Part shown: positions 1-64,000 of the stretch, piece by piece
Position numbering within the stretch: position 1 is the first letter of the stretch
Layout of the letters: each line of letters starts with the position of its first letter
Virus record (IMG/VR): IMGVR_UViG_3300021961_000038
Coordinates: 1 to 64,000 of that record
Origin: a virus
Direction: 5' to 3' (one strand)
DNA length: 64,000 nucleotides
Position numbers and translations under genes: made by a program
Notes under the pieces: generated by a model
What the model was told of the DNA's origin: nothing
Seen by the model: the letters and a program-made list of their open reading frames with translations, nothing else
Database searches by the model: none

Positions 1-294
1 GTTACCCTGATTTGTTCTAATACTCCAAGTAAATGCTCCTGTTAATGATATATTAAATTGATAGGTTTTTTGTTTTGTTAAAGTTAATGTAGGATTAGAT
101 GCTGTTCCATTTACTTCAAAACTTCCTCCGCTATCTTTAACAGTAAAAACTTCTTCAACGCCACCAGCACTATCTTCAACAATAGGTACTTCACTGGTAA
201 TAGATTTTACAGTAATATTGCCCTCAGTATCCACTGAGAATCCTGGTGAATTAAAACCGTATTTGCTGTAAAAAGGGTTGAATGTAATAGCCAT
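1..294 (-). CDS. Partial (3'-truncated by window edge) virion structural protein
   Basis: Read by hand: ATG at 294, GGAG SD at 301-304, late box TAAATA at 313-318. Open to position 1 (MAITFNPFYSKYGFNSPGFSVD...NPTLTLTKQKTYQFNI). The NPTLTL..TY.F motif resembles the cupredoxin-like modules of the other structural proteins here. Confidence 0.75.
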   Translation of the reverse strand, partial: MAITFNPFYSKYGFNSPGFSVDTEGNITVKSITSEVPIVEDSAGGVEEVFTVKDSGGSFEVNGTASNPTLTLTKQKTYQFNISLTGAFTWSIRTNQGN

Positions 295-351
295 AATTAT
301 CTCCGTCTATAGTATTTATCAATACACCTATATATAAAGAAAACGCTTTAA

Positions 352-780
352 TTAAGCAACAATAGGGTTGATAGACTCAAAATATGTGGCTTGAAAAATT
401 GCTTTTGTTTTGCTGTAATCTATACCGGAAACTGCTTTAGCAATCAGCGAAAGATTTATATCTACGTATGAATTGTTTACTACTGCTTGTACATCGAGTA
501 TATTTTGACCTAGATCTGCTTTCCCGTAAATTGTTAAATCTGCTTTATCAGGACCTGCTACAACAATGCACTTGATTATTTCTTTTTGTGTATTGCTGAA
601 TTCTGCAACAATAGTGTACTCGGCGGCCATAAATGTTCCCATATGCCATCGATCTAACCTTGTTGTTTTACCATCTAAGAGATAAATCCAAGGACCTCTG
701 TAGGAGAATTGAGCACCGTTTTTTAATACTACGGTGCCTTTTTCGCCTTTGTCAAAAACTTTATTAGCGTCGATCGTCAT
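352..780 (-). CDS. Hypothetical protein, probably virion structural (142 aa)
   Basis: Clean ORF in a late operon, TAAATA-N5-ATG upstream, beta-rich composition; no recognised motif. Confidence 0.6.
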   Translation of the reverse strand: MTIDANKVFDKGEKGTVVLKNGAQFSYRGPWIYLLDGKTTRLDRWHMGTFMAAEYTIVAEFSNTQKEIIKCIVVAGPDKADLTIYGKADLGQNILDVQAVVNNSYVDINLSLIAKAVSGIDYSKTKAIFQATYFESINPIVA

Positions 781-784
781 ACTA

Positions 785-2608
785 CTATTTAGTATTTGCG
801 ACTTTTACTAACTTTCCGTATTCTGGTAGATATAGATATTCGATTTGACTCTTTTTAAGTGTTTGTAATGCATCGTCTAGTGTTTCCACTAAAGGATCAC
901 CACCTAAGTTAAATGAAGTATTGAATATAATTGGACAATCTGTTTTTTCTTTAAACTTGCTAATCAAATTATAATAATGTTCATTTTGTTCTTTTGTAAC
1001 TGTTTGTATACGGCAGGTTCCATCAACGTGAATAATTGAAGGAATTTTTTCTTCAATACCTGGTTGACAGTTTACAGCATACATCATGCTTGGTGATTCT
1101 TCCATACCTCGTAGATCAAACCATTCATGTACATCTTCTTTAAGAATTGTACCAGCAAAAGGACGGAAATATTCTCTGTGTTTTACAGTGTTAACAAAAT
1201 CCTTACCGTCTTTTTCTCTTGGATCAAAAAGTATGCTTCTATTACCTAATGCTCTAGGACCATTTTCACAACGACCTTGGAACATAGCAACAATGTTTCT
1301 GTTAGTTAATAGTTCAACTACCATTTCGTTTGATGCTTCAAGTATTTCGCCGTTAACAGCATCCACTTTTTCTTGAAGTTCTTCTTCTGTGTAGCAATAT
1401 GCTGGACCTAAGTATAAATTGTCAGTCCATGTTTTGATAGTTTCGTCCTGAGAAATACTTCTATGAATAAACATAGCCGCACCCATAGCCGTTCCTGCAT
1501 CACTAGAAATCGGTTCAACATATAAATTAATATTGTTCTTTTTAAGTGTTTCTAAATAATGATAATTAGCAACACAGTTTAATGCATATCCTCCAGATAG
1601 CACAACATTTTTCTCTCCTGTCATTTCAACGGCTTTAAGAATTAATTTTAACACTTCTTCTTGTGTTTCTTGTTGTACCTTATATGCGAGGTCTCTTCTA
1701 TTTTTTAATTTAGTATAGTCTTTTTTCTCATCTCCGCCATTAATACCAAGTTCACCTTCTAGTTCATCATACATTAACGCATTGATAATAGAACTTTGAG
1801 GATAGTTTGGAATAATAACGTTTCTGTTTGTAAGAGTTACTTTACCATCTCGAACAAAAAGACTTGGGATTTTATCATTAGGCTCACCATATGGGAAAAG
1901 TCCCATAGTTTTTCCTGCTTCAATTGAACTGAAGCCACAGTATTCTGTTACTGCCTCATAGGCTTTTGTAATACCAGCGGTATCAGAAATAACGCATTCG
2001 TGTTTTCCATCTTCATTATACATAGAACTATCAAAGTTTGTATTAACAGCACCTACCATTGGACCACGTAAACCAATGTGTTTGTATAATGTTTTAAAGT
2101 TGCTAGGATATTCACAACTAAAAATAGTTTCAGTTTCCCAACCTGTTGTTTGTTGTCCACCAAAATTTAAAGGAATAAATGTTCCAGCACCATCAACAAT
2201 TACTGCAACTGCTTTATCAAATCCTGATCTATAAAAAGCACAAGCGGCGTGTAATTTATGATGCACAAAACTTAAATCAACAACCTGACTGTGTTGATAA
2301 GGATTCTCTGCTCTACTAATTAAGCCTAATTTACGTGCTAATCCAGTATACACATTGTCACCTGTGTAGTCAATTCTACCTGCTGATTCGTCTACACTTT
2401 GCGTATGTGCAATAACTAGATAATCAAGTTTATCTGTGTAATCTAAAATTTTAACCATTGAAGCAAATGGGCCACCATCATACTTTTGTCTTGATAGTCT
2501 TTCTTCTTCGATAGAGAATACAATTTCGCCGTCTTTTAGTAGACATACACCTGAGTTATGTCCTCTAGCAATACCGGCAATCCATACTGGTTTTTTATTT
2601 TCACTCAT
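785..2608 (-). CDS. O-carbamoyltransferase, NodU/CmcH/TobZ family
   Basis: Motifs GHNSG..L..DG.I....EEERLSRQK, HHKLHA, VDGAG, GKTMGL, SGGYALNCVAN, DAGTAMGAA, GPRALGNRSIL, KHREYFRPFA, HVDGTCRIQTV, NTSFNLGGDPLV (Kae1-like plus YrdC-like domains). Confidence 0.93.
   Translation of the reverse strand: MSENKKPVWIAGIARGHNSGVCLLKDGEIVFSIEEERLSRQKYDGGPFASMVKILDYTDKLDYLVIAHTQSVDESAGRIDYTGDNVYTGLARKLGLISRAENPYQHSQVVDLSFVHHKLHAACAFYRSGFDKAVAVIVDGAGTFIPLNFGGQQTTGWETETIFSCEYPSNFKTLYKHIGLRGPMVGAVNTNFDSSMYNEDGKHECVISDTAGITKAYEAVTEYCGFSSIEAGKTMGLFPYGEPNDKIPSLFVRDGKVTLTNRNVIIPNYPQSSIINALMYDELEGELGINGGDEKKDYTKLKNRRDLAYKVQQETQEEVLKLILKAVEMTGEKNVVLSGGYALNCVANYHYLETLKKNNINLYVEPISSDAGTAMGAAMFIHRSISQDETIKTWTDNLYLGPAYCYTEEELQEKVDAVNGEILEASNEMVVELLTNRNIVAMFQGRCENGPRALGNRSILFDPREKDGKDFVNTVKHREYFRPFAGTILKEDVHEWFDLRGMEESPSMMYAVNCQPGIEEKIPSIIHVDGTCRIQTVTKEQNEHYYNLISKFKEKTDCPIIFNTSFNLGGDPLVETLDDALQTLKKSQIEYLYLPEYGKLVKVANTK
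786..791 (-). promoter_or_regulatory. Late promoter box, TAAATA-N5-ATG type (representative; same geometry at 5642, 27563, 32192, 32460, 39294, 49720, 50193)
   Basis: T4-like late -10 core TAAATA lies exactly 5 nt before the start codon; a gp55 sigma factor is encoded in the window. Confidence 0.65.
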
Positions 2609-3792
2609 TATTTTATCTCCTGTTTAGGATTCATAAACGGAGGAAGTCCTTTTGCTCCTCCGGCAGGTCCTGTTATGCCAAATTGTGATGGCATTGCTGG
2701 AGCCATTGCCGCTGGTGTTTGTGGTTGCTGTGGATGTTGATGCATATGTCCGTGTTCGTGAACTACACCATGTACAGGACATACCTGTTGGTGTTGAGGT
2801 TCTTGTCCTTTTAATTTAGCAACTTTGACACTAGGATCACGTTGCTTAGGAAATTTCTTAGTCAGATCAACTGCCGCTTTAACTAAATCATCTTCCTGTG
2901 CATTGCTCATACGTGATAACCCATCATTCATTCTGTCAGTATGTTCATCTGGTGCAATTCTGATAGGTGCATATTCTCTTCCTTTTTCACCTGTATCAAT
3001 AATCTTGAAAGTTTTTTCATTTGGATAGGAAATATTGATAGGATATGTCGAAGAAACAACTGATACACACGGAACGTCCAGTGCATATGCAATGTGCTGA
3101 CCTACGCTATCACACCCGATAAAAATATCTGCGTCCTTAATTAAACCTGACCACTGTCTTAAACTAATACCTGCTGGTTGTGGAATAGGAACATCAAATT
3201 TTTCGCCACTAAAATCAATCTGCAACTCAGCCATGATCATTGTAGCATATCCTTTTTTCTGTAACTTTTGAATTATAGAAACTAGATTAGAGTATTCTAG
3301 ACTGCGTGATGTACTATCGTTAAATATTCCATCTCTAAATTCAATTCCACGACCAAAAGGTTGAATAATTGCAACCTTGTCCTTACCGGTCATTTGTTGC
3401 ACTTCGTTCATAGTAATAACACCATTAAGCATTTCGTCTTTGCTTAATTTAAGTGTAGGTTTTGGTAAATCTCTGGGTTCTTCTCTATTATTAAAAATAA
3501 TATCGAAGCACTGTGCCAAACTTGCTTTTTGATTGTAGTAATGCCAAACTCTATATGGTTCAGGACTTACACAATTTCTATCTTTAATTTTGTCTTGAAA
3601 CAAATTTTTGTGCCATACGTCGTATGCACGTTTATCTAAATCGTGATGACCTTTATAGAATTCAGTACCACCTTCACAAACAATGATAAAATCATCATCT
3701 GGATTTTCTTCTCTAAATTTTTCTAAACCCGGAATGGAAGTAAGGACTCTACCAGCACCGCCGTTTATAAAAAACGCTGTTGATCTTTTCAT
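2608..3792 (-). CDS. GT-B glycosyltransferase, GT9 (heptosyltransferase)-like, with His/Gln/Pro-rich C-terminal tail
   Basis: N-terminal GGAGRVLTSIP, IIQPFG, and LRQWSGLIKDADIFIGCDSVGQHIAYALDVPCV match the GT9 signature (A..FIG.DSG..H.A.A...P). The stop overlaps the carbamoyltransferase start (TAATG). Confidence 0.8.
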   Translation of the reverse strand: MKRSTAFFINGGAGRVLTSIPGLEKFREENPDDDFIIVCEGGTEFYKGHHDLDKRAYDVWHKNLFQDKIKDRNCVSPEPYRVWHYYNQKASLAQCFDIIFNNREEPRDLPKPTLKLSKDEMLNGVITMNEVQQMTGKDKVAIIQPFGRGIEFRDGIFNDSTSRSLEYSNLVSIIQKLQKKGYATMIMAELQIDFSGEKFDVPIPQPAGISLRQWSGLIKDADIFIGCDSVGQHIAYALDVPCVSVVSSTYPINISYPNEKTFKIIDTGEKGREYAPIRIAPDEHTDRMNDGLSRMSNAQEDDLVKAAVDLTKKFPKQRDPSVKVAKLKGQEPQHQQVCPVHGVVHEHGHMHQHPQQPQTPAAMAPAMPSQFGITGPAGGAKGLPPFMNPKQEIK

Positions 3793-3826
3793 TTTTTTCC
3801 TCTAATCTATATTTTTTGCAGTCTTT

Positions 3827-3864
3827 ATAATAGCATCAGATCACTTCTAATGCAAGAATATTTA
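3827..3864 (-). promoter_or_regulatory. Sigma70-type promoter (TTGCAT-N17-TATTAT with extended TG) plus late TAAATA box upstream of the GT/carbamoyltransferase pair
   Basis: Minus strand: TAAATA 3864-3859, TTGCAT 3855-3850, 17-nt spacer, TGcTATTAT 3835-3827. Confidence 0.55.
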
Positions 3865-3898
3865 ACTAACAAAACTAGATGAGGTTTAGATCTTGGTT

Positions 3899-4759
3899 TT
3901 ATGTATTTGTGGAAGTATCCGGAGCAACATTTGCCGCATTTGGATCTACTGGTTCTGGAGCGTTATCAACAGCAGTATCCTGGAAAGTTGCTAGTGTTTC
4001 CGCAGGCATAATAGGCATCTCTACCTGTAATTGTCCTGGAGGCGGATCATCTGGATTCATAACTGTCTGTGCTCTAGGGTCTTGTGGGAATGGAATCATC
4101 CATGGATCCCAAGTATCTCTTGGAAATTTAGTAGGAATTGATACTAAATCTTCTTTGAATGCTGTCATTTTAGCAATCATATCCGTGTTACCTTGTTCTG
4201 TATATGTTGCTATTGCGTCTGTTGCCTCTGAAACTAAACTTGCCGCCGCGACATCTAAATTTTCAAATGTCATATGCGGTCTTTTCCATGGAAAAGGCTT
4301 TTTCCATTCTTCTGCAACAAAATCGTACTGTACTTCACTTACTTCGTATGTGTGATCTGGTACAGGAATAGTTGCTCTAGAATAATAAACTGTTGTGTCT
4401 GAAGGATCAATGTCTGTTCTTGTAAATTCTGTTTGAGGATAGTCTGCTTGATCAACTTTCATCCAAAGAAGAGCACCTAATAATGGTTCTTTTCTAGCAT
4501 CTACTAGTATAGCCGCCGCATCATTACCACCTTGTTGGTGCCAACGCTCTGCTTGTTCAGGAGTACCATCATATGCTTCTTGATCATAGGACGGAATAAC
4601 ATAACCTGTTTCTCTGGTAACATAACACCAAAATTTTGCAGGACCTACATATGTAAAGTCAGCAGTAAGACCTAACTCATTTGTATCGTATAGATACTTG
4701 TCAGGCATATCATACGTAAAATCTACTTCAATATTTGGTACATTATTTGAACTTGCCAT
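3899..4759 (-). CDS. Hypothetical acidic protein, possible tail-fibre assembly/chaperone-like (286 aa)
   Basis: Directly follows the Cys-rich trio. C-terminal L.SIP.KFP....PW.IPFP.DP resembles phage fibre-assembly chaperone endings. AGGAG SD. Confidence 0.5.
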   Translation of the reverse strand: MASSNNVPNIEVDFTYDMPDKYLYDTNELGLTADFTYVGPAKFWCYVTRETGYVIPSYDQEAYDGTPEQAERWHQQGGNDAAAILVDARKEPLLGALLWMKVDQADYPQTEFTRTDIDPSDTTVYYSRATIPVPDHTYEVSEVQYDFVAEEWKKPFPWKRPHMTFENLDVAAASLVSEATDAIATYTEQGNTDMIAKMTAFKEDLVSIPTKFPRDTWDPWMIPFPQDPRAQTVMNPDDPPPGQLQVEMPIMPAETLATFQDTAVDNAPEPVDPNAANVAPDTSTNT

Positions 4760-4787
4760 ATTATCTTTTAAACTCCTATAACTCTAT

Positions 4788-5636
4788 TTACGTTTGATAC
4801 CATGTGATTCTGATCATTCCTGGAGCACCATATGATCCACAATGGCAGTGTCCTGACCATGTGTAGAATGTTACGCCACCAAATCCTGGTACGTATTGTG
4901 GTGAAAGTCTTGACCAACCAATATTGTTTGCCGCCGCACAGTTTACGTAAGTATCAAAGTGTCTACCACCTACACCTACACCAACTGTACCACCGCATTT
5001 ATTAACAAGTCCGCCTGGATATGGTAGATAGTGTTTATAACAGCAGTGATCACCGCATGATCTATTAACCCACCAACCACGCACACCGCAAATATTAATA
5101 TCACCACCGTAAGCACACGCAGTACCTGAGTTTTGTTGACATCCACAGCACCATGAACGACAGTTACAATAACCTGTTACATAACATCCATAACCTGGGA
5201 AGCAGTAAGAACATCCTTCAATACCACCATCAGCACAGAAGTTACTTAATCCTGTACCTTTAATGGAAGAACGACATCCTCTAAATCCGTTTCTACCGTT
5301 GGTACAACAAGCACCTTCACCCATACACATATCATAACAGTCGCCTGATGATACTGAAATAGTTCTACGTGCATATGCACCTGATCCACCTGGTGCACCA
5401 CCCATACAACAGCAGTTTACACCGCCACCGCCACCTGAGCCCCATGCTTCAAATGTAGCACGAACGGCATCGGTTGGAACAATAAAAGCAAAACAGCAAT
5501 ATTGTTGATAGTTACCAAATGATGGACAACTCCAACAAGATGATCTCCAAATTAATGTACAGCCTCCTGGTAAGTCTGTTACGCTCTCACCTGCTGGTAG
5601 TACTAAATCGTTTATGTATGATGATAGTTTTGCCAT
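4788..5636 (-). CDS. Cys/Gly-rich adhesin-like protein, paralogue 3 (31 Cys in 282 aa by hand count)
   Basis: FEAWGSGGGGG..CCC...PGGSGAY, SNFCADGG and C-terminal G.PG.IRITW are shared with the two neighbours; resembles glycine-rich phage fibre-tip domains. Confidence 0.7.
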   Translation of the reverse strand: MAKLSSYINDLVLPAGESVTDLPGGCTLIWRSSCWSCPSFGNYQQYCCFAFIVPTDAVRATFEAWGSGGGGGVNCCCMGGAPGGSGAYARRTISVSSGDCYDMCMGEGACCTNGRNGFRGCRSSIKGTGLSNFCADGGIEGCSYCFPGYGCYVTGYCNCRSWCCGCQQNSGTACAYGGDINICGVRGWWVNRSCGDHCCYKHYLPYPGGLVNKCGGTVGVGVGGRHFDTYVNCAAANNIGWSRLSPQYVPGFGGVTFYTWSGHCHCGSYGAPGMIRITWYQT

Positions 5637-5649
5637 ATTAATATTTACC

Positions 5650-6507
5650 TTAACAACAGTCGTTCCATGTTACTCTGACGAATCCAGCATTTCCTGGATA
5701 ACCATAACAGCATCCACCACCACATGATGTTGCTGACTGTCCACCAACACCAGGTGTTAAACCTGATTCACCTGTTGCCCATCCAATATCAAACACACAT
5801 CGTGCCCAGTCTGAGAAACAAGCGTCACCCATATTTCTTACATGAGAATGTCCGCCATTTTTGTTTACTAGACCACCTGGATAATGATACCATAATCCCC
5901 AATAGCATGGTCCACAGTTACATTGTGCCCATATAAATGAAGGTCTTCCATAAGTTCCTCCATCGGCACCGTAATACATTTTACAACATAAGCAACAGTA
6001 TTGTTCTGTATAATAATATCCGCAGTTGTTACCTTGACAGTAACCATATCCCCACATAATCCAACAACAAGTTTTACCTGGGTTTCCGCCTTCAACACAG
6101 AAATTACTTAATCCTGCACCTTCAATATAACCTTTACAACCTAAAATACCGCAACAACATGAAGCACAACAAGTTGGTGGTCCTGGATAAAATGCGTAAC
6201 AATCTCCTACAGCATAGTCGGCACCATTGTTGTGACCTTTTAAACATTTGTAAGCATATGCACCAGATCCTCCTGGAACACCTTGTTGACAACAACAAGC
6301 ACCGCCACCTGATCCGCCACCTGCCCAAACTTCAAATTTGGCACAGTTTGCACCATCTGGCATACACCAATATAGATAACAGTTACCTGCGTAGTCTGAG
6401 TTACAGTAACATTGACAGTGAGGGAAGAATACCACTTGACATCCCGGTTCTAACGGTCTAATGTCTGTTGGACTAACTGCTCCTAATAATGATTTTAAAT
6501 TTGCCAT
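5650..6507 (-). CDS. Cys/Gly-rich adhesin-like protein, paralogue 2 (37 Cys in 285 aa by hand count)
   Basis: FEVWAGGGSGGGACCCQQGVPGGSGAY, SNFCVEGG, G.AG.VRVTW; ends in CC. Confidence 0.7.
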   Translation of the reverse strand: MANLKSLLGAVSPTDIRPLEPGCQVVFFPHCQCYCNSDYAGNCYLYWCMPDGANCAKFEVWAGGGSGGGACCCQQGVPGGSGAYAYKCLKGHNNGADYAVGDCYAFYPGPPTCCASCCCGILGCKGYIEGAGLSNFCVEGGNPGKTCCWIMWGYGYCQGNNCGYYYTEQYCCLCCKMYYGADGGTYGRPSFIWAQCNCGPCYWGLWYHYPGGLVNKNGGHSHVRNMGDACFSDWARCVFDIGWATGESGLTPGVGGQSATSCGGGCCYGYPGNAGFVRVTWNDCC

Positions 6508-6515
6508 TTCTTCTC

Positions 6516-7367
6516 CTATGGATCCAATGTTATTCTTACTAAACCTGGGCCGCCTGGTCCACCGCAGTAACAGTTTCCGCCTAATGCCGAACCTGAAATA
6601 CCACCTTGACCTGGTGCTCTTTGGTGTGATCCACCACCACCGATTAAACCTTGTCCGCCTCTACAGCCGTCAAATCCGCCCGGCATATTGTAAGCACAAA
6701 ATCTATGCATATCCCATCTCATACCTTGCATTGATAAATGTCCTGGCAATGGCGTGTAGTGTTTATACCAACATGAGTTATTATTTTGACAGTGAGTTGC
6801 GATACCACCTAATCTACCTGGAACGCCCATATCACCGCCGAACCAACAAGCACAACAGTTTGGATATCTAGGATCTAAACAAACTCCACATCCAATACAG
6901 TTGAACATAAAGCAGAGTGAACAACCTGAGTTTCCACCTTCTGCACAAAAATTCGAGTACCAATAATTGTTACTAATCCAACTTTTACAACCTCTGTATC
7001 CACAAGCAAAAACTGGTGAACAACAAGAAGGTGGTCCAATACAAATTTGTAATTCTTGATTACAGTTTTGATAATTCTGTACACATTTTCTTACGTAAGC
7101 ACCTGAGCCGCCGTCAAATCCCCATTGGCAACAGCATACACCTGCGGCTCCACCGCCGCCGCCCCACATCTCAATGGTCATTTTGTTGACCGAAGGATCA
7201 GGATTGAAACAGTGTTCGTGTCTACATTGATCCGTGTTATGTGAAATACCACAGTGTTGAGTAAATGTCACTTGGCAGGTATAATATTTTCTGCAAGGAG
7301 CATTAGGCGATGTAGCATCAAACTCATCACTCGTTGCTCTATCTAATAAACTTTTTAAGTTAGCCAT
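6516..7367 (-). CDS. Cys/Gly-rich adhesin-like protein, paralogue 1 (30 Cys in 283 aa by hand count)
   Basis: IEMWGGGGGAAGVCCCQWG.DGGSGAY, SNFCAEGG, GGPGLVRIT; N-terminus MANLKSLL identical to paralogue 2. Confidence 0.7.
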   Translation of the reverse strand: MANLKSLLDRATSDEFDATSPNAPCRKYYTCQVTFTQHCGISHNTDQCRHEHCFNPDPSVNKMTIEMWGGGGGAAGVCCCQWGFDGGSGAYVRKCVQNYQNCNQELQICIGPPSCCSPVFACGYRGCKSWISNNYWYSNFCAEGGNSGCSLCFMFNCIGCGVCLDPRYPNCCACWFGGDMGVPGRLGGIATHCQNNNSCWYKHYTPLPGHLSMQGMRWDMHRFCAYNMPGGFDGCRGGQGLIGGGGSHQRAPGQGGISGSALGGNCYCGGPGGPGLVRITLDP

Positions 7368-7419
7368 TTACTTTATCCTTAATCCTCTTTTTTAATGTGT
7401 GCTAGTATTTAACTTAAAA

Positions 7420-7746
7420 TTAAATTAAAATCCAGCCGTAAGTTGCTCCAGAATACATTAATGTTACAGTAGCATTGTTCAAGTTAAGATCTAAATTTTC
7501 ATTTAAGTTTTGTATCTTAGAACCATTTCTTGCTAATGTTACATTGTATTGTCCGAAAGAACCTGTGACATCAATAATTTGGATAGTATCACCAGTGACT
7601 AACGAAGCGTTTGCAGGCAAAGTGACAGTAAAAGCACCACCGCTTGTATCAGCAAGAACTCTATCGTTCACTACCGCTTGGTAAGTACCGCTAATTTCAC
7701 GGATAACTGCACCGCTTGTTCCAGTTGTTGTAATATATCTTCCCAT
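7420..7746 (-). CDS. Small fibre adaptor protein with a T4 gp34 N-terminal-repeat-like domain
   Basis: DTSGGAFTVTLP...GDTIQIID..GSF...NVTLARNGSKI....NLDL......TLMY.....GW, the recurrent gp34-type repeat. Confidence 0.65.
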   Translation of the reverse strand: MGRYITTTGTSGAVIREISGTYQAVVNDRVLADTSGGAFTVTLPANASLVTGDTIQIIDVTGSFGQYNVTLARNGSKIQNLNENLDLNLNNATVTLMYSGATYGWILI

Positions 7747-7775
7747 TTGTTGTTCCTTATCTTATTGTTATTTAT

Positions 7776-8093
7776 CTATGCTAGTGTTTCAATGCCCATT
7801 ACAACACAACTCATTGCTGGGGCACTCGAATACGCTACAATCTTTTTTCCTGCGTCAAGCACAAGACCTGTTCTCTCCAACACACCTTTTGCTTGGATTT
7901 CAACGTCAAATTCAATCCATTCAGCATCTGTAGGTGTATCAGCGGCCGCTACTGCTAATCTTACAGCCGCCGCGTTATTTGAGCGGTTGCACATAGACAC
8001 AGTAACAACGGAATAGGTACTTGCAGGCACTGTATAAATCGTGGTATTACTACCTTGTGCCATACTTGCCGCTCCTAGTCTTCCTGTTGCCAT
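7776..8093 (-). CDS. Small virion protein (105 aa), member of a three-copy family here
   Basis: YTVP....V.VSMCNR...VRLA....WIEFDVEI....LER..LVLD.G.KI; similar to 21341-21670 and 25396-25746. Confidence 0.65.
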   Translation of the reverse strand: MATGRLGAASMAQGSNTTIYTVPASTYSVVTVSMCNRSNNAAAVRLAVAAADTPTDAEWIEFDVEIQAKGVLERTGLVLDAGKKIVAYSSAPAMSCVVMGIETLA

Positions 8094-8121
8094 ATTTTTT
8101 TCTCCTTTTTGTTACTTACCT

Positions 8122-11100
8122 TTATGATAATAACATCCTTTGTAACGCAACAATGTCTCCATCAACTCCGCCTAAGAAGTTCAATTTGGCTTTAACTTTG
8201 ATTTCAACACCGGTTGTAGTGTCAATTTGATCTTCTTTGATCTCAATAACACCTGCGGTCATTATATTTACGTTCAATTCGGAATTACCACCACCAATTT
8301 GAGCATTAATGAAAGTTCTAATTGCTCGTTGTGTCGGCACAACACTGTCCGAGTTAGCCGCAAATGTTCCATCTGTACTAAACTCAGTAATTACTGCACC
8401 TGTTCCACCAAGTTCAACTGAACCCAATGAAAGTTCATTTAGTCCTGCAATGTTAAATGCATCTGCATCCAACGTTGCAACACCAGTGGACTGTTCTACT
8501 GAGAACAAGTCACCAACTCTAAAGTTACCGTCTTGGTCTGTTGACGTAAAGAACACTCTACCACCACCATACTGAACAGTTTCTTTTGTTGCATCTGGAT
8601 CTACTAACGGAATTCCTGGATAGTTAGTATTAGTAAAGTTACCTGTACCAATATCTAAGAAATCGTGTCCTGTTAGTCGAACCTGTGAATATCTAATTCT
8701 TAATTCTACCGCATCACCATGCTCTGGTGCTTGGTTAACAGGAACATCAGGACTTAATTGTACTCTTGCTGTATAAGGTCCTACGCCTAGTAATTCTCTT
8801 ACAGTAACAAGTTTAAAGTAAGGATTATTAATTCCTTTTTCTGCTGGAACGTTTGCTAAACCGTTTGATATTACATCAATCATAATATCTAACAAGTATG
8901 TTACTTTAGAAATCGTTTCATTCTCGCCATCGTTGCCTGTAATTGTCTGTGTTGTTACCACAGGCGATTGTAAAGTTGAGTAAGATGTGTTTATTAAAAT
9001 GTAACTATTGATAATAGTTTTTAACTGTTCAATAGCCGCAACCGTTTGTGCTTGTTGACCTGCTACTTGTGAAGTAGCACCATCCCAATAACTTTTTGAT
9101 GCCGCAATACTTTGTAGGTTACCACCAAATTTAATATCGTGTGCAATAGCATCAACAATATATCCTGTGTCTCTTTCGCACTTGGATTGATTATATGAGA
9201 ATCCGTTCCATATACCAGTTCCTGCTGATATTTGTGCTTCGATCCAAGCAATAACTTCATCTTTTAAAAACTCTTTGTTAACAGTTAATAGATCATAAGT
9301 GTATGGATATGTTTCACTTGTAATACTATTAAATGTTACGTTTGAACCAGCCAATGGTGGTTCAGTTAATCCTTCAAGATATACGTTCGCTCCAGGTTGA
9401 TATTTGTCTGCATAACCATCACCTGAAACAGTAGCAGTAGCAGTTTCGTAACCAATACCTCTGTTTAACATTGTTGGTTGTGCTATTACACCGTTACCAA
9501 CTCTAACTTCAAATGGTGCTTCAATTGTGTTTGAAGGATCTGTAATTGTTAGTGTAGGAGTTGTAACGTATCCTGAACCAGGTTCAAGAATTTTCATTCT
9601 TGCAATTTTTCCTGTGGCAACTACCGCTCTTATAAGTGCTTGTGCACCTGTTAAAATTTTATTTTGATTTGTTGTTGATGTTTGAATTCTAAACCATTGT
9701 GGTCTGTTTGAAACAGATCCGCCAACCAACCCAGCAAACTCTGCCGGAGAAGCAATTCCTGTATTAGTTCTTTGTGTCCAATTAATACCATCTGGTGTTT
9801 GAGCACCTTCATTACCTGATGTAATAGTTGCAACATCAAACGTGATATCAGTACCTGTACCACCAATACTTGCCGCCGCAATAGTTAATGTCTCAGCCAC
9901 TTCGTAAAGTTTACCTGGATTTCTTACAGTAATTGTACAAGCACCTGATCCGTCAACATCGACATCAAATTCTGCATCAGCACCAATAACTGATCCCGTA
10001 GCACTTACACCTGTGTATGTACCAAGTGTTCTTAAAGCATCCGCGGCACCTACGTTGTTAATTGTTTTAATTTGTCCGTGTTTTGTTTGTGCCCAAACAA
10101 ATGTTCCCATTTGATAGTTAATAAATCCTTCATGGTGTAGATATGCTGGATATGTTGCTTCTGTCCAAACAGTTCCGTTTAATGAATAATAGTATTTGTC
10201 ACCTCTATCTAAAGTAACAATATATCTTCCATTACCCCATGCAATATCAAAATATTGTGCATCAGTTACAGTTGGAATTGGTAATCCAAATCCGTTCCAT
10301 GTAATACCGTCTGACGATTTAGCCGCTTGTCCGTCTGTTGCAATAGCAACAAATTCGTTTCTTCCCCAAATAACTTTTAACCAATTTCCTGTTGTGCTTG
10401 GTAATGCTGTTTGTGTCCAAGTAGCACCGCTATCTGTTGAGTATGCTCCCACAGTAGAATCTTCAGTAATGGCAACCCATGTGTCGTTGATCTTGCTATA
10501 TGCACTTGCAGTCCAAGTACCGTTTGGAGCAGTTGTTTGTGTCCAAGAAACACCGTTGTCTGCTGAGAAACAAGCAGTCGAAGTGCCTTTACCAAACACC
10601 GCCCAGTTGCCTCCGCCATCACCAACTAGTGCATTCCAGTTTAGTCCTGAAGGTAAATTTCCTCCAGCGGCAAACGTGCTACCGTCATCTGATCTTATTG
10701 TTGATTGAACGTTTTGTCCAACCGCTATAATTCTTCCACCTGCAATACCCCAGTTTTGTCTTCCATATTGTAATGCCGCTCCAACACCTTGTTGTGAGTC
10801 TGCATATCCTGGATGTGGTAATGTAATTCTAGGTTCAATTTCGTACTTTGTAGTTCCATCGATTAATGAAGCAATAGCAGTTCCTGGAATTAAATGGTCA
10901 AAGCCTGCTGTATCGTCGGATTCCTTAAACACAGTTGCTGATTTTGATCCAGCACCGTATGTTCCAATGTAACCATACTGACCAACACCAAGACCGCTGG
11001 TAATTACAATTCTCATTCCGTTGTATTGACCAGTGTTTGCAGTATCAGTGTTCGAAATTACAATCGATGTACTATCACCTGTTTGTGCTGTATTTCCTGC

Positions 11101-14100
11101 TTGTGAATATTCAGCACCACCGAAGTCTCCTTCGCCGTCTGCATCAACATCGTTATCCAACATACGAATATCAAAAATACCACTGTCTCTAAATTCATCT
11201 GCAAGAGCAATAGCACCTGTTCCGTCACCAGCAAATTCAAAAGTTGCATTTGTATAATGAACTCCTGCATTTGAATATTCAACTCTTAAAATGTTTGCTT
11301 GGTTTGTAATAACATTATCAATTGTTGCTTCTCTATTTCTATTATTAACTGTACCTGTAATAGGAACTTCAGTAGGATCAACACCTTCAGCAACAGTACC
11401 AAATGTACCGTATGATGAGTTACCGTTTGTAGCACGAATCTTACCACCGTTCTCTGCTAGGTAACCAATGTGACCGTAGTATGAGAACACGGAAACAAGT
11501 TCTGTTCTACCTAGGTTAGTACACCATACACCAATACCATCTGATAGTACCTGTGTAAAGTCGTTGGCAACGATCGAATCATTTCCGCCGTCGTGTAAAT
11601 TACCATCAATTTTACAACCAACACATCCTGTACCAAATGTTGTTACGTTTTGTACATATGGTGAACGTGTTTGAATCCAAACTCTTGGATCAGTTGGACC
11701 CCAACCTGGATCAAGTGATGTGAATGAACCTGCTGTTGGTCTTCTAGTTCCATAATTGTTAGGAGCACTTAAAGTTCCTGTTAGTCCTTGTACTGTACAA
11801 TTTCTTAAACCTGTTCCATCTCTTAGATAGAACATATCTTCAGTTAATGAACCGTTAACAGCGTTTGCATAATATCTTGCATTATAGATTGTTCTATAAT
11901 TTCCGCCGTGTTTTAATTCCCAAATAAATCCTTCAATATATTTTCTAACATCACGCTGACATTTTGCTGTGTTGTATGTGTACGCAGGATATGTTGCTGT
12001 AATGTAAGCAGTTACTTCTTCTGCCAAGAAATCTGTATTGTGTTTTAGCATTTCAATAGCGGCATACACGTTGTCATCATTCGATGGAACTGTGCTTGAA
12101 GCATAAGGATTAATTACTGGTGGACTACTGTCTTGTGCAGTATTATTCACATAGTATTCAACATAATTAATTGCGTCTTGAATTCTTGCTTGTACAAAAG
12201 TACCTTCTGCAGAAGTACCTGCAAAGTTTAGTTTACTTTGCTCCATCTGTGTTTTTGTGTTAGAAGGTGTTTTTATTATTCCTGTACCTTGAATTACTGT
12301 ACTAATAATAGATTTTAAATGTTCATATCCAGCCAATGAATAGTTTGTGTCACTTGCTTGAGTATACATTTCAGCAGTTGCAGGACGAATGTTAGTTGAA
12401 CGTAACTCGTCTCCAACTACCGCAGTAAATTTTGGAACAATGATCGGTAATACTTCATAGTATCTTCCTGTTTTTACAAAAATAGTTTTATTAACAACTA
12501 TTTCTGCAGGAATATTAACTGTTGATGAATCTTCAATAGCAACAGCATCTGAAACAATATCAATTAATGATTCAATTCTTTCTTGAGCACCTGCTTCTTC
12601 AACCCAGTTACCATTTTTATACTGAGGTACTGGAGTTGCTACGCTGTTTAATGTTGCATAGTTTTGTGCAGGATCTAAATTTGTTAAAATTGCATCAGCA
12701 AGAGTTTTAACATAATCCATTGCGTTTGCAACGGCAGTATTTGCACCAACAAAGTCATCAAAATATTCTAATGCTAACGCTCTAGTTTCAGTGTTTCCAC
12801 CTTTACCTAAATCAAGTGCTACTCTATCTACTAACCAACCAATTCGTGATTTCATATCTGCTTTTGAAACAGGATATGTAAATCCAACAAATGGTGCAAC
12901 AGAGTTAGTTGTTTGATAATCAATATATTCAACAACCTGTTCTTGAATAAAGTGTCTATTGTGTTCTAATAATTGTCTTGCATTATTGTTTAATACACCC
13001 CACTCAATTGCTTCTGTGGCATATCTAATAGATGCAAATGGTCTATCAACAGTAGCACCCCATTGTGGGAATGTTCCGTCCTGACCTGATGGACCAACAT
13101 AATACACATGATCTGTTTTACCAAAAACTGACCATTCTGGCATATTACTTGAATTAACAACAAGTACATCACCTTCGTTTCCGATAGGTAATCGTGTTGG
13201 TGCTGATCCTGAATAGTAAAGTAAATCACCGTCTGTGGTTAATGCACTTTGCTCATTTCCGCCTGCAATAATTTTATAATAGTTACCAGCAACATCTAAG
13301 TCTGGTCTTCTACCACCAACTGATTGATTTGAAATGTGTGCTTGAACAACAATATAAGAGTTTACACCGTAGTAAACAATGTCACCTAAATCATATGAGG
13401 TAACGTTTGTCCAATCACCTTGCCATTCAAAACCTTGGTTAAGTCTTTCCCAGTAAGTTGTGTTAGGTGGTTTGTAAGCAGTGTCGGCATGATCTTTGAT
13501 ACACAAATAAGTGTAACCGCCAACTCTTACCACATCACCTACATAATAATCTTGTGTGGATGAGTCATCACCCCAATCGCCTCTTAGGTTGAATCCTTTT
13601 AGATATAAATCCCAATCACTGGTATTTGAATAAGGAGCCTTACCTAAATTATTAGTTGTTGCAATATATGAATAACCACCATAAGAAACAATATCACCTG
13701 GCTGGTATTGTGTTTGAATATTCCATGAATCTTCAAATTCTAAACCTGGAACAAATTTTTCCCAGTTTACTTCGTCAGCGGCAAGTGAAGTAGTTGAAGT
13801 ATGATGAGTTATACAAATCCAAATGTTTGCTCCATACTTAACAATATCATTTACACGATATCTTGTTCCTGATGTCCAATCATTTCTATATAAAACACCT
13901 TTATGAAAATACTGCCATTTGGCTTGATCTGCTTCTAGACCTTCGCTTGTTGTTCCTGACAAGTGACCTGTGATACAAACATAAAGTTGTCCACCGTATC
14001 TAACAACATCATTTGGTTTGTATCTAGTTTGTTCGTCCCAAGCATTTTTCCAATCAAATCCGTTTGAATAAATGTCCCACTTGGCTAAATCTGCTTCTAG

Positions 14101-14580
14101 TCCGTCAATGTCTGTCGCAACTGTTGTGCTTGAAGTATGATATGTGTTACATAGATAAATGTTTCCACCATACTTAACTAAGTCATTAACTTTATATCTT
14201 GTGTTGACTGTCCAGTCACCTTTCCAGTCTGTATTTTCTGTGTAAAGATCCCAGTCACCTTGGTTCTGTTCTAAACCTAGTGTTGCTGTTCCGGCTGATG
14301 TGTGACCATTATTTGCAACATAAAGTAGTCCTCCGTATTTTACTACGTCGCCAATTTTATAATATGTGCTGACTGTCCAGTTACCTGCCCAGTTTTGTCC
14401 ATCGGACATAACATTCCAGTACGCACTATCTAAATAGAAATCCGCTCCGGCAGTATGTGCCTGAACACAGATGTAAACCTGACCACCATATCTAATGATG
14501 TCGTCCTTAACATAGGCTTTTGCGGTTACCCACTCACCTTGCCATACAAATTTAATTCTACCTAGTTTAAATTCAGCCAT
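8122..14580 (-). CDS. Large tail fibre/receptor-binding protein A (2,152 aa)
   Basis: About 8 N-terminal W.G.W....Y...D.V.YGG..Y.C...H repeats (CBM5/12/ChiC-like); central pectin-lyase-like beta-helix (SPYVQNVTTFG...DG...GGNDSIVANDFTQVLSDGIG); S.D.G..W Asp-box/BNR-like repeats; C-terminal RYSQVRLTGHDFLDIGTG...GGRVFFTSTDQDGNFRVG block. Confidence 0.8.
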   Translation of the reverse strand: MAEFKLGRIKFVWQGEWVTAKAYVKDDIIRYGGQVYICVQAHTAGADFYLDSAYWNVMSDGQNWAGNWTVSTYYKIGDVVKYGGLLYVANNGHTSAGTATLGLEQNQGDWDLYTENTDWKGDWTVNTRYKVNDLVKYGGNIYLCNTYHTSSTTVATDIDGLEADLAKWDIYSNGFDWKNAWDEQTRYKPNDVVRYGGQLYVCITGHLSGTTSEGLEADQAKWQYFHKGVLYRNDWTSGTRYRVNDIVKYGANIWICITHHTSTTSLAADEVNWEKFVPGLEFEDSWNIQTQYQPGDIVSYGGYSYIATTNNLGKAPYSNTSDWDLYLKGFNLRGDWGDDSSTQDYYVGDVVRVGGYTYLCIKDHADTAYKPPNTTYWERLNQGFEWQGDWTNVTSYDLGDIVYYGVNSYIVVQAHISNQSVGGRRPDLDVAGNYYKIIAGGNEQSALTTDGDLLYYSGSAPTRLPIGNEGDVLVVNSSNMPEWSVFGKTDHVYYVGPSGQDGTFPQWGATVDRPFASIRYATEAIEWGVLNNNARQLLEHNRHFIQEQVVEYIDYQTTNSVAPFVGFTYPVSKADMKSRIGWLVDRVALDLGKGGNTETRALALEYFDDFVGANTAVANAMDYVKTLADAILTNLDPAQNYATLNSVATPVPQYKNGNWVEEAGAQERIESLIDIVSDAVAIEDSSTVNIPAEIVVNKTIFVKTGRYYEVLPIIVPKFTAVVGDELRSTNIRPATAEMYTQASDTNYSLAGYEHLKSIISTVIQGTGIIKTPSNTKTQMEQSKLNFAGTSAEGTFVQARIQDAINYVEYYVNNTAQDSSPPVINPYASSTVPSNDDNVYAAIEMLKHNTDFLAEEVTAYITATYPAYTYNTAKCQRDVRKYIEGFIWELKHGGNYRTIYNARYYANAVNGSLTEDMFYLRDGTGLRNCTVQGLTGTLSAPNNYGTRRPTAGSFTSLDPGWGPTDPRVWIQTRSPYVQNVTTFGTGCVGCKIDGNLHDGGNDSIVANDFTQVLSDGIGVWCTNLGRTELVSVFSYYGHIGYLAENGGKIRATNGNSSYGTFGTVAEGVDPTEVPITGTVNNRNREATIDNVITNQANILRVEYSNAGVHYTNATFEFAGDGTGAIALADEFRDSGIFDIRMLDNDVDADGEGDFGGAEYSQAGNTAQTGDSTSIVISNTDTANTGQYNGMRIVITSGLGVGQYGYIGTYGAGSKSATVFKESDDTAGFDHLIPGTAIASLIDGTTKYEIEPRITLPHPGYADSQQGVGAALQYGRQNWGIAGGRIIAVGQNVQSTIRSDDGSTFAAGGNLPSGLNWNALVGDGGGNWAVFGKGTSTACFSADNGVSWTQTTAPNGTWTASAYSKINDTWVAITEDSTVGAYSTDSGATWTQTALPSTTGNWLKVIWGRNEFVAIATDGQAAKSSDGITWNGFGLPIPTVTDAQYFDIAWGNGRYIVTLDRGDKYYYSLNGTVWTEATYPAYLHHEGFINYQMGTFVWAQTKHGQIKTINNVGAADALRTLGTYTGVSATGSVIGADAEFDVDVDGSGACTITVRNPGKLYEVAETLTIAAASIGGTGTDITFDVATITSGNEGAQTPDGINWTQRTNTGIASPAEFAGLVGGSVSNRPQWFRIQTSTTNQNKILTGAQALIRAVVATGKIARMKILEPGSGYVTTPTLTITDPSNTIEAPFEVRVGNGVIAQPTMLNRGIGYETATATVSGDGYADKYQPGANVYLEGLTEPPLAGSNVTFNSITSETYPYTYDLLTVNKEFLKDEVIAWIEAQISAGTGIWNGFSYNQSKCERDTGYIVDAIAHDIKFGGNLQSIAASKSYWDGATSQVAGQQAQTVAAIEQLKTIINSYILINTSYSTLQSPVVTTQTITGNDGENETISKVTYLLDIMIDVISNGLANVPAEKGINNPYFKLVTVRELLGVGPYTARVQLSPDVPVNQAPEHGDAVELRIRYSQVRLTGHDFLDIGTGNFTNTNYPGIPLVDPDATKETVQYGGGRVFFTSTDQDGNFRVGDLFSVEQSTGVATLDADAFNIAGLNELSLGSVELGGTGAVITEFSTDGTFAANSDSVVPTQRAIRTFINAQIGGGNSELNVNIMTAGVIEIKEDQIDTTTGVEIKVKAKLNFLGGVDGDIVALQRMLLS

Positions 14581-14628
14581 TGATCACTCCAATTGTATAG
14601 TTATTTACCATATTATGTATAACAACCA

Positions 14629-17600
14629 TTATGTGCCGCCTCCCGTTTCGTCGGTTCCGCCCATATCGTCCGGTGCCGGAAAGTCGGTTCCTGCGGCAAA
14701 AAATGCCATGGCCGCTACTTGTCCGCCAACACCGCCCTGTGCTGTTAATTTTGTTAATACATTGATTGCTCTAGTTGGATCTTCTTCAAGTGTTGTCATA
14801 GTAATTGTTTGGAAATTAATTTGAATAACACCTGCAACCAACCCGTTAACGTTAATGCTTGTACCACCACCTGTAATTCTGTTTGCAACATAAGCCGCGA
14901 TTGCTTTTTGTGTCGGGATAATTCTATCTGAGTTAGCAGTAAACAGTGGATCAATTGAGAATTCACTAATTACAGCACCAGTACCGCCTAAAGTAACACC
15001 ACCTAAACTTAGTTCTGTTAGTCCTTGTAGTTCAAATTGATCTGCGTTAAGTGTAACAGTACCTCTAGCCTGTTCAACTTCAAATAATTCTCCAACACGG
15101 AAGTTACCATCTTGGTCAGTTGAAGCGTAGAACACTCGTCCACCATCTGATTGTTGTACTTCATTAAATGGTTTTGGTGAATTATCTGCACCTTCAACGA
15201 AACCTTCAACATATCTTTGAGGATATGCTGATTCTCCAAAGTTACCTGTACCGATATCTAGGAAATCGTGGAATGTTAAACGTACCTGTGAGTATCTCTG
15301 TCTAATAGAAATTGCCGCACCGTGTTCTGGTGATTCTGCTCTTCCTAATTTAGGAGATATATTAATTTTTGCTGTTAGGCTTCCTGTATTACCTGCTACG
15401 TTTTCAACGCTGGTAACTTTATATGTTAATCCGTCAATACCTGCGATGTCTAAGTTATCACCTGGTCCTGGTAAACGAGACAATGCTTGTACGTTAACGC
15501 TACCACCTAATTGGAAAATGTCTGCATAACCGTCACCTGTTACTGTTGCTGTCGCACTTCTAAATCTTGTACCTCTACTAATAAATGATGGTTGAGGTAA
15601 TACACCGTTGGCTAATCTCAAATTCCATCTAGGTTGAGATGTAGATTGAGGATCAGTTATCGTCATAACAGCATTACCTGTTTCTGTTATAGATGTTGCA
15701 TTACCCATTCCAGCGGTAGATGTTGAATGATAATAAAAAGTACTAGGTGCATTAAATTGGACTTCAATTTCGATATATCTATCTGATGCAGTTGCAAAAT
15801 TATTAATAAATGCATTTCTAGTTACAACGCTTCCGTCGATGTAGTATAATAATCCTTGTTCATAATAGTTGCCACCATCTCCGATACCTTCGGCACTGTC
15901 TGCAAAGAAGAACGGATGTGTAGTTGTTGTTGAATCATCTTGTGGGAAATCAGTTAAAGAACTATCATTTAAATCAAACTTGTATGTAATACCTCTTGAC
16001 ATATCTAGATGTGGACGTTCACTACCGTCAATAAAGAATACATTTTGTGAATCTCCTGCATTTCTTTCAACGGTAACAGTTTTTACAACGTATAAAGTTT
16101 CTTCTGCACCACTGTAACCTGATCCTGGATCTAATAATGTAAACGAACCAACCCTGTTGTTTGAAACTTCAATAAATGCAAATGCTGTTTTACCTTGTCT
16201 TACTATTTCAACAATGTTTGATCCTGATGATTGTAAAGGATTACCTGAAGATAACAACAAGAATTTTCCAATATAGTTTGGAGCACCGAAACAAACGTGT
16301 GTCCATTTTCTAGAACCAGTTGTTGTTTGAGCAGTCCAAGTAATTGCGTCTTCAGATGTTGCTAATTCTGTGCTATTTTCTCTCACAGCAAGGAATACAC
16401 CTTGACCGTACCCTAATTTCCAGTTTCCTGGAGAAGGCAGTGCACCTGTTACTTCAACCCAAGTATCTTTTCCGTTTCTTACATTGTAGTATACAGTATC
16501 AGTTCCTGGTTGCACACCAACAAATCTATTGTTACCAAATGTTAATTGATCTAAGTTTGAAATATTTGTGGTTGTAAAGTTTTCACTCCATGTAGTTGCA
16601 CTAGGTGATTTAAACCAAATTCTATTTGCTGTTGAATCAAAATCATTTGTGGTAACAATAAAGTGTCCTTGACCATATGCTATACCACGAACAATTATTC
16701 CGCCGCCTAACACAACACCTGGTGATTCATATTCAATCCAGTTAATTCCGTCTGTTGATTGCCACCATACAGATCCGTCAGTTGTCATAACGACAAAGTA
16801 TCCACTACCATATTCAATAAATCTACTTGATACCAATGAAGAGTCTTCAGCAAGTTCTCTTACTAGCCAGTTTTCTCCATCTGTTGACACAGCAACAATA
16901 CCTTCATCAGCAACAGCAACAAACCTTCCGTTACCGTATACTATGTCTCTCCAACTCCATGAACCTGACGGTACATTAGGAGGAAAGTTAGGGAATGTTC
17001 CTTGAGTCCAAGTTACACCATCTAAACTTGTTGCATATGAATCTGTGTTTGGTTTACCAAATTCACTTTGTGCAATAGCAACAAATCTTCCGTTACCGTA
17101 TACACAGTTTGACCAGTCAATTGGTACAGGAAGATTAGCAGTTGTTTTGCTGAATGGTGGTTTACTAAACTCTACCAACGGTTGAATTTGATAGTATGCT
17201 GTATCATCAATAACAGGTTCTATAGGAGTACCTGAAATTAAATGATCCCATCCTGGTTGACCATTTGATAATTTATAAACGTTTGCAATTTTGGTTGAAG
17301 GGTCATATGTGTCAATAATACCGTATTGACCAACACCAGTACCACCAATAATTCTAATTAGTTTTCCGTTGTAACCTCCGGTTGAATCTTCTTGAGTATC
17401 AGTTAAAGAAAGTGTCAACGATGTAGTTGTTCCTCTTTGACCTAGACCTTGAATAACCTCGAATCCAAATCCACCCGCGGTTGATGAATCACCTGGATCC
17501 ATAAGTCTAACTTCTTTAATTGCACCATCTCTAAATTCTTCATATTCTGTAACAAGTCCGCTACCTGTACCTGAAAATGATTTAACTGATGCTGATGTAT

Positions 17601-20600
17601 AATGTTCTCCGGCGTGTGTATAACCAAATAGTAAAATTTCATCATCTTGGTCTGTATAAACCACGCCCACTTGTGCTTCTTTAGTTCTGTTATCAACAAC
17701 AGCAGTAATCGGTGTTTCTGATAAGTCGTATCCTTCAGCAACTGATCCGTAATCTCCATAAGAGTTGTTACCGTTTGTTGCACGAATTTTACCACCAATT
17801 TCTGATAGATAACCAATGTGACAATAATATGTAAACACTGATACAAGTTCTGTTAAACCTAAGTTAGTACACCATACACCTATACCATCACTTAATACCT
17901 GTGTAAAGTCGTTAGCAACAATAGATTTATTACCGCCATCGTGTAGGTTACCGTCAATCTTCATACCCACACAACCAGTACCGATTGTTGTTACGTTTTG
18001 TACATATGTAGATTTATTTGTAACCCATACAGTAGAATCGTCAGGTCCGGTACCTGGATCCAATGATACAAACGCACCACCAGATGGTCGTCTAGTTCCA
18101 TATTCATTAACGTCGCTTAATCCACCTGTTAATCCTTCCAGTGTCATATTTCTAATACCACAGCCGTTTCTCACATAGAACATATTCGATGCTTCATAAC
18201 CAGCGGCTGGCATAATTCTTGTTGATCTTAATTCATGACCGACTAATGCAACATCGGCTGGAACACTGATAGGTAATACTTCTTTGTATTCACCGGTAGC
18301 AATAAAAATAGTTGCAGGTGCTCTAGCACTTTCGTCTGCTAAAATATAATCACAAGCATATTTTACTGTTTTAAATGGATTGTTTTCAGTACCACCTTTG
18401 TCTGTTGCATCAACACCATTAGGTGAAACATAATAAACTTTAGGAGATCTTCCTAACAATGCCCATGTTGGATAATTGTAACTTCCGCTGTCTTCTGCTG
18501 ATCTTGGTAATACTTTAAGAGATGTACCTAAGTCACCGTGTACAATTCTTTCGTCACTATTTTGCCAATAAGATTTTATATCACCAACTTCTGCAAGAAC
18601 GTTAGTTTTAATACCTCTCATGTAGTATGTCCAGTATTCAGGAAGTGCTTTTTTTAGATCCTGATCTGGTCTACTGTTAGGAGTTATTGCTCCGTGTCTC
18701 TTAATACACTGATAAGCAGTGCCGGCCCAGGTGATAATATCACCTAGTTCATAATATTTTATAGTCGAGTCGTCGTTTTCTTGAACCCACGGTCCAACAA
18801 AAAACTTTCCTGTCATTAAGATCTGCCAATTAGTAGATCCTGTTACAGTAATTGTACCTTGTTGTGTTCCATATGCCATTCCTGTGTGATTGTAACAAGC
18901 ATAGTATAATGTATCTGGAGCATCGTTTGGAATTTGATACTGCACAAATCTTGATACCGCATTGTCGAATCCAGCAACATACGCCGCTAGTGTTGGAACA
19001 ACTTTTGAATCTAATATATAAGTTACTTCAACACCTTCGTCTTCATAAGCATAACCACCGCCTAAAATTCCATCTACAATTTTTGATAGATATAAAGGAT
19101 GTGTGTTGTTACTTCTGTCTGACTGTTCAAATGTATATGTTGAGCCTCTTTGTAAAGTAAAACTTTCTGCTAAAACATCATTAATATAATATTTGTTTGT
19201 ACCATTGAATACTCTTACGTCAACTTTAAATGTTTGGTTATTGCTACTAACATCGGGTCCATCGATTGCACCTGAAGTATGATCAGCAGTTGCAAGGTAT
19301 AGATAACCGTTGTTTCTAACCATATCACCAACTTTATAATCGGTGGCAATGGTCCAATTACCTCTTAAATTATACCATTCACCCATTAATGCCCAAGTAA
19401 GAGCGTCAGTTGGAGGAGCAATACCTATACTAAACTTTAATGCACGATAAGAATATCCGCCGTGTACTACAATATCACCTGTTTGATATGTTAAACCGGA
19501 GTTCCATGTATTATCGAATCCAATACCTGGAATATATTCTTCAAAATATTGTTCATCAAATGCCGATGGTGCAGTGTGTGTATTTGTACATCTATAAACT
19601 GATTGTCCGTGTTTAACTAAATCTCCTAGATAATATCTGGCACCCGCGGCGTAAACACTTCTAAATTGAATTCCTTCAAAAACAATCTGCCAATTACCGA
19701 TATCTTGTTCTAGTCCACCAGGTTCTTGCATATTCACATAAACTTCTCCTGGTGCAGATGTGTGTCCAGTTAAACATCTATAAACATATCCGCCATATCT
19801 AACAACATCTTTTTCTCTATATCTTGTATCTACTTGCCAGTAGTCTGCCCAATTATCTGTTTTATCAATAACGTCCCAGAATCCTGATCCTGACGATTCA
19901 AGACCAAGTGCAGTGTCGGCAGAGTCATGTTCAAATTTACATCTGTATAGAATGCCATTGTATTTTACTAGGTCTCCAACAATGTAAGATGTTTCAGGTT
20001 GCCAGTCGCCCTTCCATTTGGCTCCTCTGGTATGCGTTGTCCAGTACTGACTGTTTCTTTCAAAGCCAAATGCCGCATCTTTAAGAGCAATGTGACCTTG
20101 TATACATCTATATACCTGTCCACCTCTGTTAACTAAATCGTTTAAAATATATTCTGATGGTACAAATGGTGTTCGAAGCGTACCACTTGAAGTATATGTG
20201 GTGTACAATCTTCCGTCAACTGCAACTGTTACGGCAGTGTCAGTATAAAGTTGTAGTGTGTTTGCACCCAACGGATTCACGTAATATGTGTTTCCATTAA
20301 GTTCGGTCATACCGTTAACACCTGTTATTGTAATTGCTTGACCTTTTGCTAAACCGTGTGGAGCATTTGTTGTGATAACAACCGGTTGTGCTTTAGTTGC
20401 CGCTACAAGACCAAAAGTGTCATCACCTGAAGATTGTTCCCAATTACCCTGCCAGCGATAACCTTCACTCATTAACTCCCATTTTGTTAATTGAGGATTA
20501 CCTTCAACACTTAATTGTAGGACTCCGCCTTGAACATCTACTGTTTGAATTGTTACCGTAGCATCATTAACACCGTTGACACCACCTAATTGACTACCTG

Positions 20601-20961
20601 TAATTGTAAAAGCAATTTTAGGAATATAAGAAATACCTGGTTCTTTAATTGTAACAGTATATCTATTTCCAGATCTAGTAATTGTAAATTCTAAATTTGA
20701 TCCTGGATTTTGAGCAACACCTTCGGGTAAAATTTCATCTAAATCAAATGCGGCATCTATGGCATTTGGTGCTGTATATGGAGCAGGATAAGTGTAATCG
20801 TACAAATAATCTCTAGAGAAGTTATTTGACGAAGTATGTGCTGTTGTACAGAAATATACTCTACCTCCTGAAACAACAATATCATCTAATCGATATGCTC
20901 TCGCCGCCGACCAGACTCCCTGGAAAGTATACGTAAATCTATCTAGTTTAAATTCAGCCAT
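14629..20961 (-). CDS. Large tail fibre/receptor-binding protein B (2,110 aa), paralogue of A
   Basis: Same MAEFKL start, CBM-like repeats, beta-helix, Asp-box repeats and C-terminal block as 8122-14580. Also carries an E1-FCCH-like module (PVVITT.APHGL..GQ.ITITGVNGMTELNGNTYYV) and two cupredoxin-like modules. Confidence 0.8.
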   Translation of the reverse strand: MAEFKLDRFTYTFQGVWSAARAYRLDDIVVSGGRVYFCTTAHTSSNNFSRDYLYDYTYPAPYTAPNAIDAAFDLDEILPEGVAQNPGSNLEFTITRSGNRYTVTIKEPGISYIPKIAFTITGSQLGGVNGVNDATVTIQTVDVQGGVLQLSVEGNPQLTKWELMSEGYRWQGNWEQSSGDDTFGLVAATKAQPVVITTNAPHGLAKGQAITITGVNGMTELNGNTYYVNPLGANTLQLYTDTAVTVAVDGRLYTTYTSSGTLRTPFVPSEYILNDLVNRGGQVYRCIQGHIALKDAAFGFERNSQYWTTHTRGAKWKGDWQPETSYIVGDLVKYNGILYRCKFEHDSADTALGLESSGSGFWDVIDKTDNWADYWQVDTRYREKDVVRYGGYVYRCLTGHTSAPGEVYVNMQEPGGLEQDIGNWQIVFEGIQFRSVYAAGARYYLGDLVKHGQSVYRCTNTHTAPSAFDEQYFEEYIPGIGFDNTWNSGLTYQTGDIVVHGGYSYRALKFSIGIAPPTDALTWALMGEWYNLRGNWTIATDYKVGDMVRNNGYLYLATADHTSGAIDGPDVSSNNQTFKVDVRVFNGTNKYYINDVLAESFTLQRGSTYTFEQSDRSNNTHPLYLSKIVDGILGGGYAYEDEGVEVTYILDSKVVPTLAAYVAGFDNAVSRFVQYQIPNDAPDTLYYACYNHTGMAYGTQQGTITVTGSTNWQILMTGKFFVGPWVQENDDSTIKYYELGDIITWAGTAYQCIKRHGAITPNSRPDQDLKKALPEYWTYYMRGIKTNVLAEVGDIKSYWQNSDERIVHGDLGTSLKVLPRSAEDSGSYNYPTWALLGRSPKVYYVSPNGVDATDKGGTENNPFKTVKYACDYILADESARAPATIFIATGEYKEVLPISVPADVALVGHELRSTRIMPAAGYEASNMFYVRNGCGIRNMTLEGLTGGLSDVNEYGTRRPSGGAFVSLDPGTGPDDSTVWVTNKSTYVQNVTTIGTGCVGMKIDGNLHDGGNKSIVANDFTQVLSDGIGVWCTNLGLTELVSVFTYYCHIGYLSEIGGKIRATNGNNSYGDYGSVAEGYDLSETPITAVVDNRTKEAQVGVVYTDQDDEILLFGYTHAGEHYTSASVKSFSGTGSGLVTEYEEFRDGAIKEVRLMDPGDSSTAGGFGFEVIQGLGQRGTTTSLTLSLTDTQEDSTGGYNGKLIRIIGGTGVGQYGIIDTYDPSTKIANVYKLSNGQPGWDHLISGTPIEPVIDDTAYYQIQPLVEFSKPPFSKTTANLPVPIDWSNCVYGNGRFVAIAQSEFGKPNTDSYATSLDGVTWTQGTFPNFPPNVPSGSWSWRDIVYGNGRFVAVADEGIVAVSTDGENWLVRELAEDSSLVSSRFIEYGSGYFVVMTTDGSVWWQSTDGINWIEYESPGVVLGGGIIVRGIAYGQGHFIVTTNDFDSTANRIWFKSPSATTWSENFTTTNISNLDQLTFGNNRFVGVQPGTDTVYYNVRNGKDTWVEVTGALPSPGNWKLGYGQGVFLAVRENSTELATSEDAITWTAQTTTGSRKWTHVCFGAPNYIGKFLLLSSGNPLQSSGSNIVEIVRQGKTAFAFIEVSNNRVGSFTLLDPGSGYSGAEETLYVVKTVTVERNAGDSQNVFFIDGSERPHLDMSRGITYKFDLNDSSLTDFPQDDSTTTTHPFFFADSAEGIGDGGNYYEQGLLYYIDGSVVTRNAFINNFATASDRYIEIEVQFNAPSTFYYHSTSTAGMGNATSITETGNAVMTITDPQSTSQPRWNLRLANGVLPQPSFISRGTRFRSATATVTGDGYADIFQLGGSVNVQALSRLPGPGDNLDIAGIDGLTYKVTSVENVAGNTGSLTAKINISPKLGRAESPEHGAAISIRQRYSQVRLTFHDFLDIGTGNFGESAYPQRYVEGFVEGADNSPKPFNEVQQSDGGRVFYASTDQDGNFRVGELFEVEQARGTVTLNADQFELQGLTELSLGGVTLGGTGAVISEFSIDPLFTANSDRIIPTQKAIAAYVANRITGGGTSINVNGLVAGVIQINFQTITMTTLEEDPTRAINVLTKLTAQGGVGGQVAAMAFFAAGTDFPAPDDMGGTDETGGGT

Positions 20962-20979
20962 TATCTCTTACCCTTGTAT

Positions 20980-21330
20980 TTAACTTTCATAGTTGTACGG
21001 TTGATTTAATCTTGCGACTAATTCACCATCTTCATTAATGTAATAATTAATTTTTCTATTATCCCATCTAAATTGTTCATAATTTAAGTTTGCAAATACT
21101 TTGTTGTGATTAACATCTCTACCTTCGAAGAAATCTTGTCCAACTGCAAACCCATCATAGTTGTCTTCTTGGTTACCAGGAATATTAATTGTAATTGCAT
21201 CTGTTTGACTTAGTTGATCTAATACCGCTAAAAAAACTTCTCCATCATCGTTTCTACGAAGACCGTAAAAGTATCTTTCGCCCATTTGACTTATTAAGTC
21301 ATTTGAATTTGATCCTATATATTGTGTCAT
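20980..21330 (-). CDS. Hypothetical protein (116 aa), probably virion-associated
   Basis: ORF in the fibre operon (RYFYGLRR...YEQFRWD...YYINEDGELVAR); no function recognised. Confidence 0.6.
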   Translation of the reverse strand: MTQYIGSNSNDLISQMGERYFYGLRRNDDGEVFLAVLDQLSQTDAITINIPGNQEDNYDGFAVGQDFFEGRDVNHNKVFANLNYEQFRWDNRKINYYINEDGELVARLNQPYNYES

Positions 21331-21340
21331 CTATATCCCC

Positions 21341-21670
21341 TTATACCTGTTCAACAAAACTGATTATAGCATCCATTGAATCACTCCAACTAGATTGAAT
21401 ACTCAATCTATGATACTGATCTAAAATTAATTTTTCACCACCATTCAATGCTCTTAAACTTGTGTTTGGTGGAATTGGCACATCCTTAATATAATTTGCA
21501 GTAACACTACCTTCATCTGAAATAAGTATGGTTGCTAAAACAGTAGAATCTGTAATGTTAGTTAAACTTATACCTAACACAATGTTCTTTTTGTTTTGAC
21601 CTACTTGAAATATTTCAATAGGTTTTGTTCCTACGTCTTTTATAATTGCATTTCTAAATATCGTTGCCAT
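21341..21670 (-). CDS. Small virion protein (109 aa), three-copy family
   Basis: MATIFRN...VLGISLTN...YIKDVPIPPNTSLRALNGGEKLIL; similar to 7776-8093 and 25396-25746. Confidence 0.65.
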   Translation of the reverse strand: MATIFRNAIIKDVGTKPIEIFQVGQNKKNIVLGISLTNITDSTVLATILISDEGSVTANYIKDVPIPPNTSLRALNGGEKLILDQYHRLSIQSSWSDSMDAIISFVEQV

Positions 21671-21676
21671 TTTTCT

Positions 21677-24600
21677 CTACCCAAATATTAAAGCATTGAT
21701 GATCGACAAATCTTCTGCTTCTTGTAATGTCGCACCACCGCCTGCACCAACAACCGAACCCCAAGTTGTTCCTGTCCAAATTTCTAATCTACCTAGACCG
21801 GTGTTATAACGTAAAAGTCCTGTATCAATTGATCCAATTGGTCTACTATTAATATCACCAATTGGAACCTTAATACCATATGTTCCGCTAAAACTTACCC
21901 AACCTTCACCATTTGGTACAGCAAAGTTAGTTCTTCCGTTTGTTGCTACATTAGTTATCGTATTTGTTGTTTGATCTATCTCTAAATCACCAATAACAAC
22001 CTTACCTGTACCGTTAGGAGTAAGCGTTAAATCGGCGTCTGTTCCTTCTGTACTAATAACATCTGTGTGTATTCTAGGTGTATTAAGTCTAGTACCGTTT
22101 AAATCTGCACGTAAAATGCCTCCAATATAACTTCTAATAGTATCATCGTTAGCACCCTGCGTTAATTCCGCAGTCATGTAAGTGTTTTGATCTTGGTCGA
22201 TAATAATACCTTTACTACCACCAAGTACGTTCCAGAACGCACCGTCATACCCTTCAAAGTTTAAACTGTTTGTGTTAAAACGTACCATACCTTCTTGAGG
22301 TGTTCCTGGTCTTTGAAGCGTTGTTCCTCTAGCAATTCTTAAAGCATTGGTATCTGGAAAATCAACATAACCTGTACCGTGTGCAAAAATTTCTAATGTG
22401 TTATTGTCTTGATATGTTTGTAATGAGTTATTAACCAAACGTACTAAGTCAACTTCGAATTGTGTAGCACTAAATTTGTCTTTGTCAATAGTTGCAACTA
22501 AGTTACCCTGTGCATAAAATTTAATTTCATCTTCATCAGCACCTAGAACACTTTCTAGTTGAACTCTTGTATCACCATCTTTATCTGTAATTTGTGCAAT
22601 ACCGCCTGTGATTTCTGCATCGCCTGTAATAATTGTTTTATTATCACCAATTGGATCTATAAAAATATCTCCGCCAGTGGACGATATAGTATTTCCAGAT
22701 AATCTTAAATTTCCTGTTTCTATTTTTGTTGGATTAATTACTGATGTATTTGTTCCATCTGTAAATTGTAATCCAAGTGATGAAGCAATTTCTGTTAATG
22801 GTGCAGTAAATGTTACATCTCCTGTATCCTGATTAACATAGAATGAATTTCCTACTCTGTAATCACCTTTACTGTCAACAGATGTAAAGTAAACTCTACC
22901 GCCATTTTGCTCAATAACTTCGTTAGTTTGAATTACATTATCAAGGTTGTTTGATAAATCATAACCAACACCAATGTAACCAAAGTTTTGAGACATAAGT
23001 CTTAGGCTTACATCTGGACCATCAGCAGTAACGCCTCTGATACCATAAACACAAGCACTACCGTTTGATCTCATTTCAGCGGCAAATTCTTGTCTGCTGT
23101 ATCTTGTAATTCCTGTTGCTGTTGTTCCTGAAACACCGCCTAAAATTGATCCGCCATTTCCTGGAGTTAAATCTTGTTCATTAAGATCATCATATCTTCC
23201 GTCAACATAAACAGTATTGCCATCTGCACTAACACTGTCAACTACAAAATTAAATGTAGAAGAACCATCTGATGATGTAACTGTGATAGTTTCACCTACG
23301 CTCCATCCTGAACCACTTACACCTGAAAATGTTATCCAAGTTTTTCCGTCGCCGCCTCTACCTTGTGTTCCTGCAACTGCTTTGATACCGTCGGCACAGA
23401 AATATGTAAAACAGTTCAACCATTCAACTCTTATACCGTTGGTCATAAACAAACCAATTTGATTTGGTGCAAAAATTGTTACTTCATTACAAAGCAATGC
23501 GGCTTCGATTGAATTTCTTGCAACATACTGACCATCGGCTTTAATTCCTCTACCAGCATCGCCGGCAACGTAACCATATGGATCAGTTCCTGATGTTGTT
23601 GAACCTTTGTTTAAAATTGTAATATTATAAAGATATGGTGATCTTAATGCAATAGTTCCTACAACAGGATTAAATGCAAACGCATATCCTGTATCATTTC
23701 CACTATTGTAAAGCATATCTCTGATTGTTAAATCTTGAACTACTACGCCTTCGTTCATATAAAAACAATCTAAATCTTGTGTTCCAACAGTTGGTTTAAT
23801 TTGTGTTGCTCTAAGTCCAGCACCTTGGATTGTAACTCCTGCAGGGATTACCATTGGAAAAATTTCAGTGTATGTTCCTGCGGCAATTCTAATAACATCT
23901 CCTGATGTTGCTACGCTCAAAGCGTGTTTAATTGTAGCGAACGCACTATCAGTACTAGTTCCTTCTTCCGTGTCATCGCCGTTAGTTGTGACAAAGTAAG
24001 TGTTGCCTTCTTCGTTTAATAGTAAATTTGTAATTCTAACTTTACCAGTACCATTAGCACGAATTATTAAATCTTCGTTTGAATTAACTGTTTGAATTAC
24101 ATTATCGCCTAGTTGGATTGTTCCAATATTAGCATAATTTGAATCTAATGTTTTCCAACGTTTGCTTGGATTACCTAGTACGTACTTGTCGCTTTCATCA
24201 GGTAAAAAATCTGATATAATATCTGCGTTAAACTTAACAGTATCTGTATTTGCATCACCTAAATTAATATTTCCACCTGCGGTAATGTTTCCAGTTGCAT
24301 ATAAATTACCAGTAACATTTGTGTTACCTACTAATTCAATAGTACCTGTACCGTTTGGACGCAATTCAATAGGTGCATTAGAATCTAATGTCGTAATATA
24401 GTTGTCATTTAATTCTAATGAATCTACATGAATTTTTGAATGATAGATAACTGGATCGTTACCTGCTGGAATAAGTGAAATGGTACTTAGGCTGGAACGT
24501 ATTTCGTTCCCTTGCATTTCTAAGTTACCTATTTGTAATAAACCTTGAGTTGGATTTTGATTTGCTGGTCCAACTTGTAAATTGTCTGTGTAAATTTTGC

Positions 24601-24757
24601 CTGCTACTTGGAGATCGTGTGTGGGCGAAGTTGTTTTAATACCAACTCTACCGTTGTTAACATCTAGATATAATAAGTCAGTTTCAAAAGCCAGATCTAC
24701 GCCATTACGCAATAGATTTGCCTTTAGCAACGGACCCGAAATACGACCGACGGCCAT
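21677..24757 (-). CDS. Tail fibre/virion structural protein C with a pectin-lyase-like beta-helix (1,026 aa)
   Basis: N-terminal MAVGRISGPLLKANL.RNGVDLAFETDLLYLDV.N.RVGI; YFVTTNGDD..EG.....AFATIKHAL...GDVI.I.AG.Y.E.FP beta-helix start; repeated PNGTG.V fibre motifs; two G....RP.....G..R[FY]NT....E.[YW].G..W modules. Confidence 0.75.
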   Translation of the reverse strand: MAVGRISGPLLKANLLRNGVDLAFETDLLYLDVNNGRVGIKTTSPTHDLQVAGKIYTDNLQVGPANQNPTQGLLQIGNLEMQGNEIRSSLSTISLIPAGNDPVIYHSKIHVDSLELNDNYITTLDSNAPIELRPNGTGTIELVGNTNVTGNLYATGNITAGGNINLGDANTDTVKFNADIISDFLPDESDKYVLGNPSKRWKTLDSNYANIGTIQLGDNVIQTVNSNEDLIIRANGTGKVRITNLLLNEEGNTYFVTTNGDDTEEGTSTDSAFATIKHALSVATSGDVIRIAAGTYTEIFPMVIPAGVTIQGAGLRATQIKPTVGTQDLDCFYMNEGVVVQDLTIRDMLYNSGNDTGYAFAFNPVVGTIALRSPYLYNITILNKGSTTSGTDPYGYVAGDAGRGIKADGQYVARNSIEAALLCNEVTIFAPNQIGLFMTNGIRVEWLNCFTYFCADGIKAVAGTQGRGGDGKTWITFSGVSGSGWSVGETITVTSSDGSSTFNFVVDSVSADGNTVYVDGRYDDLNEQDLTPGNGGSILGGVSGTTATGITRYSRQEFAAEMRSNGSACVYGIRGVTADGPDVSLRLMSQNFGYIGVGYDLSNNLDNVIQTNEVIEQNGGRVYFTSVDSKGDYRVGNSFYVNQDTGDVTFTAPLTEIASSLGLQFTDGTNTSVINPTKIETGNLRLSGNTISSTGGDIFIDPIGDNKTIITGDAEITGGIAQITDKDGDTRVQLESVLGADEDEIKFYAQGNLVATIDKDKFSATQFEVDLVRLVNNSLQTYQDNNTLEIFAHGTGYVDFPDTNALRIARGTTLQRPGTPQEGMVRFNTNSLNFEGYDGAFWNVLGGSKGIIIDQDQNTYMTAELTQGANDDTIRSYIGGILRADLNGTRLNTPRIHTDVISTEGTDADLTLTPNGTGKVVIGDLEIDQTTNTITNVATNGRTNFAVPNGEGWVSFSGTYGIKVPIGDINSRPIGSIDTGLLRYNTGLGRLEIWTGTTWGSVVGAGGGATLQEAEDLSIINALIFG

Positions 24758-24870
24758 TGTCTATTCTCCTTTAGCGGGCATCCTGTGCCTCTAACCACCT
24801 TACATTGCGGGTTAACCACAGTTTGTACTTGCAGTTTACTGGTCGTTATTACTGCAATTAATATTATTTA
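24758..24870 (-). promoter_or_regulatory. Late promoter and structured ~105-nt 5' leader of fibre gene C
   Basis: TAAATA 24870-24865; hairpin TTGCAGT/ACTGCAA (24857-24829); stem CTGTG-TTAACC/GGTTAG-CACAG (24822-24783); AAGGAG SD. Confidence 0.55.
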
Positions 24871-24905
24871 GTCTGTTTTGGAAAAAGGATTAAGATAGGT
24901 AGTGA

Positions 24906-25391
24906 TTAACTTAATATACTACCGTCGTAACCGTGTATTACTGTTACGTCTTTGCCGAACGGCACTGGTGAATCAAAGCGTACATTTTTAACGCCGGATC
25001 CTTGTACTAATGTATAGTTTACATCTGGAATTTGAACAACGTTTTCAACTAATACTAAAATATTTCCTGCCGCTAATGGTGTAGGATTAAGAGGACCAAA
25101 GTCTGTAATGTTAGCATCTCCGGTACCTAAATTTTGTACAATAATTCTACCTGGTCTATTAGTTCTAACTTGCTCCCAAGCATTATTAACATATACTTCA
25201 ATTTCATTTAAAGTTGTATTATATCTAATTGTTCCATTAACAGGTGCGGCTGATCTGTCTTCTGTAGATCCAGCACCGATAGTTAAACCAGTTCTAGAAC
25301 CTTCAAATGATACAACACCATTAATGTCAACAAAAACACTTTTGTCAACAATAAATTTATTTTTTAATATTGCTTGTTTTACAAATCTCAT
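24906..25391 (-). CDS. Virion structural protein (161 aa)
   Basis: GSTEDR...PVNGTIRYNTTLNEIEVY....W module, then ILVLVENVVQIP...YT...VRFDSP.P.GK.VTVIHG Ig-like baseplate/fibre module. Confidence 0.65.
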   Translation of the reverse strand: MRFVKQAILKNKFIVDKSVFVDINGVVSFEGSRTGLTIGAGSTEDRSAAPVNGTIRYNTTLNEIEVYVNNAWEQVRTNRPGRIIVQNLGTGDANITDFGPLNPTPLAAGNILVLVENVVQIPDVNYTLVQGSGVKNVRFDSPVPFGKDVTVIHGYDGSILS

Positions 25392-25395
25392 ATTA

Positions 25396-25746
25396 TTACA
25401 CCGGTATAGTTGAAATCATGAAACTAATAGTTGCTGGCGAAGTGGTTTGAGCCATTACTTTGTCATCTGTGTCTAGTACTATTCTTTCTGAATCCATTAT
25501 AAAAGTTTCCCCTGCAGGAATACTTACATTGTGTAATATTTTGTTTGCATCACTAACTGCATCTCCGGCTTTTACAATGTGTAAATCCATAAATGTATCT
25601 GCATCTGTTAATACATTACCACCACCAGAAATGTTTGATGTGTCTGCATAGTTACAGAAAATCATAGTAGTCACTGCATTGCTTCCGCCTGTACTTCTGT
25701 ACAGTTCAGTAATGGTTGCATCTATATATCCATTTGCTATTGCCAT
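25396..25746 (-). CDS. Small virion protein (116 aa), three-copy family
   Basis: LY.S....AVTTMIFCN...DLHIV......NKI...VSIPAGETFIMDSERIVL...DKV. Confidence 0.65.
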   Translation of the reverse strand: MAIANGYIDATITELYRSTGGSNAVTTMIFCNYADTSNISGGGNVLTDADTFMDLHIVKAGDAVSDANKILHNVSIPAGETFIMDSERIVLDTDDKVMAQTTSPATISFMISTIPV

Positions 25747-25754
25747 GTTTTATC

Positions 25755-26696
25755 CTAAAATAATATACTCATTAGTAACGCTTTTTTCTTACTTACAAGT
25801 TCATCCCTTGTACTAGATGTATTTACAAAAAATAGTCCAGAACCCCCCACATCTTCGGATTGGACATATAACTTAATTCTACCAGAATCTGCACTAGGAG
25901 GAGCAGGAGTTACTGTTCCTACCAAAGATAATACGTCATTTACTACTACTTCTGCGGATCCGTTTGACTCTAAAAATAGTGTGCTGTTTGAATTTGAAGG
26001 TCTAATAGTTGTTCCATCAATTTCTAAGTCGCCCAACTGTATCTCTTGATTAGTAAGTTCAAAACGAACAACGCCGTCAACTTCAGCAAATACTCTGCTA
26101 CGAGCATCACCACTTTGAACATCTTGTGTTTCAACTTTTGTGTTATCACTTCTAATCAATGGAATTTGAACACCACCTGAAATAGCATCATCAACATATT
26201 TTTTGTTGACTAAATCATCGTCTTCTAGATTTAGTTCATAATCTGTTGTTCCTCTAATGCTAACTTTAGCATTAGGAGCCTTAGTTCCTAGCAATACTAA
26301 ATCTTCACCTGTTGTGTTAATTTGATGTGCTTGTATGGAACCTAATGCTGTTCCTACTTTAAATTTAAAAATTCCTGGGCCTGTTGCACCACCAGGCATA
26401 ATGTATGAATCTGTATCGTCGAATAATATTGTAGCATCATCGCCTGTGCCTCGATCAATCTGTATACCAGCCGATCCTAGTGTTACTCCACTACCTGTTT
26501 CGCCCTGATTTAAAACAATAATATTATCTTTAATTGTTAAATTTTCTGAACTTACAGTTGAAGTGTTACCTAGTACTGTTAAATCGCCAGTAACAACCAC
26601 ACTACCGGTTTCGTTTCCGGTGTTTAGTGTTATTGTTCCGTTTGATACTGTTTCGATTGCATAATCGCCAGCAACTCTTAAAACGTCTTTTGCCAT
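25755..26696 (-). CDS. Virion structural/fibre-like protein (313 aa)
   Basis: VVVTGDLTVLGNTSTVSSENLTIKDNIIVLN.GETG.GVT...AGIQIDRG is typical of T4-like fibre/structural proteins. Confidence 0.65.
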   Translation of the reverse strand: MAKDVLRVAGDYAIETVSNGTITLNTGNETGSVVVTGDLTVLGNTSTVSSENLTIKDNIIVLNQGETGSGVTLGSAGIQIDRGTGDDATILFDDTDSYIMPGGATGPGIFKFKVGTALGSIQAHQINTTGEDLVLLGTKAPNAKVSIRGTTDYELNLEDDDLVNKKYVDDAISGGVQIPLIRSDNTKVETQDVQSGDARSRVFAEVDGVVRFELTNQEIQLGDLEIDGTTIRPSNSNSTLFLESNGSAEVVVNDVLSLVGTVTPAPPSADSGRIKLYVQSEDVGGSGLFFVNTSSTRDELVSKKKALLMSILF

Positions 26697-26737
26697 GTGT
26701 ACAAGGTTCCTTTGCTTATTACACTTATTTAGTCAAG

Positions 26738-26766
26738 AGAAAAGGGTAAAGCGAACTTTACCCTTT
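26738..26766 (-). terminator. Rho-independent terminator
   Basis: AAAGGGTAAAG-TTCG-CTTTACCCTTT followed by T-rich tail, just after the 26779-27183 stop. Confidence 0.8.
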
Positions 26767-26778
26767 CCGTGTTTGCAA

Positions 26779-27183
26779 TTAGATTGCTGTAAGAACCATG
26801 ATAGATTCTGTAGAGTCGTCTTGGATAACCCAAGTATAGCGATTATCATTGAAATCTCTACAAGTTCTATTGTAAAGTTTCTTAATACGCACTTGGTCTC
26901 CACCACCGCCTGATAATGTACCTTGTAATGACATTTCATCAGCCGCTAATGAACCTGCCGCTTTATCTACTAAAGTTACAACTCCAACGTTACCAGTTCC
27001 AGAACCGCCAACTTTTGTCTTTGATCCTGTCTTAGTATCGTTAACTAAAAATTTATTAGTTGAACGTTGTCTTATGATATAACCTTCTTCTGATTCAGCG
27101 TTAGCACCAACCTGTACGTTTACTGTAAAGTTAGTACCGTCTGCTAATAATCCGAAGTATTTTTTGTTTACTGGTCTTCCCAT
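26779..27183 (-). CDS. Conserved-type virion structural protein (134 aa, MGRP..KKYFG family)
   Basis: Own late promoter, structured leader, strong SD and terminator; GYIIRQRSTNKFLV motif. Confidence 0.65.
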   Translation of the reverse strand: MGRPVNKKYFGLLADGTNFTVNVQVGANAESEEGYIIRQRSTNKFLVNDTKTGSKTKVGGSGTGNVGVVTLVDKAAGSLAADEMSLQGTLSGGGGDQVRIKKLYNRTCRDFNDNRYTWVIQDDSTESIMVLTAI

Positions 27184-27278
27184 TTTTTTCTCCTTTAAAT
27201 CCCGTTCTAGGGGCTACGCGGTGGGTCATTCCGCATAAGTCCTACGTTGTGTAGGCACGTTTAACGACAATGTATTTA
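27184..27278 (-). promoter_or_regulatory. Late promoter and structured three-way-junction 5' leader
   Basis: TAAATA 27278-27273; closing stem TCGTT/AACGG, hairpins CCTAC/GTAGG and TATGCGG/CCGCGTA, then AAGGAG SD. Confidence 0.55.
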
Positions 27279-27557
27279 GTCTGTTCTACTGAAGAGGTGC
27301 ATAAGATGTACATTTGCAAAGTCTTTTATTGCACGATTTATTTCTTTACATTTGTCTTTATGTTTTAAAACATAAGAATCTCTATGTGTTGTTCTAATTT
27401 TCATTTCTATATCAGAAAGTTTTCTTACTTCAGAACCCATACTTGCACAAAACTTAACAACATCAAAATGAAATTCTGGTGCTGACTTTGAAAGTTGTCT
27501 AATTTGGGTTTCTGCTTCGTGCCAATCTAAGGAATGTGTAATTTCTTTAATGTCCAT
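27276..27557 (-). CDS. Hypothetical protein (93 aa)
   Basis: ORF with TAAATA-N5-ATG; helical and basic; no motif recognised. Confidence 0.6.
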   Translation of the reverse strand: MDIKEITHSLDWHEAETQIRQLSKSAPEFHFDVVKFCASMGSEVRKLSDIEMKIRTTHRDSYVLKHKDKCKEINRAIKDFANVHLMHLFSRTD

Positions 27558-27583
27558 AACAATATTTACAATCGTTTGGTCAT

Positions 27584-27616
27584 AAAAAAAGGGCGAACCT
27601 TTCGATCCGCCCTTTT
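27584..27616 (-). terminator. Rho-independent terminator after the major capsid gene
   Basis: GGGCGGATC-GAAA-GGTTCGCCC followed by TTTTTTT. Confidence 0.9.
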
Positions 27617-27643
27617 AAAGTTACTTACTACTGCTCTCTTGGA

Positions 27644-28816
27644 TTATGAGAATGATACGTTAGCAGAAGTGATTGACACTTTGCCTAAGTAATCAGCCGC
27701 ATTTCCTAAAGATGATGCAGAGTTGTTCAGTTCAATGTAACCGTAACGTGTCATAAAGCCAACAACTGGTTCAAAAGTTGCAGGATCTAGAACAACGCCA
27801 GATGACATTAGAGGAATGTATGGGCAATAGAATGCCGCCGCATCAGCCTCTGAAGAACCTTTGTATCCAACAAGTACTTGATTGTCATCAGCACCTGTGT
27901 CAGCCAAGTAAGCGTCAACGAACACTTTCATTGCACCGTTTAGTGTACCAACAAATTTAGTGTTAGTAGGTGCTTCGAAAGTACCTTCTGTTGTTCTTGC
28001 GAACGCAGAAGTAGTCGCAGATTGTAGGATAGTCAATGCTTGGTTTGAAACCACTGCAAAGTTACCTGCACCGCGTCTTGTTCTTTGAGCGATCTTGTTA
28101 GCAGTTCTGTTGATTTGAACAGCCAATGCCGCGTGTTCATCACCAACAAAAGTAGCAGTACCAGATACAGCCGCTTGGTTGTAAGTTTCTTCAACTGAAG
28201 CAAGTGATCTTAATGAAGCAAGAATCTCTTGGTCGATCTCAGAAGTAATTTCTTGAGCAAGAGCGGCCATGATTTCTGCTTCGATATCAATGCCTTGTTG
28301 TGCTTGAGCGTCTTGTGCCGCTTCAAATGTCCAACGAGCAGATAGTTTACGAGTTTTCGCCTCTACTGCTTGTTTTAAGATCTGAATTGACATTTTCTTA
28401 CCAGGTGTACCTTCTAATGTAGCAGTCGCATCTGCTTTATTAGTTGAAGCGTTACCTGAATAGCCTTCAGCAATTTTGAAAGGTGATAGTGCTTCTTCGC
28501 CTGCTGTTGCAGAATCGAAAGTTTCAGCATATCTTACTCTCAATGTGTGGATTTGACCCACTGGACCTGTCATAGGTTGTACACCAACGATTTCGTTAGC
28601 AATAACGGTTGGCATTACACGTCTAATAACTGGTAGGATGACTCTGTTTAGAGTTGCTACGTTACCGGCACTAGTTGCACCACTTGAAGCCGCCTCAGCG
28701 AGATACTTGCGAGTGTTCTCGAGAGTGACATCCATGACGCTTTTCTTATGGCCTTGTAGACCCTCTAATAGAGCGGTCTTAGTTTCGGACCAATTTTCTT
28801 TTAGTATGTCTGACAT
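27644..28816 (-). CDS. gp23: Major capsid protein, T4 gp23 family
   Basis: LPVIRRVMPTVIANEIVGVQPMTGPVGQI, VEAKTRKLSARWTFEAAQD, EIDQEI, IAQRTRRGAGNF, YCPYIPL, DPATFEPVVGFMTRYG; probable protease site LAE/A near the N-terminus. Confidence 0.97.
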   Translation of the reverse strand: MSDILKENWSETKTALLEGLQGHKKSVMDVTLENTRKYLAEAASSGATSAGNVATLNRVILPVIRRVMPTVIANEIVGVQPMTGPVGQIHTLRVRYAETFDSATAGEEALSPFKIAEGYSGNASTNKADATATLEGTPGKKMSIQILKQAVEAKTRKLSARWTFEAAQDAQAQQGIDIEAEIMAALAQEITSEIDQEILASLRSLASVEETYNQAAVSGTATFVGDEHAALAVQINRTANKIAQRTRRGAGNFAVVSNQALTILQSATTSAFARTTEGTFEAPTNTKFVGTLNGAMKVFVDAYLADTGADDNQVLVGYKGSSEADAAAFYCPYIPLMSSGVVLDPATFEPVVGFMTRYGYIELNNSASSLGNAADYLGKVSITSANVSFS

Positions 28817-28831
28817 TTTCTGTCTCTCCTT

Positions 28832-29923
28832 TTAGTTTAATCCCGCTAATCTGCGGAGTTCAATTAAGTTTGACTTTTCTTCTGTAACGATATTGCTTTC
28901 CTTATCACCTGTAACTTCAGATGCTTCGGTTAACGCCACACGTTTTGCTTTAATAGATGTTTTATCATCCATTACCGCTGGAAGGTATTTGTCAAACGCC
29001 GTATGCAACTTTTCAGTTGCTACAGATTCCAATAGTTCGGACATGATTTCTCTTTTGTCTTTCCCTAAAGGTGTTAACAACTCAGTCATCACTGCAACAC
29101 GTTTTGCTTCGTCTTTGGCTTTTGCAATTTCTTGCTCCTTAGACTCAACTAAATGTTGCTTCTCTGTGACCTTTTTCTCTGCTTCTGCTAATTGCTCATC
29201 TTTTTCAGTAACGATCTTCATCAACTTCGCAGTTTCTGATTTTTCGTTTAGATATGATGAACTGTATTCATTAGCAAATGCTTCGAATAGTTTTCTACCA
29301 AAATGGTTCTCTCTAGCACCCTTGATGTCTTCTTTCAATTGTGTGATTTCCTCTGCTAATTTTTTGTTAACAGATTCTTGAACGATCTTAGCGGATTTCT
29401 CAATGAAGCGTTGTTTTACTTCATCTAATTTAACTTTGGCTTCTTTTACAAGTTTTACCTTGGTTTCTGCCAAATCTTTTTTGTCTTCTGCAAACTCGTG
29501 AATTTCTTTTGCGAGTTGTTTGACTACAAAGTCTTCAAGTTTTGCAAAGTTTTCTGAAACTTTTTTACGGTCTTCATTAACTTCTGCAATTTCTTTTGTC
29601 AATTGTTTTAGAACGAATTCTTTCAACAAATTAGAATGCTCACTTACTTGCTTTTTATAAGCCACTCTTGCTTCCGCAAGTGCTTTCTTATCTTCGGCAA
29701 ATTCAGCGATTTCTGATGACAATTTCTCGGAGACCATGCGATCAAGTGCTTCAACCATGTTTTGTTTATCATGCTCATAGCGTTTCGCAAACTCTTCACG
29801 AAGTTCAGCAGTAACACTGTTTTTGTTCTCTTTTACTTTTTCGTTCCATGCTTCTTCTAGTGAAGATCTTACTTCCTCACTTAGGATGCCTGTTTCAAAA
29901 AGTTTATTAAAAACATCACTCAT
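28832..29923 (-). CDS. gp22: Prohead core scaffolding protein, gp22-like
   Basis: E/K-rich coiled coil between protease and capsid genes; ARENHFGRKLFEAFA motif. Confidence 0.85.
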   Translation of the reverse strand: MSDVFNKLFETGILSEEVRSSLEEAWNEKVKENKNSVTAELREEFAKRYEHDKQNMVEALDRMVSEKLSSEIAEFAEDKKALAEARVAYKKQVSEHSNLLKEFVLKQLTKEIAEVNEDRKKVSENFAKLEDFVVKQLAKEIHEFAEDKKDLAETKVKLVKEAKVKLDEVKQRFIEKSAKIVQESVNKKLAEEITQLKEDIKGARENHFGRKLFEAFANEYSSSYLNEKSETAKLMKIVTEKDEQLAEAEKKVTEKQHLVESKEQEIAKAKDEAKRVAVMTELLTPLGKDKREIMSELLESVATEKLHTAFDKYLPAVMDDKTSIKAKRVALTEASEVTGDKESNIVTEEKSNLIELRRLAGLN

Positions 29924-29939
29924 TGGCTTCTCCTTATTG

Positions 29940-30572
29940 TTACTGCAAGCCTTTTATGACTCGTAGTATCTGTTCTTTGAGATACTTTTGTGCCTTTTGA
30001 TCATTGCTGATCTCATGCACCGACCTCATCGCACTATAACCACCTCTTGTATTCATGATGTGTTCATAGATTGGTGTAGGGTAGGCTCCCGGTGCACTAG
30101 GTTGTGCTACCACATCAACTGTGATAATTTCGAAATCGCTAACGTGACCATCGCCTTCGTTAACATTTCCACTTCCTCTGCTGGATACACCTAGTTTGAC
30201 TCCGCTTTCCAGCATTGTCTTTACTAGGTTACCCATAGGAGTAGGCAAAATTTTCATTTTGCCGTACCCGTTAGGACCATCCATCCACATATCGGTAATC
30301 ATGTGGCTAACTCTGTCCAAGTTTACTTTTAAATCATCTGGGTGATCTACTTCACCAAGAACCGAATATCCACCATCGATTTGATCTTTTAGAGTCTTAA
30401 CAGCGTTGCCTATCTCGGAGACAGGGTAGATTCGCTGGTTAGCGTTTTTAACACCACCCTGAATACAAATGCCCTTTAAATAAAGAGATTTATTATCCCC
30501 TTCACCTTGCGACTCCAAAGTGACTTTCGCCTGATCAAACGTTAAGTTTTCTCGTAAATATAAAGATGCCAT
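29940..30572 (-). CDS. gp21: Prohead core protease, gp21 family
   Basis: LKGICIQGGVKNANQRIY, LGEVDHPDDLKVNLDRVSH, ILPTPMG, LGVSSRGSG, TVDVVAQPSAPGA. Confidence 0.95.
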   Translation of the reverse strand: MASLYLRENLTFDQAKVTLESQGEGDNKSLYLKGICIQGGVKNANQRIYPVSEIGNAVKTLKDQIDGGYSVLGEVDHPDDLKVNLDRVSHMITDMWMDGPNGYGKMKILPTPMGNLVKTMLESGVKLGVSSRGSGNVNEGDGHVSDFEIITVDVVAQPSAPGAYPTPIYEHIMNTRGGYSAMRSVHEISNDQKAQKYLKEQILRVIKGLQ

Positions 30573-30596
30573 TAACGGCTTCCTCCTATTTCAAAA

Positions 30597-31493
30597 TTAT
30601 TCAGCACTTTTTACAGATGCTTTCTTAAAAGTGTCGCCTGCTTTTGAACCTGGTTCATTCTCGAAAGATTTTCCCATGTCCTTGGCTTTAACGGCACTAC
30701 CGCCCTTTTCTTCACCGCCTTGTGCAATGTTTTTACCATCAGCACCTTCACTTGCTCCGCCTTTCGACGCAACTGGTGATGCAGTGTTATCAGCACCTTC
30801 TGAATTTTTAGGAGCAGAGACTTTTTCAACATATTCTCTCATAGTCTCGCCAGCGGATTTGCTTTGTGTTGTTCCTTCAAATGGAATTTCTTCCCCTGTC
30901 AGTTCGGCTGTTGCTGATTCTTCTTCTGGACCCTCTTCTTCACCTTCGTCTTCAGCACCTTCTTCGCCTTCGTCGTCGGCTTTATCACCAACCATAGCAT
31001 CGAATTCTGCTTTAAGTTCATCAAGAGCGTCTTCTAAGTCAACTACACGGTCTTCAATGTCATCATGTTCTTCTTCATGATCATCCATTTCACCGTCTTT
31101 ATCGAAGTCCATTTCGCCGTCTTTTTCAACATCTGACATCATGTCATCTGCCGCGTCGCCGCCGATTTCTTCGATTGACTCTTCGTTTTCTGAAACTTCT
31201 TCATCTGTTTCTTCATCAGTTGCTTCTTCAACAGCATCTTCATCTTCTTCTGTTGCTTCTTCAACTGCTTCATCGTCTTCTGATTTTGCAGTTTCTTCTA
31301 CTGCTTCGTCGTCTGACTCTTTAGATGCTTCTTCTACAGCATCTTCTTCCTTGTCTTCAGCAGACTCAATAAGTCCCTGATAGATTTCTTTTGACTTTTC
31401 TACAACGATATCATGAAAAAGTTCTTCTGCTTTTTCCTTATCTTCGTTTACTAGCAAGTCTAATAATTGTTCAAATTTTGAATTATCTGACAT
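30597..31493 (-). CDS. Highly acidic prohead core/internal protein (likely start at 31493, not the track's 31535)
   Basis: AAGGAG SD at 31506-31501 precedes MSDNSKFEQLL; TAAATA at 31545-31540; tandem AVEE repeats resembling gp21 cleavage sites. Confidence 0.7.
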   Translation of the reverse strand: MSDNSKFEQLLDLLVNEDKEKAEELFHDIVVEKSKEIYQGLIESAEDKEEDAVEEASKESDDEAVEETAKSEDDEAVEEATEEDEDAVEEATDEETDEEVSENEESIEEIGGDAADDMMSDVEKDGEMDFDKDGEMDDHEEEHDDIEDRVVDLEDALDELKAEFDAMVGDKADDEGEEGAEDEGEEEGPEEESATAELTGEEIPFEGTTQSKSAGETMREYVEKVSAPKNSEGADNTASPVASKGGASEGADGKNIAQGGEEKGGSAVKAKDMGKSFENEPGSKAGDTFKKASVKSAE

Positions 31494-31545
31494 TGTTTTT
31501 CTCCTTTGTTTGTTAATATTAGGCAAGGCTGTCAATACATATTTA

Positions 31546-31594
31546 CAAAAAAACCAGTTTTACCGACTAAAATAGGTAAAAAACCGCTTTTTTG
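31546..31594 (-). terminator. Probable intrinsic terminator/imperfect hairpin
   Basis: TTTTACC/GGTAAAA stem with flanking A6 and T7 runs between the 31596 stop and the next late promoter. Confidence 0.4.
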
Positions 31595-31595
31595 A

Positions 31596-32186
31596 CTATT
31601 CTTTGTCAAAAACTTGCTTTTCAAACTGTTCATATGTAATAACTTTATAGTTACTGTGGTTATTTAATATAGTAGGACTGAAATCACCTGGTTTCGTGAC
31701 CCTATAAAACGTTATATCGCTACGCTCTTTAATAACTGATTCTGTTTGTCTAAGCCAATTACCGTAATATGTTGCTGGTTCTACGCTTTTTTTATAGTTA
31801 GGAGTGTCAGCATATATGTTATTAACACGTTTACCGTCAAATAAACCCTGATAATCAAAGCCTAATATATAGATATCTTGGTACCAATCGCTGGCCGCTT
31901 TCCACAGTGCTGTGGGTCCACTGCTCCATCCTTTATTAGGATTAAAGTAAAACAGTCCGCTATACTTTTCGTATGCTTTGTTAAAGTTAGTCCAAACCTG
32001 TCCATCTAGATGATAGTTGTTGCCAACTATTTCATGAACCATTTTTGGATCTACTGCTATTAGATAATCAGGAGCAAATGTTCGATAAACGGCATTACAG
32101 GCATAAATTTTGCCTTTACCAACTAGTCGTTGTAAATCAAAATCCTGTCGTGATGTTCCGTTACCTATGACAAACGCTTTGCTCAT
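31596..32186 (-). CDS. DUF115/Maf-like (GT29-like Rossmann fold) putative sugar transferase
   Basis: AFVIGNGTSR, IYACNAVYR...PDYLIAVD, WSSGPTAL, IYILGFD signature. Confidence 0.65.
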   Translation of the reverse strand: MSKAFVIGNGTSRQDFDLQRLVGKGKIYACNAVYRTFAPDYLIAVDPKMVHEIVGNNYHLDGQVWTNFNKAYEKYSGLFYFNPNKGWSSGPTALWKAASDWYQDIYILGFDYQGLFDGKRVNNIYADTPNYKKSVEPATYYGNWLRQTESVIKERSDITFYRVTKPGDFSPTILNNHSNYKVITYEQFEKQVFDKE

Positions 32187-32208
32187 AGTTTTATTTAAAA
32201 AAGATAGA

Positions 32209-32454
32209 TTATGCTATTGCGGCTTCTGGTGCAGGCAGACCGTACATTAACTTTATAAAGTCTAATTCTTTTGCCTGTTCCAACTCACGTGCTTCAGATG
32301 TGCGTCTGATGGTATTGATTTGACTTAATGTAAGACGTGTTTTTCTAGTATCATCTGCTTTTACCACAGAGATATCTCTCTCCGCGTCATAACGTTTGTC
32401 GTCTTCGAAGTTTTTACCGTCTTTATTAAAATAAAAAAACTCTTGTAATAGCAT
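32209..32454 (-). CDS. Small head-assembly-region protein (81 aa)
   Basis: Directly follows the portal gene; DTRKTRLTL.QIN.IR...MYG motif; TAAATA-N5-ATG. Confidence 0.65.
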   Translation of the reverse strand: MLLQEFFYFNKDGKNFEDDKRYDAERDISVVKADDTRKTRLTLSQINTIRRTSEARELEQAKELDFIKLMYGLPAPEAAIA

Positions 32455-32462
32455 GATAATAT

Positions 32463-34169
32463 TTATGTTCCTGTTGGCGTAGTTTCACCAGGTGTAGGTT
32501 CTGTACCTGTATCTTCTGCTGGTGGTTCCGGTGCATCTGCTCCTGGTTCTGCTGAACCAAGTGTATCTAAATCAGATTGCATTCCTCCTGGGGTTACTCC
32601 AACACCACGCATCTGTTGTTGTGAACCAACATTATCAATTGCTTCACCTGAATTTTCTTCACGCCACATAGTTTCGTTTTCTGCAATTTCTTCTTGGCTT
32701 AATCCTAAGAAACGTTTTAGTGCAAAACGTTTTGACATATACGGAACTTCTTGCAATGAAGCAAATGTATTAACACGAGCGTTATCCATTTCACTTTGTC
32801 TGTATGCGGCAAAGTTTTGTGGTGGATTCATTTGTAAATCAAATAGATTATTATCAATGTTAACGCCTTTAGCGTTCAAGTACATTTTAAATTCTCTATC
32901 AAAAATATGACTTATTAAACTTTGTAATCGTACACAGTACTTGTTAAAACGCAGTTCTTGAATGTATGCTGTGCCCACTCTACCATCATTATATTGTGCG
33001 GCACTGTCGTCTGCACCTGTTGGTAAGTATGAACTTGGAATACGTAATCCACGGAATAATTTATTTGTAAAATATTTTAAGTCGTCAATTTCGCCTAGGT
33101 TAGTACCACCTGGTAATGTTTCAACTTTAGATCCACGTCCTTCTGCTGTTTGTGGGAAAAAGTAATCTTCATTAATTGATAATGGATTAAAACTAGCATC
33201 AATAACATTAGTTCCACCACCTGTTGAACTTGGAATACGTCTTTGATGAATTTCGTTTTTAACTCTTTCAACAAATCCCATAGCAAGGTGGGTAGGCATA
33301 TTACCTACGTCAATATAAAATACTCTACGCTCTGGTGCTCTTTGCACACGGTAGATAATAATTGCATCTTCAAGTAATTCTTTTTGCTTGTAAACTTTAA
33401 AAACTGATTCTAACAGTGAATTACCAAACGGAAAATTTCTGTCCAGTCCTTCACTTAAACTTAAATGCACAACGTGATTGGCATCAATTGCTAATTGGTT
33501 GTTTTGTCTCTCAAATCTTGTACCAAAGTTTTGTGGACCAGATCCTACATAACCTCTACCATATGCACCACCGCTGGTTGTGTAATCAACCTGTCCTGAT
33601 CCTGCCTGTGCTGTAAGTTGTGTTACTGATAGATTTTGAAAGTTAGGATTAGGATCTCTTAATACATATTGTTCAGGCTCTTTGCCTTCGCTTTCGTTTA
33701 CAATAATTTTATCTAACTTTGCAGGGTCAACGTGATACCATTTAAATGTTTCCGGATCTCTAACAAAGAAAGCATCACCATATTTGAATATGTTACGAAC
33801 AATTTTAAAAATACGTCTTTCAAAGTTGTTTAGATCGCACCATTGTTGCAGATAACTTTTTAAGATTTTTGTTTCAGGACTTGTAGTTGCGGCTTTAAAG
33901 AAAATATTAAATGGTGTTTTGTTTTCTACATTAGTTTGTGTACAAAACTCAGCAAGGATATCTAATGCCGCGTTTACTTCACTGTCCACGTCCATTGTTT
34001 CATATTGGCCATAACGTTCAATACGATTAGGATGTCCTGAATAAACATCGGGTAAAAATGATGAATAATTGGACCTCGCAGGGCCGGCCTGTCCCGATCC
34101 TGTAATAGGACTGAGAGTTCCTGATGTATCTTTTGGTTTATATTCCTGAAAGTATTTTTTCCAACCCAT
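32463..34169 (-). CDS. gp20: Portal vertex protein, gp20 family
   Basis: YETMDVDSEVNAALDI, LLEDAIIIYRVQRAPERRVFYIDVGNMP, EDYFFP...GRGSKVETLPGG.NLGEIDD..YF..KL..GL.IP. Confidence 0.96.
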   Translation of the reverse strand: MGWKKYFQEYKPKDTSGTLSPITGSGQAGPARSNYSSFLPDVYSGHPNRIERYGQYETMDVDSEVNAALDILAEFCTQTNVENKTPFNIFFKAATTSPETKILKSYLQQWCDLNNFERRIFKIVRNIFKYGDAFFVRDPETFKWYHVDPAKLDKIIVNESEGKEPEQYVLRDPNPNFQNLSVTQLTAQAGSGQVDYTTSGGAYGRGYVGSGPQNFGTRFERQNNQLAIDANHVVHLSLSEGLDRNFPFGNSLLESVFKVYKQKELLEDAIIIYRVQRAPERRVFYIDVGNMPTHLAMGFVERVKNEIHQRRIPSSTGGGTNVIDASFNPLSINEDYFFPQTAEGRGSKVETLPGGTNLGEIDDLKYFTNKLFRGLRIPSSYLPTGADDSAAQYNDGRVGTAYIQELRFNKYCVRLQSLISHIFDREFKMYLNAKGVNIDNNLFDLQMNPPQNFAAYRQSEMDNARVNTFASLQEVPYMSKRFALKRFLGLSQEEIAENETMWREENSGEAIDNVGSQQQMRGVGVTPGGMQSDLDTLGSAEPGADAPEPPAEDTGTEPTPGETTPTGT

Positions 34170-34190
34170 TTATTTTCCTCTATGCTGATT

Positions 34191-36545
34191 CTACATACTT
34201 TGTAGTTCTGACAGCATATCTTTATTAATTCTTATTAATTCGTCAAACTTAGCACCAAGTCCGCCACCGTTAATGTTATTTACCGATGTTCCAGAACCTT
34301 GACTATTATTTGATTTTACACTCTCTTGCTCCAGTTTGTCAAGTTGTTCGTCACTCAAACCGGTGATATCTTTTGCCATTCCGCGTGTTTGTGATTTAAT
34401 ACCGGCTTCATTCTCTTTGGCATATGCATCATATTTGGCTCCCATCGACTGTGCTTGATTAATCATGGAACCAATATCCATTTTGCCGTCTTTCATTCCG
34501 GCCATCATGTTACCCATGTCGCCCTGCATCATGTTTAGCATACCACCCAATGGTGAATTTTTAGGAATAACCGCTTCTTCGCCGTGTAACATAGCGGCCT
34601 GACCCTTGCCAAAGTTTTTGAATAAACTTCCCATTCCTACGGTACCTTGGGACATACTGTTCTTTTTGTGTTCTTGCAACATTTTAGCAAGACCTTGCAT
34701 TTCTTCATCGGTAAATTTATCACCGTGAATATCTGCTTCCATATTTCCAAAAATATCACCTATAGGTCTTGCTACCACGCCAATAGCACTCATAATGTGA
34801 GCAAAACTACGATTCATCCAACTCTCATCTTGCTTCATTTTTTCAAGTTGGAGTGTTTTCACTTCCTGTAGGATATCGTTAATTTCTTCATCGCTGAATG
34901 ATCTTCCGTTGTCTTGTCTTTTCTGACTTAAATCTCTAGTTGCCAATGAACCAGTAAATCCTACACCCATATCACTGCCAGCAGTTCCACCCGCTCCTTC
35001 TCTTATTGCCGTCATAAGTGCATTTCCTATTTGCACCAGAAGGTCCTTTAACCCATTCATGATATTTTCTCTGCCTTTTTCATCAAAAGGATTTAGGTCT
35101 CCGTTAAACCTCTCTAGGAATTTTATTACGTCAGGAGTTTTTTCTCTAATCCATTTTGCAAAGTTGTCCATGGCTGTTTGGAACTCGCCACTTGAGAATA
35201 CTTTTGTAAACAAATCGGAAAATGCCGATCTAACATCTTTAAGTGCAATGTTCAGTGTGTTAAACAGATCAACAGCACCACCACTCTTGCCCATCTTACC
35301 TTGGACCTCTTCAACGCTACCACCAAATAGATTAATACCATTGATAATGTTGCTGAGTGCTGTACCATATGGATCTCCCATCAACATCAACGTACCAGCA
35401 AGTTTGGCATTGGCATCCGCAAATCCTTGATTTGAATTAGCAAGATTGTTAAAGTCTCCCATCAACATCTTGTTAAAGTCTTCTTGTGATCCTGCAAAAT
35501 TTCTTGCCGCATTGGCTGAACCGGTGATTGTTTGATTAAAGCCTGGCATCAAGGCAGTTATCTGCTGTGCCGCATCAGTAACAGGTCCAACGCCCATGAT
35601 AGCCGCCATGGCCGCTTCTTTACCCGCTTCACCAAATCCTGCTTCAGCGGTACCAACTATCTTTAACATTCTTGCACGAGTTTCTCCGTCAAGACCTGCA
35701 AGGAATCTTTCGAAACCTTTGTTCATGTTGGCTTGTTTTAATCCGTTTTCAATTTCGTCTGATTGTTTACCTGTTAGTTCAGATAATTCTCTTAGATATT
35801 TTGCGTAGTCACCTGATAGGTTAACCATCTGTGCTTCGCTCATGTTACGTCTTTGCATAGCCACAGCGTTCATGGCAAAGAAACTCATGAACCTGTCATT
35901 CTGCTCATCAAAGTCCATACCAAAACGCATTAATGTTCTACCGTTGGCCAACATTGCACGTTTGTTCATGTCAAGGGCCATTTCAGCACCACGTGTTGCT
36001 GTGCCTAGTGTGGCAAATGCTTCAACGTTTGCTCCCAATGATTTTAGCAGTTGTCCCGAATCAACACCCAGTGCCGCAAAATCAGACTGTAATCTTTCAA
36101 CCCTTAACCCAAATGCGATACCAGTTTTGGATAACTTTTGGAACATATCGTAGTTGGTGTTTAACATTGTTACCAATGTTTCCAACACTGTTCCTAGTCC
36201 TAAAAAGTCGCCTGTAACATTTTTAACTGTTTTTGCTAGATCCGTGACCTTTGGTTGTGACTGCACCATTGCACCCGCTAGTCCAACCGCCGCACCACCT
36301 ATTTTGGCTAGTCCGTTAAGCGTTGAAGCCGCTTTGGTTAGTACGCTGGCTAGTTTATCAAACGCTGAGGCAACATTCATACTGCTTTTTTCAACGCCTT
36401 TTAGTTGCTTTTGTGCATCCGCGACAGCACCAGAGAACCCGGTTTTACCCGAGGACATTACATCCAAAAGTTTTTGTAGCGTTGCTTCTTCGGCCGCATT
36501 GTTTAATTCGACCTGCTGTCCGCCAATTTCTCCTCTTACTGCCAT
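34191..36545 (-). CDS. Putative tape-measure/baseplate hub (gp29-like) protein (784 aa)
   Basis: Long alpha-helical Ala/Gly/Met-rich sequence; C-terminal FGKG..AMLHGEEAVIP motif seen in tape-measure-like proteins; divergent from the gp26-like chaperone gene. Confidence 0.6.
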   Translation of the reverse strand: MAVRGEIGGQQVELNNAAEEATLQKLLDVMSSGKTGFSGAVADAQKQLKGVEKSSMNVASAFDKLASVLTKAASTLNGLAKIGGAAVGLAGAMVQSQPKVTDLAKTVKNVTGDFLGLGTVLETLVTMLNTNYDMFQKLSKTGIAFGLRVERLQSDFAALGVDSGQLLKSLGANVEAFATLGTATRGAEMALDMNKRAMLANGRTLMRFGMDFDEQNDRFMSFFAMNAVAMQRRNMSEAQMVNLSGDYAKYLRELSELTGKQSDEIENGLKQANMNKGFERFLAGLDGETRARMLKIVGTAEAGFGEAGKEAAMAAIMGVGPVTDAAQQITALMPGFNQTITGSANAARNFAGSQEDFNKMLMGDFNNLANSNQGFADANAKLAGTLMLMGDPYGTALSNIINGINLFGGSVEEVQGKMGKSGGAVDLFNTLNIALKDVRSAFSDLFTKVFSSGEFQTAMDNFAKWIREKTPDVIKFLERFNGDLNPFDEKGRENIMNGLKDLLVQIGNALMTAIREGAGGTAGSDMGVGFTGSLATRDLSQKRQDNGRSFSDEEINDILQEVKTLQLEKMKQDESWMNRSFAHIMSAIGVVARPIGDIFGNMEADIHGDKFTDEEMQGLAKMLQEHKKNSMSQGTVGMGSLFKNFGKGQAAMLHGEEAVIPKNSPLGGMLNMMQGDMGNMMAGMKDGKMDIGSMINQAQSMGAKYDAYAKENEAGIKSQTRGMAKDITGLSDEQLDKLEQESVKSNNSQGSGTSVNNINGGGLGAKFDELIRINKDMLSELQSM

Positions 36546-36572
36546 AATCTAGGAATCCCCATTTTCTACGTA

Positions 36573-36602
36573 TATAAATATCTTTATACATTATTATTTA
36601 TG
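36573..36602. promoter_or_regulatory. Face-to-face pair of late promoters
   Basis: TATAAATA on + at 36573-36580 (for 36614) and CATAAATA on - at 36602-36595 (for 36545). Confidence 0.65.
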
Positions 36603-36613
36603 TAGAGGAAAAA

Positions 36614-37477
36614 ATGGCGGATAATAACATTTTAAGCAAATATCAAAGACAACCTAAGATCTATATTAAGTTGCCTAGCGAAGGTAGATTCTACAAAAAG
36701 AATCCTATGGAAAATTCGGGCAGTGGTGAACTACCTGTTTACTCCATGACGGCCAAGGACGAGATCACGATGCGTACACCGGACTCACTGATGAACGGTG
36801 AATCCACAGCCAGCGTTATTAAAAGTTGCTGTCCTTTGATCGATGACCCATGGGAAATTCCCAGCATTGATCTAGATGCTATTCTAATAGCAATTAGAAT
36901 TGCTACCTATGGTGAAAGGATGACGCTTGACGTTAGGGTTCCTCTACCAAACAATGAAAACGAAATTATTGCAACCGAACTTGACCTGCGTCCACTGTTG
37001 GACAGCACATATGGAAAAACATTTCCAACAACAGTTGAGCATGGTGATCTAAAGTTTCACATTAAACCTCTAAGTTACAAGGATCAAAGTTCATTCTTTC
37101 AGAGCACCTATGAAACTTCAAGACTGGCTTCACTGATGTCTAGAAACGATATTGCCGATGAGCAGAAAAAAGAAGCGTTTGTGCAAGGGTTTAAACTGTT
37201 AAGCAAGACAACACTTGATGTTGTGCTTAAACAGGTGTTGGCGATCGAAACTCCCGAAGGCACTGAACAGAGCCCACAGGTAATCAAAGAATTCTTTGAC
37301 AACACCGACAAGGACACATTTGTTAAGGTACAGGAAACGTTGACCAAGGCAAAAGAAATGTTTGACATTCCACAACAAACCGTTAGGGTACCACACAATT
37401 TAATTGAAAGGGGAGCACCAGAAACTGTATCAGTTCCTGTGCTTTTTGACCAATCAAATTTTTTCGCTGGCAAGTAA
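36614..37477 (+). CDS. gp26: Baseplate hub assembly protein, T4 gp26-like
   Basis: RQPKIYIKLPSEG.FY, ELPVYSMTAKDE, PD.LMNG, DLDAILIAIRIATYGE; ends ...DQSNFFAGK. Confidence 0.7.
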   Translation: MADNNILSKYQRQPKIYIKLPSEGRFYKKNPMENSGSGELPVYSMTAKDEITMRTPDSLMNGESTASVIKSCCPLIDDPWEIPSIDLDAILIAIRIATYGERMTLDVRVPLPNNENEIIATELDLRPLLDSTYGKTFPTTVEHGDLKFHIKPLSYKDQSSFFQSTYETSRLASLMSRNDIADEQKKEAFVQGFKLLSKTTLDVVLKQVLAIETPEGTEQSPQVIKEFFDNTDKDTFVKVQETLTKAKEMFDIPQQTVRVPHNLIERGAPETVSVPVLFDQSNFFAGK

Positions 37478-37695
37478 GTACACTCGATTTCTCTGAGTTG
37501 GACGCTCTGGTAAAGCGTTATGAAAAAGAAGTCAGCACAATCACAGAAGAACTGATCAATCTCTGCTATTACATGAGAGGTGGTTTACAGTTGCACGAAG
37601 CATATCACACCACACTCGAAGAAAGAAAACTAATAAGCAAGATGGTTGAAAACCACATGAAGGTTACCAAAGATAGTGGTGTTAATTTTCTCTAG
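37465..37695 (+). CDS. gp51-like baseplate assembly ORF, probably expressed as a -1 frameshift fusion with the gp26-like gene
   Basis: L.YYMRGGL...EAY....EER..I...VE motif. The -1 frame is open from the T TTT TTC heptamer (37459-37465); the only independent start is an SD-less TTG at 37498. Confidence 0.65.
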   Translation, partial: RWQVSTLDFSELDALVKRYEKEVSTITEELINLCYYMRGGLQLHEAYHTTLEERKLISKMVENHMKVTKDSGVNFL

Positions 37696-38309
37696 GAAGC
37701 GGCTTTTTTAGCGGCCTTTTGTGCTTGTTGAACAGCACGATGTTTTGCAATTTCCTGTTCCCAGCGTCTTACCTTTTCGCCACCGGTCATCTGTCCATGA
37801 ACAAAACCTGGAATTCCATCGCTGGGTGTTGGAGCAATCTTTTGTTGCAGTTTACCAATTAGGCTTTTTTCGTATTCATCCTGGCCACGTTTCATTCCTG
37901 TAACGGTACCCTTGTATGCTTGACCCACAGTTGAACCAACGGCCTTAGCACCTTTTCCTAATGCACTAGCACCCTTGGCAATGCCCGAACCCACGCCCTT
38001 GGCTACCATGCCCAAACCTTTCATGATTCCGCCCTGTCCTTGGCGTTGAGCCACCGCGGTTAGATGCGGAGCAACGTCGCGACCAGCGACGCGGCCGGTT
38101 TTAGAGTTTATCCACTGTGCACCGTGCCAAACATATGTTTGATTGTCCAAACCAACAACGTTAGTGCCCTTGGGAACGATCGGTCCCTGTGCTTTAGCCT
38201 GTTTTACACCCTGTTGATATCCTGTCTTAGCACCCTTTACAGCACCTTGAATACCCTTTTTAAGTTGTGTAAAAACACCTGCTTCATCTATAACGTCATT
38301 TATTTTCAT
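37692..38309 (-). CDS. Basic Gly/Ala/Lys-rich protein, probable internal head protein (205 aa)
   Basis: N-terminal MKINDVIDE/A resembles a short gp21-cleaved propeptide; AAGGAG SD; TAAATA 38336-38331. Confidence 0.55.
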   Translation of the reverse strand: MKINDVIDEAGVFTQLKKGIQGAVKGAKTGYQQGVKQAKAQGPIVPKGTNVVGLDNQTYVWHGAQWINSKTGRVAGRDVAPHLTAVAQRQGQGGIMKGLGMVAKGVGSGIAKGASALGKGAKAVGSTVGQAYKGTVTGMKRGQDEYEKSLIGKLQQKIAPTPSDGIPGFVHGQMTGGEKVRRWEQEIAKHRAVQQAQKAAKKAAS

Positions 38310-38361
38310 GGTTCGAACTCCTTGTGAATGTATTTAGCGTGATATATGATAATATATTGGT

Positions 38362-38446
38362 AAGTGAACTACGTTCACTTGTGTTTTCGCTATCGCTCAA
38401 ACACATTTATTCCTTATTATATGGAATTAATAATTGCGAAGCAATT
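38362..38446. repeat. Cluster of four adjacent short inverted repeats
   Basis: AAGTGAAC-tac-GTTCACTT (38362-38380), TGTGTTT/AAACACA (38380-38405), ATTCC/GGAAT (~38409-38427), AATTGC-gaa-GCAATT (38432-38446). Confidence 0.8.
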
Positions 38447-38847
38447 TAGCATCATGTAGATTGTTTCAGTCAGACGGAACCTGTTAAAGGGTTCCATCTA
38501 ATCTTGAACATCATGTGAGTTCGTCACAGCCAAGACTGGAAGTAGGTGTTTGTTTATACACAAGTTCAATGGGCTCTAACCTTTCCCAACCTACATCGAC
38601 ATCACGAAAAAATCTGCTTTACCGCTTTACCGCTTCGCGGATCGCTTCGCTACCTCCTGCTTCGTTCCTTTGCACGGAGTTTTTATGAACTATGTTGTGT
38701 TTTTCGATTGCTAACAGTCAATCTACGCTAACCAGTGAGCCCAATTCTTTTGATGGCCTATCTCCCAATGGGGGTCGATTAACGTGTACGAGTGTCCGTG
38801 TCACGGGTACCTTTTACTCAGCGGTATTACAAACTGGCCCGCCAACC
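38447..38847 (-). ncRNA. Candidate large structured ncRNA (~400-500 nt), family unassigned
   Basis: No credible ORF in a ~510-nt gap in a gene-dense genome; many local and long-range complementary segments (see findings). Strand inferred from co-orientation with the upstream gene and G-U wobble pairs. Confidence 0.65.
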
Positions 38848-39288
38848 TTATGTGTTAGTATTTTTTGCCTGCTCTTGAAGTGCCTGTCGCAATTTGTTTG
38901 ATCCGCCAACCCTACAATTAATAATTCCGTTATAATAGTCATCCGTTTCTAATACACGGCGGTCAAATTGCTCTCTTGCCTCTATGTAGGACATTTCTGC
39001 CCTTGATCTACAAAAATATAATACTTCTCTTGTGAATTTTTCTGGTCCCAATTGATTAACGTCGGCAATAAGAGCATCCGAGGATCCCCAATATTCCTGC
39101 CAATCACTTTCTTTGTGCCCGCGTCTTTTATTCTTTCTGCCTTTGAGTGGTGGTTTTGTGGTTTTAAACTTTGCTAATTTCTTGCCTATGTACTTGCGAC
39201 CAGTGGTTGTATTGGTAATTAGATACACAAACCCTTCATATTCTTCCGGAATTGTGTCGATTGATTGTCCACGATATGTCCACTGCAT
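38848..39288 (-). CDS. GIY-YIG family nuclease, T4 endonuclease II (DenA)-like
   Basis: GFVYLITN...GRKYIGKK, KESDW..YWGSS, F.RE.L, E..EQF, YYNG.I; TAAGTA-N5-ATG upstream. Confidence 0.8.
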   Translation of the reverse strand: MQWTYRGQSIDTIPEEYEGFVYLITNTTTGRKYIGKKLAKFKTTKPPLKGRKNKRRGHKESDWQEYWGSSDALIADVNQLGPEKFTREVLYFCRSRAEMSYIEAREQFDRRVLETDDYYNGIINCRVGGSNKLRQALQEQAKNTNT

Positions 39289-39306
39289 AGTGATACTTAC
39301 CGAGTA

Positions 39307-39534
39307 CTAATCTTGTGTGTCTAAATTCTGACTTTGCCTCTTTTGAGCCTTGAGATTTTTGCGTTTTTCTTGAATTTCTTTGCGTCTTACGGTAGCCAAT
39401 CTTCGAATGTCACTTAAAATTACACGAGCCTTTCTTCCTGTTTCGTCAAACCCTTTAACTTCAAATCGTTCCTGTGCATTATAGTAATCCATAACGGCTT
39501 GTACCAGTAACTCGTGTGTGCTTTTATTTGACAT
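39307..39534 (-). CDS. Small basic protein, possibly Hc1/histone-like DNA-binding
   Basis: F..KG....G.KAR..L..I..L...RRKEIQ helix pattern; overlaps the gp46 stop. Confidence 0.5.
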   Translation of the reverse strand: MSNKSTHELLVQAVMDYYNAQERFEVKGFDETGRKARVILSDIRRLATVRRKEIQEKRKNLKAQKRQSQNLDTQD

Positions 39535-41311
39535 CTTCTATTACTTCCGTATCGTTGGAATATGATGTGAATCCGTTTTCCTTTATTACTTTTAATATAT
39601 TATTAACCCTGCTTGATAATTCGTCTTTGTGTGAAATTAGATAAATGTTTTTCTGTCTTTCACGTGCCATCTTCTTAAGAACAGCAATAGAACTTTCAAC
39701 ACCAGCGGCATCCATACCACTATCAATCAATTCGTCAATAAACAACAAATTAATACTGTGATATAGGCTTTCCCAAACGTCACGGAACGTCCAACTCAAT
39801 GATAAGATGAGTCTATTTCGTTCACCTCTGCTGAGGTTATCAAAGTCTAAGTCGCGTCCTAGTTCTGTAATTTCCACAGTTAAATCGTTCTGAAACACAA
39901 CCTGATGTGGTAATCCTAGTGTTTCTAAATAGTATTTTAATCTCTTGTTTAAGAAGTAAAGGTTCTGATCAATAATACGTTTACGTATAAACGAGTCTTT
40001 TGAAGTTAATAGTTTATATAAAAACTCCTGATGTTCCTTAATCTCAGTTAAGGAGTTCATATGATCCCAGGTTACCTGTTGCAATGCTGTATTTTGAAGT
40101 TCTGTCATCTGTTCAGCATAAGGGTTAACCTCAGTTTCCTTTTCTTGTTTTCTTTCTTGTAAACTTTTTAGATTATTTTTATGATTATATGCTTCTTCGG
40201 CCGCATCATAATATGTTGTAGGCTTGCCGTTGATATCTCCAATGTCGTCAATCTTGGTTTGAACAGCCAAAGTTTCGCCAACAACACCGTCATGGTATTG
40301 TTTACTTTCGTTGTAATCGTTTTGCTTTAGTGCAAGTAGGTCTTGATGTGCTTTGTCATGTAATTCTTGACCACAAGCATAACATTTCTTTTCTTGAACC
40401 TCTTCTAAATCTTTTTCATAACGTTTTAATTGTCTTTCTGCTCTAATCAATGTGCTTTCAAGACTTGCTTTTTCTTTTTGCAAAGATGTTAGTTCGTTAT
40501 TTTTTGTATTCCATTCTTCTGCAAGTTTATGATTGTTAATTTCTTTTTCAATATCAACTTGTTCAAGTTCTGTAATAGCACGGGATAGTTTATTGATTTC
40601 ATCAATCCTTGAACTACCCCATGCTTTACTTTTAATCTCCAAGTTATCAATTGATTCTTGGACTTTCTGATTTGCAGATTCAATTGAACGAATTTTAGCA
40701 TCTTCGGCCGTGATTTCATCACGAACGACTTTCATTTGTTCTTTTAGTTTTTCTGCTTTTTCAGATAAGATGGTGATACCTAACAGTTGCTCAATAATTT
40801 CTCGTTGAGCGTTCGGATTTAAGGAAAGGAAAGGCTCCGTATATGTGTTAAGTGCCACCAAATGCTTGAACATGGTATGACTCATACCAAGTAATCTATC
40901 AATTTCTTCTTGTGTTTTACGTGAATCACCCTGTGATTCGTCGATGTCATCTGCTATTTGTTCGTTGTCTTCAATGTAAAACTTTAATAAATTCTTTTTA
41001 CGGCCTCTTTCAATTCTATAACTCTTGCCGTTAACTTGAAATTCAACAGTAACCAACATATCTTTGCCGTTGGTTTTGTTTACTAGATTGTCTTTCCTAA
41101 TTTTTGTAAGTGCTTCACCGTAAAATGCATAACTTATTGCATTAATAATTGTAGTTTTACCAGTACCGTTACGTGACCCAGCATCATCACCACCTAGATC
41201 CATGTTTTCACCTAGTACAAGTGTTAAATGATCTCTATCAAAGTCAACGGCTTGGGTAGAATTACCCACACTCATAAAGTTTTTAACTGTAATTGTTTTA
41301 ATTTTAAACAT
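39524..41311 (-). CDS. gp46: Recombination endonuclease ATPase subunit (Rad50/SbcC-like)
   Basis: KNFMSVGN, Walker A NGTGKTT, zinc hook CYACGQ, signature LSRGE, Walker B LFIDE, ISH. Confidence 0.95.
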   Translation of the reverse strand: MFKIKTITVKNFMSVGNSTQAVDFDRDHLTLVLGENMDLGGDDAGSRNGTGKTTIINAISYAFYGEALTKIRKDNLVNKTNGKDMLVTVEFQVNGKSYRIERGRKKNLLKFYIEDNEQIADDIDESQGDSRKTQEEIDRLLGMSHTMFKHLVALNTYTEPFLSLNPNAQREIIEQLLGITILSEKAEKLKEQMKVVRDEITAEDAKIRSIESANQKVQESIDNLEIKSKAWGSSRIDEINKLSRAITELEQVDIEKEINNHKLAEEWNTKNNELTSLQKEKASLESTLIRAERQLKRYEKDLEEVQEKKCYACGQELHDKAHQDLLALKQNDYNESKQYHDGVVGETLAVQTKIDDIGDINGKPTTYYDAAEEAYNHKNNLKSLQERKQEKETEVNPYAEQMTELQNTALQQVTWDHMNSLTEIKEHQEFLYKLLTSKDSFIRKRIIDQNLYFLNKRLKYYLETLGLPHQVVFQNDLTVEITELGRDLDFDNLSRGERNRLILSLSWTFRDVWESLYHSINLLFIDELIDSGMDAAGVESSIAVLKKMARERQKNIYLISHKDELSSRVNNILKVIKENGFTSYSNDTEVIEDVK

Positions 41312-42333
41312 TATAAGTTCCTATACAAGTCTAATAATAGACTGCTCTTGAAGTTTTCACTAGAAATTTTAGTAATTTGTTCAGTTACAATTTGATCAAC
41401 GCTTTCAAACTCAACATCTCCTCGATCGGTACTTAAATCACTATCTTGATTTTCTGTATCGGGTAGTAAACTAATTTCTCTTAGATTATACTGTTTAGAA
41501 AACGTTTCTTTCATAAATGTAGCCTCTTCATATGATACATCAATATCTAATACAACACGAATATACAAGTTTTTAGGACTCAGTAATGTATCTGTTTCGT
41601 GCAACAGGTTAGAAAGTTTCATAGTTCTATACTTTGGACAGTCAGGCCAATCAACAAACTGTGGTTGTCCTCCCCATTCTAGTATCATCATACCGCGTTC
41701 ATCGTCCCAAGCATCGGCGTAGTTGTGTGGAAAGGCATTGCCGATGTACCAAATATTTTTATTATTTTGTCTTTTATGGAAGTGACCACTGAATACAAGT
41801 TCTTGATTAGTAAAATCGTCCGCTTTGATTTCGCCTGTGTCAGGCATATCAACCATGGCATTCATTTTAAAGTGTGGAAGTTCAAAGTGTCCAAACATAT
41901 ATTTGCATTTCATTTTAGAAACTTTCTTCCATTCTTCACCAACCAACCAAGGAATCAATGCAACATTGTCAATTAACATTGGTTCGTTGACCACAGTGAC
42001 GCCGGGTACGTGTTTACCAAATACCACAGAATGAATTTCACGCTTGTCTTTGTAATACAAATCGTGATTGCCCGGAAAGAAATAAAACTTTTTAAAAGCC
42101 GCACCAAGTTTTTCCAGCGATCTCAAACTAGCATCCATGGTGGTTAGATTTAACGCACTTCTATTATGATGCCAATCGCCGGTGAATATACCAACATCAC
42201 AGCCATTTGCTTTTGCTTGTTCAATATACCAATCAACAAATGCTTCACAATCGTCGTTGTGAATTTTACTATTGGACTTCAAACCAAAGTGTATGTCCGT
42301 GAAAACAGCCGCTTTTTCGAATAAATTTGCCAT
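41311..42333 (-). CDS. gp47: Recombination nuclease subunit (Mre11/SbcD-like)
   Basis: TDIHFG, GDWHHNR, GNHD, GHFE, SGHFH metallophosphoesterase motifs. Confidence 0.95.
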   Translation of the reverse strand: MANLFEKAAVFTDIHFGLKSNSKIHNDDCEAFVDWYIEQAKANGCDVGIFTGDWHHNRSALNLTTMDASLRSLEKLGAAFKKFYFFPGNHDLYYKDKREIHSVVFGKHVPGVTVVNEPMLIDNVALIPWLVGEEWKKVSKMKCKYMFGHFELPHFKMNAMVDMPDTGEIKADDFTNQELVFSGHFHKRQNNKNIWYIGNAFPHNYADAWDDERGMMILEWGGQPQFVDWPDCPKYRTMKLSNLLHETDTLLSPKNLYIRVVLDIDVSYEEATFMKETFSKQYNLREISLLPDTENQDSDLSTDRGDVEFESVDQIVTEQITKISSENFKSSLLLDLYRNL

Positions 42334-42353
42334 GCCTCTCCTTATACTATAAA

Positions 42354-42383
42354 ATTATAGCACTCTTTAATTGTATTTGTCAA
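42354..42383 (-). promoter_or_regulatory. Consensus sigma70 promoter for gp47-gp46
   Basis: TTGACA (42383-42378), 18-nt spacer, TATAAT (42359-42354) preceded by extended TG. Confidence 0.8.
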
Positions 42384-42385
42384 CC

Positions 42386-43240
42386 TTAATAATCAGCCTT
42401 TGGGCGTCTCATAGTTTTATAGAACTCGGCTAATTTTTCCTTGTCCTCTTTAAAATATTCTTCATTCTGTCTTGTAAATGAAGGGTTCAAACCATTTTCC
42501 TGAAGGATGTCATCACGTATGCTTTGATTTTTCTTTTCAATGTTTAGCACACGAGTGAATGAGTTTGTAACTGCCGCCGTGTAGTAAGCAAATGGATTTT
42601 CTGATTTACTCTCATCAAATTGCAATCCAATCTGCGAAAGTTGTAGCACAGCCTGAGATCTCATTTCATCATTGTAGGTATAACCACGCCAATTGCTTCT
42701 TGTTCCATAACGATCAGCAAGTTTTAAAAACATCATACCTAGGTTTTCTGTAATTCGTCCATGTTCTTTGCTAAATGCACCATTAACCATACCGCCTTTC
42801 CAATGACTTTTACCAACACAAATTAAATTGTCCTGATCATTATATTTCCAATGTTGAAATGGTGGAAAGTTAACTTTGGTATGTTTATCTGCTACACTTT
42901 TTGTTTTACGTTTACGACCGGGTTCTTCTGGAACATGATCAAAGGTCATAACCCTAAAAATTAAATCAGTTTTTTCAATCTTTTTCCAATCCGGAGTAAC
43001 TTCTGCTAATTTTGTCTTTTTGTCGCCGGATTCTCTGGCTTGTTCATATGCTTGTTTTCCAATACGATCTGCACGATTACGCTTGGCTTGTGCAACAGTA
43101 AGTCTGTTCACCTTATCCAAACCACTTAAGATAATGTCATAAGTAGAGTAAGCATCATCAGTAAAAGAACTGAACGAATTTTTAGACTTATGTATTTCTT
43201 TGAGCAGATCTCTATTGTTAAGATACTTTACTCTTTTCAT
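42386..43240 (-). CDS. gp55: Late-transcription sigma factor, gp55 family
   Basis: YLNNRDLL, LGMMFLKLA.RY..R.NW.GYTY.DEM, FDESKSENPFAYYT....NSF.R.L..EKK. Confidence 0.9.
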   Translation of the reverse strand: MKRVKYLNNRDLLKEIHKSKNSFSSFTDDAYSTYDIILSGLDKVNRLTVAQAKRNRADRIGKQAYEQARESGDKKTKLAEVTPDWKKIEKTDLIFRVMTFDHVPEEPGRKRKTKSVADKHTKVNFPPFQHWKYNDQDNLICVGKSHWKGGMVNGAFSKEHGRITENLGMMFLKLADRYGTRSNWRGYTYNDEMRSQAVLQLSQIGLQFDESKSENPFAYYTAAVTNSFTRVLNIEKKNQSIRDDILQENGLNPSFTRQNEEYFKEDKEKLAEFYKTMRRPKADY

Positions 43241-43263
43241 ATATTTCTCCTATAATAAGTACT

Positions 43264-43298
43264 ATTATAAACTACGCAGTTAATAAATGCAATAAATA
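43264..43298. promoter_or_regulatory. Divergent control region: sigma70-type promoter for gp55 (-) overlapping a late box for the baseplate operon (+)
   Basis: Minus: TTGCAT 43292-43287, 17 nt, TATAAT 43269-43264. Plus: AATAAATA 43291-43298. Confidence 0.65.
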
Positions 43299-43324
43299 TT
43301 TGTAACAAAAGGAACCAAAAAGTT

Positions 43325-44170
43325 ATGGATAGAGAAAAAGATTTAGCCAATCGTACATTTAACGATAAAGTCCAAGCCAACCAGATTAACGGAAATGGTG
43401 ACGCAGGAACCACCATTGCTGGCACCGGAGGGAACGTTGGAGGTGCTGTAACAGGGTTCCTTGGTAATGTTGCAGGTTCGGCCATAGAAGCAACTGGATT
43501 AAGTCCAGCAATTGGTAGACTTGCAGGCCTATTAAAAGGAGGCAAACAAGAAGAAGCAGGACCTGTTATGCCTAATACTGCTTTTACCGATGATTTTAGA
43601 GTCAAAATTAAAATTCCAGTGTTATATTTGCAAGGACCAGCACAGCGTTTGCAAGAAATTGGAGATAATGCTGTTGTGTTTCCTTATACTCCACAAATAG
43701 TTTTACAATCAAGAGCAAACTATACGCCTATCCATCCTACACACAGTAATTATGCCTTCTATGCTTACCAGAACTCACAAATTGACGCTATATCAATAGT
43801 AGGAACATTTACAGCACAGAATCAAGGTGATGCAAAAACAGTTATGGGTGCCATACACGCACTTAGAACTGTAACAAAAATGCATTTTGGCTCCAGTGAC
43901 TTTGCAGGTGCTCCACCTCCTGTTTGTAGATTGCACGGTTATGGTGATTATGTTTTTAATAATATGCCTGTTGTAATTTCAAGTTTCTTTTATACCATGA
44001 ACGATGACGTAGATTATATTGCTGTTGAAATTGACGGAGCAAGTGTAATGGTTCCATCACGTTCAGAATTTACAGTTGAATGTTTACCAGCATTTTCTAG
44101 AAGAGATCAAGCAACTTGGTCCATTAATGCATTCGCCAAAGGCGGATTAAAAGGCAAAGGATTTATATAA
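43325..44170 (+). CDS. Baseplate/tail-tube initiator, gp54/gp48-like
   Basis: VVFPYTPQI, HPTHSNY.FY.YQNS, GAPPPVCRLHGYG...FNN.PVV..SF; first gene of the baseplate module. Confidence 0.65.
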   Translation: MDREKDLANRTFNDKVQANQINGNGDAGTTIAGTGGNVGGAVTGFLGNVAGSAIEATGLSPAIGRLAGLLKGGKQEEAGPVMPNTAFTDDFRVKIKIPVLYLQGPAQRLQEIGDNAVVFPYTPQIVLQSRANYTPIHPTHSNYAFYAYQNSQIDAISIVGTFTAQNQGDAKTVMGAIHALRTVTKMHFGSSDFAGAPPPVCRLHGYGDYVFNNMPVVISSFFYTMNDDVDYIAVEIDGASVMVPSRSEFTVECLPAFSRRDQATWSINAFAKGGLKGKGFI

Positions 44171-44171
44171 A

Positions 44172-44474
44172 ATGGCTCTCTATTCTAAAACAAGTTTATA
44201 TTCAACAACACTACAAAGAAACAGTGCCCTGGGTGTGCTAGATTATATTGAAATACCTAAAAAGGACACAGATGTTGCATATACTATTTTACCTCAATAT
44301 AATTACAGACCAGATCTGTTAGCAAGTGACTTGTATGATGATCCTAATCTATGGTGGGTGTTTAAAAATCGAAATCCATCGGAGATAGATGATCCTATTT
44401 TTGATTTTGTTGCAGGTACAGTTATCAGGATTCCAACAATCGACGCAATTAGACAAGTAGTCGGAGGAGCATAA
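44172..44474 (+). CDS. gp53: Baseplate wedge subunit, gp53-like (LysM-like)
   Basis: YRPDLLASDLYDDPNLWWVF..RN....DPIFDF..G..IRIP. Confidence 0.8.
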   Translation: MALYSKTSLYSTTLQRNSALGVLDYIEIPKKDTDVAYTILPQYNYRPDLLASDLYDDPNLWWVFKNRNPSEIDDPIFDFVAGTVIRIPTIDAIRQVVGGA

Positions 44475-47400
44475 TGTCTCAAAAAGTTGCAGGTGCTTCG
44501 GGCAGAACTAAAGATGCAGGCTTCATCGACAAAGCCAACAGTGTTGGAACCGCCAAAGGAAAAACAGGAGTAGTTACAGGTGCTTCTAAATCTGTAGGAA
44601 CAATGACAAATGTTCAAACAAATACAGGTGAAGCAATCAGTATGCCAAAGTCTATCAAGGTAGACAATCGAAATCCATTCGGAACAAAATCATTTACCGA
44701 CGAAGAAACAGGAGAAACAATCACAACCGACCGCGATGTCCATATGGCAGACTTTGATATGGAAATGAAGGGAGGTTATAATGTTCTTCACAATTATAAT
44801 TTGTACAATTATGTTATAACTCTATCAAGTTTAAGTAATTTAGAGGTTAAAGATCCTTCATCATATAAAAAAGGCGGCGTCGAAGGTGCCGATAGATTTA
44901 TTATATCACGTTCCGGCGGTTATGCAAGATCCAATGAAGCCACTGTCAATGTTGACTTGTCAGTTGATGGCAACACTGTATGGTATAGAGATAACAATCA
45001 TTTTAAAGACAGCGGCAATCGTCACCTTGATCTTTTTATAGACAATGTACAATTTAAAACCTTTATGGGAATAAATGGTCCTACCGGAAGTAATATGACC
45101 TCAGGATCTTTTGAAATTACAGAACCACACGGAGTGGGAGGGTTTTATGAGGCGTTATATAGTGCGGCAAAGTTTTCAGGACATAAAAGTTATTTGGCGG
45201 CACCCTTTTTATTAACAATTGAATTTATTGGAAGAAAGACCCAACTGAATTCTGGTGATATAACAACACTAGAAAATGTTCCAAGATCAACAAGACACTT
45301 TCCAATAATGATCACAAAAAGTAATATGAAAGTTGATGCGGGAGGTGCCAAATATAACGTAGAATTTGTTTCTAGAAGCCATCAAGAAGCAAACAAAGCC
45401 ACGGTAACACAGTTAAAAGACAACATCAATGGTCCTGGAACAGTAAAACAAACGGTTGGCTTGGTATTATATGATTTATTTTTGAAACTTAATTTCCAAG
45501 AAAACAAAAGAATGGACGACGCCAAAGGCGAAAGTGCATTAGGATTTAAAAAACCTCAACAGGTTGACGAAAAAGTAAAAGCATCACGTGAGGCCGCGGC
45601 CACTGCCGCCAAGGATGCCGGTTTAATAGTTCAACCTTTTCTAGAGCATAAATGGTGTGTATGGTTCCCTGAAGCATATCCTAACGAGGAGTTTTCGTTA
45701 AAGGGATTAAGTTATGAAACTTGGATTACAGCAGAAATTGATATGCTTAACATAAAAGAAAAAACATACAATCAATATAACAGTAAGGAAAATCAATTAA
45801 AATTTGAAATGGCATACAAAAATAAATTCAGTGACTCTCCTATGAGAGAAGATGAATTTACATACTCTGGTCATTTTGAAGTACCTGATATTGAAAACTT
45901 TGTTGAAGAACAAAAGAACGTTGTTGATAAAGACCTTGCTCCTAAATTAAAAGTTGCCCAGGATGAAGCAACACTGGCAAAAACATCTATTGCAAAATTA
46001 GAAGAAGAAATAGACGAAGAAAGTAAAAAAACAGGATTTAGTATTAAAATGGATGTAGAACCAGAAGGTGAAGGCAGTTACTATTACATTGGTAATGATC
46101 CTGAAGCCGTACTTGCAGGTTCAAAAGGAAGTCAATACACAATATCCGATCCCGGAGATGTAAAACAACCAACAGTGTACGAAGCACGAGAAAAATTACA
46201 ACAATTAATTGATAAACTTAATAAAGAAAGAGAAAGATTAAACAAAGCGGAAAGAGATATTAGAAGTTTAGAAAGCAGATACAAAACTATTAAAGAGAGC
46301 GTCAACACACAAACAACGCAAAAATACAAACGTTACGGTGACAATGCTAAAACTTGGAACTGGAAAAAAGGATCAACATTAGATTCAAATATTCATATGA
46401 CTATATTAGATAGTTCATATGCTACACTATTGCAAAAATCAGGTGAAGTGTTAAACAAAATTAAAACATCTCACTACATACCTTGGTATAAAATTGAAAA
46501 ATATGCTGTACAGCGTGGATACGACACTTATTATAATCAACCTGTTTATACATTTCATTATTGTATTGTTCCTTATGAACTACATTACAGCAAGATAGCC
46601 GCACAGTACGGAATCGCTGGTGCATATAACTATGATAAAGCATACAAAAATGCTGTAAGAGAATACAATTATATTTTTACTGGAAAAAATATTGATGTAC
46701 TAAATTTTGATTTAGAATATAATAATTTATTTTTTCAAGCAAGTACAAAAGCAGAGGATCAACAAGCAAAAGGTGAGACAGCACCACAGGCAGAAGAAAA
46801 ACCAAAACCGGTTTATAATACAGAGCCATTAAAATCTATTTTTGCTGAACTTAACATGGTTACTGGCGGTGCCGGTGCGGCATCACAAGAGATGGCGGCC
46901 ACAGGAGGAAATAGTGCTAGTGGAATGCCGGCTGATAGCGGAACACAAATTGCAAAAATATTGCATGACAGTTTATACAATGCAACTGAAAAAGGTTTAT
47001 TAAATGCACAATTACAAATTATTGGAGACCCTGTTTATCTAATTGGTTCGGGAATAGATGCTAGACCGCAACTAACAGGACAAAACAGTGAAACAATTGA
47101 AGGAGAGGCAAATATTTTTAGTAGAGAGTGTGACATTATTTTTAATTTTAGATTTCCCGGCGATTATCCAACGGCTAATGAACTTGCTGGAGGGTCGAAG
47201 TTTGTTGCTATGCCTCAACAGTCAAGATACAGCGGTTTATATCAAGTAGCCACAGTTGAAAATTTTTTAGGCGGAGGCGAATTTAAACAAACACTACAAC
47301 TATTAAGACGACCTAATCAAAAATCTGATTACGCACAACCTGTTGAAGAAGCAACAGTTCAATTAGATGAAGTTAAAAATCCTTTACTGGATAAAGGTGA

Positions 47401-47782
47401 TCCTGCACAACAAGATAAGATGGGAGAAAAACCTGTTACAGAATTAAAAGGAAAATCAGATCGTATAAGTCAAGAAGAACTTGCAAAAGCATCTGAAGTT
47501 GGACCTTTAAAAGCAACAGGAAACTTTATATCAAAAACAGCAACCGAGATTGGTAGCGGAATAAGTCAGGTTGCTGGAGGTGTTGGTACTGTTATTACCG
47601 GCGTAGGCGGAGCAATTACAGGAACAATAGGTCAGATTGTTAATACAGTCAAAGGTGCTGGTAGTAATGTAGAAGGACAAATAACTAGTGTAACAGGAAA
47701 AAATGTTTCCGGTGGAAACACAACAACAAGTCTTGTTGATAAAGCAAAATCAGTCGAAAACACAACTGGAGGACCTAGATAA
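44474..47782 (+). CDS. Baseplate hub protein, gp27/GpD-like, enlarged (1,102 aa)
   Basis: Position between gp53 and gp5; FEITEP.G, APFLLTIEF.G, REYNYIFTGKN.DVLNFDL, LQIIGDP..L, YSGLYQV..VEN...GG.F.Q.L.L.R. Confidence 0.6.
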   Translation: MSQKVAGASGRTKDAGFIDKANSVGTAKGKTGVVTGASKSVGTMTNVQTNTGEAISMPKSIKVDNRNPFGTKSFTDEETGETITTDRDVHMADFDMEMKGGYNVLHNYNLYNYVITLSSLSNLEVKDPSSYKKGGVEGADRFIISRSGGYARSNEATVNVDLSVDGNTVWYRDNNHFKDSGNRHLDLFIDNVQFKTFMGINGPTGSNMTSGSFEITEPHGVGGFYEALYSAAKFSGHKSYLAAPFLLTIEFIGRKTQLNSGDITTLENVPRSTRHFPIMITKSNMKVDAGGAKYNVEFVSRSHQEANKATVTQLKDNINGPGTVKQTVGLVLYDLFLKLNFQENKRMDDAKGESALGFKKPQQVDEKVKASREAAATAAKDAGLIVQPFLEHKWCVWFPEAYPNEEFSLKGLSYETWITAEIDMLNIKEKTYNQYNSKENQLKFEMAYKNKFSDSPMREDEFTYSGHFEVPDIENFVEEQKNVVDKDLAPKLKVAQDEATLAKTSIAKLEEEIDEESKKTGFSIKMDVEPEGEGSYYYIGNDPEAVLAGSKGSQYTISDPGDVKQPTVYEAREKLQQLIDKLNKERERLNKAERDIRSLESRYKTIKESVNTQTTQKYKRYGDNAKTWNWKKGSTLDSNIHMTILDSSYATLLQKSGEVLNKIKTSHYIPWYKIEKYAVQRGYDTYYNQPVYTFHYCIVPYELHYSKIAAQYGIAGAYNYDKAYKNAVREYNYIFTGKNIDVLNFDLEYNNLFFQASTKAEDQQAKGETAPQAEEKPKPVYNTEPLKSIFAELNMVTGGAGAASQEMAATGGNSASGMPADSGTQIAKILHDSLYNATEKGLLNAQLQIIGDPVYLIGSGIDARPQLTGQNSETIEGEANIFSRECDIIFNFRFPGDYPTANELAGGSKFVAMPQQSRYSGLYQVATVENFLGGGEFKQTLQLLRRPNQKSDYAQPVEEATVQLDEVKNPLLDKGDPAQQDKMGEKPVTELKGKSDRISQEELAKASEVGPLKATGNFISKTATEIGSGISQVAGGVGTVITGVGGAITGTIGQIVNTVKGAGSNVEGQITSVTGKNVSGGNTTTSLVDKAKSVENTTGGPR

Positions 47783-49710
47783 TGCCATTTTATGATAAAG
47801 GAGCAAAGTCAGGAAAAGTATCAGCGGCTAGAGTTTCTCGTCAGGAAAACAAACAAAAACTAACTGATAGTCCTATACTAATAGGTGTTGTTGAGTCAAC
47901 GACAGACTTTACAAAAACTGGAACTTTTAGAGTAAGTTTATTTTCAACATCAAAACAAACTGATAGAACACAAGCAATAGGACAAGCATCTGTTAGGATG
48001 TTATTTCCTTTTTATAGTTTAAAAGATTATAGAAATTCCGGGGACAATCCTCAACGCTTTGGTGACACACAACAAGCATATGGAATGGTGTTTCCAGCAC
48101 CACAAATAGGAACCAAAGGAATAGTGTTATGTGTAGATGGTAACACATCTAATGCTTATTGGTGCGGATACTTACATGAAGAGGGAATGAATCATGCACT
48201 ACCAGATTATGCTAACTCAACAAGTATTACTGCTGACAATCAAACATATAATTCTTATAGTTCTGCAACAGGATTACCTGCAGGTGAATACCTAAAAAAA
48301 CAAGCAGTCGGACAAGTTGCAAACGGCGACGAAAGAAGACCAATTCATCCTTTTGCAGATGTGTTGCGTTCTCAAGGATTATTAGTTGACACTATTAGAG
48401 GTTCAACAACATCAAGTTTTTCTAGAGACACATCGAACAGAATGTTTGGTATTAACACACCAGGTGCATTAAGTAATGATCCTTTTGATAAAAAATTAGT
48501 AGGACCAAACAAAACAAAATTTAAAGTTACTCCTATGGGAGGCCATGTTTTTGTAATGGATGATGGTGATGAACAAGGTCTTAATAATTTAGTAAGATTG
48601 CGTTCTAGAAGTGGCCATCAAATTTTATTGCATGATACAGATGATTTAATCTATATTGGTAATGCTAAAGGAACAGCGTGGATTGAATTGACAGCAGATG
48701 GAAAGATAGATGTATTTGCATCAGACAGTGTTAGTATTCATTCTAAAGCAGACTTTAATTTTGTTGCTGATAGAGATATTAATTTTGAAGCAAAAAGAAA
48801 TATTAATTACAAAGCCGCAAATAGATTTTATATGGAAGGCAGTAAACTAAGATTACTTGCAAGAAATGATGCAACTATTGAGGTTAGAGGAACTGTCGAC
48901 TTACGTGCAACAGATACAAGGATAGACATTAATAATCTACACCTAAACACACTTAATACTGATTGGGTCAATAGACATAAACTGAGAATGAAATCAGCAA
49001 ACTTTGATTTATCCGCAGTTAACACAGCAAGAATTACCGCTTCTGAAAATATTGATCTAAGTGCAAACACACCTCAAACTTTTGCTACGGATCATGTAAT
49101 AGGTAGAGTTTATCATCCTGGTTACCAAGTTATAGGAGAAGGTTACAGTGGGTTTGGTATCTATCAGTGTACAGACAGAAATATCAAATATCCTGAAAGA
49201 ACAGTTATTAATCCTAATGATGATGGTGCGGCAGATTTCTGGGAAGTTGTTCCTTGGGAAGAATCATTTACAGTAACAAATGAAGGAACACCAAGATATG
49301 ACATAAGATTAGATTCTTCAGGAGCAGTACCAGGACAAATACATATGTTAACCAACGGACAAATTTATGTTTCTACAGATGACAATATTAATGTAAAAAC
49401 TCCGGCAACAGTTTACATTGATGGAACACAAGCAGTGCATTTAAATTTACCAGGTGCCATTGATGCATCGGCGGCACTATCGGCTAGTGAAGCGTTAGCA
49501 ACGCCAGGTAAGCCAACACAAGATTTACCTGTGTGGTCTAATCCTAATACAGATCCAACAGCAAAATGGGACGAATTTAATTGGTATAAAGTTCCTGAAA
49601 CATTTGACATTGTTAAGAGAAAACCTGTGCATGAACCTTGGGTAAATCACGAAAACATATCCAAGTCTAGAAGTTCTACATCAAGCACAGACAGAGATTC
49701 GGGCAATTAA
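47782..49710 (+). CDS. gp5: Baseplate hub/central spike, gp5/VgrG-like, no lysozyme domain recognised
   Basis: OB-fold region (YGMVFPAPQIGT..IVL), GHVFVMDDG...LVRLRSRSGHQILLHD, WIELT.DGKID, beta-helix repeats, C-terminal P.HEPW..HE. Confidence 0.75.
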   Translation: MPFYDKGAKSGKVSAARVSRQENKQKLTDSPILIGVVESTTDFTKTGTFRVSLFSTSKQTDRTQAIGQASVRMLFPFYSLKDYRNSGDNPQRFGDTQQAYGMVFPAPQIGTKGIVLCVDGNTSNAYWCGYLHEEGMNHALPDYANSTSITADNQTYNSYSSATGLPAGEYLKKQAVGQVANGDERRPIHPFADVLRSQGLLVDTIRGSTTSSFSRDTSNRMFGINTPGALSNDPFDKKLVGPNKTKFKVTPMGGHVFVMDDGDEQGLNNLVRLRSRSGHQILLHDTDDLIYIGNAKGTAWIELTADGKIDVFASDSVSIHSKADFNFVADRDINFEAKRNINYKAANRFYMEGSKLRLLARNDATIEVRGTVDLRATDTRIDINNLHLNTLNTDWVNRHKLRMKSANFDLSAVNTARITASENIDLSANTPQTFATDHVIGRVYHPGYQVIGEGYSGFGIYQCTDRNIKYPERTVINPNDDGAADFWEVVPWEESFTVTNEGTPRYDIRLDSSGAVPGQIHMLTNGQIYVSTDDNINVKTPATVYIDGTQAVHLNLPGAIDASAALSASEALATPGKPTQDLPVWSNPNTDPTAKWDEFNWYKVPETFDIVKRKPVHEPWVNHENISKSRSSTSSTDRDSGN

Positions 49711-49730
49711 TATAGGGGTTAAATACAAGC

Positions 49731-50171
49731 ATGGCAAGATACAATGATATAAGAATTAAACCAAACCCAAATACGCTTGGTAACCAAGGCAGTAGAACCC
49801 AGGTTTACCGAGGCGTCAGCACGGTTAATCCTGATAACAGGAGTTTTACTACATATGATATTAATCTTATCAAGCAGGATATTATTAATCACTTTCATAT
49901 ACGCAAGGGTGAAAAGATTTATAATCCAGAATTTGGAACAATTATTTGGAACATTTTATTTGAGCCATTTACAAACGTTGTTAAAGAGGCAGTAGCGAAT
50001 GATGTTGCTGACATTTTAAACAGCGAACCAAGAATTACAGTAGATAGTTTAAACATAGTTGAAAAGGACTACGGACTTCAAATTTTAGCGTCTGTAACCT
50101 ATAAAACTTACAACATAAGTGAAACTTTACAGTTAAATTTTGACAGAGACAATGGGCTCATCTCGAATTAA
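49731..50171 (+). CDS. gp25: Baseplate wedge subunit, gp25 family
   Basis: LIKQDIINHFHIRKGEK..NPEFGT.IW..LFEP, EPRI. Confidence 0.9.
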   Translation: MARYNDIRIKPNPNTLGNQGSRTQVYRGVSTVNPDNRSFTTYDINLIKQDIINHFHIRKGEKIYNPEFGTIIWNILFEPFTNVVKEAVANDVADILNSEPRITVDSLNIVEKDYGLQILASVTYKTYNISETLQLNFDRDNGLISN

Positions 50172-50203
50172 CTGGGTAGTTAAAGATAAAGGTAAATATT
50201 GCT

Positions 50204-53200
50204 ATGGCAAGTAATAACAGACAGAATTCACTATTAGCGAACGAAGATTGGAGCAAGATTTATAAGTCTTTCACCGACGCTGATTTCACATCATATGATT
50301 TTCCTACTTTACGTAGAACAATGCTTACATATCTTCGTAACAATTATCCAGAAGATTTTAACGATTACATTGAATCAAGTGAATATCTTGCCTTAATAGA
50401 TCTTATAGCATTTTTAGGTCAAAGTATCTCTTATAGAATTGACTTAAATGCTAGGGAAAACTTTATTGAATTAGCAGAACAAAAAGATAGTGTTTTAAGA
50501 TTAGCAAGATTAGTAGGATATAACACAAAACGTAATCAGGGTGCAAGAGGATTACTAAAAGTTATCGGTGTGCAAACAACAGAAGGAGTACAAGATAGTT
50601 TAGGTGTTAGCCTTGCAAACAGATTTATTGTATGGAACGATGAAACAAACACAAACTGGTTAGAACAATTTCAAACAGTTTTAAATTCAGCAATGCCAGG
50701 ACAAATGGTAGTTGGTAAACCATCACAGTCAAATGTTGTCGGTGGAATTCAAACAGAACAATATAAACTTAACACAACAAACACTGATGTTCCTTTGTTT
50801 AACTTTTCTAAAACAATACAAGGAAGAAACGTTACATTTGAAATTGTTAGTGCGGGTGTTGAAAACTCAGATGTTACTGAAGAAACTCCAGTTTTAGGAA
50901 ACAGTGTTGGATTTTTATATAGAAATGACAAAAGAGGAAACAGTTCACCTAACACAGGATTTTTCTTTCATTTTAAACAAGGATCACTACAAAGTTCAGC
51001 ATTTACATTAAATGACCCAAGTCCAAACGAAATTGTAAATGTTGATGTTCCTAATATTAACAATTCTGATGTTTGGTTATGGCAAGTAGATAGATTCGGC
51101 AACTACACAAATCTATGGACAAAACTAGATTCTGTTTATGGAAGCAATGTTGTTTACAATTCTATCAATCAAAAAACAAGAACAATTTATAGTATTGCAA
51201 CTAGAGATCAAGATCAGGTTAGTTTAAATTTTGCTGACGGAAATTTTGGCGAATTACCAAAAGGTGATTTCCGTTTGTATTATAGAACTTCAAACGGGTT
51301 AAGTTACATAATATCTCCAACTAATATGCAAAACATTGTTATTGAAGTTCCTTATGTAAACAAGAACGGTGTTTCTCATACATTAATTGTACAGATGGGA
51401 TTACAATCTTCTGTAACAAATTCTTCTGCAACTGAAACAGTTGATTCGATTAGAGAAAATGCACCACAGGCATTCTACACACAAAACAGAATGATTACCG
51501 GTGAGGATTATAATACATATCCATTAACAAGTAATCAATCAATTATCAAAGCAAAAGCAGTTAATAGAGCAAGTTCAGGAATTTCAAGACAGTATGATAT
51601 TGCAGACCCAACAGGAAAATATTCAACAACTAATTTAATTGCTGACGATGGTATTTTATACAAAAATGATTTTGAAACTGATTTTACATTTACATTCCAA
51701 ACACGTAATGATGTATTGGGTGTATTAAGAAATAATATTGAACCTATTATTACAAGTTTGCCAACAAAAGCATTTTACTATGATAAGTTTCCAAGAATTA
51801 GTACAAGCGGTATTAATATTGATTGGGTGCATTCAACATCAGCATCGAGTTCATCAACGGGTTATTTCCGTAACAATGTAAACAATGCTCCAATTACAGT
51901 CGGAACGTTTACAAGTAACAACTTTAAATTTGTGCAATCAGATTCAATGATTAAATTTGTTCCACCTAGTGGAAGATACTTTTTGCCTAATGGTACACTA
52001 ACAACAGTTAGAGGAAAAACAACTTCCAATTATATTTGGGCAAAAGTTATTAATGTTGTAGGTGACGGTTCAAATGGCGGACTAGGTAATTTAGATGATG
52101 ATACAGGACCTGTAATTTTAAGTGAACAAATTCCTTCACTAGCAATACCAAGTGAAGTTATTCCTAATATTATTACAGATTTACCTACTGATATTGAAAC
52201 AGAAATTGTTGATCTAGTGTTTAACTACAAAACATTTGGTTTACGCTATGATCAGTCTAGTTTAACATGGAAAATTATTGCTAACGCTAACCTAAACACA
52301 AAAGAAGGCTTTAGTTTAGATCGACAAGGTGATACAACAGGAACCAAGTCAGATAAAAGTTGGTTTGTCTTATTTTCTAATGACGGTGAAACATATACTG
52401 TAACATATCGTGGATTAGATTATAGATTTGAAAGCGAAAATCTAATTCAATTCTTTGTTGATATTGGTAGTAAAAAGTTCAACAGTGAAACAGGTAAAGT
52501 AATTAAGGATCAGGTAAAAGTTCTTAAAGTAAATGAAGATCCAACACAGGATACAATTCTTGCAAAAGATTTCCAATGGGAAATTATTGCTCCTGTAACA
52601 AGTATTGATGGATATCAAGAAACTAATAAAATTGCAGTAAACTTTTATGATTCAGATGACGACGGAATGATAGATGATCCTGATTCTTTTATAAACATTG
52701 TTTCTCCTAATAATGTAGATAATAGAGGATATAAAAATAAATTTGTTTTCTTTCAAACATCAGTGGTTGGTAACAATACAATTACTTCTAAAGTAAGTTC
52801 AGACAACTTTGTAATTTTTGACAAAGAAGAAAAAGTAACACTAGCAAACTTTACAGATGGACAATTATTTTATTTTTATGATCAAACAGAAGATGTTGTA
52901 AAACAGTATAATGCAACACTAGGTTCTTTGGTTTTAAAAAATGATTATTATGCAAAACCAGGTCGAGATGCGATCAAGTTTCAGTATATTCATAATGCAG
53001 AAAACGATAGACGTTTAGATCCAAGTAAGACTAACATTATCGACCTGTATGTTTTAACAGATACATACGACAATCAATATAGATCATATATTAACGGTGG
53101 TGCGTCTAAACCAACTGCACCAACAACTGAACAACTTCGTATGCAGTTTGAAACTGAATTGAATAAAGTTAAAGCAATCAGTGATGAAATCATTTTCCAT

Positions 53201-53662
53201 AGTGTAAGATATAAATCATTATTTGGTGCGGATTCGGAAACAGCATTACAGGCAACATTTAAAGTTGTTAAATCGCCCGGAATAACTCTAAGTGATAACG
53301 AAATTAGATCAAATGTAATTGAGGCAATTAATGAATTCTTTACAATTGATAATTGGAATTTTGGAGATAGTTTTTATTTTACAGAATTAGCAACATATGT
53401 ACAAACCAAGTTAATACCTAATGTTGCAAACTTTGTGATAGTTCCAAGAAGTAGCAGTCAGACTTTTGGATCACTATTTCAGGTATCAAGCAGATCAGAC
53501 GAAATTTTTATTAGTACTGCAACTGTGGACAATGTTGAAATCATAGATAGCATAACAGCCGCTAACTTAAAAGCAGACGGTAATATTATTACCACAATCG
53601 ATCAGGTTACAGGCGGAGTTTCAATTGCTTCTGGAACCGCAACATCGAGCAGTGGTTACTAG
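50204..53662 (+). CDS. gp6: Baseplate wedge subunit, gp6 family (1,152 aa)
   Basis: SYDF.TLR, YPEDFNDYIESSE..ALID.IA, NARENF...AE...SVLRLARLVGY, FADG.FG..PKG, E..DSIR.NAP..FYTQNRMITGEDY. Confidence 0.9.
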   Translation: MASNNRQNSLLANEDWSKIYKSFTDADFTSYDFPTLRRTMLTYLRNNYPEDFNDYIESSEYLALIDLIAFLGQSISYRIDLNARENFIELAEQKDSVLRLARLVGYNTKRNQGARGLLKVIGVQTTEGVQDSLGVSLANRFIVWNDETNTNWLEQFQTVLNSAMPGQMVVGKPSQSNVVGGIQTEQYKLNTTNTDVPLFNFSKTIQGRNVTFEIVSAGVENSDVTEETPVLGNSVGFLYRNDKRGNSSPNTGFFFHFKQGSLQSSAFTLNDPSPNEIVNVDVPNINNSDVWLWQVDRFGNYTNLWTKLDSVYGSNVVYNSINQKTRTIYSIATRDQDQVSLNFADGNFGELPKGDFRLYYRTSNGLSYIISPTNMQNIVIEVPYVNKNGVSHTLIVQMGLQSSVTNSSATETVDSIRENAPQAFYTQNRMITGEDYNTYPLTSNQSIIKAKAVNRASSGISRQYDIADPTGKYSTTNLIADDGILYKNDFETDFTFTFQTRNDVLGVLRNNIEPIITSLPTKAFYYDKFPRISTSGINIDWVHSTSASSSSTGYFRNNVNNAPITVGTFTSNNFKFVQSDSMIKFVPPSGRYFLPNGTLTTVRGKTTSNYIWAKVINVVGDGSNGGLGNLDDDTGPVILSEQIPSLAIPSEVIPNIITDLPTDIETEIVDLVFNYKTFGLRYDQSSLTWKIIANANLNTKEGFSLDRQGDTTGTKSDKSWFVLFSNDGETYTVTYRGLDYRFESENLIQFFVDIGSKKFNSETGKVIKDQVKVLKVNEDPTQDTILAKDFQWEIIAPVTSIDGYQETNKIAVNFYDSDDDGMIDDPDSFINIVSPNNVDNRGYKNKFVFFQTSVVGNNTITSKVSSDNFVIFDKEEKVTLANFTDGQLFYFYDQTEDVVKQYNATLGSLVLKNDYYAKPGRDAIKFQYIHNAENDRRLDPSKTNIIDLYVLTDTYDNQYRSYINGGASKPTAPTTEQLRMQFETELNKVKAISDEIIFHSVRYKSLFGADSETALQATFKVVKSPGITLSDNEIRSNVIEAINEFFTIDNWNFGDSFYFTELATYVQTKLIPNVANFVIVPRSSSQTFGSLFQVSSRSDEIFISTATVDNVEIIDSITAANLKADGNIITTIDQVTGGVSIASGTATSSSGY

Positions 53663-53676
53663 AAGGTAATTGAAAG

Positions 53677-56600
53677 ATGGCATATAGCGAAGACAATCAA
53701 ACACCAATAAGTGTTGAAAATAAAGACAAGCACCGTAATAGTGCTGATCTTTTACCTTTGTATTTTAGAACTGAAGCAAATAAAAAGTTCTTAGGTGCAA
53801 CACTTGACAGTTTAATTTCTAAAGGTAATTTAGAAAGATTAAACGGTTATGTTGGTTCAAGATATTCTAAAAATAGCAAACCCTCAGACGTTTATATTCC
53901 TGAACCAACTAATAATAGAAGAAGATATAATTTTCTTCCTAGCGTTGTAATTCGAGATGATTTTGCGGATAAGACAGAATGGGTAGCAACGTATGATGAT
54001 CTAATAAATCAAATTAATTATTTTAACGGTGAAACAACCAATCATAGTAGATTAACATCAAGCGATTATTACGTATGGAATCCACTAATTGATTTTGACA
54101 AGTTTGTTAATTACCGTCAATATTATTGGCTACCTAATGGTCCTTCTCCGGTAACAGTAACAGGAAATTCTGAAGGTACTACAAGCACATTTCAGGTAAC
54201 AAACAGCGGAAACGAAGCATGGGTGTTTACGCCTAACGGTTTTAGCAAAAATCCTATATTAACATTGTATAGAGGTGCAACATATGTCTTTGATGTTAAT
54301 GCAGTAGGACATCCTTTCTATCTTAAAGTATCAAAACAGATTGGTGCAGTAGATCAATACAATGATGGTGTACAAAATAACGGAACAGAAGTAGGAGTAG
54401 TTACTTTTACAGTACCGTCATCTGCTCCAGACACATTATATTATGTCTGTGGTAGACATCAATCAATGCAGGGATTTTTTGAAATTAAAAATGCCGAAGA
54501 AGAATTAACGGTTAATATTAATACAGAAATTTTAGGTAAGAAAGAATACACCAGTGCTAACGGTGTTAAGTTTACTAACGGACTTAAGGTTAACTTTGAA
54601 GGAGAGGTTACTCCTACAACTTATAAGAATAGAAATTTTTATGTTGAAGGTGTTGGAGATAAGATAAAACTTATTCCAGAAGATCAATTAAGAACTCCGG
54701 AAATTTACAGTTCAAACTTTGACTATGAGTTTGATGTTGAAGAATATGATGACACTCCGTTTGATGATGTTGAGAGTTATCCAACAAAGCAAGAATATAT
54801 TACAATTAACAGAAGTGCTCAAGATAAAAATCCATGGAGCAGATATAATAGATGGGTTCACAAAGATGTTATCGAAGCATCTGCAACATACAATAACACA
54901 GTTATTGTTCTTGATGAAAATCAACGTGCAAAAAGACCTATTATTGAATTTAATCCTAATATTAAATTACATAACTTTGCCTCTTATGGTAGAGATTATA
55001 TTGATCTAATCGATACTCGAACAACAGATGTTATGAGTGATGTTGAAGGGTCAATTGGATACTATGTAGATGAAGTTATTCTTAAAAAAGGAATGCGTAT
55101 TATTTTCAATGCAGATCCTGATATTACTGTTAAAGGTAAAATTTATGAAGTAGACTTTGTTGAATTTGAAGGTAAATCAAGAGTACATTTAGAAGAAGTA
55201 TATACTCCTGTTGTAGGCGACGGTGTTGTTGTTGTCGACGGCGAAGGTAATCAAGGTAAGAGTTGGTTTTATAATGGAACAACTTGGATTCAAGGACAGC
55301 AGAAAACTTCTTTAAACCAAGCACCTAAATTTGATTTATTTGACAAAGCAGGTAATAGTTATTCAGATGAAACTTATTATAGTGGAACAACATTTAAAGG
55401 TAATGAACTTGTTAGTTACAAAGTAGGTAGCGGATCCAATGACGTAATTTTAGGATTTCCTATCTCCTACCAAAACGTAAACAACGTTGGTGATATTGTT
55501 TTTGAATTTGATTGGGACGATAATACTTTTAATTTTACAGACAATACAACAATTAAAACGGTTGACACAGCAAGTGGATATGTTAAAATCTTTTCTGATG
55601 CTACAACAAGTCGTTATGAAGGCGGATGGTTAAAAGCAAAACAAAAAACAAGACAAGGTATTATACAGTTAAATGATATTGAACAAGCAACAAATACATT
55701 ACAAATAGTTTGTATTGATAATCCACATCTTTATCTCAATGATATGGAGATCACAATTGAGTTTAATGATAAGGTATACAAACCAACAACTGACTTTAAT
55801 CTTATTACAAACGAAGTTACAAACACAGTATCTTTGGTGTTTTCAAGTGTAACAATACCTGCAAATACAAGAACAGTTTTAAAAGTTCATACAAAACAAA
55901 AACCAAATGCAAATGGTTTTTATGAACCACCTCTTAACTTAACAAACAATGCTGAAAACAACGACTTAACTACATTTACTTTAGGTAGTATAAGTGACCA
56001 TTTCAAAACTATATTTGAAAACAATGTTAACATTACAGGCGAAGCATTTGGACCTAACAATTCAAGAGATTTAACAAATATTCATGTAAGTGGATTACGC
56101 TATGTTAAACACGGTGGTTCGTTATTGAATAGTATTTTTAGTTTAGTTGATTATGATACTAATCTTATTAAAGCAATTAGAAAACAAGCAAAAGATTATA
56201 ACTTCTTTAAAGAACAGTTTTTAGTTAAAGGCTTAGAACTTGAATTATCAGGTAACGTAAGCAATGATGTTGACGACATTCTTTATGCAATGTCATTGGA
56301 TAAAAAAATATCATCACCTTATTACTATTCTGATATGGCTGGATTTGGTAAAAAAGTATCCATTAGAGAATATACAAAGTCAGCACCAACACAACAGGTA
56401 TTTGGTTTAGATTCTAACTTTAAAATTTCCGAACTATCAAATAGATCAATCTATGTTTATGTTAATGATCAACAATTATATTATGGTCAAGATTATGAAT
56501 TTGATCCTGTCGATAACGGTGTAACTATTTTAAAGAAAACAGCAGTTGGCGACAAAATTACAATCAAAGATTATGATACAGTTGGTAACGTCATTCCACA

Positions 56601-59600
56601 AACACCAACTAAGTTAGGATTATATCCTAAATTTAAACCAGAAATTTATACTGACACGTCTTATGTAACTCCTCGTGAAATGCTTAAAGGTCATGACGGA
56701 TCAATTACAGCAACATACGGCGATGTAAGAGATGACTTATTATTAGAATTTGAAAAGAGAATTTACAACAATATTAAAGTTTCTTACAACAGAGATGTGT
56801 TTGATATTAATGAATACATACCAGGTGCATTTAGAGATACAGAATATTCTTTAGAAGAATTTACAAGAATTATGCGTAATGATTTTGGATCATGGGCATC
56901 ATTATATCAAGTAGATATCACAACAAATAATGTAACGGATGTTGATAATCTTTTTACAATAAATTATAATTCAACATTAGATACAATTAATAACGAATTA
57001 TTGCCAGGTTACTGGAAAGGAATCTATAATAAGTTTTACGGAACATGGAGACCTAATATTGCTCCGTGGGAGTGTTTAGGTTTTAGTGAAAAACCTGATT
57101 GGTGGGAAAGCGAATACGGTCCAGCACCATACACTTCTGGTAACAAAAAATTATGGGATGATATACAACTAGGAAGAATACGATATAAAACAGGAGAACA
57201 AATTAATCCTGTTTATGCGAGATCAAAACTGTCAAGCATTATTCCTGTTAATGAGTATGGTGATTTATTAGATCCTGTTAGAGTAGGAATTGTTGGAGAA
57301 CTTAATAATGCAACATTAACTAGAGACTTTGTGTTTGGTGATTTTCATCCAGCAGAAATTTCTTGGAGAACATCTAGTTGGTATCCATATGCATTACAGA
57401 TTGCATTAGCACTAACTAAACCTGCACAGTATTTAGGTAGTTTGTTTGATACATCACAAAATGAAATTGCACCTAGTGGAAGTTTATTGTATAAATCATC
57501 AGGAAAAATATTAGATTTAACTGATGCAAAAATACACACATTAGATTATAATAATGTAAAGCACTTTGGGTTAGGCTATCATGTTTTTGTTGTTGAGTAC
57601 TTAAAAAGTTTAGATAAACCTGTTAGTGAAAGTTATTACACAAAAATTTCTAAAACAAGTATGAACTTGGTTTATAAGTTAGGCGGCTTTGCGGCTAAAA
57701 GCAGATTGCGTGTTTTATTAGAAAGTTCAAACCCTGACAGCAAAGAAACAAGCATTTTCTTACCGGCAGAAAATTACGAATTAAAATTTAGAACATCTAA
57801 TCCTGTAAAATCATCAAAACTAAGTGGAATTATTGTTGAAAAAACAGAAAGAGGATATCTAGTTAGAGGATATGATAATTTACAGCCTTACTTTACAGTT
57901 TATGATCCAATCCATCAAAAGGACGATCCTGTTATTAATGTTGGCGGAACAAGTGCCAAATATGTTTTATGGACTAGAGAGAAATTCTATGGCATAGGAC
58001 AAATTGTCGAATCAGGCGGAAGATATTATCGTTGTAAAGAACAGCACACAAGCACGAATGAATTTGATCCTAGCAAATTTACAACATTACCAAATCTTCC
58101 TTTAACAGGCGGTGCCGAAGTACAAAAACCAAGACGATGGAAAACTAAATCTAAAGTTGTTCCATACGGCACAACTTATCAAAAAATACAGGATGTTTAT
58201 GATCTTATCTTAGGTTATGGTAAATGGCTAGAAGATGAAGGTTTTATATTTGACAAATATCTATCAGAATTATTAGAAATTCAAAACTGGGAATTCTCTG
58301 GTAAAGAATTTTTATTCTGGACCACACAAGGATGGTCATCAAACAGTGTTATTGCATTGGCTCCTTTTGCAGACGGAATTAAATTTAGTTTCAGTGCAGG
58401 ACAAGTTGACAATGTATTAAACAGTTTTTATGATTATACTATTTTAACAGCAAGTGGTAGTATATTACCGCGTGATCAATTTAGCACAACAAGACAAGAC
58501 GGTGCGTTTACAATTAGACCTCGCGATACAAATAACGGAATTTATTTTATACAATTAAATCTTGTACAAAAAGAACACGTTATTGTATTTGATGATAAAA
58601 GTCAGTTCGGTGATATTCTTTATGATCAAGAAGCAGGTTATAGAGCAAAACGTATTAAACTATTAGGGTTTAAAACTAGTGAGTGGAATGGTGATTACTA
58701 TTCTCCAGGTTTTATTTACGATGAAGCACAAATTACAGATTGGTTACAGTTTAAAGATTATTATCTAGGTGAAGTTGTAAGATATAAAAGCGTTTATTAT
58801 AGTGCTAAAAAGTTTATTCCTGGAGTAGATAAATTTGAAATCAATGATTGGATATATCTAGGAACAAAACCGATTGCTGAACTTTTACCAAACTTAGATT
58901 ATAAAGCAAGTTCTTTTGAAGATTTTTATAGTTTAGAAAGTGAAAACTTTGATGTTAATCAAACTAAATTTGCACAACATTTGGTAGGATATCAAAAGCG
59001 TACATATCTTGACAATTTAATTCAAGACGAAACTACACAGTATAAATTCTATCAAGGATTTATTAAAGAAAAAGGAACAAAAAATTCAATTGAAAAAATT
59101 CAACGTTTAAGAATTGAAGGCGTTGACACAAACATTGATATTGACGAAGAATGGGCATTTAAGGTCGGAAGTTTAGGAAGTAATTCGACTGTTAAAGAAA
59201 TAGAGTTTGCATTAGATGAAACATTAAATGTCGATAATCCTCAAGGTTACGATTTTGTTTCTCAACGATCTACAGGAACTACAAGCAGTAACATTATTAA
59301 GTTATTATCAAAAGATATTGCTGTTAAGCCATCGGACTATAATAACAATCCTTGGCCGTTGTATGATAGATCAGTATCTGAAAACACCATTGATTATCTT
59401 CAAAAACTTCCTGTTGCAGGAACACCTAGGCTTGATGATGTAACAATAACGCTTTTTAATTATGATGATATTATTGGTAACGCTGTTGTAAATTCTTTAA
59501 AAGAAGGAGATACTATCTGGCTTGCTAAAAATAAAAGAAAAGATTGGGACGTTTTAAGATTAACAGGACTTAGATCTAGATTAACACAAACAGAAAACAA

Positions 59601-62600
59601 AACACCTAGCATTGACGGTAACGGTATTGTAACACTATACACAGATTTACCGCACGGTTTATCACAAGGATCAATTATTTCAATTAAAGACTTTGATCCT
59701 TTAATTGATAATGTTTATGAAGTTAATAGTGTATTAAGTTCTGATACATTTACTATAAGAACAGATTATGATACATTACCTTTGCAGTCTGATAGTTCAA
59801 CAGGCAGTTTATTAGAATTTGTTTCAATCAGATTAGCAAACATTGACGATTTAAATGATCTAAAAGAAGTAACAGAATTTGCTGTGGGAAGTAAAGTATT
59901 TGCTGATTCAGATTCTAACGGTAATTGGGGAGTATACGAAAAGTCAACAGCATTTGTAAGAAACAAATTTGGATGTGTTAATAACATTCCTGATCAATCA
60001 TTTGGTCAAACAGTTATTTCTGGAGACTCAGGAAGATTAATTGTTGTTGGTGCAACACAGGGCGGCGATGAAGGTAACGTTTATATATTAAGAAGAAAAT
60101 TTAATACTGATATATCAACACTTGAAGGAGTACAAGGTTTTGCTCTCAGTGCCAACGCACTAGACAATCTTGTTGATGGAAGACCTAAGTTCGGTTGGAG
60201 TTTAGCACTATCACAAACAGATACACATTTGGTTGCAGGTGCACCGTTTGCCTCAAACTTTAGATCTACAAGCGATTCGAATAAACCTAAATTCTTTTTT
60301 GGAGCAACAGGTTCTGCTGTTCAAGGAAGCGTAAAATCAGGCGTTATAAAAGTTTTAAAATACAACACACTAACAAACTTGTATGATACAGAATATGTTT
60401 TAGGATCACCAGATCCTCAATCAAATGCAGAGTTTGGTTATTCTGTTGCTATTTCAGATACAAGATTATTGGTAGGTGCCCCTGGACAAACAGGAGATCA
60501 AGGTAATGTGTTTATTTTCGAAAAAGTTAATGACGATTGGCGTGTTGCAACAAACTATAAATTAGGATTTTCAAATGCTAGATCGGGAGATAGATTTGGT
60601 GAAATTATTGCTTCATCAAAAGACCTATCAACTATTGCCGTAAGTGCGTCAGGCTATGAAGTAAACGAGGATAGCACTTATGACATTTCAGAAGGTGCTG
60701 TTCATATCTATACATATAACACATCAACATCTTCATATGATTTATTGCAATCACTAACAGCATCTACACTTGGTCTTGGAATAACAACAGGAGACCAATT
60801 TGGTAGAGCAATTTCTTTAAATGATGACGGAACAGTTTTAGTTGTTGGTACACCTTATAGTGATATTAAGACTAATAACAATGGAGCAGTATACTACTTT
60901 AAAAAATCAGGTAATACATTTGTTCTTGATCAAGTAATACTTTCGCCAGAAAAACTTTTAGGAGAAAGATTCGGAACCAACATTTCTTTGAATTCTGCAG
61001 GTGATTCTTTTGTGGTATATGCTGAGGGCGGTAGAAACGAAACCGAAACAGTATTTGATCAATACATTACACCAAATAATCCTGCTAGTGGTGAGAACGA
61101 TTTCCCAACTACCTTTGATGCAAACACAACAAAGATTACAGACTTTACACAAGCAACAGGTACAGTTTACTCTTATACTAAACTAGGAACTAAATTTGTG
61201 TTTGGTCAAAAGTTGGTTAGTTATGATATTTCAACTAATGATGGTTTTGGTCAAGGATTAGATTATTCCACTAATAGTGTATTAATTGGTGCACCGCAAG
61301 GAAATCTTGATACAGGAGAGCAAACTGGTACGTTATATGTTTACCAGAAAGAAAAAACTGCTGGTTGGAATCTATTAAGACAAGAAACAGAATTTACTAA
61401 CCCTTATAAAATTAAAAACGTATTCACATATGATACAACAAAAAGTGAAGTAAAAGATTATTTAGAAGTGTTAGACCCTGCTAAAGGAAAAATTCCTTTC
61501 CTAGCAGAAGCAGAATTAAGTTACAAAACAAACGTAGATCCGGCAATTTATAGCGTTAGTGATAAAAATGTAAATGTTAATGAGAATAAGCCTTGGACTG
61601 ATGAACACGTGGGCGAGTTGTGGTGGGATTTAGACTCGGTTCGTTATGTTTATTACGAACAAGGAGATACAGAATTTAGAACTAATAACTGGGGAACATT
61701 ATTTCCTGGATCGTCAATTGACATCTATGAATGGATTGAATCAGACATATTACCAAGTGAATGGAATGAAATTGCAGACACCAACGAAGGTATTGCAATA
61801 GGATTTAGCGGACAAGCAAGATATGATAACAACACACTAGCAGTTAAACGTGTGTACAATTCAACCACAAATTCATTCCAAACAAGATATTACTATTGGG
61901 TTAAAAATTCAGTTATTGTTCCAGATGAAAATAACAAAAGAAGAATTCCTGCAATTGAAGTAGCGAATATCATTACTAATCCTATTGCTTACGGAATTAA
62001 AAGTTTACAAGTTTTAAGTAAAAATAGTATTAGTTTGTCTAATATTAAAACTACATTAGCAGATAAAAATGTAAGTATTGCAATTTACTATTCTAATGTT
62101 GAAACAGATTTACCTGAACACAACGAGTGGTTACTATTAAGAAATAATCAAACTGCTAAGATTGATCATAGTTTATTAATCAAAAAATTATACGACAGTT
62201 TAGTTGGTTTTGATGATCAAGGAAATGCTGTTCCGGATCCTAACTTACCTGCACAACGAAAATACGGATTACAGATACGTCCAAGACAGTCTATGTTTAA
62301 AGATAGATTACAGGCGTTAAAAGTAGTGCTTACATTTGTTAACCAAGTAATGACAGGTGAAAGAATTGTTGATACTAAAAACATTTCAAAACTTCGTCAA
62401 AACGACCCACAACCAACTGCTATTTCAGGAAAATATGATGTTAAGGTTGATAACTTTAGCGATATAGAACTTATTGGAACACAGGAACTAATTCAAGGCA
62501 AACTATCGCCAGTGTTTAAAAATGGTCGTTTAAGTAAAGTTAATATTGTAACACAAGGATTTGGTTATAAAATTGCACCAGAAGTAGTTATTGTTGGTGA

Positions 62601-64000
62601 CGGTTCCGGAGCAAAAGTTCAAACTACTATTGATAGCAAGGGAAAGATTACCGGAGTTGAAATTCTAAAAACAGGAAAAAATTATACAACCGGCGAGTTG
62701 ACGGTTAGACCATTTAAAGTATTAGTAGATGTTGACGAAACAGCAAACAACTATTGGACAATGTACGAATGGAATTCGTCAACAGAATTGTGGACAAGAA
62801 CTAATACACAAACTTATGATTTATCACGTTTTTGGTCATATGCTGATTTTAAATTACCTACCTTTGATCTAGATACTATTATCAATTACAAAATTTCAGC
62901 ACCTTACCAGTTAGATACTATTGTTCCAACTGTTGGAGATTATGTAAGAATTGAAAACGCAGGCGACGGTAACATTATGATTCTACAACGTGTTGAATCA
63001 GGTGGAAGTTATAACAATGAGTATGAACTTGTTTATAAGCAAAATAGCACAATTAAGTTTAATGAAAACTTATATGACTATTCGTTACTAAATTTTGGGT
63101 TTGGTGGTTTAGAAAATTTTGATATTAACTTGTTTGATGAACAACCAATTACAGAAACTAGATTAATTTTAGATGTAATTCAAAACTATATTTTTGTTGA
63201 CGAGTTACGTCCTAAGTGGAATGATTTGTTCTTCATTGCAATCAAGTACGCAATGAGTGAACAGTTATTTGTTGACTGGGTATTTAAAACAAGTTTTGTT
63301 AATATTAAAAACAACATCGGCGGGTTTAGTAGAAAACTAAACTACAACTTAAACGATCCTGCATATATTGAAGAATATATCAAGGAAGTTAAACCGTACC
63401 GTTCGAGCATTAGAGAATTTATTACTTCATATGAAACGTTAGAACAAAGCAACATTGGTAACACAGACTTTGACTTACCAAGTTACTATAATAGTGAAAC
63501 TAAAAAGTTTGAAGTTTTAGATACTAACAGTGTTAAAATATCTGAGCAACCTTATGTTAATTGGTTCGACAACTATCAATATAGTGTTGGAGAAGTAAGA
63601 ATTAGTGACTCAGGCGAAGGGTATACACAAAATCCTTTGGTTGTAATAACTGGAGGTAGAGAAGTAAAACCAGATATCTTACAAACCAGTCCTTTCTTAA
63701 GTTTGGTTGATACAGATTATGATGCTACACATTTCTACATCAAGACCAGTAATATTCCTAATCATAATTTTGATTCGGAAAAACTTGAAAGACAAAATTA
63801 TATTTTTAAAATTGCTAGAACACCACAACAAGCAACTACTAAGGTTAGCACACAATTAGGTCCTATTGCTGTTGCAACTAACGGAGTTGTTATGTTTAAT
63901 CCTAAAGCACTTGAAAAAGAAAATAGAAATGGTGTTGCGTATCAAATTAATGCAGTTGCTAGTCATGTAGAACTTGGTATTGATGACGGGTCGGGTCATG
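53677..64000 (+). CDS. Giant baseplate wedge protein (gp7-like position), >3,440 aa, runs off the window
   Basis: ATG at 53677 (MAYSEDNQ...LLPLYFRTEANKKFLGATLD). It is absent from the ORF track, consistent with no in-frame stop before 64000; frame spot-checked by hand. Contains a cupredoxin-like module, CBM-like repeats, 7 FG-GAP-like repeats, EVKPYRS.IREF and the start of a YHYH-like domain. Confidence 0.85.
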   Translation, partial: MAYSEDNQTPISVENKDKHRNSADLLPLYFRTEANKKFLGATLDSLISKGNLERLNGYVGSRYSKNSKPSDVYIPEPTNNRRRYNFLPSVVIRDDFADKTEWVATYDDLINQINYFNGETTNHSRLTSSDYYVWNPLIDFDKFVNYRQYYWLPNGPSPVTVTGNSEGTTSTFQVTNSGNEAWVFTPNGFSKNPILTLYRGATYVFDVNAVGHPFYLKVSKQIGAVDQYNDGVQNNGTEVGVVTFTVPSSAPDTLYYVCGRHQSMQGFFEIKNAEEELTVNINTEILGKKEYTSANGVKFTNGLKVNFEGEVTPTTYKNRNFYVEGVGDKIKLIPEDQLRTPEIYSSNFDYEFDVEEYDDTPFDDVESYPTKQEYITINRSAQDKNPWSRYNRWVHKDVIEASATYNNTVIVLDENQRAKRPIIEFNPNIKLHNFASYGRDYIDLIDTRTTDVMSDVEGSIGYYVDEVILKKGMRIIFNADPDITVKGKIYEVDFVEFEGKSRVHLEEVYTPVVGDGVVVVDGEGNQGKSWFYNGTTWIQGQQKTSLNQAPKFDLFDKAGNSYSDETYYSGTTFKGNELVSYKVGSGSNDVILGFPISYQNVNNVGDIVFEFDWDDNTFNFTDNTTIKTVDTASGYVKIFSDATTSRYEGGWLKAKQKTRQGIIQLNDIEQATNTLQIVCIDNPHLYLNDMEITIEFNDKVYKPTTDFNLITNEVTNTVSLVFSSVTIPANTRTVLKVHTKQKPNANGFYEPPLNLTNNAENNDLTTFTLGSISDHFKTIFENNVNITGEAFGPNNSRDLTNIHVSGLRYVKHGGSLLNSIFSLVDYDTNLIKAIRKQAKDYNFFKEQFLVKGLELELSGNVSNDVDDILYAMSLDKKISSPYYYSDMAGFGKKVSIREYTKSAPTQQVFGLDSNFKISELSNRSIYVYVNDQQLYYGQDYEFDPVDNGVTILKKTAVGDKITIKDYDTVGNVIPQTPTKLGLYPKFKPEIYTDTSYVTPREMLKGHDGSITATYGDVRDDLLLEFEKRIYNNIKVSYNRDVFDINEYIPGAFRDTEYSLEEFTRIMRNDFGSWASLYQVDITTNNVTDVDNLFTINYNSTLDTINNELLPGYWKGIYNKFYGTWRPNIAPWECLGFSEKPDWWESEYGPAPYTSGNKKLWDDIQLGRIRYKTGEQINPVYARSKLSSIIPVNEYGDLLDPVRVGIVGELNNATLTRDFVFGDFHPAEISWRTSSWYPYALQIALALTKPAQYLGSLFDTSQNEIAPSGSLLYKSSGKILDLTDAKIHTLDYNNVKHFGLGYHVFVVEYLKSLDKPVSESYYTKISKTSMNLVYKLGGFAAKSRLRVLLESSNPDSKETSIFLPAENYELKFRTSNPVKSSKLSGIIVEKTERGYLVRGYDNLQPYFTVYDPIHQKDDPVINVGGTSAKYVLWTREKFYGIGQIVESGGRYYRCKEQHTSTNEFDPSKFTTLPNLPLTGGAEVQKPRRWKTKSKVVPYGTTYQKIQDVYDLILGYGKWLEDEGFIFDKYLSELLEIQNWEFSGKEFLFWTTQGWSSNSVIALAPFADGIKFSFSAGQVDNVLNSFYDYTILTASGSILPRDQFSTTRQDGAFTIRPRDTNNGIYFIQLNLVQKEHVIVFDDKSQFGDILYDQEAGYRAKRIKLLGFKTSEWNGDYYSPGFIYDEAQITDWLQFKDYYLGEVVRYKSVYYSAKKFIPGVDKFEINDWIYLGTKPIAELLPNLDYKASSFEDFYSLESENFDVNQTKFAQHLVGYQKRTYLDNLIQDETTQYKFYQGFIKEKGTKNSIEKIQRLRIEGVDTNIDIDEEWAFKVGSLGSNSTVKEIEFALDETLNVDNPQGYDFVSQRSTGTTSSNIIKLLSKDIAVKPSDYNNNPWPLYDRSVSENTIDYLQKLPVAGTPRLDDVTITLFNYDDIIGNAVVNSLKEGDTIWLAKNKRKDWDVLRLTGLRSRLTQTENKTPSIDGNGIVTLYTDLPHGLSQGSIISIKDFDPLIDNVYEVNSVLSSDTFTIRTDYDTLPLQSDSSTGSLLEFVSIRLANIDDLNDLKEVTEFAVGSKVFADSDSNGNWGVYEKSTAFVRNKFGCVNNIPDQSFGQTVISGDSGRLIVVGATQGGDEGNVYILRRKFNTDISTLEGVQGFALSANALDNLVDGRPKFGWSLALSQTDTHLVAGAPFASNFRSTSDSNKPKFFFGATGSAVQGSVKSGVIKVLKYNTLTNLYDTEYVLGSPDPQSNAEFGYSVAISDTRLLVGAPGQTGDQGNVFIFEKVNDDWRVATNYKLGFSNARSGDRFGEIIASSKDLSTIAVSASGYEVNEDSTYDISEGAVHIYTYNTSTSSYDLLQSLTASTLGLGITTGDQFGRAISLNDDGTVLVVGTPYSDIKTNNNGAVYYFKKSGNTFVLDQVILSPEKLLGERFGTNISLNSAGDSFVVYAEGGRNETETVFDQYITPNNPASGENDFPTTFDANTTKITDFTQATGTVYSYTKLGTKFVFGQKLVSYDISTNDGFGQGLDYSTNSVLIGAPQGNLDTGEQTGTLYVYQKEKTAGWNLLRQETEFTNPYKIKNVFTYDTTKSEVKDYLEVLDPAKGKIPFLAEAELSYKTNVDPAIYSVSDKNVNVNENKPWTDEHVGELWWDLDSVRYVYYEQGDTEFRTNNWGTLFPGSSIDIYEWIESDILPSEWNEIADTNEGIAIGFSGQARYDNNTLAVKRVYNSTTNSFQTRYYYWVKNSVIVPDENNKRRIPAIEVANIITNPIAYGIKSLQVLSKNSISLSNIKTTLADKNVSIAIYYSNVETDLPEHNEWLLLRNNQTAKIDHSLLIKKLYDSLVGFDDQGNAVPDPNLPAQRKYGLQIRPRQSMFKDRLQALKVVLTFVNQVMTGERIVDTKNISKLRQNDPQPTAISGKYDVKVDNFSDIELIGTQELIQGKLSPVFKNGRLSKVNIVTQGFGYKIAPEVVIVGDGSGAKVQTTIDSKGKITGVEILKTGKNYTTGELTVRPFKVLVDVDETANNYWTMYEWNSSTELWTRTNTQTYDLSRFWSYADFKLPTFDLDTIINYKISAPYQLDTIVPTVGDYVRIENAGDGNIMILQRVESGGSYNNEYELVYKQNSTIKFNENLYDYSLLNFGFGGLENFDINLFDEQPITETRLILDVIQNYIFVDELRPKWNDLFFIAIKYAMSEQLFVDWVFKTSFVNIKNNIGGFSRKLNYNLNDPAYIEEYIKEVKPYRSSIREFITSYETLEQSNIGNTDFDLPSYYNSETKKFEVLDTNSVKISEQPYVNWFDNYQYSVGEVRISDSGEGYTQNPLVVITGGREVKPDILQTSPFLSLVDTDYDATHFYIKTSNIPNHNFDSEKLERQNYIFKIARTPQQATTKVSTQLGPIAVATNGVVMFNPKALEKENRNGVAYQINAVASHVELGIDDGSGH

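Follow-up and report, generated by a model that had tools for sequence, protein, structure and literature searches.

An inherited block of Cys-rich tail-fibre tip genes and a candidate sugar-tailoring enzyme pair in marine T4-like cyanophages

Organization of the locus

The analyzed window, that is, positions 1 to 64,000 of the IMG/VR record IMGVR_UViG_3300021961_000038 (64,000 nucleotides), originates from an uncultured T4-like marine cyanophage. Its minus strand carries a block of nine confirmed genes accompanied by late-type boxes, given here in descending order of coordinates.

7776-8093, minus strand: s105, small fibre-module protein, 105 aa, opening the conserved block (phrog_11338 "tail fiber protein", E 1.9e-9)
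7769-7774, minus strand: TAAATA late-type box, 23 nt upstream of the 108-aa gene
7420-7746, minus strand: s108, fibre-end or adaptor module, 108 aa (PHROG matches to tail-fibre proteins)
7406-7411, minus strand: TAAATA late-type box in the extended form GTTAAATA, 39 nt upstream of the first Cys-rich gene
6516-7367, minus strand: Cys-rich TNF-like/glycine-rich fibre-tip paralogue 1, 283 aa, 30 Cys, 17% Gly (phrog_4205)
5650-6507, minus strand: Cys-rich fibre-tip paralogue 2, 285 aa, 37 Cys, C-terminal CC (phrog_4205, AF2 model)
4788-5636, minus strand: Cys-rich fibre-tip paralogue 3, 282 aa, 31 Cys (phrog_4205)
3899-4759, minus strand: acidic protein, 286 aa, pI 4.1, probable tail-fibre assembly chaperone (phrog_9740)
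3859-3864, minus strand: TAAATA late-type box in the extended form GTTAAATA, 67 nt upstream of the transferase gene, within a 106-nt gap
2608-3792, minus strand: GT9-fold heptosyltransferase-like protein, 394 aa (PF01075 Glyco_transf_9 and AF2 model)
785-2608, minus strand: NodU/CmcH/TobZ-type O-carbamoyltransferase, 607 aa (PF02543 and PF16861)
352-780, minus strand: 142-aa protein, encoded next to the carbamoyltransferase in this lineage (position conserved in related loci)

The preliminary description covered positions 785-7746, leaving outside the 105-aa and 142-aa genes, both of which are part of the conserved block. Within that interval, the contiguous minus-strand run, the Cys counts, and the coupling of the two enzyme genes by a TAATG overlap of the transferase stop and the carbamoyltransferase start, read from the sequence, were all confirmed. 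The gene labels proposed there (adhesin-like tips, adaptor, chaperone, GT9-like transferase, and NodU/TobZ carbamoyltransferase) hold in Pfam, PHROG, and fold matches. Since the window begins at the contig end, any sugar genes downstream of the block are cut off.

Among the 37 TAAATA copies in the window, 19 are intergenic, each directed at a downstream gene, and intergenic sequence makes up 7% of the window. The extended form also occurs upstream of a 2110-aa fibre gene.

Cys-rich proteins and accessory fibre modules

The Cys content of the three paralogues is 10.6-13.0%, versus 0.95% across the window ORFs of at least 150 aa, and their pairwise identity is 33-34%. The AF2 model of paralogue 2 (pLDDT 76.8) matches the Pam3 fibre protein gp24 (7ypx) with Z 15.7 and rmsd 3.3 over 190 residues; it also matches the tail tip of Bxb1 (Z 13.2) and the TG domain of ALK (Z 9.0). 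Judged by this model, the Cys-rich proteins are fibre proteins with a predicted TNF-like plus glycine-rich fold of the Pam3 gp24 kind. In Pam3, too, a Tfa-type chaperone gene lies directly downstream (gp25; 7ypx, 7yfw; PMC9608196, PMC9942802), and disulfides are used in the baseplate and fibre attachment (PMC9608196, PMC9942802). However, gp24 of Pam3 forms a homotrimer from a single gene copy, has a long helical shaft at its N-terminus, and lacks the Cys enrichment. The window proteins, by contrast, come as three paralogues (11-13% Cys), begin with a short N-terminus, and are accompanied by an enzyme pair of their own.

In the phylogenetic tree, paralogue 1 falls in a clade of position-1 proteins only, paralogue 2 in a clade of 11 position-2 proteins (support 98), and paralogue 3 clusters with position-3 proteins only. 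By this placement the three are old, position-specific orthologues in this lineage; other lineages have one, two, or four copies. Such old paralogues would have distinct, non-redundant roles, whether combined in a single mixed trimer or as three separate tip types. The alignment of 265 family members contains approximately 15-19 conserved Cys columns, as would be expected for a structural scaffold, and the C-termini vary across the family, the terminal Cys not being conserved. We suggest that the many Cys residues stiffen the glycine-rich lattice rather than serve as attachment sites, by disulfides formed in oxic seawater or by metal sites.

The two small genes upstream encode fibre-end modules. 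s105 is found at the same position in most related loci, and its module also occurs within fibre proteins of approximately 380 aa in S-CAM1-type loci. s108 matches the "tail fiber protein proximal subunit" family phrog_972 (E 1.6e-8). In S-SSM7-type loci, the s108-homologous stretch forms the final approximately 90 residues of a long fibre protein encoded directly upstream of the Cys-rich genes (for instance, residues 1199-1284 of 1289).

As for the acidic 286-aa protein, PF16778 (Phage_tail_APC) matches were found in 13 of its 38 relatives (best E 1e-10), and an Atlas search returned the same tail-fibre chaperone family as a lead. Its position is equivalent to that of the chaperone gp25, which adjoins the fibre gp24 in Pam3 (PMC9608196). 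On these sequence grounds, it is a probable Tfa-type tail-fibre assembly chaperone.

The enzyme pair

The Pfam match of the transferase to PF01075 is marginal (23.6 bits at a cut-off of 22) and spans the donor motif only. Its AF2 model (pLDDT 84) matches GT9 structures with Z 19-24, versus at most 12.3 for other GT-B enzymes. Invariance in the alignment extends to the donor motif and about 30 further positions; the C-terminal tail (residues 334-394) is disordered and rich in His, Gln, and Pro. The protein shares with WaaC and WaaF (2gt1, 2h1h, 1psw) the GT9 fold and the conserved D-S/T-G-x-x-H donor motif, but it is set among fibre genes, and its acceptor domain, being neutral, lacks their strongly basic character (median pI 6.3 in the phage transferases versus 10.0 in WaaC and 9.4 in WaaF). 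The NCBIfam models of LPS heptosyltransferases I, II, and III score it at 15-25 bits, far under their cut-offs of 135-467. Together, the acceptor-domain pI and these scores make the lipid A-core an unlikely acceptor.

A further difference from WaaC is Arg15, which occupies the position of the WaaC catalytic base Asp13 and is invariant in 48 of 48 aligned members. The counterpart of this Asp in TibC is the catalytic base Asp110. Because Arg replaces the base, the reaction may proceed differently, or the protein may be no enzyme. Distant homologues of approximately 245 aa, shorter than the window protein, are encoded between tail genes in N4-like Vibrio phages, and no sugar or LPS genes adjoin them.

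The carbamoyltransferase is assigned by both Pfam domains (PF16861, 199.9 bits; PF02543, 99 bits). Its solved relatives 7xb6, NovN, GdmN, and TobZ (E 8e-59 to 4e-42) are all O-carbamoyltransferases. Like TobZ, NovN, and GdmN (3ven, 9s2t, 7vyj), it contains both domains, with approximately 380 residues aligned and the HxxxH and Asp motifs visible; unlike them, it is encoded by a phage, with its gene in translational coupling to a GT9-like one. HypF matches are sub-threshold and limited to the shared Kae1-like subdomain, and the extra domains of HypF are absent.

The 142-aa gene lies 3' of the carbamoyltransferase gene in 23 related loci. In some of these related phages the N-terminal domain of its product is fused into proteins of 336-521 aa; Pfam and PHROG searches with the 142-aa protein gave no match.

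Conservation of the block across phage genomes

The order of the block is conserved in approximately 170 viral contigs. A search with the Cys-rich proteins yielded 79 loci, nearly all of which, given enough flank, read s105-s108-Cys(2-4)-chaperone-transferase-carbamoyltransferase. A search with the transferase likewise yielded 79 loci, where the carbamoyltransferase is present in 76 of 76 with enough downstream flank. Cys-rich genes were labelled by BLAST in 60 of the 64 transferase loci with upstream flank and were found in all 64 after inspection, the four misses being two loci whose Cys-rich protein has diverged (42 and 43 Cys) and two with an inverted layout truncated where the contig stops. 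The full gene set recurs in a distant branch, and the block stays intact even where its halves are mutually inverted (loci L135, L153, and L162). Both families occur in the isolates P-SSM2, P-SSM5, S-SSM7, S-SSM6a, S-CAM1, S-CAM3, and Sf-FS3, and in a set of 50,697 phage records the transferase occurs in the same cyanophage isolates as the Cys-rich family. The co-occurrence of Cys-rich, GT9, and carbamoyltransferase genes, which the preliminary description had proposed to check, is thus borne out very strongly in contigs and isolates. As an exception, one record has the Cys-rich trio and the chaperone but neither transferase nor carbamoyltransferase in its 66 kb. In P-RSM4, a related carbamoyltransferase gene adjoins that of a Cys-poor glycine-rich fibre protein, with no transferase.

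These genes have been labelled cyanophage "LPS genes" since 2005-2010. The cassette was described in P-SSM2 (PSSM2_302-313), S-SSM7 (SSSM7_114-130), S-CAM1, and S-CAM3 (Sullivan et al. 2010, PMC3037559); gene families and order are identical, and the window represents an uncultured member of this set. The papers give the enzymes as LPS or hypothetical genes and the Cys-rich genes as hypothetical proteins only, drawing no connection between the two. ADP-heptose genes (nucleotidyltransferase, PfkB kinase, isomerase, and epimerase) directly follow the block in P-SSM2, S-SSM7, S-CAM1, S-CAM3, and many contigs, whereas the lineage of the window has the 142-aa gene in their place; no ADP-heptose gene adjoins the block in this lineage, and the 113 kb searched yielded no more than an isomerase-like gene.

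In the closest relative, the block is bounded by virion genes on both sides. Several lineages have P4H-like 2OG-Fe(II) oxygenase genes, which are protein-type tailoring genes, inserted in the block, and a radical-SAM/SPASM enzyme gene is inserted in locus L163. Linkage of the enzymes with fibres would also be expected if the enzymes altered the receptor bound by those fibres.

Possible targets of the enzymes

Because tips, chaperone, transferase, and carbamoyltransferase are inherited as one block, we infer that the enzymes are directed at the virion and that the phage probably sugar-coats its own tail fibres. Our tentative model is that a distal tail-fibre (receptor-binding) module and a small sugar-tailoring operon form one inherited unit, heptose and then carbamoyl being added to a virion fibre protein late in infection, with the Cys residues structural. 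In the cytoplasm, the transferase would move heptose from ADP-heptose onto a fibre protein, the neighbouring Cys-rich tips being the prime acceptor candidates, and the carbamoyltransferase would next O-carbamoylate a hydroxyl of that heptose using carbamoyl phosphate and ATP, in the manner of TobZ.

Heptosylation of proteins by GT9-like enzymes has a precedent in TibC and AAH (PMC4358343), which act with the adhesins TibA and AIDA-I. These are likewise GT9-like GT-B proteins (fold match Z 20.1), and the phage enzyme could similarly place ADP-heptose-derived heptose on an adhesin in the cytoplasm. It does not belong to the TibC/AAH family, since the N-terminal beta-barrel, the four-Cys iron finger, and Asp110 are all absent. 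Our literature search turned up neither sugar on the fibres of any cyanophage nor a virion proteome for a phage carrying the block.

Alternatively, though this is the less likely course, the pair could transfer carbamoyl-heptose onto the LPS, or some other surface glycan, of the infected cell, masking the receptor against superinfection or keeping progeny from sticking to debris. The enzymes would then stay beside the fibre tips because an adhesin and the enzymes modifying its receptor must match. Indeed, GT9 is the LPS heptosyltransferase family, its solved structures are the best fold matches, and ADP-heptose genes belong to the classic LPS core set. In Pseudomonas, 7-O-carbamoyl-heptose is part of the LPS inner core, and there a carbamoyltransferase and a heptosyltransferase are paired with heptose synthesis, as in the phage cassettes. 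The literature also places the cassette genes in host-surface modification (PMC3037559, PMC9602691, PMC12801897). However, the scores fall well under every LPS heptosyltransferase cut-off, and the residue with which WaaC deprotonates its Kdo acceptor, an Asp, is missing. The LPS of marine Synechococcus is not known to contain heptose or Kdo, which would leave the usual acceptor absent. The late-type promoter box before the pair, the structural genes on either side, the acceptor domain, non-basic in contrast to WaaC and WaaF, and the Vibrio phage homologues located between tail genes likewise count against a host target and make a virion-directed role the best reading.

It is improbable that the GT9-like protein is a sugar-nucleotide binder or a structural assembly factor for fibre tips, in which case the carbamoyltransferase would have some other substrate. 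The universal Arg at the catalytic-base position and the short Vibrio phage homologues would fit this, as would the plant NDH-PSI GT9-fold subunits among the best fold matches, the plant NDH subunit being non-enzymatic. Still, the donor-binding motif and the other invariant positions are retained, the invariant Glu40 and Glu78 could act as a base, and a co-inherited ADP-heptose pathway with a sugar-type carbamoyltransferase would be pointless if no sugar were transferred.

Of the targets named in the preliminary description, carbamoylated glycans on the fibre tips accord with the favoured virion-directed role, but modification of the Cys residues themselves, whether by an S-linked sugar or by S-carbamoylation as HypF does to HypE, is without support and is rated lower still. 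The transferase does occur only with the Cys-rich forms of the fibre-tip family, the loss of the base would presumably matter less with a thiolate nucleophile, and the radical-SAM/SPASM enzyme of one relative belongs to a class often acting on Cys. Yet the known S-glycosyltransferases, those of glycocins, are GT-A enzymes, whereas the phage transferase is GT-B/GT9; all solved carbamoyltransferase relatives act on hydroxyls, and the HypF resemblance is confined to the Kae1-like subdomain. The variable C-termini and the conserved Cys columns, fitting a fold scaffold, also argue against it, and the strict pairing and coupling of the two enzymes fit two steps on one sugar.

Least probable is hypermodification of phage DNA, for example by carbamoylation or glycosylation of hydroxymethylated bases: a phage NodU-like enzyme making 5-carbamoyloxymethylcytosine is known, but its class co-occurs with thymidylate-synthase-like hydroxymethylases, and carbamoyltransferases lie beside glycosyltransferase genes in contigs without modified DNA (PMC8670742), while the 113 kb searched contain no PF00303 gene and the neighbours of the cassette are fibre and heptose genes.

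Organization of the gene block

Nine tightly packed minus-strand genes occupy positions 352-8093 of the window. The window makes up the initial 64 kb of an IMG/VR virus contig of 113 kb, which is estimated to represent about one third of the genome.

Genes of the block, in order of transcription
7776-8093, minus strand: s105, 105 aa, fibre-like module
7420-7746, minus strand: s108, 108 aa, fibre-like module
6516-7367, minus strand: Cys-rich protein, 283 aa, 30 Cys
5650-6507, minus strand: Cys-rich protein, 285 aa, 37 Cys, C-terminus CC
4788-5636, minus strand: Cys-rich protein, 282 aa, 31 Cys
3899-4759, minus strand: acidic protein, 286 aa, pI 4.1
2608-3792, minus strand: GT9-like transferase, 394 aa
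785-2608, minus strand: carbamoyltransferase, 607 aa
352-780, minus strand: 142-aa protein without a family match

The stop codon of the transferase gene overlaps the start codon of the carbamoyltransferase gene (TAATG). The preliminary description had placed this gene run at 785-7746; the observation is confirmed, since the nine genes, the Cys counts and the overlap are all present, and only its extent needs correction, the conserved block being slightly larger. The best explanation of the block is a late-expressed fibre-tip module with an enzyme pair that would glycosylate a virion fibre. The pair would put carbamoylated heptose on a fibre protein; the Cys-rich tips would be the prime candidate acceptors, with their Cys residues serving as a scaffold.

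Cys-rich fibre-tip proteins and associated small genes

The three Cys-rich proteins contain 17-19% Gly and 10.6-13.0% Cys, compared with 0.95% Cys in the long ORFs of the window. They are paralogues (33-34% identical) and all belong to PHROG 4205, a family without assigned function. A sequence search of the PDB with the family profile yielded nothing useful, and fold searches alone were informative. The AlphaFold model of the 285-aa protein (56 homologues as input, pLDDT 76.8, pTM 0.80) has the fold of TNF-like and glycine-rich fibre proteins, matching the tail fibre gp24 of cyanophage Pam3 (7ypx; Z 15.7, rmsd 3.3, 190 residues aligned), a tail-tip protein of mycobacteriophage Bxb1 (9d93; Z 13.2) and, in ALK, the TNF-like/glycine-rich domain (Z 9.0), with all further matches at or below 3.8. 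The Gly_rich_2 family (PF21722, cut-off 24.3 bits) is matched by five of the seven homologues tested (29.9-40.8 bits); the three proteins of the window give no match even at E 10. In Pam3, gp24 forms a trimeric fibre that binds the receptor and is related to the S16 gp38 adhesin (PMC9942802, PMC9608196), and the match of the model to it thus supports the term "adhesin" that these proteins had been given at the outset.

In the alignment of 265 family sequences, Cys makes up at least 90% of seven columns and 50-90% of another 12. As judged from this alignment, the Cys pattern is a conserved scaffold and not mere composition; both disulfides and metal sites may fill such a role. Disulfide partners could not be read from covariation of the Cys columns in the same sequences, where clade signatures dominate (columns 46, 120, 156, 198 and 241 move together), and the parity of Cys counts (58% even) is uninformative. 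A search of public data with the profile of the Cys-rich family gave 1,034 clusters at 50% identity; of its new representatives, nearly all in the top 146 have a high Cys content (median 8.4%), and a search for close relatives of the least Cys-rich representative found none.

According to a quick maximum-likelihood tree, the paralogues of the window lineage and of the S-CAM1/S-CAM3 lineage are position-specific orthologues, with one clade consisting of 11 proteins from the second position (support 98); those of S-SSM7 and P-SSM2 group by genome instead. This position-specific orthology indicates that the triplication in the lineage of the window is old and that all three copies have been retained. 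The retained trio fits a mixed trimer and three distinct tips equally.

The s108 protein is matched by tail-fibre PHROGs. In S-SSM7 and four related contigs, about 90 residues homologous to it form the extreme C-terminus of a long fibre protein encoded just upstream of the Cys-rich genes, and this C-terminal fusion argues that s108 is the fibre end carrying the tips. The acidic protein has the position of gp25, the chaperone adjoining gp24 in Pam3 (PMC9608196). Among its aligned relatives, 13 of 38 match the phage tail assembly chaperone family PF16778 (best E 1e-10); the protein of the window itself does not. In some related contigs, the domain formed by the 142-aa protein (352-780) stands at the N-terminus of larger proteins (336-521 aa).

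Linkage across phages

A search of IMG/VR with the Cys-rich family yielded 79 loci, and nearly all of those with enough flank have the order s105-s108-Cys-rich(2-4)-chaperone-transferase-carbamoyltransferase. The co-occurrence of the Cys-rich family with the two enzymes, proposed as a check in the preliminary description, was borne out when counted from the transferase on the best 79 new loci of its at least 583 relatives in IMG/VR: the carbamoyltransferase is present in 76 of 76 loci with enough downstream flank, and Cys-rich genes are labelled in 60 of 64 with upstream flank. In the four unlabelled loci, either the Cys-rich proteins are divergent (42 and 43 Cys) or the layout is inverted and truncated by the contig end. 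A profile search led to a distant branch in which the set is again complete. Of the cyanophage isolates, P-SSM2, P-SSM5, S-SSM7, S-SSM6a, S-CAM1, S-CAM3 and Sf-FS3 carry both the transferase and the Cys-rich family.

In these isolates and in many contigs the ADP-heptose pathway directly follows the block, which makes heptose the likely sugar. In the lineage of the window, the carbamoyltransferase gene is followed by the 142-aa gene in place of the ADP-heptose genes, and then by genes for a 348-aa product and for a giant protein of the virion. Elsewhere in the 113-kb record, a search for ADP-heptose genes found an isomerase-like gene only. This 112-aa gene, adjoining the DNA polymerase gene (102312-102623 of the record, outside the window; L167:6298-6636), is 52% identical to the P-SSM2 "phosphoheptose isomerase", is much shorter than normal GmhA, and matches no Pfam family.

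Two loci depart from the linkage. Locus L075 (9851-13599) encodes three Cys-rich tips, with 32-38 Cys, and has a gene resembling the chaperone, and neither enzyme was found anywhere in the 66-kb viral record that contains it. In P-RSM4 (L168:6992-9766), a related carbamoyltransferase (41% identical) is convergent to a gene for a Cys-poor fibre protein of 387 aa, and this locus contains no GT9-like gene. The P-RSM4 fibre protein has 33% Gly and 2 Cys and adjoins three paralogues of about 290 aa.

Additional genes are inserted in the block in some lineages. P4H-like 2OG oxygenases are found in several of them and a radical-SAM/SPASM enzyme in one. The latter lies with a HAD phosphatase between the chaperone and transferase genes (L163:6272-7984), beside two genes whose products contain 43 and 40 Cys; downstream of the carbamoyltransferase come two carbon-nitrogen hydrolase genes. 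Many relatives have a conserved gene of 275-310 aa between the transferase and carbamoyltransferase genes (for instance, L053:12775-13635, L028:13636-14505 and L088:8990-9826); its product has an N-terminal F-G-C-S motif reminiscent of SGNH hydrolases and no match in Pfam or NCBIfam. The gene annotated as "cysteine dioxygenase" in relatives, considered as a sign of Cys chemistry, is only a generic small cupin and gives no evidence for it.

The two enzymes

The 607-aa protein is a full-length NodU/CmcH/TobZ-type enzyme, with a Kae1-like N-terminal domain (PF02543, 99 bits, cut-off 24) and a YrdC-like C-terminal domain (PF16861, 199.9 bits, cut-off 27). Its solved relatives in the PDB (E values down to 8e-59) are all carbamoyltransferases acting on hydroxyls. 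With 130.9 bits against the cut-off of 1000 for the NodU equivalog NF041651, it is best classified as a family member and not as NodU itself. Matches to HypF (18-21 bits) cover the shared subdomain alone, and the HypF architecture is lacking.

The transferase matches the GT9 family PF01075 marginally (23.6 bits, cut-off 22, over 47 residues only); 27 of the 48 members of its family match PF01075, and sequence searches of the PDB with the protein and its profile gave nothing useful. Its structure model (pLDDT 84) has a GT-B fold closest to solved GT9 enzymes (Z 24.2 for 3tov, 22.1 for WaaF, 20.1 for TibC and 19.8 for WaaC, versus 12.3 or less for the next GT-B families). The donor motif D-S/T-G-x-x-H is present, with D228, S229, G231 and H233 invariant in 48 sequences and aligned to the WaaC motif (Asp261); the extended form G-C-D-S-x-G-Q-H is likewise invariant in the 48 relatives. 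ADP-heptose as the donor we infer solely from the ADP-heptose genes adjacent in relatives. The catalytic-base Asp of GT9 is replaced: an invariant Arg15 aligns with Asp13 of WaaC by hhalign, in agreement with the offset seen in the structural alignments. In TibC, Asp110 is the catalytic base at the corresponding position (PMC4358343).

Scores against the NCBIfam models of LPS heptosyltransferases I, II and III (TIGR02193, TIGR02195 and TIGR02201) are 14.7-25.3 bits, versus cut-offs of 134.6-185.3. The acceptor domain has a median pI of 6.3 and a net charge of -1, unlike the basic domain expected for anionic Kdo-lipid A (WaaC, pI 10.0, +8; WaaF, pI 9.4, +5). The hallmarks of the bacterial autotransporter heptosyltransferase (BAHT) family (TibC, AAH) are an N-terminal beta-barrel, a thumb made of a beta-hairpin, and an iron finger with four Cys (PMC4358343). 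In contrast to TibC and AAH, the transferase has no beta-barrel, its GT fold beginning at residue 1-5 and aligning to TibC 92-395, and no iron finger, its six Cys forming no CxxC pair. Because of the Arg at the base position, the neutral acceptor domain, the absence of BAHT features and the sub-cut-off LPS scores, we assign the transferase to a phage-specific branch of the GT9 fold, distinct from both the LPS heptosyltransferases and the BAHTs.

The C-terminal tail of the transferase (residues 334-394; 2608-2790) is disordered and His/Gln/Pro-rich, including C-P-V-H-G-V-V-H-E-H-G-H-M-H-Q-H, and may serve in metal binding or docking. The tails of relatives are likewise disordered and differ in sequence.

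Target of the enzyme pair

The main alternative to modification of a virion fibre is the published view that the enzymes are host-surface genes. Linkage by itself is compatible with it, because adhesin genes and receptor-modifying genes would co-evolve as well and give the same association. We favour the virion over LPS as the target since the tailoring genes inserted in the block (the P4H-like 2OG oxygenases and the radical-SAM/SPASM enzyme) are of a protein-modifying type, and since shorter transferase homologues sit between tail genes in N4-like Vibrio phages. In two of these phages (L085:6995-7732 and L170:5998-6732) the homologue has 245 aa, retains both conserved motifs and is encoded immediately upstream of the gene for a large tail protein.

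Modification of phage DNA has a precedent in the carbamoyltransferase systems that act on 5hmC in DNA, which are accompanied by a hydroxymethylase gene (PMC8670742), but no thymidylate-synthase-like hydroxymethylase (PF00303) was detected in the 113-kb record, about one third of the genome. Finally, placement of carbamoyl-heptose on thiols of the Cys-rich tips, with the transferase Arg that replaces the Asp base stabilising the thiolate, seems very improbable. If true, S-linked heptosylation would be without precedent, as would an enzyme-made glycan on the adhesin of a T4-like phage. The Cys-directed chemistry suggested in the preliminary description received no positive support. The C-termini vary within the Cys-rich family and offer no invariant C-terminal Cys for S-carbamoylation of the HypF type. 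Glycocin S-glycosyltransferases of the SunS and ThuS type have a GT-A (GT2) fold, whereas the transferase is modelled as a two-Rossmann GT-B.

The gene set entered the literature with the sequencing of P-SSM2; for the tight, nearly exclusive tie of the enzymes to Cys-rich fibre tips we found no discussion in the searchable literature. New here are the Arg at the catalytic-base position and the neutral acceptor domain of the transferase, the fusion evidence for the 108-aa module, and the finding that the three paralogues are orthologous by position. T4-like cyanophages rank among the most abundant ocean viruses, and which strains of Prochlorococcus and Synechococcus they kill depends on their fibre tips. 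If the adhesins are self-decorated with carbamoylated heptose, host range would be set by a post-translational step in addition to fibre sequence, the "LPS" auxiliary genes listed since 2005 would gain a different function, and viruses would join the bacterial autotransporters from which protein heptosylation is known to date. The question is directly testable, P-SSM2, S-SSM7, S-CAM1 and S-CAM3 being cultured isolates.

Fibre motifs and expression signals

The giant fibres encoded at 8122-14580 (2152 aa) and 14629-20961 (2110 aa) contain three and five copies, respectively, of [DE]DS[ST], against about 0.15 expected, a level reached in none of 300 shuffles. Neither the Cys-rich proteins nor the S-CAM1, S-CAM3 and P-SSM2 fibres contain the motif; it is therefore specific to the lineage of the window, and as a glycosylation sequon it was rejected, since its presence does not track the transferase.

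Scans for sigma-70 promoters and terminators were at or below chance in the window. The full T4 late promoter TATAAATA occurs once (36573-36580) and CTAAATA is not enriched, the enriched form being the shorter TAAATA, the core of T4-type late promoters. Of its 37 copies in the window, 19 fall in the 7% of the sequence that is intergenic, each pointing at a gene, and it looks like the late-promoter core of this phage. The transferase gene has one such copy 67 nt upstream, and further copies stand ahead of the giant fibre genes and of the first Cys-rich gene.

What the first reader, a model, noticed from the sequence alone, without database searches (positions are those of the whole stretch)
38447..39288. 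GIY-YIG nuclease gene followed immediately by a large, multiply pseudoknotted non-coding RNA
Seen: the ~510-nt gap starting at the nuclease stop codon is full of complementary segments on the minus strand. Long-range pairs are UGGGCUC/GAGCCCA (38743-38737 with 38576-38570), UAGC-GUAGAUUG/CAAUCUAC-GCUA (38730-38719 with 38463-38447), ACACA-AGUUCA/UGAACU-UGUGU (38700-38686 with 38568-38558) and GUAGGU/ACCUAC (38594-38589 with 38547-38542). A 5' hairpin GGCGG/CCGCU has a loop (GCCAGU) that can pair with ACUGGU at ~38736. Local hairpins include UAGAUGGAACC/GGUUCCGUCUG and CUCC-UGC/GCA-GGAG, and ACAUGAUG occurs twice. Several helices cross each other, i.e. pseudoknots, as in ornate phage RNAs such as GOLLD/ROOL. 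No terminator is visible between gene and RNA. Inference: a co-transcribed nuclease-RNA module (RNP, RNA-regulated or RNA-guided nuclease), or an independent large ncRNA.
Basis: partly seen in the sequence, partly recalled or inferred. Interest (0 to 1): 0.88.

Follow-up and report, generated by a model that had tools for sequence, protein, structure and literature searches.

The report
Knotted twin-box RNA behind phage nuclease
The gene-free stretch after a small DNA-cutting enzyme gene of this uncultured giant T4-like water phage encodes a real, knotted non-coding RNA of about 420 bases, shared by well over a hundred related phage contigs; it carries the same 7-letter word twice, its job is unknown, and nothing shows that it guides the enzyme.

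Summary
Confirmed: window 38432-38850 (minus strand) is a conserved, structured, pseudoknotted non-coding RNA that starts at the stop codon of a 146-aa SegE-type GIY-YIG gene. On 43 homologues, 89.5% of cells in my 16-helix model pair, against about 39% when partners are slid. 35 pairs show compensatory changes.

The RNA belongs to a large family found in more than 160 non-redundant IMG/VR loci, always in the order gp47-gp46-(75 aa)-nuclease-RNA. It is absent from 50,697 GenBank phages. In most other lineages its 5' third is the orphan Rfam motif Polynucleobacter-1 (RF01718). The window's version matches no Rfam family.

The most unusual feature is two single-stranded 7-mers (ACAUGAU, 38516-38510 and 38457-38451). 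They are identical in 164 of 167 loci across 12 variants, with at least 31 joint switches. I found no partner for them.

The nuclease link is synteny, not dependence. Related GIY-YIG genes occur without the RNA, and the RNA occurs behind a PD-(D/E)XK nuclease or behind an inserted gene. My best reading is an autonomous phage ncRNA with two identical recognition sites and unknown function. This scan has reported the same family many times on other DNA.

The parts
38848..39288 (-). 146-aa GIY-YIG nuclease gene (SegE type). It has the catalytic domain only; the motifs FVY...YIGKK are present.
   Evidence: Pfam PF19835 1.8e-33, covering residues 3-123. PHROG 447 and homing-endonuclease PHROGs. Translation.
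38432..38850 (-). Twin-box RNA core, about 420 nt. RNA position 1 is the U of the nuclease stop codon; window coordinate = 38851 minus position.
   Evidence: 70-90% nucleotide identity directly behind the nuclease gene in related contigs. Conservation profile. 16-helix model: 89.5% paired against 38-40% when slid, 35 compensatory pairs. The frequent G-U pairs fit only the minus strand.
38820..38843 (-). 5' hairpin GGCGG/CCGCU with the conserved loop GCCAG
   Evidence: 100% paired, almost invariant (helix 1)
38790..38819 (-). Second stem-loop: outer GAG/CUC helix plus an inner variable hairpin
   Evidence: UA:30 against AU:13 and CG:25 against UA:18 compensatory pairs (helices 2-4)
38725..38785 (-). 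Long-range helix ACGUUAA/UUAGCGU enclosing a variable insert, which is shortened in 19 of 43 relatives
   Evidence: 99.3% paired, 3 compensatory pairs (helix 5)
38706..38723 (-). Hairpin GAUUG/CAAUC
Evidence: 97.7% paired, 3 compensatory pairs (helix 7).
38686..38689 (-). Pseudoknot helix, 5' strand (UUCA)
   Evidence: Pairs with 38565-38568. 4 of 4 pairs compensatory, 98.8% paired (helix 8).
38565..38568 (-). Pseudoknot helix, 3' strand (UGAA). It lies inside the GUAGGU/ACCUAC helix, so the two helices cross.
   Evidence: helices 8 and 11
38654..38679 (-). Stem CUCC/GGAG with the invariant internal strand GGAACGAAGC
   Evidence: 100% paired, 3 compensatory pairs (helix 9). Invariant columns.
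38605..38649 (-). Variable-length hairpin. Its length ranges from about 6 nt to more than 90 nt among relatives. It contains GCGAAGC twice.
   Evidence: The closing helix has 4 of 4 compensatory pairs (helix 10). Alignment.
38589..38594 (-). Helix GUAGGU, 5' strand
   Evidence: Pairs with 38542-38547. 99.6% paired, 2 compensatory (helix 11).
38542..38547 (-). Helix ACCUAC, 3' strand
   Evidence: helix 11
38570..38588 (-). Hairpin UGGG/CCCA with the near-invariant loop AAAGGUYAGAG
   Evidence: 99.4% paired; UA:35 against GC:5 at the closing pair (helix 12)
38502..38535 (-). Helix UCUUGG/UCAAGA enclosing a small hairpin and box 1
   Evidence: 88.6% paired, CG:13 against UA:10 (helix 13)
38510..38516 (-). 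Twin box 1: ACAUGAU, preceded by AACUC
38473..38498 (-). 9-bp hairpin GAUGGAACC/GGUUCCGUC between the two boxes
   Evidence: 99.7% paired (helix 15). In type C relatives a different covarying hairpin sits at the same place.
38451..38457 (-). Twin box 2: ACAUGAU, preceded by AAUCU
   Evidence: Identical to box 1 in 164 of 167 non-redundant loci; 12 variants. At least 31 joint switches on a gp46 tree.
38432..38446 (-). Stem AAUUGC/GCAAUU with a UUC triloop. On the plus DNA strand it reads GCGAAGC. It is the likely 3' end of the core.
   Evidence: Covarying stem in relatives
38362..38404 (-). Conserved tail: a stem with tandem G-A pairs and a 4-nt GNNA/GNRA-type loop (GUUUGAGCG-AUAG-CGAAAAC), then the hairpin AAGUGAAC-GUA-GUUCACUU
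   Evidence: The only copy in the window. The motif is present in 114 of 155 loci. The outer stem covaries.
38331..38337 (-). CUAAAUA, a T4-late-promoter-like element ahead of the next gene. The Shine-Dalgarno AAGGAG is at 38318-38323 and the ATG at 38307-38309.
   Evidence: Read from the sequence. ATAAATA recurs at this place in relatives. The resemblance to the T4 late promoter TATAAATA rests on my own knowledge.
39307..39534 (-). 75-aa basic ORF between gp46 and the nuclease gene, conserved in many relatives, with no family hit

Best explanation
Window 38432-38850 (minus strand) is an autonomous gene for a non-coding RNA of about 420 nt with at least one pseudoknot. It is a divergent 'type A' member of a large, mostly uncatalogued RNA family of uncultured aquatic T4-like giant phages. 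In most other lineages the first third of that RNA is the orphan Rfam motif Polynucleobacter-1.

The RNA lies at the end of the gp47-gp46-75aa-nuclease gene run and is probably read through from the nuclease gene. It is followed by tail hairpins and a late-type promoter for the next gene.

Shown: the fold; the family; the conserved gene order; and two single-stranded copies of one 6-7-nt word, held about 52-60 nt apart on either side of a hairpin, which are kept identical through many independent changes.

Inferred: the folded body is a scaffold that presents the two words to two copies of one partner, or twice to the same partner. I think the partner is most likely a nucleic acid read by base pairing, and less likely a dimeric protein. 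The GIY-YIG gene is a Seg-like free-standing nuclease gene that sits next to this conserved RNA gene and may be co-converted with it. It is not an RNA-dependent enzyme. The biological role of the RNA is unknown.
For: Fold:
- 89.5% of cells pair against 38-40% in slid controls. 35 pairs have compensatory changes against 8-17. Covariation score is 0.258 against 0.04-0.08. 0 of 500 shuffles reach the observed values.
- Minimum-free-energy z = -3.0.
- In type C relatives two further pseudoknots covary: a hairpin loop UUAGCGU with ACGCUAA (7 pairs), and a loop GGAYRACC with GUYRU.

Family:
- The RNA is conserved directly behind the nuclease gene in all loci fetched through gp46 or the nuclease.
A 596-Gb bacterial collection gave 42 hits, close to my estimate of about 35 chance matches; only 4 carried the family hallmarks, all on metagenome-assembled contigs that I read as misbinned phage DNA.
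- RF01718 scores 62-118 bits right after the nuclease stop codon in 11 of 18 loci tested.
- A profile built from type C 3' domains alone hits only window 38527-38426, E = 6e-8.

Twin boxes:
- 164 of 167 loci have identical 7-mers, and the 3 exceptions differ only at position 7. Pairing boxes between loci gives 16% identity.
- There are 12 variants and at least 31 state changes on a gp46 tree.
- Chance pattern hits in bacteria mostly differ between the two copies (34 of 42).
- The bases just 5' of the boxes stay different (AACUC against AAUCU, invariant). This argues against simple gene conversion.

Autonomy from the nuclease.

Not coding: the downstream ORF is not conserved while the RNA is, and no ORF logic fits the boxes.
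Against: - No transcript data could be obtained, so the RNA's ends, abundance and timing are unknown.
- No partner for the boxes was found in cis, in the flanking 5-15 kb of about 200 loci, or on minus-strand transcripts of the 113-kb contig. Base pairing to a nucleic acid is therefore a guess.
- A small nuclease gene lies within 1.5 kb upstream in every informative locus. A functional tie cannot be excluded, because these loci are related and not independent.
- The homology between type A and type C rests partly on loci fished with a pattern taken from type A.
Confidence: 0.55

Rival explanations
1. RNA-primed replication origin. The transcript folds and then re-anneals to the template DNA to form a stable R-loop that primes DNA synthesis. 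An upstream RNA word can pair with the template strand at a downstream site only if the two sites are direct repeats, which would explain the twin boxes. The GCGAAGC mini-hairpins and the AT-rich tail would serve as single-stranded-DNA and unwinding signals.
For: - The requirement that the two words be identical, with no complementary partner found in cis, fits RNA-to-template-DNA pairing.
- GCGAAGC occurs twice in the variable hairpin, and again on the plus strand of the UUC-triloop stem.
- The stretch after the core is AT-rich.
- T4 origins oriF and oriG use R-loop primers, and ColE1 RNA II is a folded primer (my own knowledge).
- Earlier notes of this scan raised the same idea.
Against: - There is no turn in cumulative GC skew at the locus; the minimum lies near 44 kb, where gene direction changes.
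- An origin does not need about 400 nt of pseudoknotted RNA conserved by compensatory change.
- 7 nt is short for a stable hybrid.
- Nothing was tested experimentally.
Confidence: 0.14
2. Nuclease-RNA system. The RNA is a partner of the adjacent small nuclease, acting as a guide (boxes as targeting words), an inhibitor or antitoxin, or a regulator of its expression.
For: - A small nuclease gene (GIY-YIG in 98 of 104 loci, otherwise PD-(D/E)XK) lies upstream in all informative loci.
- Where GIY-YIG is missing it is replaced by another nuclease.
- The 146-aa protein has only the catalytic domain and no recognisable DNA-binding domain.
- RNA conservation begins at the stop codon and no terminator intervenes.
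Against: - GIY-YIG homologues occur in 755 GenBank phage records. The one examined, Melnitz-3 (65% identity), lies at another locus followed by a 148-nt gap, and its genome lacks the twin-box pattern.
- In 5 loci another ORF lies between nuclease and RNA, once on the opposite strand.
- Two unrelated nuclease folds would have to use the same RNA.
- No GIY-YIG column covaries with the box positions clearly above the gp46 control (0.73 against 0.66).
- All loci are syntenic relatives, so the association may be a single historical event.
- Free-standing homing nucleases typically sit next to conserved targets (my own knowledge of the T4 seg and mob genes).
Confidence: 0.1
3. A cis-acting element of the operon: a structured 3' UTR that protects or processes the early/middle transcript, or insulates it from the late gene downstream.
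For: - It lies at the boundary between the gp47-gp46-nuclease run and a late-promoter-driven gene.
- No terminator lies before it.
- Weinberg et al. 2010 listed Polynucleobacter-1 as possibly cis-regulatory (PMC2864571).
Against: - A size of about 420 nt, several pseudoknots and twin boxes go far beyond known 3' stabilisers.
- The RNA keeps its form when separated from the nuclease gene by other genes.
- A late-type promoter lies between it and the next gene, so it is not that gene's leader.
Confidence: 0.1
4. DNA-level repeated protein-binding sites (operators or iterons). Their sequence would co-evolve with a specific binding protein, as repeated operators do in different phage immunity types. 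The RNA fold would be a separate feature.
For: - Parallel change of repeated sites is what co-evolving protein-site pairs show (my own knowledge).
- A small basic 75-aa ORF lies nearby.
Against: - The boxes sit inside a region whose helices are kept by compensatory changes with many G-U pairs, which indicates selection on the RNA strand.
- No protein column tracks box positions 1, 2 or 5 strongly.
- The 75-aa ORF is not detectable in many loci.
Confidence: 0.06
5. A known catalytic or housekeeping RNA in disguise: a group I intron tied to the homing nuclease, a tmRNA or RNase P RNA.
For: - The crossing helices enclose two hairpins in an order that recalls P3/P7 of group I introns.
- Phage group I introns often carry GIY-YIG genes (my own knowledge).
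- The size is close to that of tmRNA and RNase P RNA.
Against: - No Rfam hit at E up to 10 in the window, nor in six relatives apart from RF01718.
- There is no split host gene. The sequence upstream is a complete nuclease ORF of varying family, and stop codons follow in all frames.
- ARAGORN finds no tmRNA or tRNA in the window or in 27 loci.
- No tag-like ORF is present.
Confidence: 0.03

Closest known systems
Polynucleobacter-1 RNA motif (Rfam RF01718; Weinberg et al. 2010, PMC2864571)
   Same: In relatives with the same gene order, RF01718 (62-118 bits) occupies the first ~140 nt after the nuclease stop codon. It is followed by the same twin-box 3' domain as in the window. Its function is unknown, and it comes from freshwater and estuary samples like these contigs.
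   Different: The window's own 5' domain does not match RF01718, even at E up to 10. RF01718 covers only about a third of the RNA and misses the pseudoknotted core and the twin boxes. It was catalogued from Burkholderiales and metagenomes, not recognised as a phage RNA.
GOLLD (RF01998) and ROOL (RF03087) large ornate RNAs
   Same: They are large, intricately folded, found on phages or prophages, have no known function, and were found by comparative analysis.
   Different: There is no sequence or structure match in Rfam. This RNA is smaller (about 420 nt). It is not next to tRNA genes; none are present in the window. The twin boxes have no counterpart that I know of.
Free-standing GIY-YIG homing endonucleases of T4-like phages (Seg proteins; Pfam PF19835 SegE_GIY-YIG)
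   Same: The upstream gene matches the SegE GIY-YIG domain over its full length. It sits between conserved genes. It is replaced by an unrelated nuclease at the same spot in a close relative. Its identity to the window's copy is bimodal (48-59% or 65-80%) among phages whose gp46 is uniformly 54-63% identical, which suggests horizontal exchange.
   Different: It is only 146 aa, with no recognisable DNA-binding domain. It is present in nearly all family members, which is unusual for a selfish gene. No cleavage site is known.
Folded primer RNAs of replication origins (ColE1 RNA II; T4 oriF/oriG R-loops)
   Same: These are structured or persistent transcripts that pair back to template DNA. An upstream RNA word that pairs with a downstream template site implies a direct repeat.
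   Different: There is no evidence of initiation here. The comparison rests on my own knowledge, not on a test.
Group I introns carrying GIY-YIG genes (e.g. the T4 td intron with I-TevI)
   Same: A GIY-YIG gene lies beside a pseudoknotted RNA, and the helix order is partly P3/P7-like.
   Different: The ORF is not inside the RNA, there are no exons, no Rfam intron model matches, and no conserved intron core sequences are seen.

Membership tests
Twin-box RNA family (extended Polynucleobacter-1; uncatalogued as a whole) | Position: directly downstream of a small nuclease gene in the order gp47-gp46-(75 aa)-nuclease-RNA | tested here: met
   Window ORFs and Pfam hits. The same order holds in the loci.
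Twin-box RNA family (extended Polynucleobacter-1; uncatalogued as a whole) | Two identical 7-mers (NNNUNAN) preceded by AACUC and AAUCU, 47-67 nt apart, flanking a hairpin | tested here: met
   ACAUGAU at 38516-38510 and 38457-38451. Family statistics.
Twin-box RNA family (extended Polynucleobacter-1; uncatalogued as a whole) | Sequence-profile match of the 3' domain to members of another subtype | tested here: met
   nhmmer with a type C-only profile gives 38527-38426, E = 6.4e-8, the only hit in 64 kb. Caveat: the type C loci were fished with a pattern taken from type A.
Twin-box RNA family (extended Polynucleobacter-1; uncatalogued as a whole) | Covariation-supported core with crossing helices | tested here: met
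   helices 8 and 11. Type C pseudoknots.
Polynucleobacter-1 RNA (RF01718) | Score of at least 37 bits against the Rfam covariance model | tested here: not met
   No hit in window 38200-39000 at E up to 10, nor at the gathering score in the whole window. Met in relatives at 62-118 bits.
GOLLD / ROOL / other Rfam large RNAs | Match to the family covariance model | tested here: not met
Group I intron | Match to Rfam intron models | tested here: not met
   No hit at E up to 10
Group I intron | Interrupts a host gene whose exons flank it | tested here: not met
   Upstream is a complete nuclease ORF, of a different family in L034. Downstream, all three frames hit a stop within 11 codons.
Group I intron | Self-splicing with a guanosine-binding P7 | not testable with these tools
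   Needs an in vitro splicing assay
tmRNA | tRNA-like domain and a tag reading frame | tested here: not met
   ARAGORN finds none in the window or in 27 loci. No Rfam tmRNA hit. No consistent ORF at or between the boxes.
GIY-YIG nuclease, SegE type (PF19835) | Full-length match to the catalytic domain above the curated cut-off | tested here: met
   115.9 bits against a cut-off of 25, profile positions 1-123 of 123
GIY-YIG nuclease, SegE type (PF19835) | Homing: sporadic distribution and cleavage of a nuclease-free allele | tested here: inconclusive
   In favour: a homologue at another locus in Melnitz-3, and bimodal identity against gp46. Against: it is present in 98 of 104 loci of this family.
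RNA-guided nuclease systems (guide RNA plus effector) | The effector depends on the RNA, and the guide is complementary to a target | tested here: inconclusive
   No target complementary to the boxes was found. A nuclease homologue exists without the RNA. Biochemistry is not testable here.

The most novel reading that the evidence does not exclude
The two identical boxes are programmable recognition words. The knotted RNA would use them to bring a target nucleic acid to an effector. The target could be a DNA site in rival phages or the host, or two copies of a tRNA: positions 3-5 of every box variant read AUG, AUA or GUG. The effector could be the adjacent small nuclease, of either fold. That would make this a new kind of RNA-directed nuclease or tRNA-capturing system in giant phages.
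Probability: 0.04. Interest if true: 0.95.

Novelty: new variant of a known kind. Interest (0 to 1): 0.6.

Why it matters
Large, intricately folded RNAs of unknown function are rare, and past examples turned out to have unusual biochemistry or architecture.

This one is common in an abundant but uncultured group of giant aquatic phages. It shows that an orphan Rfam motif is only the first third of a much larger RNA. It also carries a very clear evolutionary signal: two short words that always change together, which implies a specific partner that nobody has yet identified.

That signal makes the question testable. Find what reads the boxes and the function should follow. Showing that the tempting 'RNA-guided GIY-YIG nuclease' reading lacks support is also useful.

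Tried and rejected
1. A codon reading of the boxes (sense codon followed by UAA or UGA; stop-start overlap URAUG; ribosome hopping between matched sites). The spacing between boxes is spread evenly over the three frames. Open frames ending at the boxes have a median of 14 codons and a minimum of 2, and only about half have a start codon. One type A subgroup (34 loci) lacks the AUG.

2. A cis partner for the boxes. There is no consistent complementary 7-mer or 5-mer within -520 to +400 nt. The apparent G/U-rich partner GUUGUUU does not covary and already pairs elsewhere.

3. A partner elsewhere in the fetched loci or in the 113-kb contig: none found.

4. Co-variation of nuclease residues with the boxes: not clearly above the gp46 control.

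5. Mobile nuclease-RNA cassette hopping between contexts. All loci share one gene order.

6. The gap as a decayed C-terminal domain or hidden ORF. The substitutions are compensatory in helices, and no ORF is conserved.

7. A repeated regulatory motif. The tail motif occurs only once in the window.

8. Homologues in cultured phages. There is no blastn match for types A, B or C in 50,697 records. PA5oct has a gene-poor 1.5-kb stretch beside a PD-(D/E)XK gene with a by-eye resemblance, but profiles find nothing, and the four ncRNAs published for PA5oct lie elsewhere.

9. GC skew as an origin signal: uninformative.

11. RNAalifold on a plain MAFFT alignment of type C missed the hairpin between the boxes because of misaligned gaps.

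12. An AGGCA motif upstream of the RNA start is enriched, 136 of 139 against 80 of 139 in a control window. That contrast is too weak to interpret.
Full report
WHAT IS THERE

The window is part of a 113-kb IMG/VR contig, estimated at about 32% of a giant phage genome. Its gp46/gp47 recombination nuclease genes resemble those of PA5oct-type jumbo phages.

On the minus strand the gene order is as follows:
- gp47 (41311-42333)
- gp46 (39524-41311)
- a 75-aa basic ORF (39307-39534)
- a 146-aa GIY-YIG gene (38848-39288; Pfam SegE_GIY-YIG, 1.8e-33, catalytic domain only)
- a 538-nt gene-free gap
- a 205-aa low-complexity ORF (37692-38309)

Rfam finds nothing in the gap, even at E up to 10. ARAGORN finds no tRNA or tmRNA. 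No terminator-like site separates gene and gap on the minus strand. The gap folds better than its shuffles (z = -3.0).

THE RNA IS REAL

Loci fetched through gp46 (33 loci) and through the nuclease (80 kept of more than 596) all share the same gene order. They carry 70-90% identical sequence for about 400-480 nt directly after the nuclease stop codon. The downstream protein, by contrast, is detectable in only 2 of 54 relatives. Conservation is blocky, with variable hairpins between near-invariant strands.

I tested a 16-helix model on an alignment of 43 non-redundant homologues:
- 89.5% of cells pair, against 38-40% when partners are slid by 1-3 columns.
- 35 pairs have compensatory changes, against 8-17 in the slid controls.
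- The covariation score is 0.258, against 0.04-0.08.
- None of 500 shuffles reaches the observed values.

The many G-U pairs fit only the minus strand. Helix 162-165/283-286 (window 38689-38686 with 38568-38565) has 4 of 4 compensatory pairs. It crosses helix 257-262/304-309 (GUAGGU/ACCUAC), so this is a true pseudoknot.

The AGUUCA/UGAAC core, GUAGGU/ACCUAC and the local hairpins hold. The others do not:
- UGGGCUC/GAGCCCA is invariant. Its 5' strand is absent in 19 of 43 sequences. At its one varying pair the local UGGG/CCCA hairpin is preserved instead.
- GUAGAUUG/CAAUCUAC loses to the covarying local hairpin GAUUG/CAAUC.
- UAGC/GCUA pairs in 61% of cells, ACACA/UGUGU in 39%, and the loop pairing GCCAGU/ACUGGU in 79% with no compensation.

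A MUCH WIDER FAMILY, PARTLY CATALOGUED

A close relative (L034, gp46 87% identical) has a PD-(D/E)XK nuclease (PF24608, 2e-27) in place of GIY-YIG. It is followed by a differently sequenced but similarly built RNA, which I call type B.

In these contigs gp46 is only 54-63% identical to the window's.

The same pattern gave 42 hits in 596 Gb of bacterial and archaeal genomes, against about 35 that I estimate by chance. Only 4 carry the family hallmarks, all on metagenome-assembled contigs that I read as misbinned phage DNA.

In the commonest subtype (type C), the first ~140 nt after the nuclease stop codon are the Rfam motif Polynucleobacter-1 (RF01718). It scored 62-118 bits in 11 of 18 loci tested, and it also occurs in L051, whose nuclease is 80% identical to the window's. 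RF01718 is an orphan motif from Weinberg et al. 2010, listed as possibly cis-regulatory (PMC2864571).

A profile built from type C 3' domains alone hits only window 38527-38426 (E = 6e-8). This is partly circular, because the loci were fished with a pattern. Shared parts outside the pattern (GUGAC, the UUC-triloop stem, the tail hairpins) and the shared gene order support homology independently.

Type C shows two further covarying pseudoknots. No GenBank phage has the RNA.

THE TWIN BOXES

Two stretches of about 24 nt (GUGAC-N6-AAYYY-7mer) lie 47-67 nt apart, on either side of a hairpin. I anchored them by context only, without requiring identity. Under that test the two 7-mers are identical in 164 of 167 non-redundant loci, and the 3 exceptions differ only at position 7. 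Pairing boxes between different loci gives 16% identity.

Twelve variants occur: AGAUAAU, ACAUGAA, ACAUGAU, AGAUGAU, GGAUAAU, GCAUAAU, GGAUGAU, GAAUAAU, ACGUGAA, GAAUGAU, ACAUGAG and ACAUAAA. On a gp46 tree the box state changes at least 31 times. Loci that are 91-95% identical outside the boxes can carry different boxes. In chance pattern matches from bacterial genomes the two 7-mers usually differ (34 of 42).

The three bases just 5' of the boxes stay different between the copies (CUC against UCU, invariant). Gene conversion is therefore an unlikely cause, and selection for identity is the better explanation.

I found no complementary partner, no reading-frame logic and no nuclease residue that tracks the boxes clearly above the gp46 control.

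THE NUCLEASE LINK

Among 104 informative new loci, GIY-YIG directly precedes the RNA in 98. The rest have a PD-(D/E)XK nuclease, or an extra ORF between nuclease and RNA, once on the opposite strand. In two of these, weak promoter-like sites precede the RNA.

GIY-YIG homologues occur in 755 GenBank phage records. The best hit, Melnitz-3 (65% identical), lies at another locus, is followed by a 148-nt gap, and its genome lacks the twin-box pattern.

Identity of the nuclease to the window's copy is bimodal (48-59% or 65-80%) among phages whose gp46 is uniformly 54-63% identical. This suggests horizontal exchange, as expected for a Seg-like gene.

The adjacency is therefore best read as conserved gene order, perhaps kept up by homing next to a conserved RNA gene. 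It does not look like an RNA-dependent enzyme.

WHAT IT MOST LIKELY DOES

The function is unknown. My best reading is an autonomous, stable, folded phage RNA whose scaffold presents two identical single-stranded words to one kind of partner.

The alternatives, with my odds, are an RNA-primed origin (0.14), a nuclease partner (0.10), a cis-acting 3' element (0.10), DNA-level protein sites (0.06), and a disguised intron, tmRNA or RNase P RNA (0.03). The evidence for and against each is given in the rival explanations.

EARLIER NOTES OF THIS SCAN

After I reached these conclusions, look-ups showed that the scan has described this family many times on other genomes as a 'twin-box' or 'extended Polynucleobacter-1' RNA. 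Those notes agree with my results.

One note claims look-alikes in cultured Pseudomonas and E. coli giant phages. I could not reproduce that for PA5oct with profile searches, and the four ncRNAs published for PA5oct lie elsewhere (PMC7318152).

VERDICT

This is a real, large, pseudoknotted phage ncRNA. It is a divergent member of a widespread family of which only one third is catalogued. It has an unexplained twin-box signature, and the RNA-guided-nuclease reading is unsupported.

Noticed in passing
window 27181-27256 (-): Rfam freshwater-2 RNA (RF02980), 60.3 bits against a gathering score of 49.9. The same motif occurs in relative L155 at 14865-14940.
   Followed up: no
window 38632-38650 and 38432-38446: The heptamer GCGAAGC occurs twice on the RNA strand inside the variable hairpin. 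It occurs again on the plus DNA strand of the UUC-triloop stem (GCUUCGC in the RNA). From my own knowledge, d(GCGAAGC) is an unusually stable DNA mini-hairpin. Whether this matters at the DNA level is open.
   Followed up: partly
loci L038, L045, L053, L066, L070, L073, L079, L082, L084, L087, L104 and others: Many IMG/VR contigs end 90-160 nt after the GIY-YIG stop codon, inside the RNA's variable 5' domain. This looks like systematic assembly breaks, caused by strain variants that share the nuclease gene but differ in the RNA.
   Followed up: no
L051 547-687; also L143, L150, L161, L166, L220: A fourth RNA subtype has Polynucleobacter-1 right after a nuclease 80% identical to the window's. 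It is followed by a middle part like the window's type A.
   Followed up: partly
L281 (PA5oct, NC_071039) 7150-8660: A 1.5-kb stretch holds only four tiny annotated ORFs. It lies between a PD-(D/E)XK ('RusA-like') gene and the baseplate genes, just after gp55-gp47-gp46. By eye it contains GCUCUGGUAGAAAAAGAUCAAC and a GUGAAC-UGUA-GUUCAC hairpin that resemble family elements. Profiles give no hit.
   Followed up: partly
all box variants: Positions 3-5 of every twin-box variant read AUG, AUA or GUG, and positions 4-6 read UAA or UGA. No reading-frame logic fits, so this may simply reflect the fixed U4 and A6.
   Followed up: partly
window 37692-38309 (-): The 205-aa Gly/Ala/Lys-rich ORF after the RNA evolves very fast. 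It is detectable by tblastn in only 2 of 54 relatives, and different ORFs occupy the spot in other lineages. A late-promoter-like ATAAATA precedes it.
   Followed up: no
contig position 93039-93048 (beyond the window): A third copy of the box word, in the same sense (CUUACAUGAU on the minus strand), is the only other match in the 113-kb contig. About one is expected by chance.
   Followed up: no
window about 43000-45000: The cumulative GC skew has its minimum here, where gene direction switches.
   Followed up: no
about 10-85 nt upstream of the RNA start in all subtypes; window 38872-38876: The pentamer AGGCA recurs just upstream of the RNA, whether that stretch is coding (different frames) or non-coding. 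It was found in 136 of 139 loci against 80 of 139 in a control window. The RNA or its signals may overlap the end of the nuclease ORF.
   Followed up: partly
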